DNA of 64,000 nt from Octopus vulgaris. Taxonomy: Eukaryota. Location of the stretch: the NCBI GenBank assembly GCA_951406725.2, contig OX597821.1:11594001-11658000 (forward strand). The letters are read 5' to 3'. Shown piece by piece: positions 1 through 64,000 of this stretch. A program made the translations under genes and the position numbers. A model generated the notes under the pieces. It searched no databases, had not been told where the DNA came from, and saw nothing but the letters and a program-made list of their open reading frames with translations. Every line of letters begins with the position of its first letter. Positions within the stretch are counted from its first letter, which is position 1.

Positions 1-366
1 CGATTTCTATAACTAAGCAATTATAATTCCCTTTAAGATAAAATTTCGAAATTGAACTGACGAAATCTAACAGTTGGAAAAATGTATATATAATTGGATT
101 ATTATCGCATGGAATACATACAAAATAGACTAGCCATGTCATTATTTATTTGTTTCACAATATATTTCAAAAGAAAAAAGTTATTTTGCTCTCTAAAAAA
201 GTGAATAATGAAATTGTTTATGTGCGTATGCACGTATGTACGCATGTATTACATATGCATGCATGAATGCATAAATGTGTATATATGCATACAAATCCAC
301 AGACACACATTCATGCATTGTCTGGGTGTGCATTATATATTACGTATCTATCCATCTATCTGTCTA

Positions 367-370
<4 letters not shown>

Positions 371-440
<70 letters not shown>

Positions 441-457
441 TGTGTGTGTGTGTGTAT
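371..457. repeat. (TA)n-(TG)n compound microsatellite, representative of dozens in the window
   Basis: Direct reading; explains the YIYI/VCVC pseudo-ORFs. Confidence 0.95.
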
Positions 458-1241
458 GATAAGTAATATATAATACACTCTCGCACAGATACACATAGGA
501 ATATATGCCTGTGAATATGTATGCTAATATGTGTGTATTGCTACATAGGGGGAAGCAGATAAAGAGAAAAATAGACTCATAAAACAGTGAGAAGGATATA
601 CGCAAAGCAGAGATCGACTTACATATATACCAATTTATGAGAAAGAAATTAAAGAGATGACAGGATATTGCCGTTGCTAGCTTTGATCGATTCATCATTT
701 AATCGATAGCTGGACAGCGATTGACACTGATATAAGATAATACGTCGACAAATTTTCAAACGCAAACACACAGACCCATATGCATATCTATTTACGTCAT
801 CATGAAAAATTGTTGTATAGGTAGACAAACATGTATACTAACAGACTTAAAGATATACGCGAAGATATACAGAGAGATAACTAAATATACAGTATATGCA
901 GATTGATAAAGTTTGTTACATACTTTCATTTATACCTACATATATATACATATCTACTTAAGCTATGCAAATCTATAACATAGATGGGCAAACGTTCATG
1001 CAAACAGACTTACAGATATACATAAAGATATATTAGATAGATAACTAAATATAAACGCTGATTGTAAACTATTCGTAAATTTTCTATCTTCTAATAAAAA
1101 GTTAAGGAAAGTGAGATAATTCGGAGCGGGTGCAAAAGCACGATGGTCACTGTAAGTAATAGTTAGTCTAGACAAAAGTTCATAGACGTATTCTAAAATT
1201 CCTTTGCTATGAGGACTGGATAGTCGAACGTTTCGCGTCTA

Positions 1242-1411
1242 TGCTCTTGGTCTAAGAAAGAAGGAAAGACAGATAGATAATAGTGCTCTTGGGCTAAGAA
1301 AAGGGGTAAAACAGAAAGAAAATAGTGTCTTTGGTCTAAGAAAAAGAGTGAGACAGAAAGATAATAGTGCACTTGTTCTAAGAAAGAGGGAAAGACAGAA
1401 GGATGAGAGTG
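1242..1411. repeat. 42-bp tandem repeat, ~4 diverged copies
   Basis: Unit tgctcttggtctaagaaagaaggaaagacagatagataatag recurs at 1242, 1284, 1326, 1368. Confidence 0.85.
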
Positions 1412-1664
1412 CGAGCAAGTAAAACAATAGATAGACTATATGACCATCATTGACAAATTATCCAATCCTAGATGTTAAATCCAACGGCTGTCAGCAATAA
1501 CAGCTTACCTAATAGACCAAGTAGTTCAAAAACATGAGCGATATCACTGGCTTCGACGTTGGTCTTATTTAAGAATTCCCTACTTCTAAAGAGATGTCGA
1601 ACCATAGACTAAGGGTCTACGTATCCCAGCTCTTAAATACCCGTTGACTCAACGTTATTTAATC

Positions 1665-1823
1665 GTCCCTTGACGTATTTTGCTTTCCATCCTGCGGGAT
1701 ATCCGACACAAGTAACTCTCCTCACGCACCATGTACGGTGGCCGGTTTAGTCACCGACAACCCGGCCATATCTAATGTTGTAAATAGTTGCATCTTACAA
1801 GTAGCATTAAGAATGACCTGACA
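1665..1823 (-). mobile_element. Dispersed repeat, possibly a non-LTR 5' end or SINE; related copy at ~26470-26640
   Basis: Both loci share catcctgc...ctcctcac...gccggtttagtcaccgac.acccg.ccat...gtagca...tgacctgaca. Confidence 0.55.
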
Positions 1824-1956
1824 TTGCATGAAGAGTGTCCTTAAACATATCCATACATAGAACACAAATAAATCTCCATCGGTTTCGACGATGTGTATTC
1901 AACGTTATGGCTAATTAAACAAGACGCTCGTTGATTTAGCTAGTAAATGGCTGAGT

Positions 1957-2344
1957 GTGGAGGCGCAATGGCTCAGTGGTTAGGGCAGCGGACTCGCGGT
2001 CATAGGATCGCGGTTTTGATTCCCAGACCGGGCGTTGTGAGTGTTTATTGAGCGAAAACACCTAAAAGCTCCACGAGACTCCGGCAGGGGATGGTGGTGA
2101 TCCCTGCTGTACTCTTTCAGCACAACTTTCTCTCACTCTTACTTCCTGTTTCTGTTGTACCTGTATTTCAAAGGGCCGGCCTTGTCACTCTCTGTGTCAC
2201 GCTGAATATCCCCGAGAACTACGTTAAGGGTACACGTGTCTGTGGAGTGCTCAACCACTTACACGTTAATTTCACGAACAGGCTGTTCCGTTGATTCTGA
2301 TCAACCGGAGCCCTCGTCGTCGTAATCGACGGAGTGCTTCCAAA
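1957..2344 (+). mobile_element. tRNA-derived SINE (head B + tail B) with 13-bp TSD
   Basis: Box A-like tggctcagtggtt and box B-like ggttttgattccc; TAAATGGCTGAGT duplicated at 1944-1956 and 2345-2357. Confidence 0.9.
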
Positions 2345-2875
2345 TAAATGGCTGAGTATAAATAATCATGTGTTCCGTTAATGAAATTTGCAGGCACACT
2401 TTGTGTGAGAGAAAGCTACAAACAGATTCAGACAGACGCTATGGTACAGCTGGTCCCTTAATTTAAAGGAACAATATATATATAATGAGCTTCCATACAG
2501 TTGCTATCTATTCAATTTTACTCACGAAAACCTCGCTTGAGGTGATGCTTTATGGAAGGTAATTGCTCAGGATGTTACGCAGTGGGATCAAAATTGGGAT
2601 TCCCTAAATGCTGATTGAACATTTTAAATATTTAAATATTTATCTGCCTAAACATATATGGATATCTTACAAACACTCCTACCTATCTACCTACCTACCT
2701 ACCTACATACATACATACCTATCTACATACCTACCTACCTACCTACCTACCTACCTACCTACCTGCCTGCCTGCCTACCTACATACCTACCTACCTATCT
2801 ACCTACCTGCCTACCTACAAACATACATGCATACATACATACATACATACATACATACATACATACATACATACA

Positions 2876-2906
<31 letters not shown>

Positions 2907-3323
2907 TACCCACTACAGAAATACGTTGTGCTGAAATCGAGGAAAGCGAGCCAACAGAATATTTTAAAAAGTTCGTTATTTCTATATTGAATCAATTTCG
3001 GAATTAATCTCATAATAGATTTTTTCCTCGTCAGTAGAAAATACGGAACGAGGATAAAATCTATTATGAGATTAATTCCGAAATTGATTCAATATAGAAA
3101 TAACGAACTTTTTAAAAAATTATGTTGGCTGGTTTTCCTCGATTTCGGCACAACGTATTTCTGTAGTGGGTATATAATAATACGTGGAAATTGACGATTT
3201 AAATGTCTGTTATAAGCATATTGTCATAGAAATAATTTTCTTTTGTCCTTGTTTATAAGTTGTTTATAATTTTAACATTTAATGGTATTTTAATATGCTG
3301 CAAAAAAACTTCATCCTATATTA

Positions 3324-3325
<2 letters not shown>
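2907..3325 (+). mobile_element. Fold-back PLE pseudo-LTR fragment; ~125-bp inverted arms 2907-3031 / 3048-3172
   Basis: Arms are near-perfect reverse complements; contains an HHR; flanked by (TACA)n and (TA)n. Confidence 0.8.
2979..3040 (-). ncRNA. Minimal type I hammerhead ribozyme
   Basis: Minus strand: UUUCUA CUGACGA GGAA-aaaaucuauuaugagauuaa-UUCC GAAA UUGA-U-UCAA UA UAGAAA; 6-bp stem I, intact core, near-palindromic stem III, AUA triplet. Confidence 0.85.
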
Positions 3326-3401
<76 letters not shown>

Positions 3402-3609
3402 ACAAGGTTCTATTGTTGCCATTTCACGTTTTTAATTTCGCGCGCACTTTCTTTGTTTTTGATTTTGTCGACTGAACACTACAGTAGGGTCATTTGGGCA
3501 CCGTCTGTGAGAAGAACAGCACCATGATAGAAAATTCGGAAACGACATGCTGTATTAGTTCGCATTCGTACCTGAAACTCCAATACGAACACACAGAGCA
3601 AAACTGTGG

Positions 3610-3955
3610 CAAAGCTGCGTCCCCAAAACATGTACCGAGAGTGATAAAAATCAAAAACCCAGTCAATATCATGGTGTTTGGAGTGATCACTGCTGATGGT
3701 GACGTTATACCTCCATTCATCTTACTCTTCCTGCACGGCTTAAGTTTCAACACTTAGGCCTACATGAAGTACCTGGAGTGCTGTCCTGGGTCAAGTGGGT
3801 GACTGCTGGAAGACACTGTATCTGGCAACAGGACTCTGCACCAGGCTACACAGGCGGGAGAACCCAGTCATGGCTGTCAGAGAATTTCTGCGACCACATC
3901 AACAATAAAATCTGGCTAGCTAACTTCCCAGATTGCAACACCCGTGAATATTATT
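3610..3955 (+). pseudogene. IS630-Tc1-mariner transposase catalytic-domain fragment (frameshifted)
   Basis: IMVFGVITADGDVIPPFI...WQQDSAPGY...TQSWL...WLANFPDCNTREY resembles QQDxAPxH...WPxxSPDxNPxDY. Confidence 0.8.
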
Positions 3956-4165
3956 TTGGAATTTATGGGAGCAGCTATCTTTCAAGACTCATATTGTTGT
4001 TGAATGCTCGAAATGAGGTGTTGTTAGACAGCCGACAACTGAGGAAAGGTCATTCTTCGAGTAACTTGCCCTGTTTTCGATTTTTTCTCTCGTTGTTTGT
4101 GTATTTAACACATTTGTTTTCGTACTTCATGTTGTTTACACAGTTGGTGACGCCATGTGCCCATA
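3955..4165 (+). mobile_element. 3' fragment of family F (PLE-like, ends in (TA)n)
   Basis: Homologous to 5045-5215 and 45355-45570. Confidence 0.7.
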
Positions 4166-4189
4166 TATATATATATATATATATATATA

Positions 4190-4563
4190 TTCTTTACTCT
4201 TTTACTTGTTTCAGTCATTTGACTGCGGCCATGCCGGAGCACCGCCTTTAGTCGAGCAAATCGACCCAGTACTTATTCTATCGGTCTCTTTTGCTGAACC
4301 GCTATGACGGGGACGTAAACACACCAGCATCGGTTGTCAAGCAATGCTAGGGGGACAACACAGACACACAAACACACACACACATATATATATACATATA
4401 TACGACAGGCTTCTTTCAGTTTCCGTCTACCAAATCCACTCACAAGGCTTTGGTCGGCCCGGGACTATAGCAGAAGACACTTGCCCAAGATGCCACGCAG
4501 TGGGATTGAACCCGGAACCATGTGGTTGGTTAGCAAGCTACTTACCACACAGCCACTCCTCCG

Positions 4564-4565
<2 letters not shown>
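4190..4565 (-). mobile_element. Family A tRNA-derived SINE with internal (TA/TG)n
   Basis: Minus-strand head ggcggaggagtggctgtgtggtaag...gggttcaatccc and tail ...tgactgaaacaagtaaaagagta; more than 10 copies in the window. Confidence 0.9.
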
Positions 4566-4605
<40 letters not shown>

Positions 4606-4608
<3 letters not shown>

Positions 4609-4719
4609 AAATGAACACCACGCATCCATTTCCAAGTAAGTTTATCTTAACCTTTTTGATGCGACTCTATGCTGTTTTCTCTCCATCATTCTCTAATCCC
4701 CTTTTTCTCCACTTCACTG

Positions 4720-4761
<42 letters not shown>

Positions 4762-5215
4762 TTTTCGCTTTTTCTCTCTCGTTGCTCACACGTGACCATC
4801 ATCCACCTTCCTTTTCCTCGCGTGACCATCTTTCTTTTCCTGCACGACGTTCTAAGGACTGGAGTCTTCTATCTCTCTCTTCTATCGTTTCTCTTTTCAA
4901 AGAGAATATTTATCCCAGCGTTCACTATTTTCCTCTCGTTCTGGTCTAACGACCCTCTGTTTGTTTTCGTTCAGTTTCCTTGTGTGTCTGCACTGTCCTG
5001 TTTTTGTCCCAAACTTTGACCCTCCATAAATACAAAATTACATTTTGCAATTTATGGGAGTATCTCTCTTTGAAGACTCATATTTTCGTTCAATGCTCAA
5101 AATGAGGAGCAGATAGACAGCCGACAACTGATGAAGGGCCGTTCTTTTATTTAACTCGTTCGTTTTCCTACTTCATGTTCTTTACACAGTTGGTAGCGTA
5201 CTGTACCTATATATG
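4606..5215 (+). mobile_element. Family F non-coding element between (TA)n tracts (PLE-like)
   Basis: Collinear with 45040-45570; contains CTGATGA at 5128-5134. Confidence 0.7.
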
Positions 5216-5230
5216 CATATATATTATTTA

Positions 5231-5530
5231 TCTATATATATAAAAGTGAAGTTGTGTGGTATCTGTCTTCTACGATTTAGATTCCTAACTACCCCCACAA
5301 TTTGCGGTGCAGTTTAACCAAAAGCGGGTATCTTATAGTCGGGATTCATATCGAGCCCTTCTGGGTATTAGGGCGTGTCTACGATGCGTCGACGATTAAA
5401 AAAAAATTACCATCTTTTTTTCCCATTTTTAATGTATTTTTTTGCTATTATATAAGGGAAGTAAATCTCTAAAAATGCTTATATAGTTATTTCCCTTACA
5501 AACCCGAGCAACGCCGGGCGATACTACTAG
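5231..5530 (+). mobile_element. Non-autonomous Helitron, copy 1
   Basis: 5' TC, 3' GC hairpin cccgagcaacgccggg then CTAG, inserted between A and T, no TSD. Confidence 0.85.
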
Positions 5531-5734
5531 TATTATATATTTATGTATGCATATATATATATATATATATATATACAAATAAGAAAATGGAGGAACAAAT
5601 TAATTCCGATCATCAACTTTCAGATATTACAATCTCATATTATTTATTAATTATACAAATAGGAACATGGAAATCGAACAGAACAATATACAGCGATATG
5701 CAAATTAATAATAAAATAAAACTAATAGAAATAA

Positions 5735-5785
5735 ACTGCTTCTTACAGCTGTTTCAGCCTATGGTCAAGAGGCTTTACCAGCAGT
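5735..5785 (-). ncRNA. Degenerate minimal hammerhead in a (TA)n-flanked element (~5577-5822)
   Basis: Minus strand: CUGGUAA AGCCU-cuugaccau-AGGCU GAA ACAGCUGU A; palindromic stem III, GUA triplet; core differs from CUGAUGA at two positions. Confidence 0.6.
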
Positions 5786-5840
5786 ATATTGGATAACTCA
5801 TAACCCCTATCTTACTTTGTACTATATATATATATATATA

Positions 5841-5874
<34 letters not shown>

Positions 5875-5907
5875 TACATACATACATACATAAATTCATA
5901 CATAAAC

Positions 5908-5963
<56 letters not shown>

Positions 5964-7161
5964 GTATGCACGTATGCAAGTATCTATGCATACATAAAGA
6001 TAGAGTAACATATGAGTCATATAGATAGACTCACTGATGTCGTTTAGTAAATAGTTAGTTTGGTTATGAGATAAATTTATCGATTTAAGTTATTGATAGT
6101 CTGAACGAAATAGAATAAATAGAATCATAAAGAACACTTCAACAGACTATTGATCTCTTCTAAAATGGCTCCACACCAAAATTTTAGTACCTCAAAGACA
6201 TTTTCGCTAATATTTTATGTCATTAATCAGTTTTGATTATCACTATGCCATATCTTCTTAATATATAAAATGAATGTATATAGGTATATGTGTTCAATGT
6301 TGTTGGCCACAGTTTCATAAGTGGTTGAGATTTTTGCATAACGTCATATATTTTCAGCTACAACGTCATAAGATCTGTGACTTTTGCCTGTAAGTTATTC
6401 GTTTAAGGCATTTTAGAAACTAACAGGGTAACAAATAGTATTGCACACCTGAATAGCTAAAGGGAACACTGATTATAAAAATAATTCATTTAGATCAAAT
6501 ATGAAAATTAGTACTATAGTTTTCATAGAACATTTTCCCAGGAAATTAAAGATTTTATTTTAGCCTAGTTTCCACATTGCCTGAAATTGCCTGAATTTCT
6601 TATATGAAGTAATTTTTACAGTATCAACATTGTTGAACTTACTGAAGGTTTTCGAAATACTTTAAGGAATTTACGCAAAATATAGTTAAAAAAAGTATAT
6701 ACATTAATGAGACCGGAGAAGGCCGGGCTCAGCTGCTGCTTATCATTATAAAAGCACAAATATTTTATTCCAAAACTCAAGTAGACGCTGTTAATGTGGC
6801 TTGTGTGCGTTAATTGTTTTACGATTTTTTCCACCATTTGCACCGAATAAAAGAATTTTCAGTACCAGAATGAAGCATTATTGTGCAATCAAGTAGAATT
6901 GATACACATTAGGGTACTTTTCTCTTCGAGAAATTGAATGCTGGAAGTCATTCCACTTGTGACCATCCAAGCATTTAACACCTGGGAGACAGATTTGTGT
7001 TTGCAAAGTTTAAAAAAATTTTGAATTCTGAAAATTCAATCAGTGTAAAAAACGATATATTACACTTATTTATAAATTACCATTTCCATGAGCTGGAATG
7101 ATTGTGATGCGGTTATGAAATATATATGCTGAAACAAATGCTACCAGCTCAACATGCGATA

Positions 7162-7538
7162 TCTTTATATATAAAAGTAAGGTTGTGTGTCTGTCTCCTA
7201 CGATTTAGATTCCTAACTACTCCCACATTTTGTGGTGCAGTGTAATCAAAATCGGGTATCTTATAGTCGTGATTCATATCGAGCCCTTCTGGGTATTAGC
7301 GCGCGTCTAAGATGAGTCTACGATTTTAAAAATAATTTACCATCAATGTTTTCCATTTTAATGCATTTTATTCGCTATTATATAAGGGAAGTAACTCTCT
7401 AAAAATATCTACGATGAGTCAACGATTTTTTCCCCATTTTTAATGCATTATTTTGCTATTTTTTGGCTATAACTCTCTAAAAATGCTTATATATTTATTT
7501 CCCTTACAAACCCGAGCAACACCGGACGATACTGCTAG
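7162..7538 (+). mobile_element. Non-autonomous Helitron, copy 2
   Basis: A|TC...hairpin...CTAG|T; internal ~80-bp sub-repeat present twice. Confidence 0.85.
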
Positions 7539-7981
7539 TTATGCATAAATCAGAGAGGCTTTACATAGTCGTGTGATGTTGTGTAGAAGGAAGATGAATG
7601 TAAAAAGCGCTTACGGTCACAAATAATTCAGAGTGTGCAACGATGACAGTACTGCCTTGACTCAATGAAGACCGTAGAGCCTGCTATCATCTATTTCTAC
7701 CGAGGAAAATAACTAGCTAGTGGATTTATCATGCATTCGAAAAATAAATCAATAAATAAACGCTGGTTATCAGTTAAGGTAAAATGTTCTCACTCGTGTT
7801 TTAGTGGAATAGCACAGGTATAATAATGTTACTAGGGTCTCAGGCAACAAGCTGTATTTGGGGCCAGTTCATGGTTTCTTATTACCAGTAATGAGATGCA
7901 CCCATAGTTCCATCTATATGTCAAATAAGGAAATGCATATATCCAAAAAGGGATGTATGTAAGAACATATGTATGCATACA

Positions 7982-7982
7982 C

Positions 7983-8079
<97 letters not shown>

Positions 8080-8104
8080 GATCGATCGATCGATCGATCG
8101 ATCT
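7982..8104. repeat. (TATC)n grading into palindromic (GATC)n
   Basis: Direct reading. Confidence 0.9.
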
Positions 8105-8251
8105 AGTTATTCATCTGTCTGTAGTTGTAGAGGTCTAGTAAGTAGATTAGACAGAATAATCAGAAAGTAACACATGAGTTTATAAAGATTATTTTTTTCA
8201 TCGGCAGAAAGTATAACGTCATCAGCGGCCAGGAGTTTCGAGCATTGCAAT

Positions 8252-8283
<32 letters not shown>

Positions 8284-8385
8284 TGTATGTATGTATGTAT
8301 GTATGTATGTATGTATGTATGTATGTATGTATGCATGTATGCATGCAAGTATGTACACACACACAAGTACGTATATATACATACA

Positions 8386-8419
<34 letters not shown>

Positions 8420-8420
<1 letters not shown>

Positions 8421-8713
8421 CTTTATATATAAAAGTAAGGTTGTGTGTCTGTCTCCTACGATTTACATTCCTAACTACTCCCACATTTTGCGGTGCAGTT
8501 TAACCAAAACCAGGTATCTTATAGTCGTGATTCATATCAAGCCCTTCTGGGTATTAGCGCGCGTCTATGATGAGTCAACGATTTAAAAAAAAATTACCAT
8601 CATTTTTTTTCCATTTTTAATGCTTTTTTTGCTATTTTTTAGCTATAACACTCTAAAAATGCTTATATAGTTATTTCCATTACAAACCCGAGCAACGCCG
8701 GGCGATACTGCTA

Positions 8714-8714
<1 letters not shown>
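8420..8714 (+). mobile_element. Non-autonomous Helitron, copy 3
   Basis: A|TC...cccgagcaacgccggg...CTAG|T. Confidence 0.85.
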
Positions 8715-8762
<48 letters not shown>

Positions 8763-8770
8763 AACACATA

Positions 8771-9083
8771 TTCCGTCTGTCACGAATGACCACGGGCGCA
8801 CCTAAGAGGTTCCCTTCCTGGGTACAAGTCTGAGCAGGGTTGTTTTTATGGAAGACCAGCAGTCGTCCATGTATACCAGCCTCCCCTCTACATGTCACCG
8901 ACGTTACCCAAGAGAAGGACGAAGGCCGATACAGCTTGGCACCAGCGACGTCGGAATCATTTCTACAGGTGTGTGAACTGGAGCAACGTGAAATAAAGTG
9001 TCTTGCTAAAGAACACAACACGCAGCCTGGACCGGGAATCGAACTCACAACCTCACAATGCTAAGCTCAACGCTCTAGCCACT
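8771..9083 (-). mobile_element. tRNA-derived SINE (head C + tail C)
   Basis: Reverse complement aligns with 60206-60543. Confidence 0.8.
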
Positions 9084-9555
9084 AACATTTGCCCGAGGTG
9101 TCAAGCAGTATGACTGAATCTGGAGCTATGTGGTTGGTAAGCAAAGCTCTTACCACACAGCCACGCCTTTGCCTACAATGATCAATTTCTATTAATTTTT
9201 TTTTCTTAAAGACGCCAGAAAATTTTAGGCTGCCTGCTTTTGATAAGGAAAATCCCAACACAGCAAACTAGCAAAATGACCACAGAATGAAAAAAATAAA
9301 GAATAATACCATGTATCACTACGAACGGTTATGACAGACCCTCTGCAAGAAGTGCGACTTATTATAAAGAGCAGCAGGATTTATTTAAATTCATACTCTG
9401 GTTCACTAATGATAGATCAAACCGTCCAAGCATGTAGTTTCTACATCATACATACATAGATACATATATATATATACACACGCATACACAGGAACATAGT
9501 AAAAATATGTATGTATGTATATATATATACGTGTGTGAGTGCGTGTGTGTACATA

Positions 9556-9595
<40 letters not shown>

Positions 9596-9621
9596 TAAGT
9601 ACAGGTGCATACACACACACA

Positions 9622-9684
<63 letters not shown>

Positions 9685-10029
9685 GCGCGCTCGCGTATGT
9701 ATATGTGTGCAAGTGTACAGGCAAATGAAAGTATATCAAATGACAAATTATTTTTTTGATTTCTTAAAAATATCATATGATTGAGGGCGGTGCCTTACAT
9801 TATGAGGAGGGAGACAATCTCCAGAATCGATAATTCTTTTACGGTGCTATACCCCATGGGAAAAGGAGAGGCGAACTATCTTGACATTGGTGGATAGGCG
9901 TGTATTATGTTCTAATAGGCGTACACATACATACATACATACATAAATACATACATACATACATACATAATACATATATATATACACACACATATATATA
10001 CATATACATACATACATATATATAATATA

Positions 10030-10170
10030 TCTCTGAGCGTGGTATAAACAGTAGCTGCAAGACTTCGTGAAGTTTATTTGTCGCATAAATGTGGCTAACA
10101 CTTAAAGGTTGATGCTACTGTAGCTTGTAACCCCAGGAAGACATCTCCTCCAGCTGGTTATCGACACACT
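10030..10170 (-). mobile_element. Short (TA)n-flanked element carrying the non-HHR structured motif; relative of 31141-31526
   Basis: Minus strand agtgtgtcgataaccagctggaggagatgtcttcctggggttacaagctacagtagcat, then AATAAA and (TA)n. Confidence 0.7.
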
Positions 10171-11138
10171 ATAATATATATATATATATATATACATGTG
10201 TGTGTACACAACGAATACCATCTCACCCAGATAAGCATGGAAATCTGGACGTGAAAACGACGACGACGATGATGATGATGATGATGATTATAGTGGTGGT
10301 TGTAATGGTGATGGAGGTGGTGGTAGTGACGATGACAACAATGACGATGATTGAGGTAATGTGATGATGACGATGGTGGAAGTAAGATATAGACATGAGT
10401 TGTACGCTCTTGACCATATGTTTGCTCAGTGAGTGTCACCCTGCGGTTTAATACCACCACCTCCAACACCACTGTCATCACAAACAACAAGATACCATAA
10501 CCACCACCACCACCACCACCACCACCATCATCCTCATCGTTATAGTCATAATCATGATCATCATTTTCAAATACAACGACATCGATAACAAGAGCAAAAT
10601 GGACGACAAGACAAATACTAATGAAGGAAATTTTAATGGTTGTGCTGGTTTAAATTTTTTTTTTATTTTATTGTGTGTATTTTTGCGCAAATGTTCAGAT
10701 TCATACGAATTTCTTTATCAAACAAGGATTGGGTTTTGTGGTCTTAGTTTCAAGCATCTATTTTTGAGGTTAGCATCATTTTACTGGAAGATGGCCAAAA
10801 TTACACTAAAATCATTATATTGACAGTGATATATTAAGAAATTTTGATGTTTTCAGACTAAAATAACATACAGAGTTTATATATATTTTGTAGACGAATG
10901 GCCGTTTCAAAGTAAAGGAAAACAAATTTACATAAAACAAATTAATAAACAGACAAACACTGCACAATAGGAAACATTACATCAAACCTTTATAACTCCG
11001 GCTATGAAATAACCTGTTTAAACACAAATACAATAGCACCGTTCTATACAATTTACTGATCTGTTTCTAAAATATTTGCCAACAGTAACTTTAGGTGACA
11101 ACAACAACAACAACAACAAAAACAACAACAACAACAAC

Positions 11139-11197
<59 letters not shown>

Positions 11198-11199
<2 letters not shown>

Positions 11200-11574
11200 T
11201 TGACAAACTTAGTAAATATAAGGACCTGGAAATCGAAATACAAAAGATGTGGAATCTTAAAACAAAAACTGTTCCTGTTATTGTAGGTGCCCTAGGTATG
11301 ATAAAAAAGGGATGTCAGAAACACCTAGACAATATCCCTGGAGAACCATGTATCAAGGAAATCCAAAAGATTGTGCTAACAAGTACTGCCCACATCCTTA
11401 GAAAAACCCTATCAATGTAAATGTTTGTGTTTGTATTACATGGAGATATTTCTCTACTTCCCCTCCCCAAGCTTTCAGCTATATTTCAACAACTCTTAAC
11501 TTTCACTTGCCCTAGGGCGCTGGGTGTGCCCCAGCAAGTGATTGCATCAAACATGCAGATTAAAAGTAAATGAC
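11198..11574 (+). mobile_element. 5'-truncated R4/Dong-like non-LTR retrotransposon (restriction-like endonuclease C-terminus + 3' UTR)
   Basis: KLSKYKDLEIEIQKMWNLKTKTVPVIVGALG...QKIVLTSTAHILRKTL; (AAT)n on both sides. Confidence 0.85.
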
Positions 11575-11614
11575 AATAATAATAATAATAATATTAATAT
11601 TAATAATAATAATG

Positions 11615-11728
<114 letters not shown>

Positions 11729-11743
11729 TTAATAATAATAATA

Positions 11744-12118
11744 TAGGAGATAGGGAATAGGATGCCGGACATAGTCTTAATTGAGAAAGAAAACAAACTA
11801 TACTGATCATAGATATAGCATGCCCAGCTGACTACAAGGTATGCGATAAGGAAGAAAGAAAAGCCGAAAGATATGACAGGTTAGCTTGGGAAGTTAAGAA
11901 GTTGTGGTCGATGAAAAAGGTAGCAGTAGTGCCTATAATTGTCGGAGCCCTGGGAACAGTGAACAAAAATCTGGAAAAGTGCGTGGAACAAATAGGGGCT
12001 GCAATAAGGGTGGAGCACTAGCAGAATGCAGCACTGCTTGGAACCACTCGAATACTCCGGAAGGTAGTGAACAGTTGACATTGTAGTACATCTCCAGCGT
12101 TAGAAGCTGTGCAAAGGC
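11744..12118 (+). mobile_element. R4/Dong-like 3' fragment, second family
   Basis: PDIVLIEKENK / IIDIACPAD...KAERYDRLAWEVKKLW...VPIIVGALG (PD..D RLE motif, frameshifted); (AAT)n flanks. Confidence 0.85.
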
Positions 12119-12236
<118 letters not shown>

Positions 12237-12239
12237 TTC

Positions 12240-12297
<58 letters not shown>

Positions 12298-12350
12298 TAA
12301 TAATAATATTATTATTATTATTAATATTAATAATAATAATAATGATGATG

Positions 12351-12913
12351 ATCCCGAGCAGAAGTAGTGGGGGAGTATCAATGCCCTGATGCAGTACCAG
12401 GCAGTCGCTCTCGTGGCTTCTGATCTTAACTGATTGGAAGTGTTATCATGTACATTGTTATGTCTTGGTATAAAAGATGGGCTACAGCAAATATTCTGCT
12501 CAATACCACAGATTTGCTTGTCAGTTGTTTGACCTTAACCAGTTGGCCATGTCCCTTAGTGGCTGACGTTATGTGTATCTCTGATCCCGAGCAGAAGTGG
12601 TGGGGTGGGGCATCATAGCCATCTGTTGACAGGGATTCTTTGGGGCTTGAATAATTCGCCTCTGGAAACAAGAGTATTTAGTTCAATTTCCTTAAACAAC
12701 CCTTATTCAGAGACCTTTCGAGCGGGTTGGGTTATTCGACCAGAAGAAAATTCTAACTGGGCCTCATCTGCAATTTCCTGAGCTGATTATCTGGGTATGA
12801 TGTGGTGCATGTGCCTATTGTACCCTTATCAGAAGGGTAGTCATAATGGCTATACTGGACTTCGTATATTTTACCCCCGTGTCACTTTGATGGCATGCAC
12901 TGCCCTCTCATTC
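12351..12913 (+). mobile_element. Family G non-coding element ending in (AAT)n
   Basis: Homologous to 53435-53841 and 58105-58325; embedded in (AAT)n. Confidence 0.75.
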
Positions 12914-12982
<69 letters not shown>

Positions 12983-13004
12983 AACAACAACAACAACAAC
13001 AATA

Positions 13005-13190
13005 TTCAGGTCCGAAATTTTGAGGGTAAGTGTTAATCGATTACATTGAACCTCGTGCTTGATTGATACATAATTTTATCGATCTCTAAAGAATGAAAAG
13101 GCAAATATAATCACATATATAAATTAGAACTCATAACGTAAATAGCCTCTACAAATGCTGCAAAGCATCTTTTTAAACACTTTAATAAAT
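13005..13190 (-). mobile_element. Degenerate family D SINE
   Basis: tcgattacat...gatgaaa.ggcaa...gaactca.aacgta shared with 53030-53430. Confidence 0.5.
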
Positions 13191-16100
13191 CTGTCATTCC
13201 TACGTCTAGTAAGAAGAGTTTCCTAATTGCTACGATGCCGGAAAATGTAGGGTGTTCTCAACGAATAACAAAACTGGTCTATTTACATCGACGATGAAAG
13301 GCAGAAGGCGCGAAAAGATACCAGTCATTGAAGGAAGAAAATGATATGAAATATAACGTATAAGTGCCTAAATTGAGAAAAAATTACCTAGTAATAATTA
13401 GAAAACAACACAAATCTCGGACTGCGTTCTTCCCAAGGTGTAAGTGTTTCTCTCTGTTTTGATTTCGACCTTCAGACACATATTCAGAGTTACGCTCATG
13501 CAGCTACGCTAAACTCGCCAGAACGTCACCACATTTGCACAAACGAAAGGAGCATTTCCTTCTTATCTTCTCCACGGCCATATTAATATAGTAACTTCAA
13601 CAATTGACAAATATTTGGCAAGACATTAAAAACACTGCTATCACCCCACCAAGTCATGGCCACCAAACTGTACCCTTCATCATAGAAGACATAGAAAAGA
13701 AAAGGGCCTGCTCTTCTTAACAATAGAAAAGCAGAGGTGAGAATGACACTGTATAAGTTTAATTAGAACGAATCTGTTGCTAGTTACATATCTTGTACCG
13801 ACCTTGTTAACGTGTGTACCGTACCTGTAGAGTTTATTTCAAACTAGCAATGCTTCCCTGTGATAATGTGAGGCTAAGATCTTTTGGAAAGTTATTTATC
13901 GATTCTCAGATCTTTTCTAGAATAACCTTGATCACGTCCATTCAAATTCCATTCAACAGACGGTTAATGGCAACCGTCTGTTGACTGGAAGTGCTGGCAT
14001 TTCACGGGTCTCTGTAGCATATCCATAATAAACAATTACTGCAAAGCAAACAAAGGAACTTCGAAATGGAGTTAAGATTATGGTGGCTTCGTTGGAACCG
14101 GTACTACTGACGTGGAATTGCTGCACTCACTACTTTCTCAACCCTGTGCTATTCAGAGACACTTAGGAAGATGATGAAAAAAAAATGACGAATAAAAATG
14201 CTGGAAATTATTCGACACTAATGACAAGGCAAGAAAATAATTGACTGCGAGAAATCAATAATATCAAAGACGACAGCTTCACAGAGATTTCTGAATTATC
14301 AAAAGAGCAAAGTAATCGTTAAAATTTTATAATACCCTGTTTCCCCACTAAAAAATAAAAAATGGAAAAAATAAAAGCGTAGCAAATAAAAATTCAGAGA
14401 AACAAAAGCAAAAGGACTAAATGAACATGATCGGAATATTGTGAAGCAACGAGAGCATATTTTGGTGTTATATAAGATCAGAAAACATCAACAAGGGAAA
14501 GTTAACCTATTAATTATATACAGAGTGAGAGACATTCAGAATTATACTTAACCAACAATACAATTTCAAATTTGTGACGAGACATAAAACAAACTGTTAT
14601 AACATTAGATATTAGGAGAAATTCAATAAAACTACCAGCAACAACTTACTTCAAAAGAATACGAGAGGTGGACAGAGAGACTAGTGTCAGGGAAAATAAT
14701 AAGAGAGAGAAATATTAATAAAACACACTTAATACAAACTTGTTGTAACTTGTAAAGAGAAACAAACATCGACACACTTACAATATTTGTTTTTGTAATC
14801 TTACCAATGAATCGACAATATTTTCTCCGTCTTTCTTAGTCTAAGACAAAGGACAAATGTCCGAAGCGTTACAAACACATACACACACAGAGACACACAA
14901 GCCCACACTTTCTGTCCCTCTCTCACTCTCTCTCACATACTCTCTCCTCTTCATGCGAACACACACAAATACACACACACACACACACAGACATTCTCAC
15001 TCACTGTTTCACATATATACACAAACTCATTTTCTCGATTTCTCGGCTCTCCAAAATGTCATACTTATCTCTTTTACCGACCTTTCTTCTGTGCAATAAA
15101 TTTTACGGACAAAAAAAAAACCGTCGCTAATTTACCCGGATTCCAGATGAAATTCGAGCCTACGACACTCACATTTCTGCTTTTACGAATGAAGAAATAT
15201 AAAAATTTTGGAACAAAAAAACAAATATACTACAAATGAACCAAAATAATTTCTAGCGAAACCGATATGAAAAGAAAAATTGTAAAATTCAAATCGTAAA
15301 ATGTATGCCAAGAAACAATTGAAAATCAATTTACAGATTTCAACTTAGTGAATAAGATTTAGGTGTTCATAAAAAAAAGAAGAAATTCAAACAGAGATTA
15401 TCAATAAATGGTCAAAAGACACTACGGTAAGCAATGTAATTAATCAATTAAACATAATATAGTATAACATTGTTGTAGTGATATTGCATAAAATATGAGA
15501 AAATGAAAAAAAAAGATAAGTAACAAACATGAAACCAAAAGCTAAGGAAAGACTTAACTTGTAGTAATTCATAAATTCTAACTTGTGATTATAAACAATA
15601 AATAGAAGAAATATAGAAACTAATATATAAAATGGAATCATAAAATCAAATAACTTAACGGATGTAAAATCTCAGGCAAGAATATATCCTTGCTCAGAGT
15701 ATACGAACTTGAAAGATAGATACTCTACGTAAAATATTTATTAAAGGCAGGAGGAAAAGATACAAACAAATAGATTACCAAAGTCGTTGGAAATTTTATG
15801 TCCACGAAAAGTAAATAACGTTGAGTATTATTGGATAAGTTAGCATACGTAGTTAAGAAGTTCGCTTCTTAACCATGTATCTATTTGAGAGAATACAACG
15901 AGCTTAACATAAAATTGGTTAACAGATTTTCGTATCGTGTTTTGGTTTTTTTCTAAGCCTATGTTTCTATCAATACATATATATAGATGTATATATATAT
16001 ATATATATATACACCAACATATATAGATGCACACACATGCACACACACGTACACACGCACGCGCAGTGTGTATAGAATGTAACATTACAAAAAAATACAG

Positions 16101-16253
16101 ATAAAGAAAAAATCCGTCTACAATCACATAAAATATAGATCAAATTATACATGTTCGCTCACCACATATACACATATATGCACGTGCTAACACACATACA
16201 AACACAGACACACATAGACATACGCATCGCGTGCACACGCACACGTATATATC

Positions 16254-16310
<57 letters not shown>

Positions 16311-16857
16311 CACATATACATACATACATATACGTATGTATGTGTGTGTGGTTGATGATTATTGCGTCGTTGTAACATAAATTCAAATAGAAACAGTATT
16401 ATTTTGTGGGTAGCGACTGGCTGTTTCTGTATCGGTGAGGAATTCTTAAAAATATAACAAAACACATACACGACAAGGAAAATACTAAACCATTACCAAC
16501 TGCGTGTAAAACTAACTAATTTTGATATATATCAATGTTGCCAGTCTTTATGTGTTTCAGAGGAAGTTTATGGGAAGTTTGATATCCGTACCCTTCAGAG
16601 TAATATTATTTACATAGAAGAGACGCGGAAATAATGAAACCCAACTTCGAGTAAAATTTCTAAACTCGAAAAATAATAAATAAATAAAACCATCAGATGC
16701 TGAACTCATTAAACAACATGGCGGACATTATCGATTCCCGATAGGCATGAAGTTTCTTTAGATCTTATGTGAAGTAGTTTGTACGTAGATATATACGTGT
16801 ATAGCTGCCAATCTGCCTGCCTACCTACTTACGATCCTACTTACCCATCTACATACA

Positions 16858-16891
<34 letters not shown>

Positions 16892-17039
16892 CATACATAC
16901 ATACATGCAACCGTGCAATGCTCGCGCGCGCGCGCGCTCACATACACACACACACACATATATACATACACACAAAAACGCATACACAAACGCACTCATG
17001 TATATTTATATGTATTCTTTTACACATCCAATCATTTGA

Positions 17040-17126
<87 letters not shown>

Positions 17127-17132
17127 CATATG

Positions 17133-17187
<55 letters not shown>

Positions 17188-17384
17188 TTTTATTTATATA
17201 TATTTATATATGTGTGTGTATATACATACATATATATATAGACATACCTATATACAGGCACACACACACATACTAATATTTAGCAGAGGCAAAAAGTGAA
17301 TCACGAACCTAGTGCTACAGAACGAAAGTCTTGCTCTTTCAGTCATACTGTTGCTTGTGCAAAAATATGATGATGATGATGATG

Positions 17385-17450
<66 letters not shown>

Positions 17451-17564
17451 TATGTATATATATATGTGTGTTTATGTATGTATCTATCTATCTATGTGTG
17501 TGTGTGTGTATGTATGCATTTATATATGCATTTATATATGTATATATGTGTATATATATACATA

Positions 17565-17615
<51 letters not shown>

Positions 17616-17616
17616 A

Positions 17617-17705
<89 letters not shown>

Positions 17706-18601
17706 TCTATGTCACTGAACAACAGTTGTACTTAAGGCTTTGAACACGTTGCACTGTCCTCTATCCAATAGGCTTTCATACAGTCTCCAACCATTTAATT
17801 TCGCCAGACCTGAGGTTTTATAAAAAGTGATTGCCCATAGTACGACCAGTGGCCTTGAACTCTGTACTTGTTGAATGGCCGTCATTGTTAATTGGCCATA
17901 TATCTATGTATATATATATTTATTAAGTGTACTGTTTCGTGATGATATGGTCAACAAAAAAAAGTAATACATTTGGTGGGAGATAAATATCATTTGTTAA
18001 AAGCAATATATATTTTTAATAGCTGCTGTTTGTTTCTTGCGATGAAAGCAGCTGAGTCATAATTTTCGAACAAACCTGGTGCCTTTGTTGTGCCCACGTG
18101 TCATGACAAGCTAAAAACAAGACAAGCGTATGTACATGTAAAAGGTGGAACATTGAAAATACAGAAAACGTAAAAGAAAGCAGAAGAAAAAGCAAGATCG
18201 AAGAGAATTAAAGCTATGCCCCCTTTGACCGTAAAACCATAAGGATAGTGGTCTAGAGTCTATAATACAGCTACTCAGCCAGGAGACAACTGTGTTTTCC
18301 AGTTCGCGAACAGGAACTTATCCACGATTTTACACTCTCTGAAAATTTCAGTCCTTGAATAGCAGTCCTTGAATAGCAGTAAGTCAGTGTTCTTAGATAA
18401 GAAAAGTATATGCTTTCTTTCCAGCCTTCCAAATTTTTCATCTACTTCCTTCTTGTTATTTTTCTATCGCTCTTTTGTTCAATGTCTAACTTGTTATTTC
18501 ATGTGAACCCAACCTCAAGATTGTGCTTCCGGAGTAGCTTTCATTGCTACTAATAGTAGCTTGAAAAAATGTATAACAGAGACAGTGTTTATTAAATAAT
18601 C

Positions 18602-18663
<62 letters not shown>

Positions 18664-18665
18664 CA

Positions 18666-18738
<73 letters not shown>

Positions 18739-18965
18739 TCTCTCTAGTTTCAGCCCAGAGCTGCGGCCATGCTGATGCAGTCCCGTTTTGTTACAGCGTT
18801 AATATAAAGCGCCTCCTCTAATATGTGGCACTTGGTGAAGAATGGAGTTTGATATAGGTACCCTCATTTGCACCTCTTGCCATGAGGTAGGTTCATCTGG
18901 GACTCTCGACAGTAAGAGGTCCAGATTTGATTTACATACACACATATATAAAGAGAGAGGGCGGA

Positions 18966-19068
<103 letters not shown>

Positions 19069-19160
19069 TAGATATATATATGTGATAGACTCAGCAATTA
19101 CCAGCTGATACTAATGAACAAAAACAGTTGTAGTGATTTGGATCCTGGCATTTTATTCCA

Positions 19161-19464
19161 GTGACGAGGGTCACTGCTGATACGATCAACGGTAGAGCTT
19201 GCTCGTGAAGTTAACGTGCAAGTGCCTGAGCATTCCACAGACACACGTACGCCTAACGTAGTTCTCAGGGCGGTTCAGTGTGACACATAGTGTGACAAGG
19301 CCGGTTGTTTGAAATACAGGTACAAATCATTTTTGCCAGCTGAGTGGACTGGAACAACGTGAAATAAAGTGACTTGCTCATGAACACAATGCGTTGCCGG
19401 GAATTGAACTCACGAACTTACAACTGTGAGTCGAATGCCTAAACCACATAAGCCACGCGCCTTC
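19161..19464 (-). mobile_element. tRNA-derived SINE (head C + tail B)
   Basis: Head matches 60206-60340; tail matches 2157-2318. Confidence 0.8.
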
Positions 19465-19983
19465 ACAAACACGCACACACACATATACATGTATATATAT
19501 ATATATACTCATATATATGAAAGGAACGATGACATAGCTATTTCTTAAATTGGCGAATGTATTTGCAATCCACTTTACTGCAGCAAAAATATTCCTCAGC
19601 ATCCGTGTATTCTACAGTCTCAGGAAGAAAAAAAGCTTGTATTAAACCCCAGTTAGCTTGTCAGATGTGTCTCAAATCCGAAATGATTATTTTGTTAGGA
19701 AATGAAATACCTAAACTTTACCGCATATCTTAGTGCTTGGTCAGCTCTTCAGATCTGTCCACTGACCTACGAATGATTGTATAGCCTAAGGTAGCAGATG
19801 AAAAGGTCAAAATTGATCTTGTTAAATGCAGTGTAGTGTAGGTCAAGGGTTGTCCTTTCACACAGCGAATTCGCGATAGCATAAATGATGAATGTTGTTC
19901 AAAATGAGAGAATTAAAATCCGTACCAAACACTGCTGCTGCTGCTGCTACCGCCGACGCCACCACCACCACCACCACCACCAA

Positions 19984-20031
<48 letters not shown>

Positions 20032-20386
20032 GAGAGCTGCTGCTGCTGAATGTGTCTCAAAGTAACGTGATATGACGTTCGTTATTTGTATTCGGATCAA
20101 GTCAGTCATTAAAGAAATTCTAAGAATCTTACAATTACGAATTTTATACTTCAACAAAATAACGCACTCGTGCCAGCGTACTTACATGTCCACATGCACC
20201 TACGCTCATACGAATATACGTGTGTAGGAGTATACACACTCACACACACACACACACACAGACACATACATATATATATATATACTCCTGGCTGAAGAAT
20301 TCAATTTAACTTCAAATTCATTTGAGCACTTCTACGCGTTCTCAATATTGTCCCTGTTTATTTTGTGTGTGTGTGGTATATGTATA

Positions 20387-20440
<54 letters not shown>

Positions 20441-20723
20441 TATATATATATATATATATGCATGTGTGTGTGTATGTTTATATATATATATATACATTGA
20501 CAGAAACAGTTTATATTGTTTCACACTATGTAAATTTATTATATATAGGTTCAGGATTGGCTGTGTGGTAAACAGCATGCTTACCAGCCACATGGTTCCG
20601 GGTTCAATCCCACTGCATGGCATCTTGGGCAACTGTCTCTGCTATAGCCCCGGGTTGACCAATGCCTTGTGAGTGGATTTGGTAGACGGAAACTGAAAGA
20701 AGCCTGTTGTATATATGTATATA

Positions 20724-21103
20724 TATATAATATAATTCGAGACAAAACCACTACTTTGCAAAACAAACAAGGAAAGACTTAATCAATACATAAAAATTTT
20801 TAATATAAAGAAATAAACCGCCACTACAATCGTTTCATGTCTTTAATGACATTCGTCAGGTAAATTAAAACAGATTAGGAGATCGAAAGTCCACCTGACG
20901 AATGTCATTGAAGACATGAAACGATTGTAGTGGCGGTTTATTTCTTTATATTAAAAATTTTTATGTATTGATCAAGTCTTTCCTTGTTTGTTTTGCAAAT
21001 TAGTGGTTTTGTCTCGAATTATATTATATAATATGTTACTATAAAATTGGATTTAATCCTAAATCTGATTTTTCCCTGTAAATTTGGATTTATTCCTAAT
21101 ATT

Positions 21104-21108
<5 letters not shown>
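20724..21108 (+). mobile_element. Fold-back PLE pseudo-LTR; arms 20724-20861 / 20893-21030
   Basis: ~138-bp near-perfect inverted repeat with an HHR; ends in (TA)n. Confidence 0.85.
20891..20933 (+). ncRNA. Minimal type I hammerhead ribozyme
   Basis: CCAC CUGACGA AUGUC-auugaa-GACAU GAA ACGAUUGU A GUGG; self-complementary stem III; predicted cleavage after GUA (20929). Confidence 0.9.
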
Positions 21109-21140
<32 letters not shown>

Positions 21141-21380
21141 CGTGTGTGTGGGTTTGTGTGTCTGTTTTTGTCCCCCTAGCATTGCTTGACAACCGATGCT
21201 GGTGTGTTTACGTCCCCGTCACTTAGCGGTTCGACAAAACAGACCGATAGAATAAGTACTGGGCTTATAAAGAATAAGTCCTGGGGTCGATTTGATCGAC
21301 TAAAGGCGGTGCTCCAGCATCGCCGCAGTCAAATGACTGAAACAAGTAAAAGAATAAAAGAGTAAAAAGAGTATATATGC

Positions 21381-21414
<34 letters not shown>

Positions 21415-22030
21415 CTGTGTGTGCCTGTGTGTATCTTTATACACCTGTATATATACATCAAGCTTAATTCTGTATATCTACATCATTACCTCTCTCTGTC
21501 TCTCTCTCTCAATCACGCACACACACTCAAAGTCACTCTGATTATATCCATACACGCATTCTCACGCATACTCTCATGCACGCGTGCACACACACATTGA
21601 TGGTTCTAGAAATAGCTGTAAGCACCTTTAACTATTTATTATAACTACGATTATATTCTCCATGTTTATACTCTCTGTGTAAGTTCAACAATTTTAGGGG
21701 ATTGATGCCAAATGTTTCGCTTTTCCATTTTCTACTTTATACTATATCCACCCACTGAAGGAGAAACCCCATCTAGCCTCCTTTAAAAGACAGTCTCAAC
21801 ACATCTTTCAGTTGCAGTCCAGAGTCGCACTTTTAGTGTAAGCCAAACTTAGCACTCGTAGTACATACCTATTGTATTACGTAACATGAGGAAAACCCAC
21901 TGTATATTGTCTTTGTTTATACGTCTTTTTCTCTCTCTCTCACTTTATATACGTGTGTTTGTGAGTGTGTGTATGTGTGTGTGTGAAAAACCATAAACAT
22001 AAATAATTCTCACCATAATGAAACATGATA

Positions 22031-22201
22031 GGTGCAGGAGTGGCTGTGTAGTAAGTAACTTGTTTACCAACCACATGGTTCTGGGTTCAGTCCCACTACG
22101 TGGCACCTTGGGCAAGTGTCTTCTACTATGGCCTCGGGCCGACCAAAGCCTTGTGAGTGGATTTGGTAGACGGAAACTGAAAGAAGCCCGTCGTATATAT
22201 G

Positions 22202-22296
<95 letters not shown>

Positions 22297-22518
22297 CGTG
22301 CGTGTTTCCGTGTCTGTGTTTGGCCCCCTAGCATTGCTTGACAACCGATGCTGGTGTGTTTACGTCCCCGTCACTTAGCGGTTCGGCAAAAATAGACCGA
22401 TAGAATAAGTACTGGGCTTACAAAGAATAAGTCCCGGAGTCGATTTGCTCGACTAAAGGCGCTGCTCCAGTATGGCCGCAGTCAAATGACTGAAACAAGT
22501 AAAAGATAAAATATAAAA
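22031..22518 (+). mobile_element. Family A SINE, full length, 10-bp TSD
   Basis: GAAACATGAT at 22020-22029 and 22519-22528. Confidence 0.9.
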
Positions 22519-22877
22519 GAAACATGATCATTATCTCAACGGATAAAAATTACGCAACGTTTCGGACTTTTTTCTTTCTATTTTTTCCTGTTATTATTTT
22601 CTCTCGTCCGTTTTCTTCTCGCTCTGCATTTTGCTTCAAGCTTCTCGTTTTATTTCATGTATTCTTATGGACAAGCGTTCTGGTCTTCAAACAGAACTAA
22701 CCATGTGCCCCGAACCAGAAATATAGCTTAGATACACAAGTCACGTAATATAAATATGCTGAATTATCTTGTTTTCATGGCATGAGTCTATTCGTAGCTC
22801 TTGTTCAAATACAGTTTACATTAAATGATATCTATCTCCCACTGGACGGAGCACAGAACAGCAAACTATTCTTGTAT

Positions 22878-23254
22878 ATTTTACTTGCTTTCAGGCATTT
22901 GACTACAGCAATGCTGGAACGCTGCCTTTAATCGAACAAATCAACCTCAGGACTGAATCTTTGTAAACCTAATACTTATTCTACCGATCACATTTGCCGA
23001 ACCGCTAAGTTATGGGGACGTAATTACACCAATATCGGTAGTCAAGCGATGGTGGGGGACAAACACAGACATATAAACACATACAGACATACGACGGGAT
23101 TCTTTCTGTTGCCATCTAACAAATCAACTCACAAAGATTTGGTCGGCCAGAGGCTATAGTAGAATACACTTGCCCAAGGTGCCACGCAGTGGAACTGAAT
23201 CCGGAACCATGTGGTTGGGAAGCAAGCTTCTTACCACACAGCCACTCCTGCGCC
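22878..23254 (-). mobile_element. Family A SINE (older copy)
   Basis: Collinear with other family A copies. Confidence 0.85.
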
Positions 23255-24147
23255 TATATATATATATGTATTATTACACTGTCAATGAAATTTAACGGAT
23301 GTTGTTAAATATCAGTGGTCACAATGGGCTTCTGCGCAGGCAAGCCAACGTGGCCTCTGAATGGATTATCTGTTTGAATGCCCCTGTAGTGTAGAATATA
23401 TGTTCAGTATCAAGTATTGAAATGGCTGCGTGTATATTATTAGAAGAATTCTTATAAAGAAGGAAAATAAATTTAAGAACTATATATTTACTACATAAAA
23501 ATATATTTTATTCATTGGTTGTTGATGAAATATGATCAAATTGTAGAATCTAGTTGAATGAAGTAATCTATGCAAGAAAGTTAAGAAATGTAGAAATGTA
23601 GCTAAGTAATGGTTTTCAGTCATGTGGCGTAGACAAATAGACAGGCATAGCAATGAATGGCTCAGAGTCTAGTCGACTAAGAAGCACAGAGCAGGGCAAG
23701 TAAGCTGTTTTTATTAATGGAACGCTAGACATTCTAGAAACTTCCAAGAGAAACGCGAAGCTTCTTGAATAAATAAGAATTACTTCTCATGAAGTAGAAT
23801 CTACTGAGGAACTTATGGAAGGGAGATTACTCTAAAAACTTCTTGTGAGATAGATCACTCAATTATTTTAGCTACACACTACTGCATCCCCTAATAGGAT
23901 CATCTTTTTAAAGCTGAGTGGCTAGGAGCAAAGGAAAATGAAGGGTTTTGCTCATGAGCACAGCGTACTCCGAACTGGAAATCGAAACCAAAACCGTGTG
24001 ATCGTGACTATAAAACATTAACAAGTAAGCCACGGGATTACACATACTACATACATTCATACATGCATACATATATATATACACAGACAGACAGATAGAC
24101 TGATAAGATCGATCGGTATATAGATAGACATTCACTAACACAAATAT

Positions 24148-24198
<51 letters not shown>

Positions 24199-24443
24199 CA
24201 TAAGCATATACATCTATACATACATACAAAATATGCGTACTAATATACACACACACACAACAACATACAAACACACGCACACACACACACACATAAATAT
24301 AAACGCACACGACTGTGTGTAAGTGTGTGTACACATGTATATTGCAAATAAAGACACATTTAACGGAATCGCTTCTTATCAGGAGACAAAAGTGTATTCT
24401 CTATAAATTGATAATCAGGACTGATAAAGAAAGAGCATTTTCT

Positions 24444-24718
24444 AGATGAGAGAGAAGAAGAAGGAGAAAAAGAAGAAGAAGAAGAAGAAGAAGAGAGGGA
24501 GAAGGAGGGAGGGAGGGAGGAGAGCGAGAGAGAGAAGGAGAGAGCGAAGTGGAAGGAGAGAGCGAAGTGGAAGGAGAGAGAGAGGAGAGAAGGCGGTTAT
24601 ATGATAAAATGTGTTAGACAGAAAAGGAGAGAGAGCAAGAGTTGAGGAGGCGTTAGAGAGAGAGAGTGAGCAATGAAAGAGAAAGAAAAGAGACAGGAAA
24701 GAGAAGAGAGAAAGAAAT
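24444..24718. repeat. Polypurine (GAA/GAG/GGA) low-complexity tract
   Basis: Direct reading. Confidence 0.85.
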
Positions 24719-25240
24719 GTACAAAACCACAATTAAATTTCCAGTTAATAAGAGAGCAATTTCAGCAAATTATAGAAAAGATCAAACGAAAAATAAATTG
24801 AACAGAGTGCTATTTTCTCTAAACTTCACAACATAACAACCACTATTCGCTACTAAACGCTTACCAATCATAATATAAATGCTCTCACTTGATCTATTCA
24901 CGATTGAAGCTACAACGTATGCTTGTAACGTCGATGTCTCTTTTAGTAAAGTACATTTGTATTTTTATACGCGGACCCACTCTGAATACTAATTACCCTA
25001 AGTTATATCGACTATTCTGAAACGGGTAATATCGTTGGTGGAAACGAACTTTCTATCCGCTTTACTCGAATCCCGTGTTATAAATTATAATGGCGTCTTT
25101 CGTTAGTAACCAGATGCGATTGATTTAATGTTTTTAAAAGTTAAATTTTCAAGGAATTTGTTCGTTTTTCTTCCTACGTAGACACACACACACAGAGTAT
25201 ATGATATGTGTATGTGTGTGTGTGTGTGTGTGTGTATGTG

Positions 25241-25275
<35 letters not shown>

Positions 25276-25278
25276 GTA

Positions 25279-25530
25279 AGGCGCAATGGCCCAGTAGTTA
25301 GGGCAGCGGACTTACGGTCGGAGGATCACGGTTTCGATTCCCACACTGGGCGTTGTGTGTGTTTATTGAACGAAAACGCCAAAAACATTCCACAAGGCAC
25401 CGGCAGGGGTGGGGGTGGGGGGCGACCCTGTTATACTCTTTCGCCACAATTTTCTCTCAATCTCTCTTCCTGTTTCTCGAGTAACGCTGCGATACACTGG
25501 CGCCCCATCTAGCTGGGGGGAACACATACG
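25279..25530 (+). mobile_element. tRNA-derived SINE (head B + tail H), 3'-truncated
   Basis: Head matches 1961-2150; gagtaacgctgcg...ctggcg...ggggaacacatacg matches the reverse complement of 61100-61149. Confidence 0.8.
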
Positions 25531-25534
25531 ATAT

Positions 25535-25716
25535 AGGGAGAATTCACACAAAAAAGCAAAAGACGAAGAGAGGTGGTGTAGACAACAGACAGATGTATTA
25601 GTATAACGCTCGGGAAGTGAAAAAGACTTTAGCGTTTCGAGCCTTCGCTCTTCCACAGAAAAGAACAGGGAAAGAAACAGAGAGAGAAAACAATGTGTAG
25701 TTGCTAGCGATCTATA
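25535..25716 (-). mobile_element. PLE-like pseudo-LTR family with variant hammerhead (25627-25662)
   Basis: Homologous to 37487-37650 and 44023-44200; minus strand CUGUGGAA GAGC-gaag-GCUC GAAACGCU AAAG. Confidence 0.7.
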
Positions 25717-25796
25717 CACACTTTAACTGAGGAAGGCCAATTTATGAGGTTACTCTGGGTTTCCCTTCCATAAAGGGTTTAACTTTATGACATAAA

Positions 25797-25861
<65 letters not shown>

Positions 25862-26009
25862 TACATAGGCATATGTGTTGTATGTCTGCGTGCATGTGTG
25901 TGTTTGTGTGCATGCGTGAGTTTGTGTGTGTGCACGTGTGTGTGTGTGCAGAGGGTGCACGTGTGTATTCGTCTGTGTGTGTTCATGTATGTGTATGTGT
26001 GTTGTGTGT

Positions 26010-26201
26010 GTGTTTGTCTCCTCACAATCGCTTGACAACCGATGTTGACGTGTTTATGTCACCGTAACTTAACGGTTCGGAAAAAGAGACTGATAGAATA
26101 CGTACTAGAATAAGTCCTGGGGTCGATTTGCACGACTAAAGGCGGTGCTCCAGCATGGCCGCAGTCAAATGACTGAAACAAGTAAAAGAGTAAAAGAGTA
26201 A
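26010..26201 (+). mobile_element. Family A SINE tail
   Basis: gcttgacaaccgatg...tgactgaaacaagtaaaagagtaaaagagta. Confidence 0.8.
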
Positions 26202-27551
26202 AGTGAGCAAAGGTTGTGCACTGAGTCAATCCCACTCACTAAGCAACAGCAACCATAATCCGAAAAGAAGAACAAGTCGCAGGTTTTATATCGGAGTTAT
26301 CCCAGTTACCTGAGTTACCTTCTCCTAGAAGGATGCCCTAACAAATGTTAGGAGTCCTTCATTTCCAATGGTTTAACCGCGCGATCAGGTATTCAGTACG
26401 ATTATTTCTATGTCCCTGCGTATGATACAGCCTTAATACATTTATTGGATGGCCGTTGACTCTCAAGAGTTCCTCCGCCCTTTGATGGGTTTTGTTTTTC
26501 ATCCTGCAGGGTGTCCAAAAAACACCCTCCTCACCAAGCAAGCTTGGTGGGGTTGCCGGTTTAGTCACCGACGACCCGACCATGCAACAGGTTGCACTGG
26601 GTTACATGTTACCAGTAGCACTCGAAAGTGACCTGACACATACATATACATGCATACATACATATTTACATACATACATACACACTGCCTAAATGCCAAT
26701 CTTGAGTAATTAGGCTTAAAACCAAAAGGGAGATAGCTGATTCGAAGGCTAAAGATCCAAGCCATCACTAGAACTGTAAAAATCTGTTAAAGTTTCTAGA
26801 AGTTTATCATTTAAGTATATTTGACAATGTCTAGCAATGCAACTATATGGATGAGAATACGTACATAAAGCAAAACATACAAATCTGCGCGTATACATAC
26901 ATACTTACATACGCACACACACACACACGTATACGTTGTATGTGCATGTGTGTATATATGTGTGTGCGCGTGTGTGTATTAGAATTAGTGTTGTTTTACA
27001 GTTGATAGCTATCATCTCACGAAGAACTTTAATGAATTCATCCGTGCGGCTGGAAGCGAATTCCAATCAACTTATAAACCCACAACGCGACGTAAAACAG
27101 AAAAGACTTCGATAACAATAATCCCTTCAAATATTCAAATGATTGTGAGCAGTTCCAATTATCAATGGCTGGAAATGCTAGCCACTCAGTGGTGCACGAA
27201 TCGAAGTCATGTAATGCAATCCTGATATTAGAAAGAAAACACGCAATAACATCATGTCTACGCAGAATTCCAAAGACAAGATTCTGTACAGCATTTAAGT
27301 GAGAAGAGACATTTAAACAGACGCTGTGGTGAAAGTACGAGATTATCAGTTGCTTTGTTAGGTCATCTTTGTGTTGAAGCTCTTTAAAAAGCAATAGTCA
27401 CACTCCTGTCCAGCCGACATCCATCAGCTCTGTACATGCAAACAAACGCACATGCATATGCATACGCAGAAAGGCGCAAGCATTAACACATGCATTAATA
27501 TACTGAGAAAGTGATGTATGTTTATATAGATTTATATATCTATATATACAT

Positions 27552-27745
27552 ATACTCTTTTATTCTTTTACTTGTTTCAGTCATTTGACTGTGGCCATGC
27601 TAGAGCACTGCCTTTAGTCGAGCGAATCAACCCCAGGACTTATTCTTTGTAAGCCTAGTACGCATTCTAAGTTACGGGGATGTAAAAACACCAGTATCGT
27701 TTGTCAAGCAATGTTGGGGGGAAAAACACAGACACACATACGTAT

Positions 27746-27796
<51 letters not shown>

Positions 27797-27945
27797 CACA
27801 TATATACGACGGGCTTCTTTCAGTTTCCGTCTACCAAATCCACTCACAAGGCGTTGGTCGGCCCGAGGCTATAGTAGAAGGCACTTGCCCAAGGTGCCAC
27901 GCAGTGGGACTGAACCCAGAAACATATGGTTCGTAAGCAAACCAC
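27552..27945 (-). mobile_element. Family A SINE
   Basis: Collinear with family A. Confidence 0.85.
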
Positions 27946-28605
27946 TTCAAGCATATATATATATATGTATGTATATATGTATATATGCTTGTATGTTTTC
28001 TTGTGCGTGTGTATTTGTATATGTGTATGTACGTGTATGTCTGTGTATGTACGCACGCACGCACACACACACACACATATGAATATGAAGATATGCATGC
28101 TGATGTATATATACGTACGTTGTATTTGACGTAACAGGTCTGTTTTCCTTTCTCTCAAGCATCTCGAGGCAGTAGTACATCATGTAAGTACAACCAGTGA
28201 AACTACTACCAAGAACAACGCCACCACCACCACCACCACCGCAACCACCACAACCACCACAACCTCCACCACCAAAAACAACAACAGTAACAACAACAAC
28301 AAAATCAAAACCATAAAATCTATAAAATGAATTAAGTGCCGTCATATCAAAATTAGTTTCTGAAATCGGTTAAGTTTACATCAACGAAACGATTCCATCT
28401 GGCTACATGTGTTGTTTGCTTCGATTGAGACGCAAATAAGAAGGTGGGGCATATATTTTTGAAAATTCTATAGTTTCTGTTAATCCAATTGTAGCTTAAT
28501 CAGATTATTGACGATATTTCTACAGAAAAGTAGAATACTTCCTCTATCTCTCTTCCTCTCTGGTTACGTTCCCCCCTCTCTCTCTCTCTCTCTTTCTCTC
28601 TTTCA

Positions 28606-28636
<31 letters not shown>

Positions 28637-28744
28637 GCTCCATCTTTACCTCCTCTTTCTCATTCATTCATTGCTTCGTTTTGTTCGCTCTTTTATCTTT
28701 TCCTCTCTCACTATATCTCTCTGTGCATCTTTCTGTTGCTCTCG

Positions 28745-28778
<34 letters not shown>

Positions 28779-28781
28779 TGC

Positions 28782-28812
<31 letters not shown>

Positions 28813-28817
28813 CTATC

Positions 28818-28853
<36 letters not shown>

Positions 28854-29811
28854 CATACATATACATATACATATATATATAATGTATATATATATATTTA
28901 TATATAAATGTATTTATATTTATATATATAATGTATATACATATATATATAAATGTGTGTATCTATCTATCTATATATATATATGTATAAACGTATGCAT
29001 GTATAGATATATATATATATATATACATACATACGTGTACATAATTATACATATATATTTGTTGACATATATACGTATACACAGGTGCGCACACATATGC
29101 ACACACAAACGCATGCTCACCCACAAACACATACACAGACACATACATACATGCATACACGCACACACTCACTCACACAAACACACACACACACACATAT
29201 CAGCACCTATATAATCCGAAACACATACTCTAATACATATGCACACGGCAATATATACACACAATACATGCATATAAAATACATCACTTTATCGCATGGA
29301 TTCAGTGTGATTTTGTCTCGTAAGCAAACTTGCAGAATGAAACTTGTCTATACTGGTGACAAATGTATAATGAAAATTAGTACACCTAATCTTATATTGA
29401 GTGCTTTATTTTGTTTGTGAACATCCTTTTCCTACCACATTGTACGATACACACACATAGATTATGGCTTAACACAATCTACGGGTTGTGCAACAAACTG
29501 TTTCGTGTAATTCTTCGTAATAGTGCTTATGTAATATTTCCTTTTCTAGCTATCCTAAACTGTAGCTCGAGCAGAGAAAAGTGCATAACAAAAAGCAACC
29601 AAATGTTTTGGCCAATGGTTTTATGGGTAGATCGATCGGTGCTGGTATCTATGACTGACGACAAGCATGTCGAAACATCGGTGTCCAAAATTTCCTTGTC
29701 CTACTGAATCAAGTGTATGAAAATATAGTTGTCATGAAGCTGTTCTCCAGTGATTAGCGTAATTTGCCTTCGAATCGGCCAGAACTTATTAAGATTAAGT
29801 ATATTCTTAAC

Positions 29812-30190
29812 TCTCGTTTATTTGTTTCAGTCATTTGACTGAGGCCTTGCTGGAGCACCGCCTTTAGTCGAGCAAATCGACCCCAGGACTTATTCTTTGT
29901 AAGCCAAGTACTTATTCTAGCGGTTTCTCTTACGGGGACGTAAACACACCAGCGTCGGTTCTCTAGCGATGATGAGGGAGGGGGACAAACACAGACACAC
30001 AAACATATACACACACATATACATATATACGACGAGCTTCTTTTAGTTTCCGTCTCCCAAATCCACTCTCAAGGCTTTGGTCGGCCCGAGGTTAAGGTAG
30101 AAGACATTTGCTCAAGGTGCCACGTAGTGGGACTGAACCCGGAACCATGTGGTTCGTAAGCAAGCTACTTACCACACAGCCACTCCCACG
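29812..30190 (-). mobile_element. Family A SINE
   Basis: Collinear with family A. Confidence 0.85.
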
Positions 30191-31140
30191 TGTAAGTATG
30201 CAAATAATCGTTTGAAATCTCGCTATTCAATGCACAAATGACACATTTATAAATATAAAAGATTTAAAATATGACACTTAAGCAATTTAGCGGGTTTGCT
30301 AAAATACCTGCTCTGGAGACCACACCGTCAGCTAACGATTATTTTGATAAAGCAATAGCAATATTAGCATCTATACTCTGCCGTATAGGGACAACATTGT
30401 TTCTGATTGGCCAGTACAGCGAGTCGTTCTCAACATATCGAACTCTGATAAAATCATTGTTGGAGTAAAGGAACTTGTAGAAAATCTGAATGTATATTTA
30501 AAAAAAAAGGAAGCTCAAACTTGCGTATGCGTATTTATATACACATATATATTCACACATGCAAACACACAAAGATGTACACATCTGCGCTCACTCGACC
30601 ACACACTGTTATATGCTTCTAAAATGCACTGCAAATGCATTTTCAGTTGAGTCATCTTGTCAGTGAAGTATAAAATAGTTGGCCGTATTCCACAAATTAT
30701 TTGTACAGTTAAAGCAATGTTCAGACAAAATCAGTATGGTACTATTGTGACAGCCTTTTAAATTACTGGAACCCATCGTGCAAGCTTTTACACAGTTTTC
30801 ATCTACCAAATTCCATTCAATTTTATTCTCTGTAAATTTCAAAATACGTGTAAAACTCAATTACATCCAACGCAGTTATTAAACCATTTTGTTGGATTTA
30901 TTCGCTTGAAAAATGACGAAATAGAATTAAAATAGTAGCCAGGCAAACATGGGTGACTAAATTTCTTAAAACTTGTGCCTTTCATATTTAACTTTACTTT
31001 CCTAACTGGTTGAGTGCTATGCAATTTGTTGAAAGTAATACCACACATACGCGCGCGTGAGTGCAACCTCAGTCTTTAGTAAATGGATAACTATCTCTGA
31101 ATTTTGAAGAATGCAGTTTTTAAAAAACTATTATTAATCT

Positions 31141-31526
31141 TTATTAAATCTCAGAGCGAGATGTAAACAGTAACCGCTCGACAACGTAAAGTATAACAGC
31201 CATCTCAATATGGCTAACCACAAAGTGGGGGTGTTACTGTAGCTTTTAGCCCCAGGAGATCGACGTCTCCAGCTGGCTTTAGACACACTTTCTGTGCCCT
31301 TCCTCGTAAGCCTTAGTGATACGCACGGACCACGATTTCGAGATTGTCTCTTATGAACGGGCGGTAACCACCAGGTCACGATGGTCCGGTGCGTATCACT
31401 AAGGCTTACGAGGAAGGGATGGCTTCCCTTTGCAAATACCTAGAGGGCACAGAAAGTGTGTCTAAAGCTACAGTAACACCCCCACTTTGTGGTTAGCCAT
31501 ATTGAGATGGCTGTTATACTTTACGT
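31141..31526 (-). mobile_element. Fold-back retroelement end (arms 31183-31332 / 31382-31527) with 12-bp TSD and no hammerhead
   Basis: TATTATTAATCT at 31129-31140 and 31527-31538; long inverted arms. Confidence 0.8.
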
Positions 31527-31675
31527 TATTATTAATCTATTTCTTATATATTAATGCCTTCGACTCAAGTGTGATATTTATCTTGAGTGAATTATAGAAA
31601 ACTTTAACAATAATGTAAAATATACACTCTTCTAAACTTATTGAGCACGCTTTTCTACGTTTAAAATATTACTTG

Positions 31676-32023
31676 TGCTGTGCTCTTGAGCAAGACACTT
31701 TATTTCACGTTGCTCCAGTTCACTCAGTTGTAGAAATGAGTTGGGGCGTCACTGGTGCCATGCTGTATAGGCCTTTACCTTTCCCTTGGATAATATCGGT
31801 GGTGTAGAGAGGGGAGACTTGTATGCGTGGGTAACTACTAGTCTTCCATAAACAACCTTGCACAGGAGTGGCTGTGTGGTAAGTAGCTTGCTAACCAACC
31901 ACATGGTTCTGGGTTCAGTCCCACTGCGTGGCATCTTGGGCAAGTGTCTTCTGCTATAGCCCCGGGCTGACCAATGCCTTGTGAGTGGATTTGGTAGACA
32001 GAAACTGAAAGAAGCCTGTCGTA

Positions 32024-32080
<57 letters not shown>

Positions 32081-32365
32081 TTGTGTGTCTGTGTTTGTAC
32101 CCCTAGCATTGCTTGACAACCGATGCTGGTGTGTTTACGTCCCCGTCACTTAGCGGTTCGGCAAAAGAACCGATAGAATAAGTACTGGGCTTACAAAGAT
32201 TAAGTCCCGGGGTCGATTTGCTCGACTAAAGGCGGTGCTCCAGCAAGGCCGCAGTCAAATGAGTGAAACAAGTAAAAGAGTAAAAGAGGAAAAGAGACTT
32301 GTGCCTCGGAGGGGAATTTTCTAGGTGCATCCAATGGTTATTCCTGATCGAAAGGGGTCTTTTTT
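31676..32365 (+). mobile_element. Family C SINE with a family A SINE nested at ~31861-32297
   Basis: Family C sequence stops at ...aaacaaccttg and resumes at acttgtgcc... around the family A copy. Confidence 0.85.
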
Positions 32366-32754
32366 AACATTAACTTATTACTTTGTTCCTTCAGCTACTT
32401 GAAAATATAACAATGTATGTGTAATAATCGTTTAAAGTTACTGAGGGACTAAAGGGCCAATAGCTTCCTGCTTGGGCAAAATAATTTCAAATCAATGGAC
32501 CATAAATTTATACACTAGTGATAATGGTATTTCCCTTGATTATTCTGGAATAAATTATAAAAGCAATTACGATATCACATGGATAATTTATACGCTTTAA
32601 TTGATTTGCCCGTTGCACAACGCAGAAAATTAATACACAAATAAAGAAACAAGAATTTAAATATATATGTATACTTACGTATACAAACATGAATGCCGGT
32701 GAACATAACTGTAGTACATGAACACTCAAGTATATATATCTATATATATATATC

Positions 32755-32793
<39 letters not shown>

Positions 32794-33020
32794 TATTAAA
32801 AAGGATGAAGCCTTTTTCTCTACAGAAAAAAATTCCATCAGGAAGTGTGGCAGTATATTAAAGAACCTTTACGGTTAAAAATTATAAATATCTTATAAGT
32901 AAGGGCTAAAGAAGATTATTCTAAAGCCAATACACCGATATTCCACATTTAATCCGCTTGCTACATAAAATTGAACTGAAAATCGGGCGACTAACCGTAG
33001 GAACGTTTAAGTTTCGTTAT

Positions 33021-33079
33021 CTCAATATTGAATCAATTTCGGAATTAACCACACAAGGATTCGATCTTCCTCAGTTGAG
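33021..33079 (-). ncRNA. Degenerate hammerhead related to 2979-3040, in element ~32795-33140
   Basis: Minus strand: CUCAA CUGA GGAA...UUCC GAAA UUGAUUCAA UA UUGAG; stem I differs from 2979-3040 but still pairs; core appears 3 nt short. Confidence 0.6.
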
Positions 33080-33604
33080 CGTACGAGGGGATATAAGTAA
33101 GGTACTCACATGCGTCCATGGAAACAGCCGAAGCGGATAACACAAATACATTTAAGTAACTCAATTATATCTAAAAATAAAAATTATATCTAAATATATA
33201 TATATATATATATATAGATAGATAGATATTGGTACACACATTTAGTAAAATCAATGGCTACAATACGATTGTCATTTTGAGTGATTTTGAATATCTAGAG
33301 AGTGCAACTCAAGACACGAAATATAGTGAAAGACAGGAGAAAATACAAATTTGTACAATTAAGAGATTAATGGATTAATAAATTGTAAAAAAGAACGGAC
33401 GGAAGAAGGACAGACAGATACAGTAAAAGAAAGGATCTCGGTGAAAGATAAATCAACAGGTATATTGAAACGGATTCAAGATGGGGATTACAGTTTTGCA
33501 AATAATCGTATCTTGGTTCTTGGACATAACTAATTCGATAAATGTCCGAAATTCATAAAAACAAATTTCTTACATTTATTATTATAATTATACATATATA
33601 TATA

Positions 33605-33778
33605 GGCGCAGGAGTGACTGTGTGGTAAGTAGCTTGCTTACCAACCACATGGTTCTGGGTTCAGTCCCACTGCGTGGCATCTTGGGCAAGTGTCTTCTGC
33701 TATAGCCCCGGGCCGACCAATGCCTTGTGAGTGGATTTGGTAGACGGAAACTGAAAGAAGCCTGTCGTATATATGTAA

Positions 33779-33812
<34 letters not shown>

Positions 33813-34016
33813 TTGTCCCCCTAGCATTGCTTGACAACCGATGCTGGTGTGTTTACGTCCCCGTAACTTAGCAGTTCGGCAAAAGAGACCGATAGAATAA
33901 GTACTGGGCTTACAAAGAATAAGTCCTGTGGTCGATTTGCTCGACTAAAGGCAGTGCTCCAGCATGGCCGCAGTCAAATGACTGAAACAAGTAAAAGAGT
34001 AAAAGAGTAAAGAGTA
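33605..34016 (+). mobile_element. Family A SINE, full length
   Basis: ggcgcaggagtg...gggttcagtccc...(TA)(TG)...gtaaaagagta. Confidence 0.9.
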
Positions 34017-34130
34017 TATCTTTCTTTCGCTCCATCTTTACCTCCTCTTTCTCATTCATTCATTGCTTCGTTTTGTTTGCTCTTTTATCTTTTCCTCTCT
34101 CACTATATCTCTCAGTGCATTTTTCTGTTG

Positions 34131-34167
<37 letters not shown>

Positions 34168-34334
34168 CCTGTACTCACATATATATATTTATATATGAAT
34201 GTATATATACATGTAGATGTAGGTACGTACATATATGTATGTATGTATGTATGTATGCATATATTTTATTTATTACATTATTGTATGACTGAGCGCCCTC
34301 ACGTCGTTTCGTTTCTTTCCTTTCTCCCAGTATG

Positions 34335-34388
<54 letters not shown>

Positions 34389-37300
34389 CAAGGTATGATT
34401 ATTTGTGTATTGTGCCCTGAGGGACATTTATTGCATTGTGTCAGTATTTTCCAAGTATGTCGTACTTCAACTTAAATTGAATATTTTATTGTCTAGAATA
34501 TTTCAATATTACTCTTTCTGCCATTAGTCCACCAAGTGCTACCATTTCCGTTTGGTGGGTAAATCTCAATTATATTCCATTTGACACTATAGCATCTCAT
34601 CATCCATCATTTATCTAGCTTTCCGCCATTTTTTAATTTCATTTTTTTTATCTATGCAGCTAATTTTCATTCTTTCATATTTCTGTCATACTTCCTTTCT
34701 TCTTTCTTATATGCTTCCTTCCTTTCTCCCTGCATGTTAATTTTCTGTCGATTTCCTTTAAATAATAGAGATAGCTGGAAAAATCTATTTGTAAGAAATT
34801 GTGACAAATGTTTCGTTTCTAACTCTATACTCGTAAGGCAATAAGTATTTCATAGGAGAAATCGAGATCTCGCATCCGCCACTCTTTGATTATAAAATTT
34901 CCTAATAACTAATCGTTTAAAATCAATAATAATTACGCAACAATTAACAATTAACAATGACATCAATAGTAATCATTACAAAACAAAAATATCACCAATA
35001 AACCTAGCCTTGGAAGTGGTCATTCTAAGTGGTCAAAGAGTTGGTAAAAATAGCTGCCAAAGATGTTTTAATCAGATACCCTTGTATTGGATTGCAACAG
35101 GCTGGTCAAATCTCGAATGCCTTCTATCAAAGAGCTACTCCACTAAGCTTGGTCTGGGCTTAAGAAGCAGAAAAACATCAACAACGACCACGACGGTGAT
35201 GACTACAGAAAGCAGCAGCCATCCAAGAATTTGGACCTGGAGATCACCATTTCCAGCGACTTCGTGGGCCACCCCCAGTGGTGTCGGGCGTCAACGAAGA
35301 GTCCTCGACTACAAGATGACCAAAGCTGTTTTTTTTCGAAAGTCTGGGGTCTCCCGCTCCTAAGCCCTAGACCATCACCTAATCACCTTACCCGTCTTAA
35401 CAACAACAGCAACAGCAGCAGCAGCAGCAGCAGAAGCAACAACAATAACAATAGATAATATCTGGAAGCATAAATAGCTATAGAGAGAGAAAATTAATTT
35501 TTTTGCTTTTAGATCTCAGAATCATATCTAATTTAAAATAATATTTACAATTTATGTATCTCGCGTTCATCTCCGGTCAATTATTATTCCTTTGAAAAAA
35601 ATATCCACATATATAGCCTGATTCAGTAGAATGTCAGAATCAATAAAAAGCTGAATCAACATGTATTCATATTAAAGAAAGCCTGTGCTAATAGTTTCTG
35701 CATCATTTTTTTTTAATTCATACATTCTAGATTCATATCTCGCTTCATCTAACCTTTTCACCCAGCAAGGCTAAGCTAATAAATATCTAAGTAGCAATCT
35801 GGAAAAACCGGGGTTTTCAGGTAATGAAAATGACTACATAACACGCATTTTGTAAATACAGTATTTCTAAAGTTCAACACATACATTCCCTCTGTTGTTG
35901 GTATTGAAATTACATCAATGTAGCTTTTTCTTTGATAATTGGCAGTTTCTTCAGTTTAAAAAGAAATCAAATAATTAAAAGAATTATTATTACATACATA
36001 AGCAGTCATAAGCAAATGCACACTCAAACACATGTATGTATATAGTGAGCTAACTGTAGAATTCATCCACCTCTTTCCCTCACTCCATATACATGTATAT
36101 GGAGTGTGTGTTCGTGTGAGTGTGTGTGTGTGCGCGTGTGTTCTTGAAATTTTGATCTTAGTTTTTCTGAGGATGTTACAAATTATACAAGTCCTTTTAG
36201 GAACTGCTCCCATGCCTTTCTCAGAGAAAGCAGGACACATTGGATATATTAATCCGACATTTACTGTGTCTGGGGAAAATGGGACGGCGATGGTTCAGAA
36301 ACATTTGATCATAGATCTATTTGATTAAAGCTGATCCAGTACGAAGCATTATCTTACGGAATTCGAGGATCCGGATTATGTTGTTGGCCTTATTCTCAAA
36401 TAATGGTGCATTGCAAATCTCGAGTCTATCTTTCTCTAGAAGGGATATTTTCAATAGGTACCCATCAATTTGACGTAGATTTTGTGGGAAACAAATATAC
36501 GAAATACGTTACCCCACAAGGACAAAACTAGTAAATGGTAAAATGTTTTTTTTTGCAATCGTCCGTTTATCTTTTATGTAAACGACAACTGTGGCAGTAT
36601 GTTTCTATTACGGAGGGTTTAATTTCTCGCAAAAATTTCTACACAAAAATACCAAAAAATTTCAGCATCAAGAATTTTGATATTATTTACACTTATCCGA
36701 ACAGTTGCAAGACAAATCTTACTTCACGTTCTAAGAATTGAACCCATTCATTCCCACATCAACATTCAGCCTGTAAATGAAGCAGCCAACAAACATCGTT
36801 TGGGAGAGATTGTTTCCCTATAAAGCAGTAACATATAGTGCAAGTATAACTCTTGCAGATGATATCATGGGAAATTATGAAAATTGTTTCCTCCGTTACA
36901 CTCCGTTTACTACAAGATACACTTTTATCAGCTAAGTACAGAGAATATTATTAAATCTATGCAGATACTCAGAATATTAAGAAACTGAAGAAATACTATA
37001 ATTTATTTTGTCCAACGTTTAAAGAATACGCCGATCCACCATCCTGGCTTATTAGTTTATTCTCTTGTGACAGATGGATGAAGGCAAACTTCTTGAGCGG
37101 TTTTGGAAGAATGAAACTAAAGTGACTTTGGAGGAATCCGAAATCTGAATATAAAACGATTCTGCCAAACCCCTCTTGATATATTGAGAGGGTGAATTAA
37201 ATTCTTATATCATTCCTTTATAGTCTTGCCTTTGCTTAATTTCAGGTCAATAACAATATTGCAGGTGGCCCACCGAGATCCATCCCAATACTTCATATAA

Positions 37301-37456
37301 TGCATTTTAGACTACGTAATATACTGTACCTTTCAATTGTAAGACAACAGCTCCTAATTAGTGGAGAGATGTGGCTGTTGTTGCTACCAGTCCAGGCGAC
37401 TCCATTGAAAATTTCTCATTTGACTCTGACTGTATCCTTTACATTCAAGTTGTCTC

Positions 37457-37486
<30 letters not shown>

Positions 37487-37487
<1 letters not shown>

Positions 37488-37650
37488 GGGAGAATTCACA
37501 AAAACAAAAGACGAAGGCAGATATATTAGTATAACGCTCGGGAAGTGAAAAAGTCTTTAATGTTTCGAGCCAACGCTCTTCCACAGAAAGGAACACAGAA
37601 AGAAACAAGGAGAGAAAATAAAGAATGTGGAGCGGCTAGCGATCTATCAT
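37487..37650 (-). mobile_element. PLE-like pseudo-LTR with variant hammerhead (37555-37590)
   Basis: Minus strand: CUUU CUGUGGAA GAGC-guug-GCUC GAAACAUU AAAG; abuts (TA)n. Confidence 0.7.
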
Positions 37651-37675
37651 GGATCTATGTCTGTCTGGAAATATG

Positions 37676-38040
<365 letters not shown>

Positions 38041-38527
38041 ACACATTCATATAAGTACACTTTCATATGTATATACATACATATGTACATTTACACTAAC
38101 CAAATGTTAGATATACAGCATACTGTACAAATATTGTTTTCTTGTGTGTGTGCGTTTGTGTTATTGTAAGTGTGGTTTGTGTATGCATGTGTGTGTATAT
38201 ACATATACGTATGAATATGTGTTTGATGCTATTCACGTATATCTACTCATCATTAAGACAAATTATATCTCAATAATTTTATCTCTATTGGTGGAAAAAA
38301 CTTTATATTTCATGTTAAAATTACAGGCTCGATAGTATATTTTAGCACTTACGTTTTTATTGATAATATATAAAACGAAAATGTACTACATTTTCTATTA
38401 CATTACATTCTTTATGTTTTTACAGCTTCCAGATGTTGGGTCTGTAGTCATGCAGGAGTTCAGCACCCAATGTGTTTTATTCAAATATATAGACACTAGT
38501 CCAATATGTGTGTGTGTATCTGTGTGC

Positions 38528-38587
<60 letters not shown>

Positions 38588-38799
38588 GTATATGTATATA
38601 TGCGTATATATACGTACATATCTATATGTGTAAGTTCATATATATATATATATGTATATCTACTCCTTATGCAGAGTTTGACCACTTCCTCTACCTACAC
38701 CTGAGCACCATCGTGACATCTAATGCAGCTTTTTAGAGCCGAAGATGTTCTGAAAAGACACCCACATATATTGCACATCCGGTTTGGACCACCATGAAT

Positions 38800-39042
38800 C
38801 TTACGTGAAATTAGTTGAGTACTCCACTGACATGTGTACCCTTATTACAGTTCTCAGGGAGAATCAACCTAACGTACAATGTGACATGGCTGACCCTTTC
38901 AGTTTCAGGTACAACTCATGTTTGTCCGTTGAGTAGACTGGAGTAACCTGAAATAAAGTAGTTTTTCTAAAGGACAAAACAGGAATCGTTGCTGAGGACC
39001 TTAAAATCGTGAGTCGGACACTCTAATCCCTAAGGTACGCGC
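38800..39042 (-). mobile_element. Degenerate SINE (head C + tail B)
   Basis: Similar to 19161-19464. Confidence 0.6.
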
Positions 39043-40377
39043 AATTTCTATAAATCTATACATGCATACACACGCACACTTTTGTCTGGTGGAATCGCCT
39101 TTGATTTGGCGTTTCTAAACACTCAAAAAGAGGTGAGATGATGATAACGTTTCACTTAAATTAGTGTGCAATTTGGCGTCCACAGGAAGAGCATGCTGAG
39201 AGGGAATCTCAAGGAGCCGAGGTTCTTGGAATAAATCTTCGACATGGTGATTACTTCATTGCATGCGATGTTAGAAGCAATATGAATGATGAAAGAAGAG
39301 ATGAATTAGTTGTAGGTGCATGAGGGGAGGGTTACAAAAACCCAGCCATTTCCGAAGAGGATAAACAATTACAGTTGCTTTCGAAAAAAGTAGAGACAAG
39401 AAAAATAATGTTTGTTGGCAAGAGATTCGAGTATGTTCGTTTGTGTGTTTATGCCAAATAGTCGAAATCCTTTCTTGGTATGCGACCTAAGATTTTTTGT
39501 GAATGTGTCGCAACAGCACTTTCGTAGTTATCACTGAGATGTAGTTTTCACTGTGTTTCTGATGTATTTTCTTTAGGTGAGAACCTTGGTGGTTGTTTTC
39601 CTTAGAATTTAGAACGATTATGAAAGCCTTAATTGTGTGTTGTTCTTGTTAAAGAGGGGTGGGTTGAGGTATTTTGTTTATTCATTGAATATTATTACTT
39701 GTTTATTCTTTTATATATTATAAGTTTCTTTTTGCTGTTGAAGAAGAGATGCTCGATCAACAAAGACTTCGTAGCATTCTCTATCGAGAATGGCGGTAGA
39801 TTTGACGAGAAGTGTGAAAGTTACATTTACATAGCGCGTGGATGCAGAAGCTTAGGTAGAAATGAAGGCAGGCACAGTCTTCATTACAGATGGGCTTTCT
39901 TAGAGGTGACTGCGAATTGGTTCCAGATGTATGGCATGGAGAGTGTGGGAAACAATATCGAACAGTGATTAAATGCGGCTCACAAACGAGCTCCATCAGC
40001 AGACATACTGATAGTCCGGTGTGGCCGGAAGCCATGTGACAGAATCCAAATGATTAAATAGAATGGAGTTCGTAGACAGGCCAATTGAACATGAGATTCT
40101 GTAGTCAAGCTTCTTCCAAAGCTTTACTGATGTACAGAGAAACTGTACTGTTTTTTAGCAAATTCTTTAAGTGAAAGTACAAAAGTATACGATCAGGATT
40201 CGGCACATTTGGCTTTGCGAGAGCCGTACGAGTAATTAACGAGGGAAAATCATGGAAGGTATTAGAGAAATTCTCTGCTGCCACATGATGTTTACATCAC
40301 ATTTAAAATACTGGAAGTGTGATTGGATGGTACATGGAAAACTTTGATGAGTTACATCGGTATAGGACACATTCTAA

Positions 40378-40545
40378 CACGGTTTCAAACGTTAGCACGC
40401 CGGGCGAAATGCTTAGCGGTATTTCGTCTGCGTTACGTTGTGAGTTCAAATTCCGCCGGGTCGATGTAATCGACTTAATCCGTATGTCTGTCCTTCTTTG
40501 TCCCCTCTGTGTTTAGTCCTTTGTGGGTAATAAAGAAATAGGTTT
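40378..40545 (+). mobile_element. Family D SINE fragment
   Basis: cgttagcacgccgggcgaaatgcttagcggtatttcgtc...gagttcaaattcc matches the reverse complement of 53230-53430. Confidence 0.7.
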
Positions 40546-40794
40546 CAAATGTCGGGGTATATTACTGGAGAGAGAGAGAGAGAGAGGTGGGAGAAAGAAT
40601 ATTTAAATAATGGGGTAGTATGGAATATAGTTCTTGTGAACGTTGTTTCAGACTAATACAATTGTTGTTTTAGGGTCCGTTGCATTGACACTTTTAAAAG
40701 ACCGGTGGAAATTTTGCGCCCTGTATGCATATGTTGACTTTGTGTATATATCAAGGTTTAGTGTGTGTGTGTATATAACATTAATGTGTATATA

Positions 40795-41022
40795 TACTCT
40801 TTTACTCTTTTACTTGTTTCAGTCGTTTGACTGCGGCCATGCTGGAGCACCACCTTTAGTCGAGCAAATCGATCCCAGGACTTATCCTTTGGAAGCTTAG
40901 TACTTATTCTATCAGTGTCTTTTGCCGAACCGCTAGATTACAGGGACGTAAACACTCCACCATCGGTTGTCAAGTGATGTTGGGGGGGGGGACAAACACA
41001 GACACACAAACATATACACACT

Positions 41023-41072
<50 letters not shown>

Positions 41073-41243
41073 CATATATACGACGGGCTTATTTCAATTT
41101 CCGGCTACCACATCCGCTCACAAGGCTTTGGTCGGCCCGAGACTATAGTAGAAGACGTTTGCCCAATGTGCCATGCAGCGGGACTGAACACGGAAGTATG
41201 TGGTTGGTAAGCAACTTACTTGCCATACAGCCATTCCTGTGCC
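40795..41243 (-). mobile_element. Family A SINE
   Basis: Collinear with family A. Confidence 0.85.
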
Positions 41244-41533
41244 TATAAATTTGTATGTTCATCAACAATTACGTATGCAATATTTATGTATGGCTTTCTA
41301 TTGTCTGTATATTTTACAGAAGCATACAAAGGCTGCATAACACATAAACAAAGGGGTTTGTGTAAAGATTCTCAAAATAAACACTCATACATATGCGTAC
41401 ATACTTAAATATTTATATATATATACATATACTCACGCAAAAATACATCTATCCAAATACGGATACACCAATACGTGCATTAATGAATACATAATGCACA
41501 CACATATACAAATACAATTGTGTAAATATATAA

Positions 41534-41573
<40 letters not shown>

Positions 41574-41597
41574 ATATATAGATACATACATACAAAC

Positions 41598-41648
<51 letters not shown>

Positions 41649-42200
41649 GATACATACATACAAACATATATATATATAGATATATATATATATGTATATC
41701 CATATATGGATATACATATAGAATATCTGAGGGAATTGAAAAATATGTATTATGTATACATTAAGATGAAACGGTTATAATTATATGTTAATCATGAAAT
41801 AAAGTATTTGAATATTTGGCCAAAGAGGAGTTATTAACATAAAAAAAGAGGGAATGAAAGAATGAAAAAGAAAGAAGGAAAAAAGAGAAGAAAGAAAGAG
41901 AGAAGAAAAGAAAGTAAGAAGTAAAGAAAGATGGGGAGAATACCAATAACTGAGAAACAAATTCAGATTACTCTACGAATACAAACATTCTGACAACCAT
42001 GCATACTAGTGTGTGTGTATGGTTATTTTATTCTATATGTATGTATGCGTGTAAGTATGTATGTACACATATATGCGTTTCATATATGTGCATGTATCAT
42101 TTATATATAGGTATGTGAGCCTGAGAAAGAGATATGCAATTTTATGATGACTAAGAGCGATACGTGTGTAAGTGTATGTGTGTGAGCGTATGTGTGCATT

Positions 42201-42243
<43 letters not shown>

Positions 42244-43764
42244 GTACACATGTATATATATGTGTGTACAGTCACCGCCACACGCGCTCGTACATACACA
42301 CACGTCTACACAATCCCACATACACACAATTTTGTAAATAAAATGAAATATATTGATGTTTTCATAATTATAGAGATAAGCTATCTGCTCACGCACACCC
42401 CGCAAAGACACTCATACACACATATGTACAATTCTGTCTGCCTATGTGTAGTTATGTGTTCGTATACAGATGTGCGTGTATACATATATACACATCCACA
42501 TACAAATACACACACATACGCATATATATGTGTGTATGTACCCATTCATTTCCTGGTGTAGAAATTCAGCTCTGATGTTTCAGCGGTATTGTATCTAAAA
42601 TATTATTTATAAAACAATGTTCGATAAACGCTTATTCAGTTAAACCAGCCAATATATACATATATATGTATATATATTAACGTCTATATTATATGAAATG
42701 TTGATACAAATGTTCACTCCTATACACCCATCTGTCTTGCAGCTCTTTTGAAGTTTATCACTGCTATTATTAACTTAGTTTTGTTTTTCTTCTTTTGAAA
42801 CTTTGCCTGACCTGCGTATCATATGTGATACGCAGAGCATATTTTCTTAGCATCGATGCATCATATATGTTACATAGTCCCAATTTTCTTCATCCGCCAG
42901 AGTAACTTGGGACTTATTTAATGAAAGCTTTACATTACTCAGAATATACGAGACAAAAACTATTTAAAATTATGAAATCAAGCATGCGCGATAGGACAAA
43001 ATTGTGAAAATGCTGTTGACAGGTAAAGGTTTATTTGATAAAAATCTAAGCGCTAATTGTATTCCGGCATCAATGTTGACATCTGTTAGGCGTATACAAT
43101 CAATAATATTCTAATTATCTTCTCGAAATATATATTTGGAAATCAAAAATATGTTGAATAATTCATGTTATACGAATCCACGAGAGATAATCTATAAGTT
43201 CACGCACACCACAGACGAAAACTCGCTCATACGTACACATATATGTACATGTGTGATAATCATATTATCTCGCAGAAATTAGATGATAATTTAAAAGGTT
43301 ACATACATTTTAAAATTAAAATTGTAAAGAAGCTAATAGTTCGATTAAACCCAAAATTCTATGCACTAACATAATTTACTATGTATAATCTAATCTGGAA
43401 ACATTCCGTTAAATGGTATTCAAAGCTATACATACAACATACTTTATTTTCTGTTGCTTTTAACAAGCTATGTTGCTCATTGTGGCACGCTTTAACTTGC
43501 AACGACAAGCGGATAATATTTGTATATTCACGCTTCGTCATACACGTTCTCTCATTCTGAACATTGTTCACCTTACCTTGATTTTAACCAACAGACAAAA
43601 AGATGGCAAGATACCTTCACCGACCTTGTGACATTTTAATATTTTCAATCGTTTCTTTTATTGATCTCGCCGTTGTTTCTATATTTATAATTTGGAATGT
43701 CTGCTAATGTTATACCTGATAACTATTGATACCAGTGTATTGGACAATAGTTCCAGTAATTTTG

Positions 43765-44200
43765 GAGCGTTATATTAATACATCTGTTAGTTGTCTACAC
43801 TACCTGTTTTCGTCCTTTGTTTTGTGAATTCTCTCTACATACATACATACATACATACATACATACATACACATTAATAAATACATACATACATATATAT
43901 ACATATATACATACATACAAACAGACAGATAAAAACAGATGTATATATGATATATATATATATATATATATATATGTATTATATATTTATTAATGTATAT
44001 GTATGTATGTATGTATGTATGTAGAGAGAATTCACAAAAAAGGACGAAAACAGGTAGTGTAGACAACAAACAGATGTATTAATATAACGCTCGGGAAGGG
44101 TTAAAGTCTTTAACGTCTCGATCCTACGCTTTTCCACAGAAAGGTACACAGAAAGAAACAAGGCGAGAAAATTAAGAATGGGTAGTGGCTCGCAATAGAG
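43765..44200. mobile_element. Tail-to-tail inverted pair of the variant-HHR pseudo-LTR family around a microsatellite
   Basis: 43765-43836 is the reverse complement of 44023-44092; variant HHR at 44108-44143 (-). Confidence 0.75.
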
Positions 44201-44382
44201 TACATTCACACAGTTTCCGTCTACAAAATCCTTTCCTATTGGTCGAGCCAGGTTTATAATTGAAAATACCTACCTATAGGGGATGTTCTTTGAGAGTGAA
44301 ACCTAGACCATGTTGTTGCAAAGCGAACGTTTTAGAAGCCATGCTGTCTCTTCTATATATTTTTGTCATTTTATTTTGAAAT

Positions 44383-44640
44383 ATCCGGTTGGTAAGAAAG
44401 TCCGTTCGATTTTTTAAAAGGAATTAAGGCGCACGTTTTAAACACAAAACAATTTATTTACTCAATGATATAATTACTGTTTCTTTCCTGTATCTTGCAC
44501 CATTTCGGGGGACAGATCCATTATTCCCTGCTCATAGAATTTTTATGCCTTTAATTTGGTGATATTGGTGTACTGGCAAAGAAATATTCCTGATTAACTT
44601 TTACATCTTCTTCGGGTTTGAAGATTTGTCAACTAAATCT
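44383..44640 (-). pseudogene. mariner transposase C-terminal remnant
   Basis: Minus strand FYEQGIMDL / PKWCKIQERNSNYIIE* resembles the mariner FYxxGIxxLPxRWxKxxxxNGxY terminus. Confidence 0.65.
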
Positions 44641-44646
44641 TGCCTC

Positions 44647-44714
<68 letters not shown>

Positions 44715-44999
44715 TGTTATATATGTACTTGTGTGTGTATGTGTATGCGTACGCGTGTCTGTGCTAGCTTTGCATCGTTTGACATCAAGTGTAGGTTTCG
44801 TTCCCTGTCTGTAAAATAAACGGTTTGATTTATACAAAAAAAAAGTGGAATATAATAATTACAACATTTTAAAAAGAGAAAATACATTGTAGTCGAACTG
44901 ACTGACTAAAAAGCTTGAGACCGTACACCTGTATGACTGATGTGAAATGACCAACAAAAGTAATAGCATTAAAGAACAGAAACAGTTATTCGGAATTCA

Positions 45000-45570
45000 G
45001 TGGAAGGGGAGAAAAAGGGAATTAGAGAAGGATCGGGCTCCCCTTTCACCGTTTTCAGTCCCTCTCTACCCCTTTCTCTTTTTCTCTCCCCTCGTTGCTC
45101 ACATGTGACCATCTTCTATCTTTCTTTTTTCCACGTGACCATCTTCCTTTTATTGCACGGATGTTCAAAGGATTAGACGTTTTCTTTCACTTCTATCTTT
45201 TCTCTTTTCAAAGAAAATATTTCTCCCAGCATTTACTATTTTCCTCCACTCTGGTCTAACGACCTTCCATGTTTGTTTTCGTTCGGTTTCCCTATATGTC
45301 TCCACTGTCCTGTACTTGTTCCCAAATTTGACCCTCCATAAATCCCAAATTTTATTTTAGAATTTATGGGAGCAACTGTCTTTGAATACTCATATTGTCG
45401 TTGAATGCTCGAAAGGAGAAGATAGACAGCCGACAACTGATGAAGGGTCGTTCTCAGTGTATCCTTGTCCTGTTTATTTTCTCTCGTTGTTTGCGTATTT
45501 ATTTAACTCGTTTATTTTCGTATTTCATGTTGTTTACTCAGTTGGTGACGTGTTGTACCCATATATGCAT
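45000..45570 (+). mobile_element. Family F element with a short 5' inversion (45000-45033)
   Basis: Collinear with 4700-5215; 45000-45033 is the reverse complement of the family segment seen at ~4687-4717. Confidence 0.7.
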
Positions 45571-45866
45571 ATATATATATATATGATATTTATGGACTAA
45601 TGGGTATATGTCGATTATTTATGTTGACGTGTTGAGTAGAGAGCACTGCCAGTTTGGTCTACCTGGTGTAATCCGCATTTAGGGTATATATTCTGTTGGA
45701 TCTACTTCAGGAAATCTGCAGTGTTAGTTGACATGATTCTTACTGCAAAATAGATGCAACACAGCATGTTGCACGGGGTCCCACCTCTAAGGGGTGTATC
45801 GGAACGCTCGTCATACGAAATAAAACTAATACCATATCCATCTTCTTGTTACTTGTTACTTAATCA

Positions 45867-45913
<47 letters not shown>

Positions 45914-46006
45914 TGGAAGTTTTTAAACCATTGATCATGTGCAAGATACGTTTATATGCAAGTAGATTATTTCTCGAACATGTTCACTTATGTTTGATAA
46001 TATTTT

Positions 46007-46074
<68 letters not shown>

Positions 46075-46078
<4 letters not shown>

Positions 46079-46361
46079 CTAAATTTCTAAATCTCTCGTA
46101 GAGACATGTACGGTGGTGGGGCGATAGAATGGTTGTATACTGTCAATCTAACACGAACGTGACAGTAGGGGGTACACCACCGCTGTATAGCCCTAGGAAG
46201 CATCGACATTTTTCCCTGTGTCTTTATATACATTTAAATTTATATAAGGACACAGGGGAAAATGTGTCAAAGCCATCAGGAGGCGTCGATGCTTCCTAGG
46301 GCTATACAGCGGTGGTGTACCCCCCTACTGTCACGTTCGTGTTAGATTGACAGTATACAAC

Positions 46362-46369
<8 letters not shown>
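46075..46369 (+). mobile_element. Fold-back element in (TA)n (arms 46124-46229 / 46241-46369), no hammerhead, carries the shared motif
   Basis: Long inverted repeat; motif at 46264-46325. Confidence 0.8.
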
Positions 46370-46413
<44 letters not shown>

Positions 46414-47863
46414 CGCATTTGACATATAACTAACCAAGCTTATATGAACACGTGTTTTCTTAAAGTAGATACTGAAACAATCACCAATATTGAATAAAAT
46501 TCTACATTCACTAATGTTATTCTAATTGTACAAGTCTAAACAACTGAACTAGCATTGTCTGAAGTAGATTAAGTTAAAGCAATCCTTTTATTGGCCAGAT
46601 TATTTGATTCTGAAAACGACTGTTTTTTCAATGAAGATGAAAATTTCAATTAACATTTTTTGTTTCAGTGAAGAGCTGCGCCCACTTTACTATTAACAGC
46701 AGATGTCAATGGGTAAAGCCCCCTCGACGATCTTTGTTTGTCATCATTTCTTCTTTCCACAAGCTAATCTGCAAATACCATTGAAGAAGCCCTAACGCAT
46801 CCGCTCAACCTGCTGATAATAGTTGTCAAACTTTGCTAAACCGTAACCTATCAACTTGAAAGAATTAAAACACACTGCAGAATATATAGTTTATAATATG
46901 ATGGACTTCCTCGTCGATCTCAAAGTATGGGCGTCCAGTTACTCATCAACTGAATAAATTGAATTTAACAATGCAAATTAATATTCTACAGACTGTGCAC
47001 CCTTCTCTCACATGTCTGGTCATAATACATTGTTCAAATGTGCCGGTGTTCCTTACTGTAACAACCAGTCGGTCATAGTTCATTAACATCACCGATCCAT
47101 TAGGAGCGTAGTACCTATATCGGGTCATTTATTTTTCTTTTATTTCTGGCAAAACCATGAATAGATCTGAGATGGAGGTTGGAATCATTTCGATAAATCT
47201 CTAATTCCTGTGTGGAACAAAAGCGCGTAGCTATAATTTTAGGTGTTACGCTTTGATAATTTTAGGATAGCTTTTATTAGATGTCGATATTCTTTCATGG
47301 TTAAGACATCCTGTCTCAAACATATAGTTTGGGGGTTAATTTCAAATGCGTAGTACCTTGAGCAAGAACCTTTCGCTTCAGCTTCAGTTCAACAAGTTAC
47401 TTGTGAGCAAGATACTGTACGACAGACAATACTGTAATTACAGGTACTATTAATCCGATGGGCTTCTACATAATTTCCCTCTATCCAGATTTACTCACAA
47501 GGCTTGGTCATCCCTTCGTTTTAGTAAAAACCCTTGCTGAAGACGACACGCAGTAGTGTCGAATTCGGATTTTCATGGTTGTGAAGCAAAGTTCTTAACT
47601 TATCAGCCATAATGATACCCAGTCTTGATATAATGTAAGACATGACGACCATGCCTGGCTACAAAGCATTTTGTTATAATCATGCTGTAAAGCGTTTGAT
47701 ATATCAATATTTGCAAAAAACTTTTATAAGAAGACTTTTGATATTACACTCAACTACATCCATATTATCTTTTATAATTCATTTGTTTCAGTCATTAGGC
47801 TGCAGTTAAGGTGTACCAACATTTTGAAGGCTTTAGTAGAAACAATTCGATCATTAATTACTT

Positions 47864-49031
47864 TCAAGAAGCCTTTATTCTCCATAATCTAAAAATAGAA
47901 TTCCCTTTTATAGATGCAGGTTTATATAGGGATGACGGCCTTATAGCCACGCATAATCTAAACGGCCATGAATCAGATAAACTTAGGAAGGACTTCATAG
48001 CTTTCTTTCAAAGGATGGGCTTACGGGTTACGATAGATGCTAACCTGAATAGTGTAGATTTTTTAGACGTAAATTTTAATGTAAGATCGGATAGATTTAA
48101 ACCTTTCCGTAAGCCCAATGAAAAGCTATCGTATATTAGCAAAGATTCGAACTATCCACCAGTTATCCTTAGGAACTTAGTCAGCAATGTAGGTAGAAGA
48201 ATATCTTCAATTTCTTCGGACGAGGCAGCATTCCATAATGCTGCACCTTATTACGATAGCGCATTAAAGAATAGTGGATTCTCTGAGAAGATCCAGTTCA
48301 ACCAGCTTAATGCTGATAATAATGCTGCACGAAGAACTAGGACCAGGAAAGTTTTGTGGTTCAACCCGGCTTTCAATTTGGCCGTAAATACTAATATAGG
48401 TAAGGAATTTTTGAGATTAGTCTCTAAGCATTTTAAGCAGGGTCATAAATTATATAGAATTTTTAATAGAAGAACCCTGAAGGTTAGCTATTCTTGTTGC
48501 AGAAATTTTGCCTCTTACATTAGCCAACATAATAGGAAGCTAATTGAGATTAGACATGGTGCCGAGCCCATTAAGAAATGCAATTTCAAAAACGAAAGCT
48601 CCTGTCCATTAGAAGGGAAATGTCTAGTGAAAGGAGTAGTTTATAGAGCCAAGGTGCAAGTGGAAGGCTCATCAGAATACAAGACATACACAGGGGCTTC
48701 AGAAAATTCATTTAAAACAAGATTTTATTCTCATAAAAATTCATTTAAATACCCAGAGAATAGGAAGAGGACCAGCCTAGCAAAATATGTCTGGGAACTA
48801 AAAGAAAAGGAAGCCCCACCTTTCAACGTGACATGGAGCATTCTGGACAGGGCGGCACCATACAGGCATGGAGCTTACAAAAATAATTTCAAGTGCAAAC
48901 TTTGTCTATTAGAAAAAATGTACATCTTATTCAAAGACAATAATTCTTTGAATCAAAGAAGTGAGCTAATGAACTTATGTAGGCACGCGGCTAAATTTAA
49001 AATGTCGAATATAAATATACCATATGGATAG
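47864..49031 (+). CDS. Penelope-like element ORF, 5'-truncated: RT C-terminus, Cys-rich linker, GIY-YIG endonuclease
   Basis: LYRDDG catalytic motif, VDFLDV, RKP, CPLEGKC, GVVY...YTG...KTRFYSH, CKLCLLEK, LNQRSE..CRH; no stops over ~390 codons; the ORF-track start at 47811 lies in a degenerate SINE tail, so the true 5' boundary is approximate. Confidence 0.92.
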
Positions 49032-50120
49032 AGTATATATTTTGTATTTTTGATTTTTGAAATTTTGATTTTGACTCTTGAACGATGAGCGCTACGATGG
49101 ATTTTGTTTTCCAAGCTATGCGGATCTTAATCCGTATAGCAAAGTCTTATGTTTCTACATATACATCAGGAAAAACCTTCGACCCTGTTTTCAGGTTATT
49201 GTATTGTATAGGATTACCTTGATTATTTATATTACCTTGATTATTTATAAATGATCCAAAATAGGGTGTTATATTTTATTTTATATGTCTTTCGTATATA
49301 TTTTTATTAATGCACCCATTCTTTTAAAAAAAAGCAATGTTTTTTTCAAGAAAAGCAATGTTGTCAAAATTAAAATGTTGATGTAAGTATGTGTATAGCC
49401 GAGGATATGTATTTGTAAGCATGCGTATCTGTGTATGTGAAAGTGAGAGTATGTTTGTGCTTAAGCACACATATACACGACTGTATGTATCCATACGAAC
49501 TTGTTTGTATACTTGTCTCCATATATGCCAATAACGCCGTTACACAGATTGTATACATATTTTTTTCTTATTTCGTTTTTTTCCCCACCCCTCCTTCGTT
49601 CCTTTTTCTCTCTCTTCCTTTCTTTCGTCCCCCCCCCCCCTTACTCAGTATATGAGAATCGCTACATACATGATTTTTAACTTGCGTGCGAGATGGTTTT
49701 GCGTGAATATATGTACACATGCATTTATGTGTATATTTAGATTTATATTCATACGTCTGTATATGTATGGCGTTGGCGCGCATCCTTTTTGTGTATGTTG
49801 ATATATATATGCACATTTTAATAAAAATATGTATTGCAGTGTAATATTTATAACAGGTTTAATTCCTATGAATTAATTTATACTTTCTTCATTAACGTCA
49901 ATATGTATTTTATTCAATGTAAGGTTTTTTCCTCGGATTTTATAATTTTTTATAAGCTTTTTTATATATATATACATATATTTTTGACCTTTTTGTTTAT
50001 CGCTCGAAGATTGACCGTTTTTTTCGAAAGGGCCAATCAAACAAGTCCATTTCTTTTTAAAGGTGTAGCGTTTGTAAGAGTCTAGATTGAATTGATATAT
50101 CGGTTCCATTCTAGCAAAAA

Positions 50121-50158
50121 CTGTCTGATGAACGGCAACGAGAAACTCAGAGTAACAG
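50121..50158 (+). ncRNA. Minimal type I hammerhead ribozyme
   Basis: CUGU CUGAUGA ACG-GCAA-CGA GAA ACUC-A-GAGU A ACAG; intact core, GNRA-capped stem II (first pair A.A mismatch), GUA triplet. Confidence 0.85.
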
Positions 50159-50260
50159 ATTTTGTTGAATTTTCTGCTGCTTAAAATAAAGCATATTACT
50201 CTACCACTGGTATTTGAGTACTCTTTTTTCCACCTTGTTTCACATTTATGTGTTTACTCC

Positions 50261-50333
<73 letters not shown>

Positions 50334-52158
50334 AGGAGTGGTTGTGTGGTAAGTAGCTTGTTTACCAACCACATGGTTCCGGGTTCAGTCCCAATTTACA
50401 CAACAGCTAGAAATAGTTTCATGCTTTAGAGATAGTATAGATTGACTGATTTATATAACACGTCATGTGTCTCACTCAAATTTTCAGGCTCAGTTTATAC
50501 GTTAGATATATTTAGAAACAGGACAGTGGACTATGAGAAAGCATGAGGAAAAAAAAACGGAAAGAAAAAACGCTAAGAAAGTTGATGCAAATAGAGGAAT
50601 GAGAAGAATGTAAAGAAAAGAAAACCAAGATCTTCGTCCTGTTTATAGAAATCATAATTAATGTAACAGGTGTAGAATAATATAACTGAAAGGAAGCTAA
50701 AATCTGTGAGATAGCTACTCATCCCAGAGAGGGTAATGACATCCAGTTCGATAACAATAACCTGTCCATGTGCTTGTACAAGCTAAAAGTTTCGGATCTG
50801 GAAATACCGATCTTTCAGCTACGCATAAATTGCATCCATTTATATGTACCGTAGATTTCTCCACTATCCTTCACTGGATTGTATGTAGTGTGCAGTTTGT
50901 CATCATATCCCTTAGGTGGCTAATCAACTTAGTGGCTTTATTTTTATCAGTGTCGGAAAGAAGATGGGTGGTTTGCATTACGATTTTTAAATTGCCTTCG
51001 CATAAGCCGCATTATTTTTATTCTCAGTTGTGTTTTGTTGGACCACTGCTGTAATTTCGGCTTCCTAAACAACTGCGTTTATCAAACACATGAGCAAACG
51101 GGCAAGCTTCAAGGTCTCGTCACTTAAAACTGGGAGAGGGGCTCTTGGTGTGAATTACGAGGGATAATGTCCTTCATATTGGAGCAGCAGCTATGCAAAA
51201 ATATATGTGATAGGCTTCCACACAATTTCTGTCAACTAAATTTGCTTACAAGGCATTAGTTGACTTGTCAACCATTTGGTTGTAAAAGCGACTTGCCAAC
51301 CATTTGGTTGTGAAAGCGATCTTAACCACACAACGATGTCAAAGCCTGATTTCTAACATGTTGCTCTTGATATAGCTTAACCCAGAATCAATTTGCCATA
51401 GAAATACCTAAGAACATAGAAGTTTCATTTAAGACCATGCTATTATAAAATTATACATCATACTTTTTATGAATACATTTCCAATATATGCATTCCCATT
51501 TACAGTATTCCACAGTACAATTAGGAGATGTGTGAACCATTTTTAGTTATAAAATCAGTCGTGTAAGATGTTAATACTGAACACATTCTTATTGATATCG
51601 GCTTTGTATTTCACTAGTCATTATTAACGTTTTCTTTCGATGCAAATGTAAATCCCTCAATTCTCAATTTGTCGTTCTCTGATTCGTATATAAAACTATA
51701 GTCTTCGTAAATTTCAATCGATCTGCATGCCTCAGGGCAAACGACAACCCTAAAGTTTCTTAGATTTTTAATAATATTCCACTTAGAATTATGCAACTAC
51801 AATTAGAATAATTATACCATCATATAATTAAAATTAAAAGAAAACAACTAATATAAGGTTAAATGAAAATTGAAAGCAGTGAAAAGAGTAACAAAACAAC
51901 GATTTTCGAAATTTCACGCTCATTAAAGAACACAGCTTGTTTTGTGTCTAAAACGGTATTAATTAAAACTCCAAACATCTGCTCAAACGTGGCATTTCTA
52001 AACAATAAAATAAAATAGAAATAATATATACAATTATGAAAAATTTTCTAAAAAGGTGTTAGAATTAGTATTGGCCTTCTGCCAGAAATGGAAATGATGA
52101 TGATGATGATGGTGATGCCGACGACAGGGATGATGATGATCATGATGATAATAGTTAT

Positions 52159-52193
<35 letters not shown>

Positions 52194-53029
52194 TATGTAC
52201 AAAGAAGAAAGAAGGAAAAGATGATTTTTTAAAAAATCACTTCTAAATGTTAAAACATCGCTATTATTATAATAATTATTTTGGCTGTTGTTAGAATAAT
52301 ACTACTTACTACTAATAATAATGATAATAATCACAATAACAACAGCAAAAACAAAAACAATAATAAGAAATTAATGATGATGGTGGTGGTGGTGGTGGTG
52401 GTAGTGATGGTAGCGGTTGTGGTGGTTGTGGTGGTTGTGGTGGTGGTCGTCGTCAGCATTATATAGCAGTAGCAGTATCGATATTATTATTATTATTTTA
52501 TATTATAAAATTTGTAAAGAAAAATTTCTAACAAAAAAATAAGAAATGAAGAAATTTTATTAAAACTAAAGAAATATAAAAATAAAACGGTAAAACAGTA
52601 ACTATAGTAACAGCATCAGCATCAGCAACAACAACAACAACAACAACAACTGCAACAATAAAAATTGTGTAAGAAACTAAAAATGAAACAGTAATAACTA
52701 CCTTTATAAACCAATACCGACAACTGCAACAGTACCAAAATGAACACCACTGCAGTAAAGATACCAAGCGGGAAAAATTCAACACCGACAACAGTTACAG
52801 GAATTTTTGAATTTACAAATGCAACAGCCACAAAAGGAGAGAGAGAAAGAAGAAAGAAAAATTACAGCGGCAGCAACGGATGCAGTTATTGCAACAAAAA
52901 GTAACAACAATGCAAAGCAATGAAATCAGTTTCCACAAGTAATTACAAAACTGAATCGACTTCATCTACTGTAGTTTCAACATCAAAGTTTCAGTAGCGC
53001 AGCAAAGAATAATAAGCATTATAATTTCA

Positions 53030-53430
53030 AATTTTGACACAAGGGCAGCCATTTTTGTAGAGAGGATGAGTCGATTACCTCGACCCCAGCGTTTCACTGG
53101 TACTTAATTTAACAACCCCTAAAGGATGAAAGGTAAAGTCGACCTCGTAGAATTTGAACTCAGAACGTAGCGGCAGACGAAATACTGCTAAGTATTTCAC
53201 CCGGCATGCTAATGATTCTTATTTCTTTACTGCCCAAAAGGGGCACAGAGGGGACAAACAAGGACAGACAAACGGATTAAGTCGATTATATATAACTGGT
53301 ACTTATTTAATCGACCCCGAAAGGATGAAAGGCAAAGTCGACCTCGGTAGAATTTGAACTCAGAACGTAGCGGCTGACGAAATACCGTTAAGTATTTCGT
53401 CCGGCATGCTAACGATTCTACCAGCTCGCC
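53030..53430 (-). mobile_element. Two tandem family D SINEs
   Basis: Minus-strand head ggcgagctggtagaatcgttagc...gagttcaaattc plus gtcgactttgcctttcatcctttcggggtcga (recalls the MetaSINE domain; unverified). Confidence 0.8.
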
Positions 53431-53434
53431 ACAG

Positions 53435-53841
53435 TCAGTTGTCTAACTTTAACCAGTTGAGCATCTCCCTTAGTGGCTAAGGATATGTGCATCTCTGATC
53501 ACGAGTAGAAGTAGTGGGGAAACATCATAGCCATGTGCTGAGAGGAATACTTTGGAGATTGGATAGTTCACCTTTGGAAACATGGGTGTTTCGTTCAACA
53601 TCCTTAAACAACTCTTATTCAGGGACATTTTGAGTGGGATGGTCTACTCGACCTGAAGAAAATTCTAACTGCGTCCCACCTGCAAAGTCATGAGCTGTTT
53701 ATCTTGATATGAGACCACCACGTCGCGCGCATATGTTTATGATGTATATACCCTTATCAGACGAGTAGTCATGATGGGTATATTGGGTTTCGTATATTTT
53801 ACTCCAGTGTTACTTTGATGGCATGCACTACTGTCTCCTTC
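53435..53841 (+). mobile_element. Family G element (3' part) ending in (AAT)n
   Basis: Collinear with 12520-12913. Confidence 0.75.
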
Positions 53842-53883
53842 AATAATGATAATAATAATGATAATAATAATAATAATAATAAC

Positions 53884-53950
<67 letters not shown>

Positions 53951-53952
<2 letters not shown>

Positions 53953-54249
53953 GACCTGGAAATAGAGGTAACCAGAATGTGGAATCTAAAAACAGAAACA
54001 ATTCCTATCATAGTAGGTGCATTAGGTATGATAAAAAATATTCAGACAAATACATAAGAAAAACACCAGGACTTACAAACACATATAACATACAGAAAAT
54101 TGCACTACTAGGCACTGCACACATCCTACGCAGAACACTTTCCATACAATAACCATCAGAGCATCACAAAAAATCACAGCACATACCCAAGGCACACAGA
54201 GCTGCGCTCGGTAGTGAAGTGAAAGCACACTATAAAAATAAAACTACTG
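53951..54249 (+). mobile_element. R4/Dong-like 3' fragment
   Basis: KDLEIEVTRMWNLKTETIPIIVGALG / QKIALLGTAHILRRTL; (AAT)n on both sides. Confidence 0.85.
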
Positions 54250-54268
54250 AATAATAATAATAATATTA

Positions 54269-54332
<64 letters not shown>

Positions 54333-54334
54333 TG

Positions 54335-54394
<60 letters not shown>

Positions 54395-54430
54395 GTAATA
54401 ATAATAATGATGATTGATGATGATGATGAT

Positions 54431-54527
<97 letters not shown>

Positions 54528-54581
54528 GTAATAATAATAATAATAATAACAACAACAACAATACTAATAATAATAATAGTA

Positions 54582-57000
54582 CTACAAGGGTAGCAAATTC
54601 TGTGAAAAAGAAGTGTCACAACATAGAGAAAAACATCAGCGAAAACTTTATCACATATGCTGGTAGAGTAAACTGGGAATGCGAGAAGTTCAAGCTAGAA
54701 AAATTCACTCCAGATATGTTCAAAAGCCTGATTTTTACACAAAGACTGACTCCCGAAAAGGACGCATAAATCAAAACTAGAATTCTTGCAAAGCTGAAGC
54801 AAAGCAAGGCTGTAACCCTGCAAAATGTGTCGAAGAATGTGAAAGGATACTTAAATTAAGACACGACACAGAGGAAATTGAACGTAAAGATTGTCTCCAA
54901 GTAAAACCAGTTTGGAATAGTCTGAATAGAGATCAAGTGTTTTCTGAAAAGCACAACAAACATCAAGATTTAAACCCATGTTTTGTATATGGTGGTTTGC
55001 ACCAGAGGAAAAATTATCCATTTAATAAAGTGAAGTGTTTTCGTTAAGGACATATAAAGACGCACTGTAGAATAAAGATGATAAAACGTTAGAAAAAAAG
55101 GTAAAATTACAAATAGAATGTCATATGTCATCTGAAGAAATTGGAAATATTACGATGAGAAAATTTGTGAAGATGAAAATCAGAAAAACTCTTTAAATGC
55201 AGTTGGATACGGATACTAACATTACTATTATAAACGAAAAAACGTAGAAATGTGTCAGTAAGCCGAATTTAATTAAATGTAAAAAGGTAGCACATGGTGT
55301 AACAGGAAAAACCTATTTTTCGCTTAATTTGAATGCAATGTAGCTTTTCGAGGCGAAACGAAAAAAAGAAAAAAGACGCTAATATATACTCAGCATGTGA
55401 TGGCGTACTGATGTATGCACAGAGAGTGGTCATACCGGAAACACTACAAAAGAGGATGTTGAGAGAATTTCACATCGGATATCCGGGTATTTCAAGGATG
55501 AAAAAGTTAATGAGCAGTTACTTATATTGGTGAAAGATGGACAAAGAAATCGAAAATTTGGTGAAAGGCTGTAGAGGATGTGCTCTTCCAGCAAAATTAT
55601 CCGATATAAAATGTGAACATTGACCAGAAGTAAATGTTCCGTGGTTGAGACTACACATCGGTTTCGCTGGCCCTTTAAATGGTTTATATTATAAGAGGTA
55701 CTTGATAATTTTTCGACATGGCCTGGAATTTAAAAGTGTAAAAAACCTACCTCCGCAACTGTGATAAACTTTTTACACGAATCGTTTGCAAGGTTTGGCA
55801 TCCCAGACAAGATAATGTCTAACAATGGAACGCAATTTCTGTCTAGCGAATTTTAAAAAAAATTGTGAAACGTTCACGTTAGAACATATAATTACGGCGA
55901 ATTTTACAAAAATTTGTGAAACGTTCACGTTAGAACATATAATTACGGCGAATTTTAAAAAAATTTGTGAAACGCTTACGTTAGAACATATAATTACGGC
56001 GAATCTTTAAAAAATTTGTGAAACGTTCACGTTAGAACATATAATTACGGCGAATTTAAAAAATAATTTGTGAAACGTTCACGTTAGAACATATAATTAC
56101 GGCGAATTTTAAAAAAATTGTGAAACGTTCACGTCAGAACATATAATTACGGCGAATTTTAAAAAAAATTGTGAAACGTTCACGTTAGAACATATAATTA
56201 CGGCGAATTAAAAAAAAATTGTGAAACGTTCACGTTAGAACATATAATTACGGCGAATTTTACAAAAATTTGTGAAACGTTCACGTTAGAACATATAATT
56301 ACGGCGAATTTTAAAAAATTTGTGAAACGCTTACGTTAGAACATATAATTACGGCGAATCTTTAAAAAATTTGTGAAACGTTCACGTTAGAACATATAAT
56401 TACGGCGAATTTAAAAAATAATTTGTGAAACGTTCACGTTAGAACATATAATTACGGCGAATTTTAAAAAAAATTGTGAAACGTTCACGTCAGAACATAT
56501 AATTACGGCGAATTTTAAAAAAAATTGTGAAACGTTCACGTTAGAACATATAATTACGGCGAATTAAAAAAAAAATTGTGAAACGTTCACGTTAGAACAT
56601 ATAATTACGGCGAATTTAAAAAAAAAATGTGAAACGTTCACGTTAGAACATATAATTACGGCGAATTTAAAAAAAAAATTGTGAAACGTTCACGTTAGAA
56701 CATATAATTACGGCGAATTTTAAAAAAATTGTGAAACGTTCACGTCAGAACATATAATTACGGCGAATTTTAAAAAAATTGTGAAACGTTCACGTTAGAA
56801 CATATAACTACGGCGCCAAACCCTCCAAGACCAAATGGACGCTCTGTTGATGCCTTCACAAGATATTTAAGAAAAGTAAATAAGGAAAGTACATATGAAG
56901 TAGCTCTTCAACAATTTTTAAGGGTGTAGCGTGTAACGTCAAATCCGAATTCACCAGCAGGTAGTTCACCAGCTGAACAGATGTTTGCAAGGAAAGTAAA
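54582..57000 (+). pseudogene. Decayed Ty3/Gypsy LTR retrotransposon (gag, Zn knuckle, protease, integrase; RT/RNase H deleted)
   Basis: YAGRVNWECEKFKL (gag-like), LDTDTNITIIN (protease-like), RVVIPETLQKRMLREFHIGYPGISRMK...CRGC, RLHIGFAGPL, FARFGIPDKIMSNNGTQF; many stops and frameshifts. Confidence 0.85.
55846..56815 (+). repeat. 19 x ~51-bp tandem array inside the integrase core
   Basis: Unit gcgaattttaaaaaaatttgtgaaacgttcacgttagaacatataattacg, counted by eye; no spacers. Confidence 0.95.
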
Positions 57001-57242
57001 GTCAGGAGAGAAAGTAAATAGGAAAGTACGTAGAGTAAGAGAGTGTTAGACTGTATTGTTAGCTTCTAATAATTGAGGAGAATAACATTGTACGACTAGG
57101 TGTCGTACAGTTCTAGATAGAAACAGCCTATGGACGACTTCGGAATAATATCTTTCAGAGCGACATGCGTCGTACAAAGACAGATACAAAAGTGGCAAAA
57201 GACCGATTTACAACAACAACATAATAATAATAATAATAATAA

Positions 57243-57283
<41 letters not shown>

Positions 57284-57301
57284 ATGATGATGATGATGAT
57301 G

Positions 57302-57332
<31 letters not shown>

Positions 57333-57334
57333 TG

Positions 57335-57398
<64 letters not shown>

Positions 57399-57413
57399 TG
57401 ATGATGATGATGT

Positions 57414-57518
<105 letters not shown>

Positions 57519-57525
57519 TAATAAT

Positions 57526-57990
57526 CATGTCTCGTCATTGATATGACTGTCACAATCGATATAAACGTATATGTCAAGACCTACCAAAAACTGAGCAAAT
57601 ATAAAGATCTTGAACTAGAAAGTAGGAAAATGTGGAACCTGAAGACTAAAACAATACCTGTTGTCATAGGTGCCCTGGGAATGATAGCAAAAGGGGCTGA
57701 TTTCTAGCTCAGATAACAGGAAAACCCAAAATGGCAAAAATTCAAAATATAGTACTCATGGGAACTGCTCATATCCTACGCAAAATACTTTCTATGTAAT
57801 CTCAAGTTTTAAAACAAACGTAATTTTCCTATGTTTTCTTAAACATTCTCTAGAACAACACTATGTACAATACCAAATATATGGCACCCTAGGCATAACA
57901 CGAACATAAACTTCCAACTTGTTATCTCTTGAGGTCTCTGGGTGAGACTTGGAGCCAACTTGTACAAATGTAAGGCAAAAGTCAAGCATA
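57526..57990 (+). mobile_element. R4/Dong-like 3' fragment
   Basis: CLVIDMTVTIDINVYVKTYQKLSKYKDLELESRKMWNLKTKTIPVVIGALG; (AAT)n flanks. Confidence 0.85.
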
Positions 57991-57991
57991 A

Positions 57992-58079
<88 letters not shown>

Positions 58080-58104
58080 GCAAGTACAAAAACAACGATG
58101 AATT

Positions 58105-58325
58105 CCTTAACGTAGTACCAGGCATTGGCTCTCAGGGCTTCTGATCTTAATTGATTGGAAGTGTTATCATGTACATTGTTTTGTCTTGGGCTACAGAAAT
58201 TTATCTGCTCAATACTGCAGATTTGCTTGTCAGTTGTTTGACCTTGAACAGTTGAGTATGTCCCTTTGTGGCTGACGATATGTGCATCTCTGATAACGAG
58301 TAGTGGAGTAGCATCATAGTGGGGG
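58105..58325 (+). mobile_element. Family G element (5' part)
   Basis: Collinear with 12385-12620. Confidence 0.7.
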
Positions 58326-58489
58326 GCGGGTTCGAGAAGATGATAAAGAAGAAAAGGCAAAAGAGAATAAGAGAACGAAGAAGTAGGAGTAGGAGGAAGA
58401 AAAAAGGAAAGAAAGAAAATGAAGAAGTAGAACATAAAGCAAGAAAGAAACAAAAAAAAGTTGGGATGAAGAAATAAATAAAAAAGAAA

Positions 58490-58494
58490 GTAGC

Positions 58495-58532
<38 letters not shown>

Positions 58533-58708
58533 AAGAAGAAGAAGAAGAAGAAGAAAGAGGAGGAGGAGGAGGAAGAAGAAGAAGCAGAAGAAGAAGACGA
58601 AGAAGAAAAAAGAAGAAGGAGGAGGAGGGGGAGAAGAAGAAGAAGAAGAAGGAGAAGAAGGAGGAGGAGGAGGAGGAGGAGGAGAAGAAGAAGAAGAAGA
58701 AGAAGAAG

Positions 58709-58738
<30 letters not shown>
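58490..58738. repeat. (GTA)n-(GAA)n-(GAG)n compound trinucleotide tract
   Basis: Direct reading. Confidence 0.95.
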
Positions 58739-58739
<1 letters not shown>

Positions 58740-59147
58740 GTATTGGCAGATGCAACGTTAGTGACAACACCTCTCAGAAATTAATAATGATATTCTAGAA
58801 AAATGTTTGAAAACTTGAAATATATTTGAAAAATAAAAATTAAGAATGTATCATAAAAATTAATGCAAAATGCTGAAATGAATAAAAGCTGAAAAGGTGT
58901 ATAACACAAATGTAGAGAAAAACATGCAAACTGGGTAAAACACGAAAAGTGTGAAAGCAAAAAAACGTGAATAACATGAAAATTAATGAAAAATGTGAGT
59001 AAAACACGAATATATTCAACAAAAATTCCTGCTAGAGCAAAATACAAACCGGCCAATGAACATAAAATATAAAACATATGGAAAAGAAGAAGACGATTAA
59101 AGAGAGTGTCAGAGAGAGACAGACACTGAGACTCATTGAAACAGATG

Positions 59148-59202
<55 letters not shown>

Positions 59203-59294
59203 CAGAGAGGCAGACAGATAGACAGAGAAGGAGAGGGGAGAAACACAAATACTCAGGTTGATAGATAGAAAGACAGACGGATATATATATATAT

Positions 59295-59818
<524 letters not shown>

Positions 59819-60205
59819 AAGAATGACAGATAGAAAGAGTTGAGTGATAGCTAGCCTGTCTTCAACCTTTGTTCCACTCCCACTTCTGGAACCGTTCATG
59901 CTACGTCAGTACTATGCCAGCTCTATGGTCAATATTACTAAAAAAATTCCACTGTGGCCGACCTTGCCTTTTATCTTTTCGTGGAGGATAAATAAGCACC
60001 AGTTGAATACTGGGATATAACCATCTCCCCCGAAATTGCTGGCCGTGTACCAAAATTTGAAATTAATATTATTACACAATATTACTCATAACAGTTGGTA
60101 GAAACCAAACTCAAGGCGAAACTTTGAACAGTTGTACACAACCCTGTCCTGGAGCAAAGAAGAGCAGATTGTCAACTCCTGATATCATAAACTTACATAG
60201 CAAGT

Positions 60206-60543
60206 GAAGGCGCATGGCTCAGTGGTTAGAGCGTCGAGCTTACGATCACGAGGTTGTGTGTTCGAATCCTGGACCGGGCTGCCTGTTGTGTTCTTGAGCA
60301 AGACACTTTATTTTACGTTGCGCCAGTTCACACAGCTGTAGAAATGGTTTGCGACGTCACATATGCCAAGCTGTATCGGCGTTTGCCTTTCCCTTGGATA
60401 AACACTGGTGGCGTGGAGAGGGGAGGCTGGTATGCAAGGGCGACTGCTGGTCTTCCATAAACAACCACGAACGGATTTGTGCCTGGGAGGTTAACTTTCT
60501 AGGTGCAATCCCATGGTCAGTCATGACCAAAAGGGGACTCAGC
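60206..60543 (+). mobile_element. tRNA-derived SINE (head C + tail C), 11-bp TSD
   Basis: Box A tggctcagtggtt, box B gttcgaatcc; ACATAGCAAGT at 60195-60205 and 60544-60554. Confidence 0.9.
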
Positions 60544-60587
60544 ACATAGCAAGTTTGCCAGAGGTGTTAAGCAGTTCCATACCAGTC

Positions 60588-60786
60588 ATTTACCTGTTTC
60601 AGTTATTTAACTGCGGCCATGCTGGAGCAACAGCTTTAGTCGAACAAATCGACCCCAGGACTTATTCTTTGTAAGCCCTAGTACTTAATCTATCGGTTTC
60701 TTTTGCCGAACCACTAAGTTACAGGGACGTAAACACCCCAACACTGGTTATCAAGTGATGGTGAGGGGACAAGCACAGGCACACAC

Positions 60787-60841
<55 letters not shown>

Positions 60842-60996
60842 CGACGGCCTTCTTTCAGTTTCCGTCTACCAAATCCATTCAGAAGGCGTTGGTAGGCCCG
60901 AGGCGATCGAAGACGACACTTGCCCAGGATGTCACGCCGTGGAACTGAACCTGGAACCATGTGGTTGGGAATCAAGGTTCTTACCGCACAGCCACT
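60588..60996 (-). mobile_element. Family A SINE
   Basis: Collinear with family A. Confidence 0.85.
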
Positions 60997-61031
60997 AAGT
61001 ATTTTAATATCAAGGTGTATCAACGTATATA

Positions 61032-61292
61032 ATAATAAAATAAATGCGCCCTTTTAAAGCCTAGCCAGGCTCATGGACCTGGTTTCCCGGTTTCTATGGC
61101 GTATGTGTTCCCCACCCGGACGGGACGCCAGTCCACCGCAGCGTTACTCATTTTTGCCAGCTGAGTGGACTGGAGCAACGTTAAATGAAGTGTTTTGCTG
61201 AAGAACACAACGCGTCGCCCGGTCCAGGAATCGAAACCACAATCTTACGATCATGATGCTGACACTCTAACCAATAAACCACGCGCCTCCAC
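61032..61292 (-). mobile_element. tRNA-derived SINE (head C + tail H), 13-bp TSD
   Basis: ATCAACGTATATA at 61019-61031 and 61293-61305. Confidence 0.88.
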
Positions 61293-62622
61293 ATCAACGT
61301 ATATACGTACGTATAAATAGATGCACACACATAAATCCACAACCACCACCACCCCACACATATATGCATAAATGTATATACAGTTATTCAACGTGCGATG
61401 ACTGAATACTGAATTTAAATGAACGAATAACAATATCCTTTTGTATAGCTACGTCGTATGAGAAATACTGTACGTGTGCAAATTGGCTGTTGTGACTTAT
61501 AGAAATTTGGAATGTTTACTGTATCATTTAATGAAATAACATAAATTTACTAAAAGGAACTATGCAAAAGTAAATATACTGGAATACAACCCAATATAAA
61601 TTATTATAACATTCAAATGAATTAAAAATTCGAAAATTGAATAGCAGGAATTGAAAAGCGATGTTACACTTTTAAATCTGTAGGTGTACAAGATTGTATA
61701 ATATGAATGATTGTTGCGTATCATGGAATCAATCCAATTAGAGGTGGTGAATACAAAGTAAAAAATTAGATTTTATTCTCAATTTATCGTAAATTTTATT
61801 CTCAATTTTATGTAAATCGCAATGAATTGTAATATACGTTTTCAGATGTTTAATAATTTGGTGGTATTAACAGAAATTTGTAAGGAATAATTCGATAGTT
61901 AAATAAAGATAATTAATGGTGTGACAATAACCAAACTTGTTTAAACAAATATGTATATGTAGTGAGTGTTGTGGCTGACATTAGAATCTAAGTTACGAGT
62001 ATGTCTTGCAAACAACTTGCACATACAAGTGCTACCAGTCAAAAGCTCTGTATACCGGAAGCCAGCAAGGGTATGGGGTCATCAGGAAAGAATGCGCGCC
62101 GTTTCGGGGCCTACCTCTCGACGGCATCAATGCGCACTGACCCCCCCCCCAATGATATGAGGCCTCGCTTGCTAGATCAGCTGGTTATCAAGTTAAGCTC
62201 AATATCCTTCTAGCCATCACTCATCGTCTCTTTTTAACCAAATCCAGTGGCTCGCCTTCTCCACTGTAGATTGGATATCGGTCATGGTAGTATTGACTTT
62301 ACGATGAGTTAGGCCTAGCGATAACAACAGTCGTCTCACACTGTGCCCAACAAACCCTTTACATCCGACTTCTATATCTAGCATTTAGGCTGTCCACTTT
62401 TAGTGGTCAGTCCTCTAAATTTTTTATGTAAAAAATTTTAATCTTCGTTTTTTTAAAAAAAATATTTTAGGTCACTGGTTTTAATTTTATCAATTTCTAC
62501 CCTTATTTAATTTTAAATTTTATATATATATGTATTTATATATATGCATACATACATACATAATATATATATATATATGTATATATACATACATACATAC
62601 ATACATAATATATATATATGCT

Positions 62623-62664
<42 letters not shown>

Positions 62665-62683
62665 ATACATATATAATATATAT

Positions 62684-62724
<41 letters not shown>

Positions 62725-62785
62725 AGTTGAGTGAAAAGTAGCGCCCGGTTTCTAGGAAGTCATGCCTTTCTTTGTTGTTTTGCAG

Positions 62786-62998
62786 GTTATTACCGACAGT
62801 TTTGAAAGTTAGTAAACCTCAATCATCTATCATGTTGTTAATACTCTTCGGTATCCGAACTCGTAAAAGAAGAACATGGAGTCAAAAGTGTCTCCGAGTT
62901 GGGAAGTCATACATGTCAACGCTAAAACAGGAATTGGGTGCTACTTTTGGCTCACCTAGTGGATGGAAACTGTTTTCTCTCTACGATCTAGAGCCGAG
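62786..62998 (+). CDS. Candidate internal host exon (213 nt, phase 2-2), product unrecognised
   Basis: Pyrimidine tract + ttgcAG acceptor, GAG|GTAAAA donor, length divisible by 3, open frame LLPTVLKVSKPQSSIMLLILFGIRTRKRRTWSQKCLRVGKSYMSTLKQELGATFGSPSGWKLFSLYDLEP. Confidence 0.55.
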
Positions 62999-63917
62999 GT
63001 AAAAATAGAAAATAATTGGTAGAAATGATGAGAAGAAACATGCCAATATACTGGATAAAACTGTGTGTGATGTAAGGGCGATACATTACAACCTATTTGA
63101 AAGCAAAATACAGCAAATATATTTTTTATTTTCTAATAATATTCTATGTTTGTAAGTTGGGATTTATTTCGCGTGTCGGCTAAAAAGCTGTAAATTGAAG
63201 AGCAAAATTTAAATACATATATGGTACGAATCAGACAGAATGGTTGAATAACAGGATATTAAATTTAGGTTTCTGAGAGAGAAAAAGAAAGGGAGAGTGA
63301 GAAAGAAACAACAATGTAAGTGCTTGTATGCGTGTGTGTGTGTGATGAACAGTATCTTGAGGGAAATCCTTGAATACTGGTTTGAAATTTTGAGTTCTTT
63401 TATTTTATTGCACCGTCGTTAAAAACTCGTGCACAAAGAAATTGCTTTATATTTAAGAAATATTTTCATCACCAACCGTGTAAGAGACATTTTGGCTCAG
63501 CTGTTATGGCGCCTCGTATTCAGGCTTGTTTATTCAACGCAAACTTATTAGTTCCGCCCCATATTCTGCCTGTCTATCTGTTTCATTCTCTATCTCTATC
63601 TGCATGTTTATATTTCCTCGTGTGGTGTGTATGTATTATGATGGGGTATGCGTATTCCAAAACGTACTGCCGCCATTTGTAAAGTAGGTTAAAGTGGCGA
63701 ATCAGCCGTTTAAAGTAATTATGAATGTTTAATTCTGGAAGTTCAGCCCATTCATATGTATACAATTTACGCTCACATAGTTTCGGGTTCAGTCCCACTG
63801 TACGGCCAATCAAAGCTTGGTGAGTCGATTCGGTCAAAAGATACCGAAAGAAGCCCATCGTATGTGTGTGGGGGGTGGATGGGTTTATATCTATATCTAT
63901 ATCTATCTATCTATCTT

Positions 63918-63988
<71 letters not shown>

Positions 63989-64000
63989 GTCTATCTAGCT

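What the first reader, a model, noticed from the sequence alone, without database searches (positions are those of the whole stretch)
31183..31300. Candidate undescribed structured RNA (possible ribozyme) in the hammerhead position of HHR-less retroelement ends
Seen: three diverged elements share one motif on the strand that runs toward AATAAA and/or the (TA)n end. 31288->31225(-): GUGUCUAA AGCC AGCU GGAGA-cgucga-UCUCC UGG GGCU AAAAGC UACAGUAACACCCCC. 10168->10110(-): GUGUCGAU AACC AGCU GGAGGA-gaug-UCUUCC UGG GGUU ACAAGC UACAGUAGCAUC. 46264-46325(+): GUGUCAA AGCC AUC AGGAGGC-gucgau-GCUUCCU AG GGCU AUACAGC GGUGGUGUACCCCC. The outer stem co-varies (AGCC/GGCU vs AACC/GGUU), the inner hairpin changes sequence but keeps pairing, and the 5' GUGU can pair with ACAC, GCAU or GUAC downstream. 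Two of the three are fold-backs, one with a 12-bp TSD. Established: canonical PLE pseudo-LTRs carry HHRs, whereas the N-terminal-endonuclease Naiad/Chlamys PLEs form inverted insertions, favour microsatellites and lack canonical HHRs. Inference: this fold may be the functional replacement, a self-cleaving or RT-recognition RNA. By eye it does not fit hammerhead, HDV-like or twister cores.
Basis: partly seen in the sequence, partly recalled or inferred. Interest (0 to 1): 0.85.

Follow-up and report, generated by a model that had tools for sequence, protein, structure and literature searches.

The report
Conserved RNA fold in hammerhead retrozymes
The motif is one hairpin of a conserved folded-RNA module in the end region of short (about 360-base), protein-free jumping elements that do carry a hammerhead ribozyme sequence, and it likely serves as the handle by which a borrowed Penelope-type reverse transcriptase grips the RNA and picks its two start points.

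Summary
The motif is real at all three places. The reading 'replacement for a missing hammerhead' is wrong. The three window copies are 5'-cut members of ~360-nt non-coding tandem units whose fuller copies carry a type I minimal hammerhead 50-60 nt upstream of the module (65 of 85 arms spanning it have an intact core). 15 of 29 pairs swap Watson-Crick type across 11 representatives. No Rfam family matches the module. Insertions look Penelope-made: two fixed 3' ends 44-60 nt apart, inverted 5' copies, (TA)n targets. Four autonomous C-terminal-endonuclease Penelope-like families in this genome share that habit but lack the module, so the partner is unidentified. Best guess (0.55): the module captures the reverse transcriptase and positions its start sites; it spans the same window as the minimal template of the anole element. 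A second ribozyme is unlikely (0.05). Verdict: new retrozyme superfamily with an apparently undescribed cis-structure.

The parts
31142..31527 (.). Family-1 retrozyme insertion as a fold-back: left arm on minus (about 31142-31380, long end with tail), right arm on plus (about 31381-31527, short end, hairpin B deleted)
31322..31363 (-). Type I minimal hammerhead of family 1 (U3-A8 core variant in the family); this copy has G5 changed to C and is predicted inactive; cleavage site between 31328 and 31327
   Evidence: Rfam HH9 E=6.7e-5, below gathering score, on family copy L021
31282..31298 (-).
   Evidence: 3 of 6 pairs swap Watson-Crick type across 11 representatives
31248..31278 (-).
31233..31240 (-). 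5' strand of long-range helix D
   Evidence: 6 of 8 pairs swap type
31199..31214 (-). Hairpin C, inside the loop closed by helix D
31142..31182 (-). Optional 3' tail between the short end (31183) and the long end; holds the 3' strand of helix D (31167-31174) and a small hairpin
31129..31140 (+). Left copy of 12-bp direct repeat (likely target-site duplication)
31527..31538 (+). Right copy of the 12-bp direct repeat
10035..10172 (-). 5'-truncated, older family-2 copy (88-90% to best relatives) between TA-rich repeats; starts inside hairpin A, ends at the long end; the family's canonical CUGAUGA hammerhead is cut off
   Evidence: model R1 hit E=3.8e-22
46074..46369 (.). Family-3 fold-back in (TA)n: left arm minus with long end, right arm plus (about 46240-46369) with short end; the family's CCGAUGA hammerhead is cut off

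Best explanation
The motif is hairpin B of a conserved module of about 165 nt (hairpins A, B, C, long-range helix D, tail hairpin) that follows the hammerhead in a superfamily of ~360-nt non-coding tandem elements of the non-LTR retrozyme kind, and the module is likely the cis-signal that a Penelope-type RT-endonuclease supplied in trans binds to set its two internal start sites. Shown: unit length and tandem repeats, hammerhead sequence, covarying module, two fixed 3' ends, inverted 5' copies, (TA)n targets. Inferred steps: (1) a tandem array is transcribed; (2) the weak hammerhead with a palindromic stem III cuts as a dimer, and monomers may circularise; (3) the RT-EN binds the module, nicks (TA)n DNA and starts cDNA either inside the loop of helix D (short end) or just past the tail hairpin (long end); (4) copying runs 5' through the hammerhead rod, often past the cleavage site into the next unit, so the template is an uncut multimer or a circle; (5) the two cDNAs give the inverted two-armed insertion.
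For: Hammerhead: 65 of 85 arms spanning it have an intact core (families 1-5); families 6-9 also carry one. Unit: tandem spacings 347-363 nt and a hexamer plus inverted dimer in TA repeats at L200. Module: model R1, built from families 1, 2 and 5, finds the unseen families 3 and 4 (best E 1e-8 and 5e-15). 15 of 29 pairs swap Watson-Crick type, 305 of 319 cells pair, and G-U outnumbers A-C 20 to 6, favouring the hammerhead-sense RNA strand. The A+B segment is as conserved between families as the hammerhead (mean 0.68 vs 0.67) and more than the 5' arm (0.59; shuffled 0.48-0.52). Insertion signature: two end clusters in all five families tested, e.g. family 3: 20 short, 22 long, 4 read-through of 46; family 4: 15 short, 16 long, 6 read-through of 38. 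69 of 127 loci hold both orientations, and 117 of 215 arms are followed by (TA)4 within 24 nt against 5% background. 82 of 161 arms run upstream past the cleavage site. Geometry: in the anole element the minimal template is +20 to +172 with RT starts at +111-118 and one tail further (PMC11167929), i.e. about -91 to +61 around the first start; this module spans about -115 to +50. Four autonomous families in this genome end in (TA)n; three show two ends, and N4 has a 47-nt tail and a U3-A8 hammerhead like families 1, 5 and 7.
Against: No autonomous element carrying the module was found. Models R1/R2 gave no hit inside the four families (the hits were separate retrozyme insertions in flanks), and their post-hammerhead regions are shorter and fold differently. 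A true RT handle would be expected to resemble its partner's RNA. The geometric match rests on one element of another clade. Helix D cannot form in the cDNA-copied part of short-end insertions, so selection on it acts only through tandem or long copies. All covariation counts come from alignments fitted to my structure and from related families. No binding, cleavage or expression data.
Confidence: 0.55

Rival explanations
1. The module serves the circular-RNA stage, not the RT: it stabilises the monomer or circle, recruits a host ligase, polymerase or chaperone, or helps switch the RNA between the hammerhead-inactive rod and the active dimer fold. The RT then needs only a small local signal at the ends.
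For: Whole monomers are predicted 61-67% paired with the hammerhead buried at the tip of a long rod. The module is absent from all four autonomous families, as expected of a retrozyme-specific function. Known animal retrozymes accumulate as self-paired circles (PMC7229834). The alternative GUGU pairing (86% pairable) could be a switch.
Against: The module brackets exactly the two insertion ends and helix D reaches into the tail. Several bases in stems are invariant rather than merely paired, which suggests specific recognition.
Confidence: 0.27
2. The conserved stretch is a DNA-level internal promoter or other DNA signal, and the pairing is incidental.
For: Penelope-type terminal repeats hold internal promoters (PMC8557442 passages), and tandem retrozymes must be transcribed.
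Against: 15 of 29 pairs swap Watson-Crick type, including a helix whose strands lie about 60 nt apart, with G-U favoured on one strand.
Confidence: 0.06
3. The module (hairpin B with neighbours) is a second, new self-cleaving or ligating ribozyme working beside the hammerhead.
For: No Rfam match on the module. A conserved internal loop with C-G, U.U and invariant U and G. The hammerheads are weak variants (U3-A8, U4C, short stem III).
Against: A hammerhead is kept in every family, with covarying core variants. Only 8 invariant unpaired bases, spread over five loops. No sharp pile-up of 5' ends in or before the module among 161 arms (these are censored at the query start).
Confidence: 0.05
4. 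One reading: the motif replaces the hammerhead at the ends of hammerhead-less Naiad/Chlamys-type elements.
For: (TA)n bias and inverted insertions fit Naiads (PMC8557442). Two of the three window copies lack a hammerhead.
Against: Those two copies are 5'-truncated; fuller copies of all families have the hammerhead. The unit is a closed ~360-nt repeat with no ORF. C-terminal-EN families here show the same (TA)n and inversion habit.
Confidence: 0.02

Closest known systems
Animal non-LTR retrozymes (Cervera and de la Pena 2020, PMC7229834; mussel 350-390 nt, axolotl 330/350 nt)
   Same: Short non-coding tandem unit of about 360 nt, one type I hammerhead per unit, predicted highly self-paired circle, co-existence with autonomous Penelope-like elements.
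   Different: Here the hammerheads are minimal variants (canonical, U3-A8, U4C). Most copies are dispersed, truncated and inverted with a clear two-end tail signature. About ten diverged families share a covarying 3' module. The two parts and passages I read describe no such module; supplements not seen.
Retrozymes as pLTR derivatives of Penelope-like elements (Li, Clavereau, Pollet 2026 preprint 10.64898/2026.07.22.740005)
   Same: Non-autonomous, hammerhead-bearing, proposed to be moved by Penelope-like elements.
   Different: There, 24 of 57 Xenopus families match known elements, mostly pLTRs. Here none of four autonomous families shares the module or detectable sequence with the units.
Anole Poseidon PAc template RNA (Frangieh et al. 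2024, PMC11167929)
   Same: Hammerhead followed by an RNA region that ends in two internal RT start sites a tail apart; AT-rich target; uncleaved RNA as template.
   Different: In PAc the region is the start of the ORF and the tail is 30-40 nt. Here it is non-coding, the tail is 44-60 nt, and a multi-helix fold is supported by covariation. No sequence comparison to PAc was possible.
Minimal PLE hammerheads including the U3-A8 variant (Cervera and de la Pena 2014, PMC4209133)
   Same: Minimal type I core, palindromic stem III for dimer cleavage, U3-A8 covariation.
   Different: Describes the hammerhead only, in autonomous elements and their fragments, in the two parts read.
Naiad/Chlamys elements (Craig et al. 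2021, PMC8557442)
   Same: (TA)n bias, inverted 5' copies, optional tail.
   Different: They lack canonical hammerheads and encode an N-terminal-EN ORF; these units have hammerheads and no ORF.

Membership tests
Non-LTR retrozyme | Type I hammerhead in each unit | tested here: met
   65 of 85 arms spanning it are intact in families 1-5; cores of 9 representatives listed
Non-LTR retrozyme | Short (150-450 nt) unit occurring in tandem | tested here: met
   spacings 347-363 nt; hexamer at L200
Non-LTR retrozyme | No protein-coding ORF of its own | tested here: met
   tblastn with N1 finds no ORF linked to the units in 120 + 40 loci (two unlinked flank hits); the unit closes on itself
Non-LTR retrozyme | Highly self-paired circular fold | tested here: met
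   predicted only: 61-67% paired for 6 of 6 monomers
Non-LTR retrozyme | Self-cleavage in vitro | not testable with these tools
   needs transcription assays
Non-LTR retrozyme | Expressed as linear and circular RNA | tested here: inconclusive
   only assembled contigs of runs guessed to be RNA were available
Non-autonomous Penelope-like element | Two alternative 3' ends (optional tail) | tested here: met
   5 of 5 families
Non-autonomous Penelope-like element | Inverted 5'-truncated copy and partial tandems | tested here: met
   69 of 127 loci hold both orientations
Non-autonomous Penelope-like element | Homology to the terminal repeat of an autonomous partner | tested here: not met
   none in four autonomous families plus one old family; other families may exist unseen
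Naiad/Chlamys PLE | Lack of canonical hammerhead | tested here: not met
Naiad/Chlamys PLE | N-terminal GIY-YIG ORF linked to the end | tested here: not met
   no ORF in the unit; no Naiad-specific query was run on the genome
Known small self-cleaving ribozyme classes (for the module itself) | Match to an Rfam ribozyme model | tested here: not met
   0 hits at gathering score in the window; no ribozyme hit on the module up to E=10 in 5 loci
New self-cleaving ribozyme (for the module itself) | Compact invariant core and a defined cleavage site | tested here: inconclusive
   8 scattered invariant unpaired bases; no sharp 5'-end cluster; cleavage itself not testable

The most novel reading that the evidence does not exclude
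These retrozymes carry a self-made RNA module, unrelated in sequence to any autonomous element in the genome, that captures a Penelope-type reverse transcriptase by shape and dictates both internal start sites. That would be the first defined trans-mobilisation signal of an animal ribozyme-bearing circular RNA, kept across about ten families down to 45% identity, and a portable tag for directing a telomerase-related RT to (TA)n DNA.
Probability: 0.3. Interest if true: 0.75.

Novelty: new variant of a known kind. Interest (0 to 1): 0.45.

Why it matters
How animal retrozymes are copied back into DNA is open; Penelope-like elements are the proposed but unproven helpers. This superfamily shows the full Penelope insertion signature on a non-coding hammerhead RNA. 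It also offers a covariation-supported RNA fold that brackets the two start sites, plus four young autonomous candidates with intact ORFs in the same genome. That makes the question directly testable in the in vitro assay already published for the anole element. The element class itself is known, and the hoped-for new ribozyme has no support.

Tried and rejected
Rfam: nothing at gathering score in the window; at E up to 10 only microsatellite and fold-back noise plus Hammerhead HH9 on one family-1 hammerhead. By-eye fits of the module to twister, HDV-like, pistol and hairpin cores (recalled consensus, no call) failed once families 3-5 were seen. The GUGU/ACAC pairing has no double changes. Partner search: N1 (window 47799; 21,117 first-look candidates), N2, N3, N4 and an old family all lack the module. 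Apparent links at L337/L338, L346, L385 and L393 proved to be separate insertions beside or between autonomous copies. A search with a distant relative returned what appears to be N1 again. The Pfam scan of N1 gave 0 families. Weak word-level resemblances between the module and N1 or N4 ends (a hairpin like C; an AC-rich run) sit at different positions relative to the ends and were not pursued. Metagenome pattern scans: 0 and 0; these patterns are narrow, so this is no evidence of absence elsewhere. Sequencing runs: no RNA holder listed; runs under four organism labels hold family-3 words; the four runs laid are contigs and say nothing on expression, ends or circles. Scripts 49, 104 and 107 stopped on errors; 107 covers families 1-4 only. 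The family-4 row in the identity table includes an inverted piece, so its values are too low and were not used. Literature searches found no paper describing these elements or this module; subscription journals, Repbase/Dfam entries and all supplements were not seen.

Full report
Observation. The 31183 and 46264 elements are fold-backs, and a 12-bp direct repeat flanks the first. Rfam has nothing at gathering score in the window. Each string belongs to a large family in the 2.8-Gb host genome: 2149, 2401 and 1905 first-look candidates (lower bounds). The repeat landscape reminded me of an octopus; that is recall, not a test.

What the elements are. Extending the copies 5' does not lead to an ORF. 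It leads back into the element's own 3' tail, so the unit is a closed repeat of about 350-363 nt. About 70 nt before the GUGUC motif every family has a type I minimal hammerhead with a palindromic stem III: U3-A8 core in family 1, canonical CUGAUGA in family 2, U4C in family 3. The U3-A8 variant is described for Schistosoma Penelope-like elements in PMC4209133 (parts 1-2 read). The window copies at 10110 and 46264 are simply cut 3' of the hammerhead. The 31183 element keeps it at 31322-31363 with a G5-to-C change. In families 1-5, 65 of 85 arms that span the hammerhead have an intact core. So the premise 'HHR-less' fails.

More families. A profile of the motif found further families in flanks, which gave families 4 and 5. 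Sixty 10-kb stretches gave families 6-8, among them a hexamer with an inverted dimer in TA repeats (L200), and a ninth appeared at L346. With subfamily 1b that is about ten. Identities between whole units run 45-82% (family-4 row set aside). In the 52 evenly picked stretches (520 kb) 3 held strong and 2 weak hits. That suggests on the order of 16,000-27,000 insertion loci, with wide error.

The fold. Model R1, trained on families 1, 2 and 5, recovered families 3 and 4. On 12 rows, 13 of 29 pairs changed on both sides, with 0 of 500 shuffles as high. On 18 distinct rows it was 16 of 29, with 2 of 500, and slid controls paired 34-45% against 92%. With 11 representatives, 15 of 29 pairs show more than one Watson-Crick type, 305 of 319 cells pair, and G-U outnumbers A-C 20 to 6. 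These alignments were fitted to my structure and the rows are related, so the shuffle counts are not probabilities; the 'further pair types' measure did not beat its shuffles. The A+B segment is as conserved between families as the hammerhead, 0.68 against 0.67. Only 8 unpaired bases are invariant and they are scattered. Rfam at E up to 10 matches nothing on the module.

How they insert. All five families tested end at two fixed places 44-60 nt apart. The short end lies inside the loop of helix D; the long end lies past the tail hairpin. 69 of 127 distinct loci hold both orientations, and 117 of 215 arms reaching the 3' region are followed by (TA)4, against 5% of random 24-mers. 5' ends are scattered: 82 of 161 arms (families 1-4) run past the cleavage site and 5 lie within 3 nt of it, so the template is mostly an uncut multimer or a circle. 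This is the Penelope pattern of PMC8557442 (passages read). PMC11167929 (parts 1-2 of 4 read) showed for the anole element that the tail is the stretch between two internal RT start sites and that the minimal RNA covers +20 to +172 around starts at +111-118. The module here covers nearly the same window around its short end.

The partner. The window holds a fragment of an autonomous family at 47799-49031. Four young families with intact ORFs were examined: N1, N2, N3 and N4. All have a C-terminal GIY-YIG region after a cysteine-rich linker, which fits the Neptune/Nematis description; no tree was built. All have their own hammerhead and end in (TA)n. N1 and N2 have tails near 70 nt, N4 47 nt, and N3 showed one end. 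None carries the module. N4 is the best candidate by tail length and its U3-A8 core, which is inference only. This negative result weighs against my best explanation and is unlike the Xenopus picture, where many retrozymes match terminal repeats (preprint 10.64898/2026.07.22.740005, parts 1 and 3 of 5 read).

Mechanism and rivals. I commit to RT capture and start-site positioning (0.55).

Comparison with what is known. The elements meet every testable defining feature of animal non-LTR retrozymes (PMC7229834, parts 2-3 of 6 and passages read); cleavage and circles are untested. Eight literature searches found no description of these families or of such a module. PMC10886601 was seen in three passages and the other listed papers as search listings only. 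Supplements, Repbase/Dfam and subscription journals were not seen and may list the repeats. The scan's own notes had no sequence look-alike and nothing for this genome; one note describes a tRNA-bearing tandem element with the same insertion habit in another genome.

Verdict. A real, covarying, apparently uncatalogued RNA module in a new retrozyme superfamily; not a hammerhead substitute. New variant of a known kind, interest 0.45.

Noticed in passing
window 47799-50265 (+): 5'-truncated copy of a very active autonomous Penelope-like family (N1; 21,117 first-look candidates, many intact 727-codon frames) with its own minimal hammerhead near 50125 and a long (TA)n end. PMC8557442 calls cephalopod Naiads extinct, but these C-terminal-EN families look recently active.
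   Followed up: partly
window 20735-21020: Fold-back of another element end with a CUGACGA minimal hammerhead on both strands (20865 minus, 20889 plus), in TA repeats; no module hit; family not identified.
   Followed up: no
L299:331-3343, L342:2973-5624, L385:2708-4966: Three further young autonomous families (N2, N3 with a 6.2-kb tandem unit and long CA-rich UTR, N4); N1, N2 and N3 hammerheads differ in stem II and N4 uses U3-A8.
   Followed up: partly
L200:2081-4760: Near-identical hexamer of family 6 with an inverted dimer at its 5' side, long end on one flank and short end on the other; the best natural substrate for cleavage tests.
   Followed up: partly
L196:9180-9240: Family-8 hammerhead has an extended stem III region (19 nt) instead of the short palindrome and might cut as a monomer.
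   Followed up: no
L215, L217, L225: A further abundant end family with U3-A8 hammerhead and two ends; its tail resembles that of N4.
   Followed up: no
L004:334-379, L145:172-233, L334:1926-1986: The same 46-62-nt piece of family 1 (helix D 5' strand to hairpin C) recurs at several loci inside what looks like another repeat, as if captured and spread by it.
   Followed up: no
window 11037-11420 (+): 3' fragment of a non-LTR element ORF next to (TAA)n, resembling R4/Dong endonuclease ends (label recalled, not tested).
   Followed up: no
window 55744-56858: Tandem repeat with a period of about 51 nt.
   Followed up: no
L126:3211-3480, L385:530-965, L393:290-915: Retrozymes inserted in the same (TA)n tracts that flank autonomous copies, consistent with a shared target.
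   Followed up: partly
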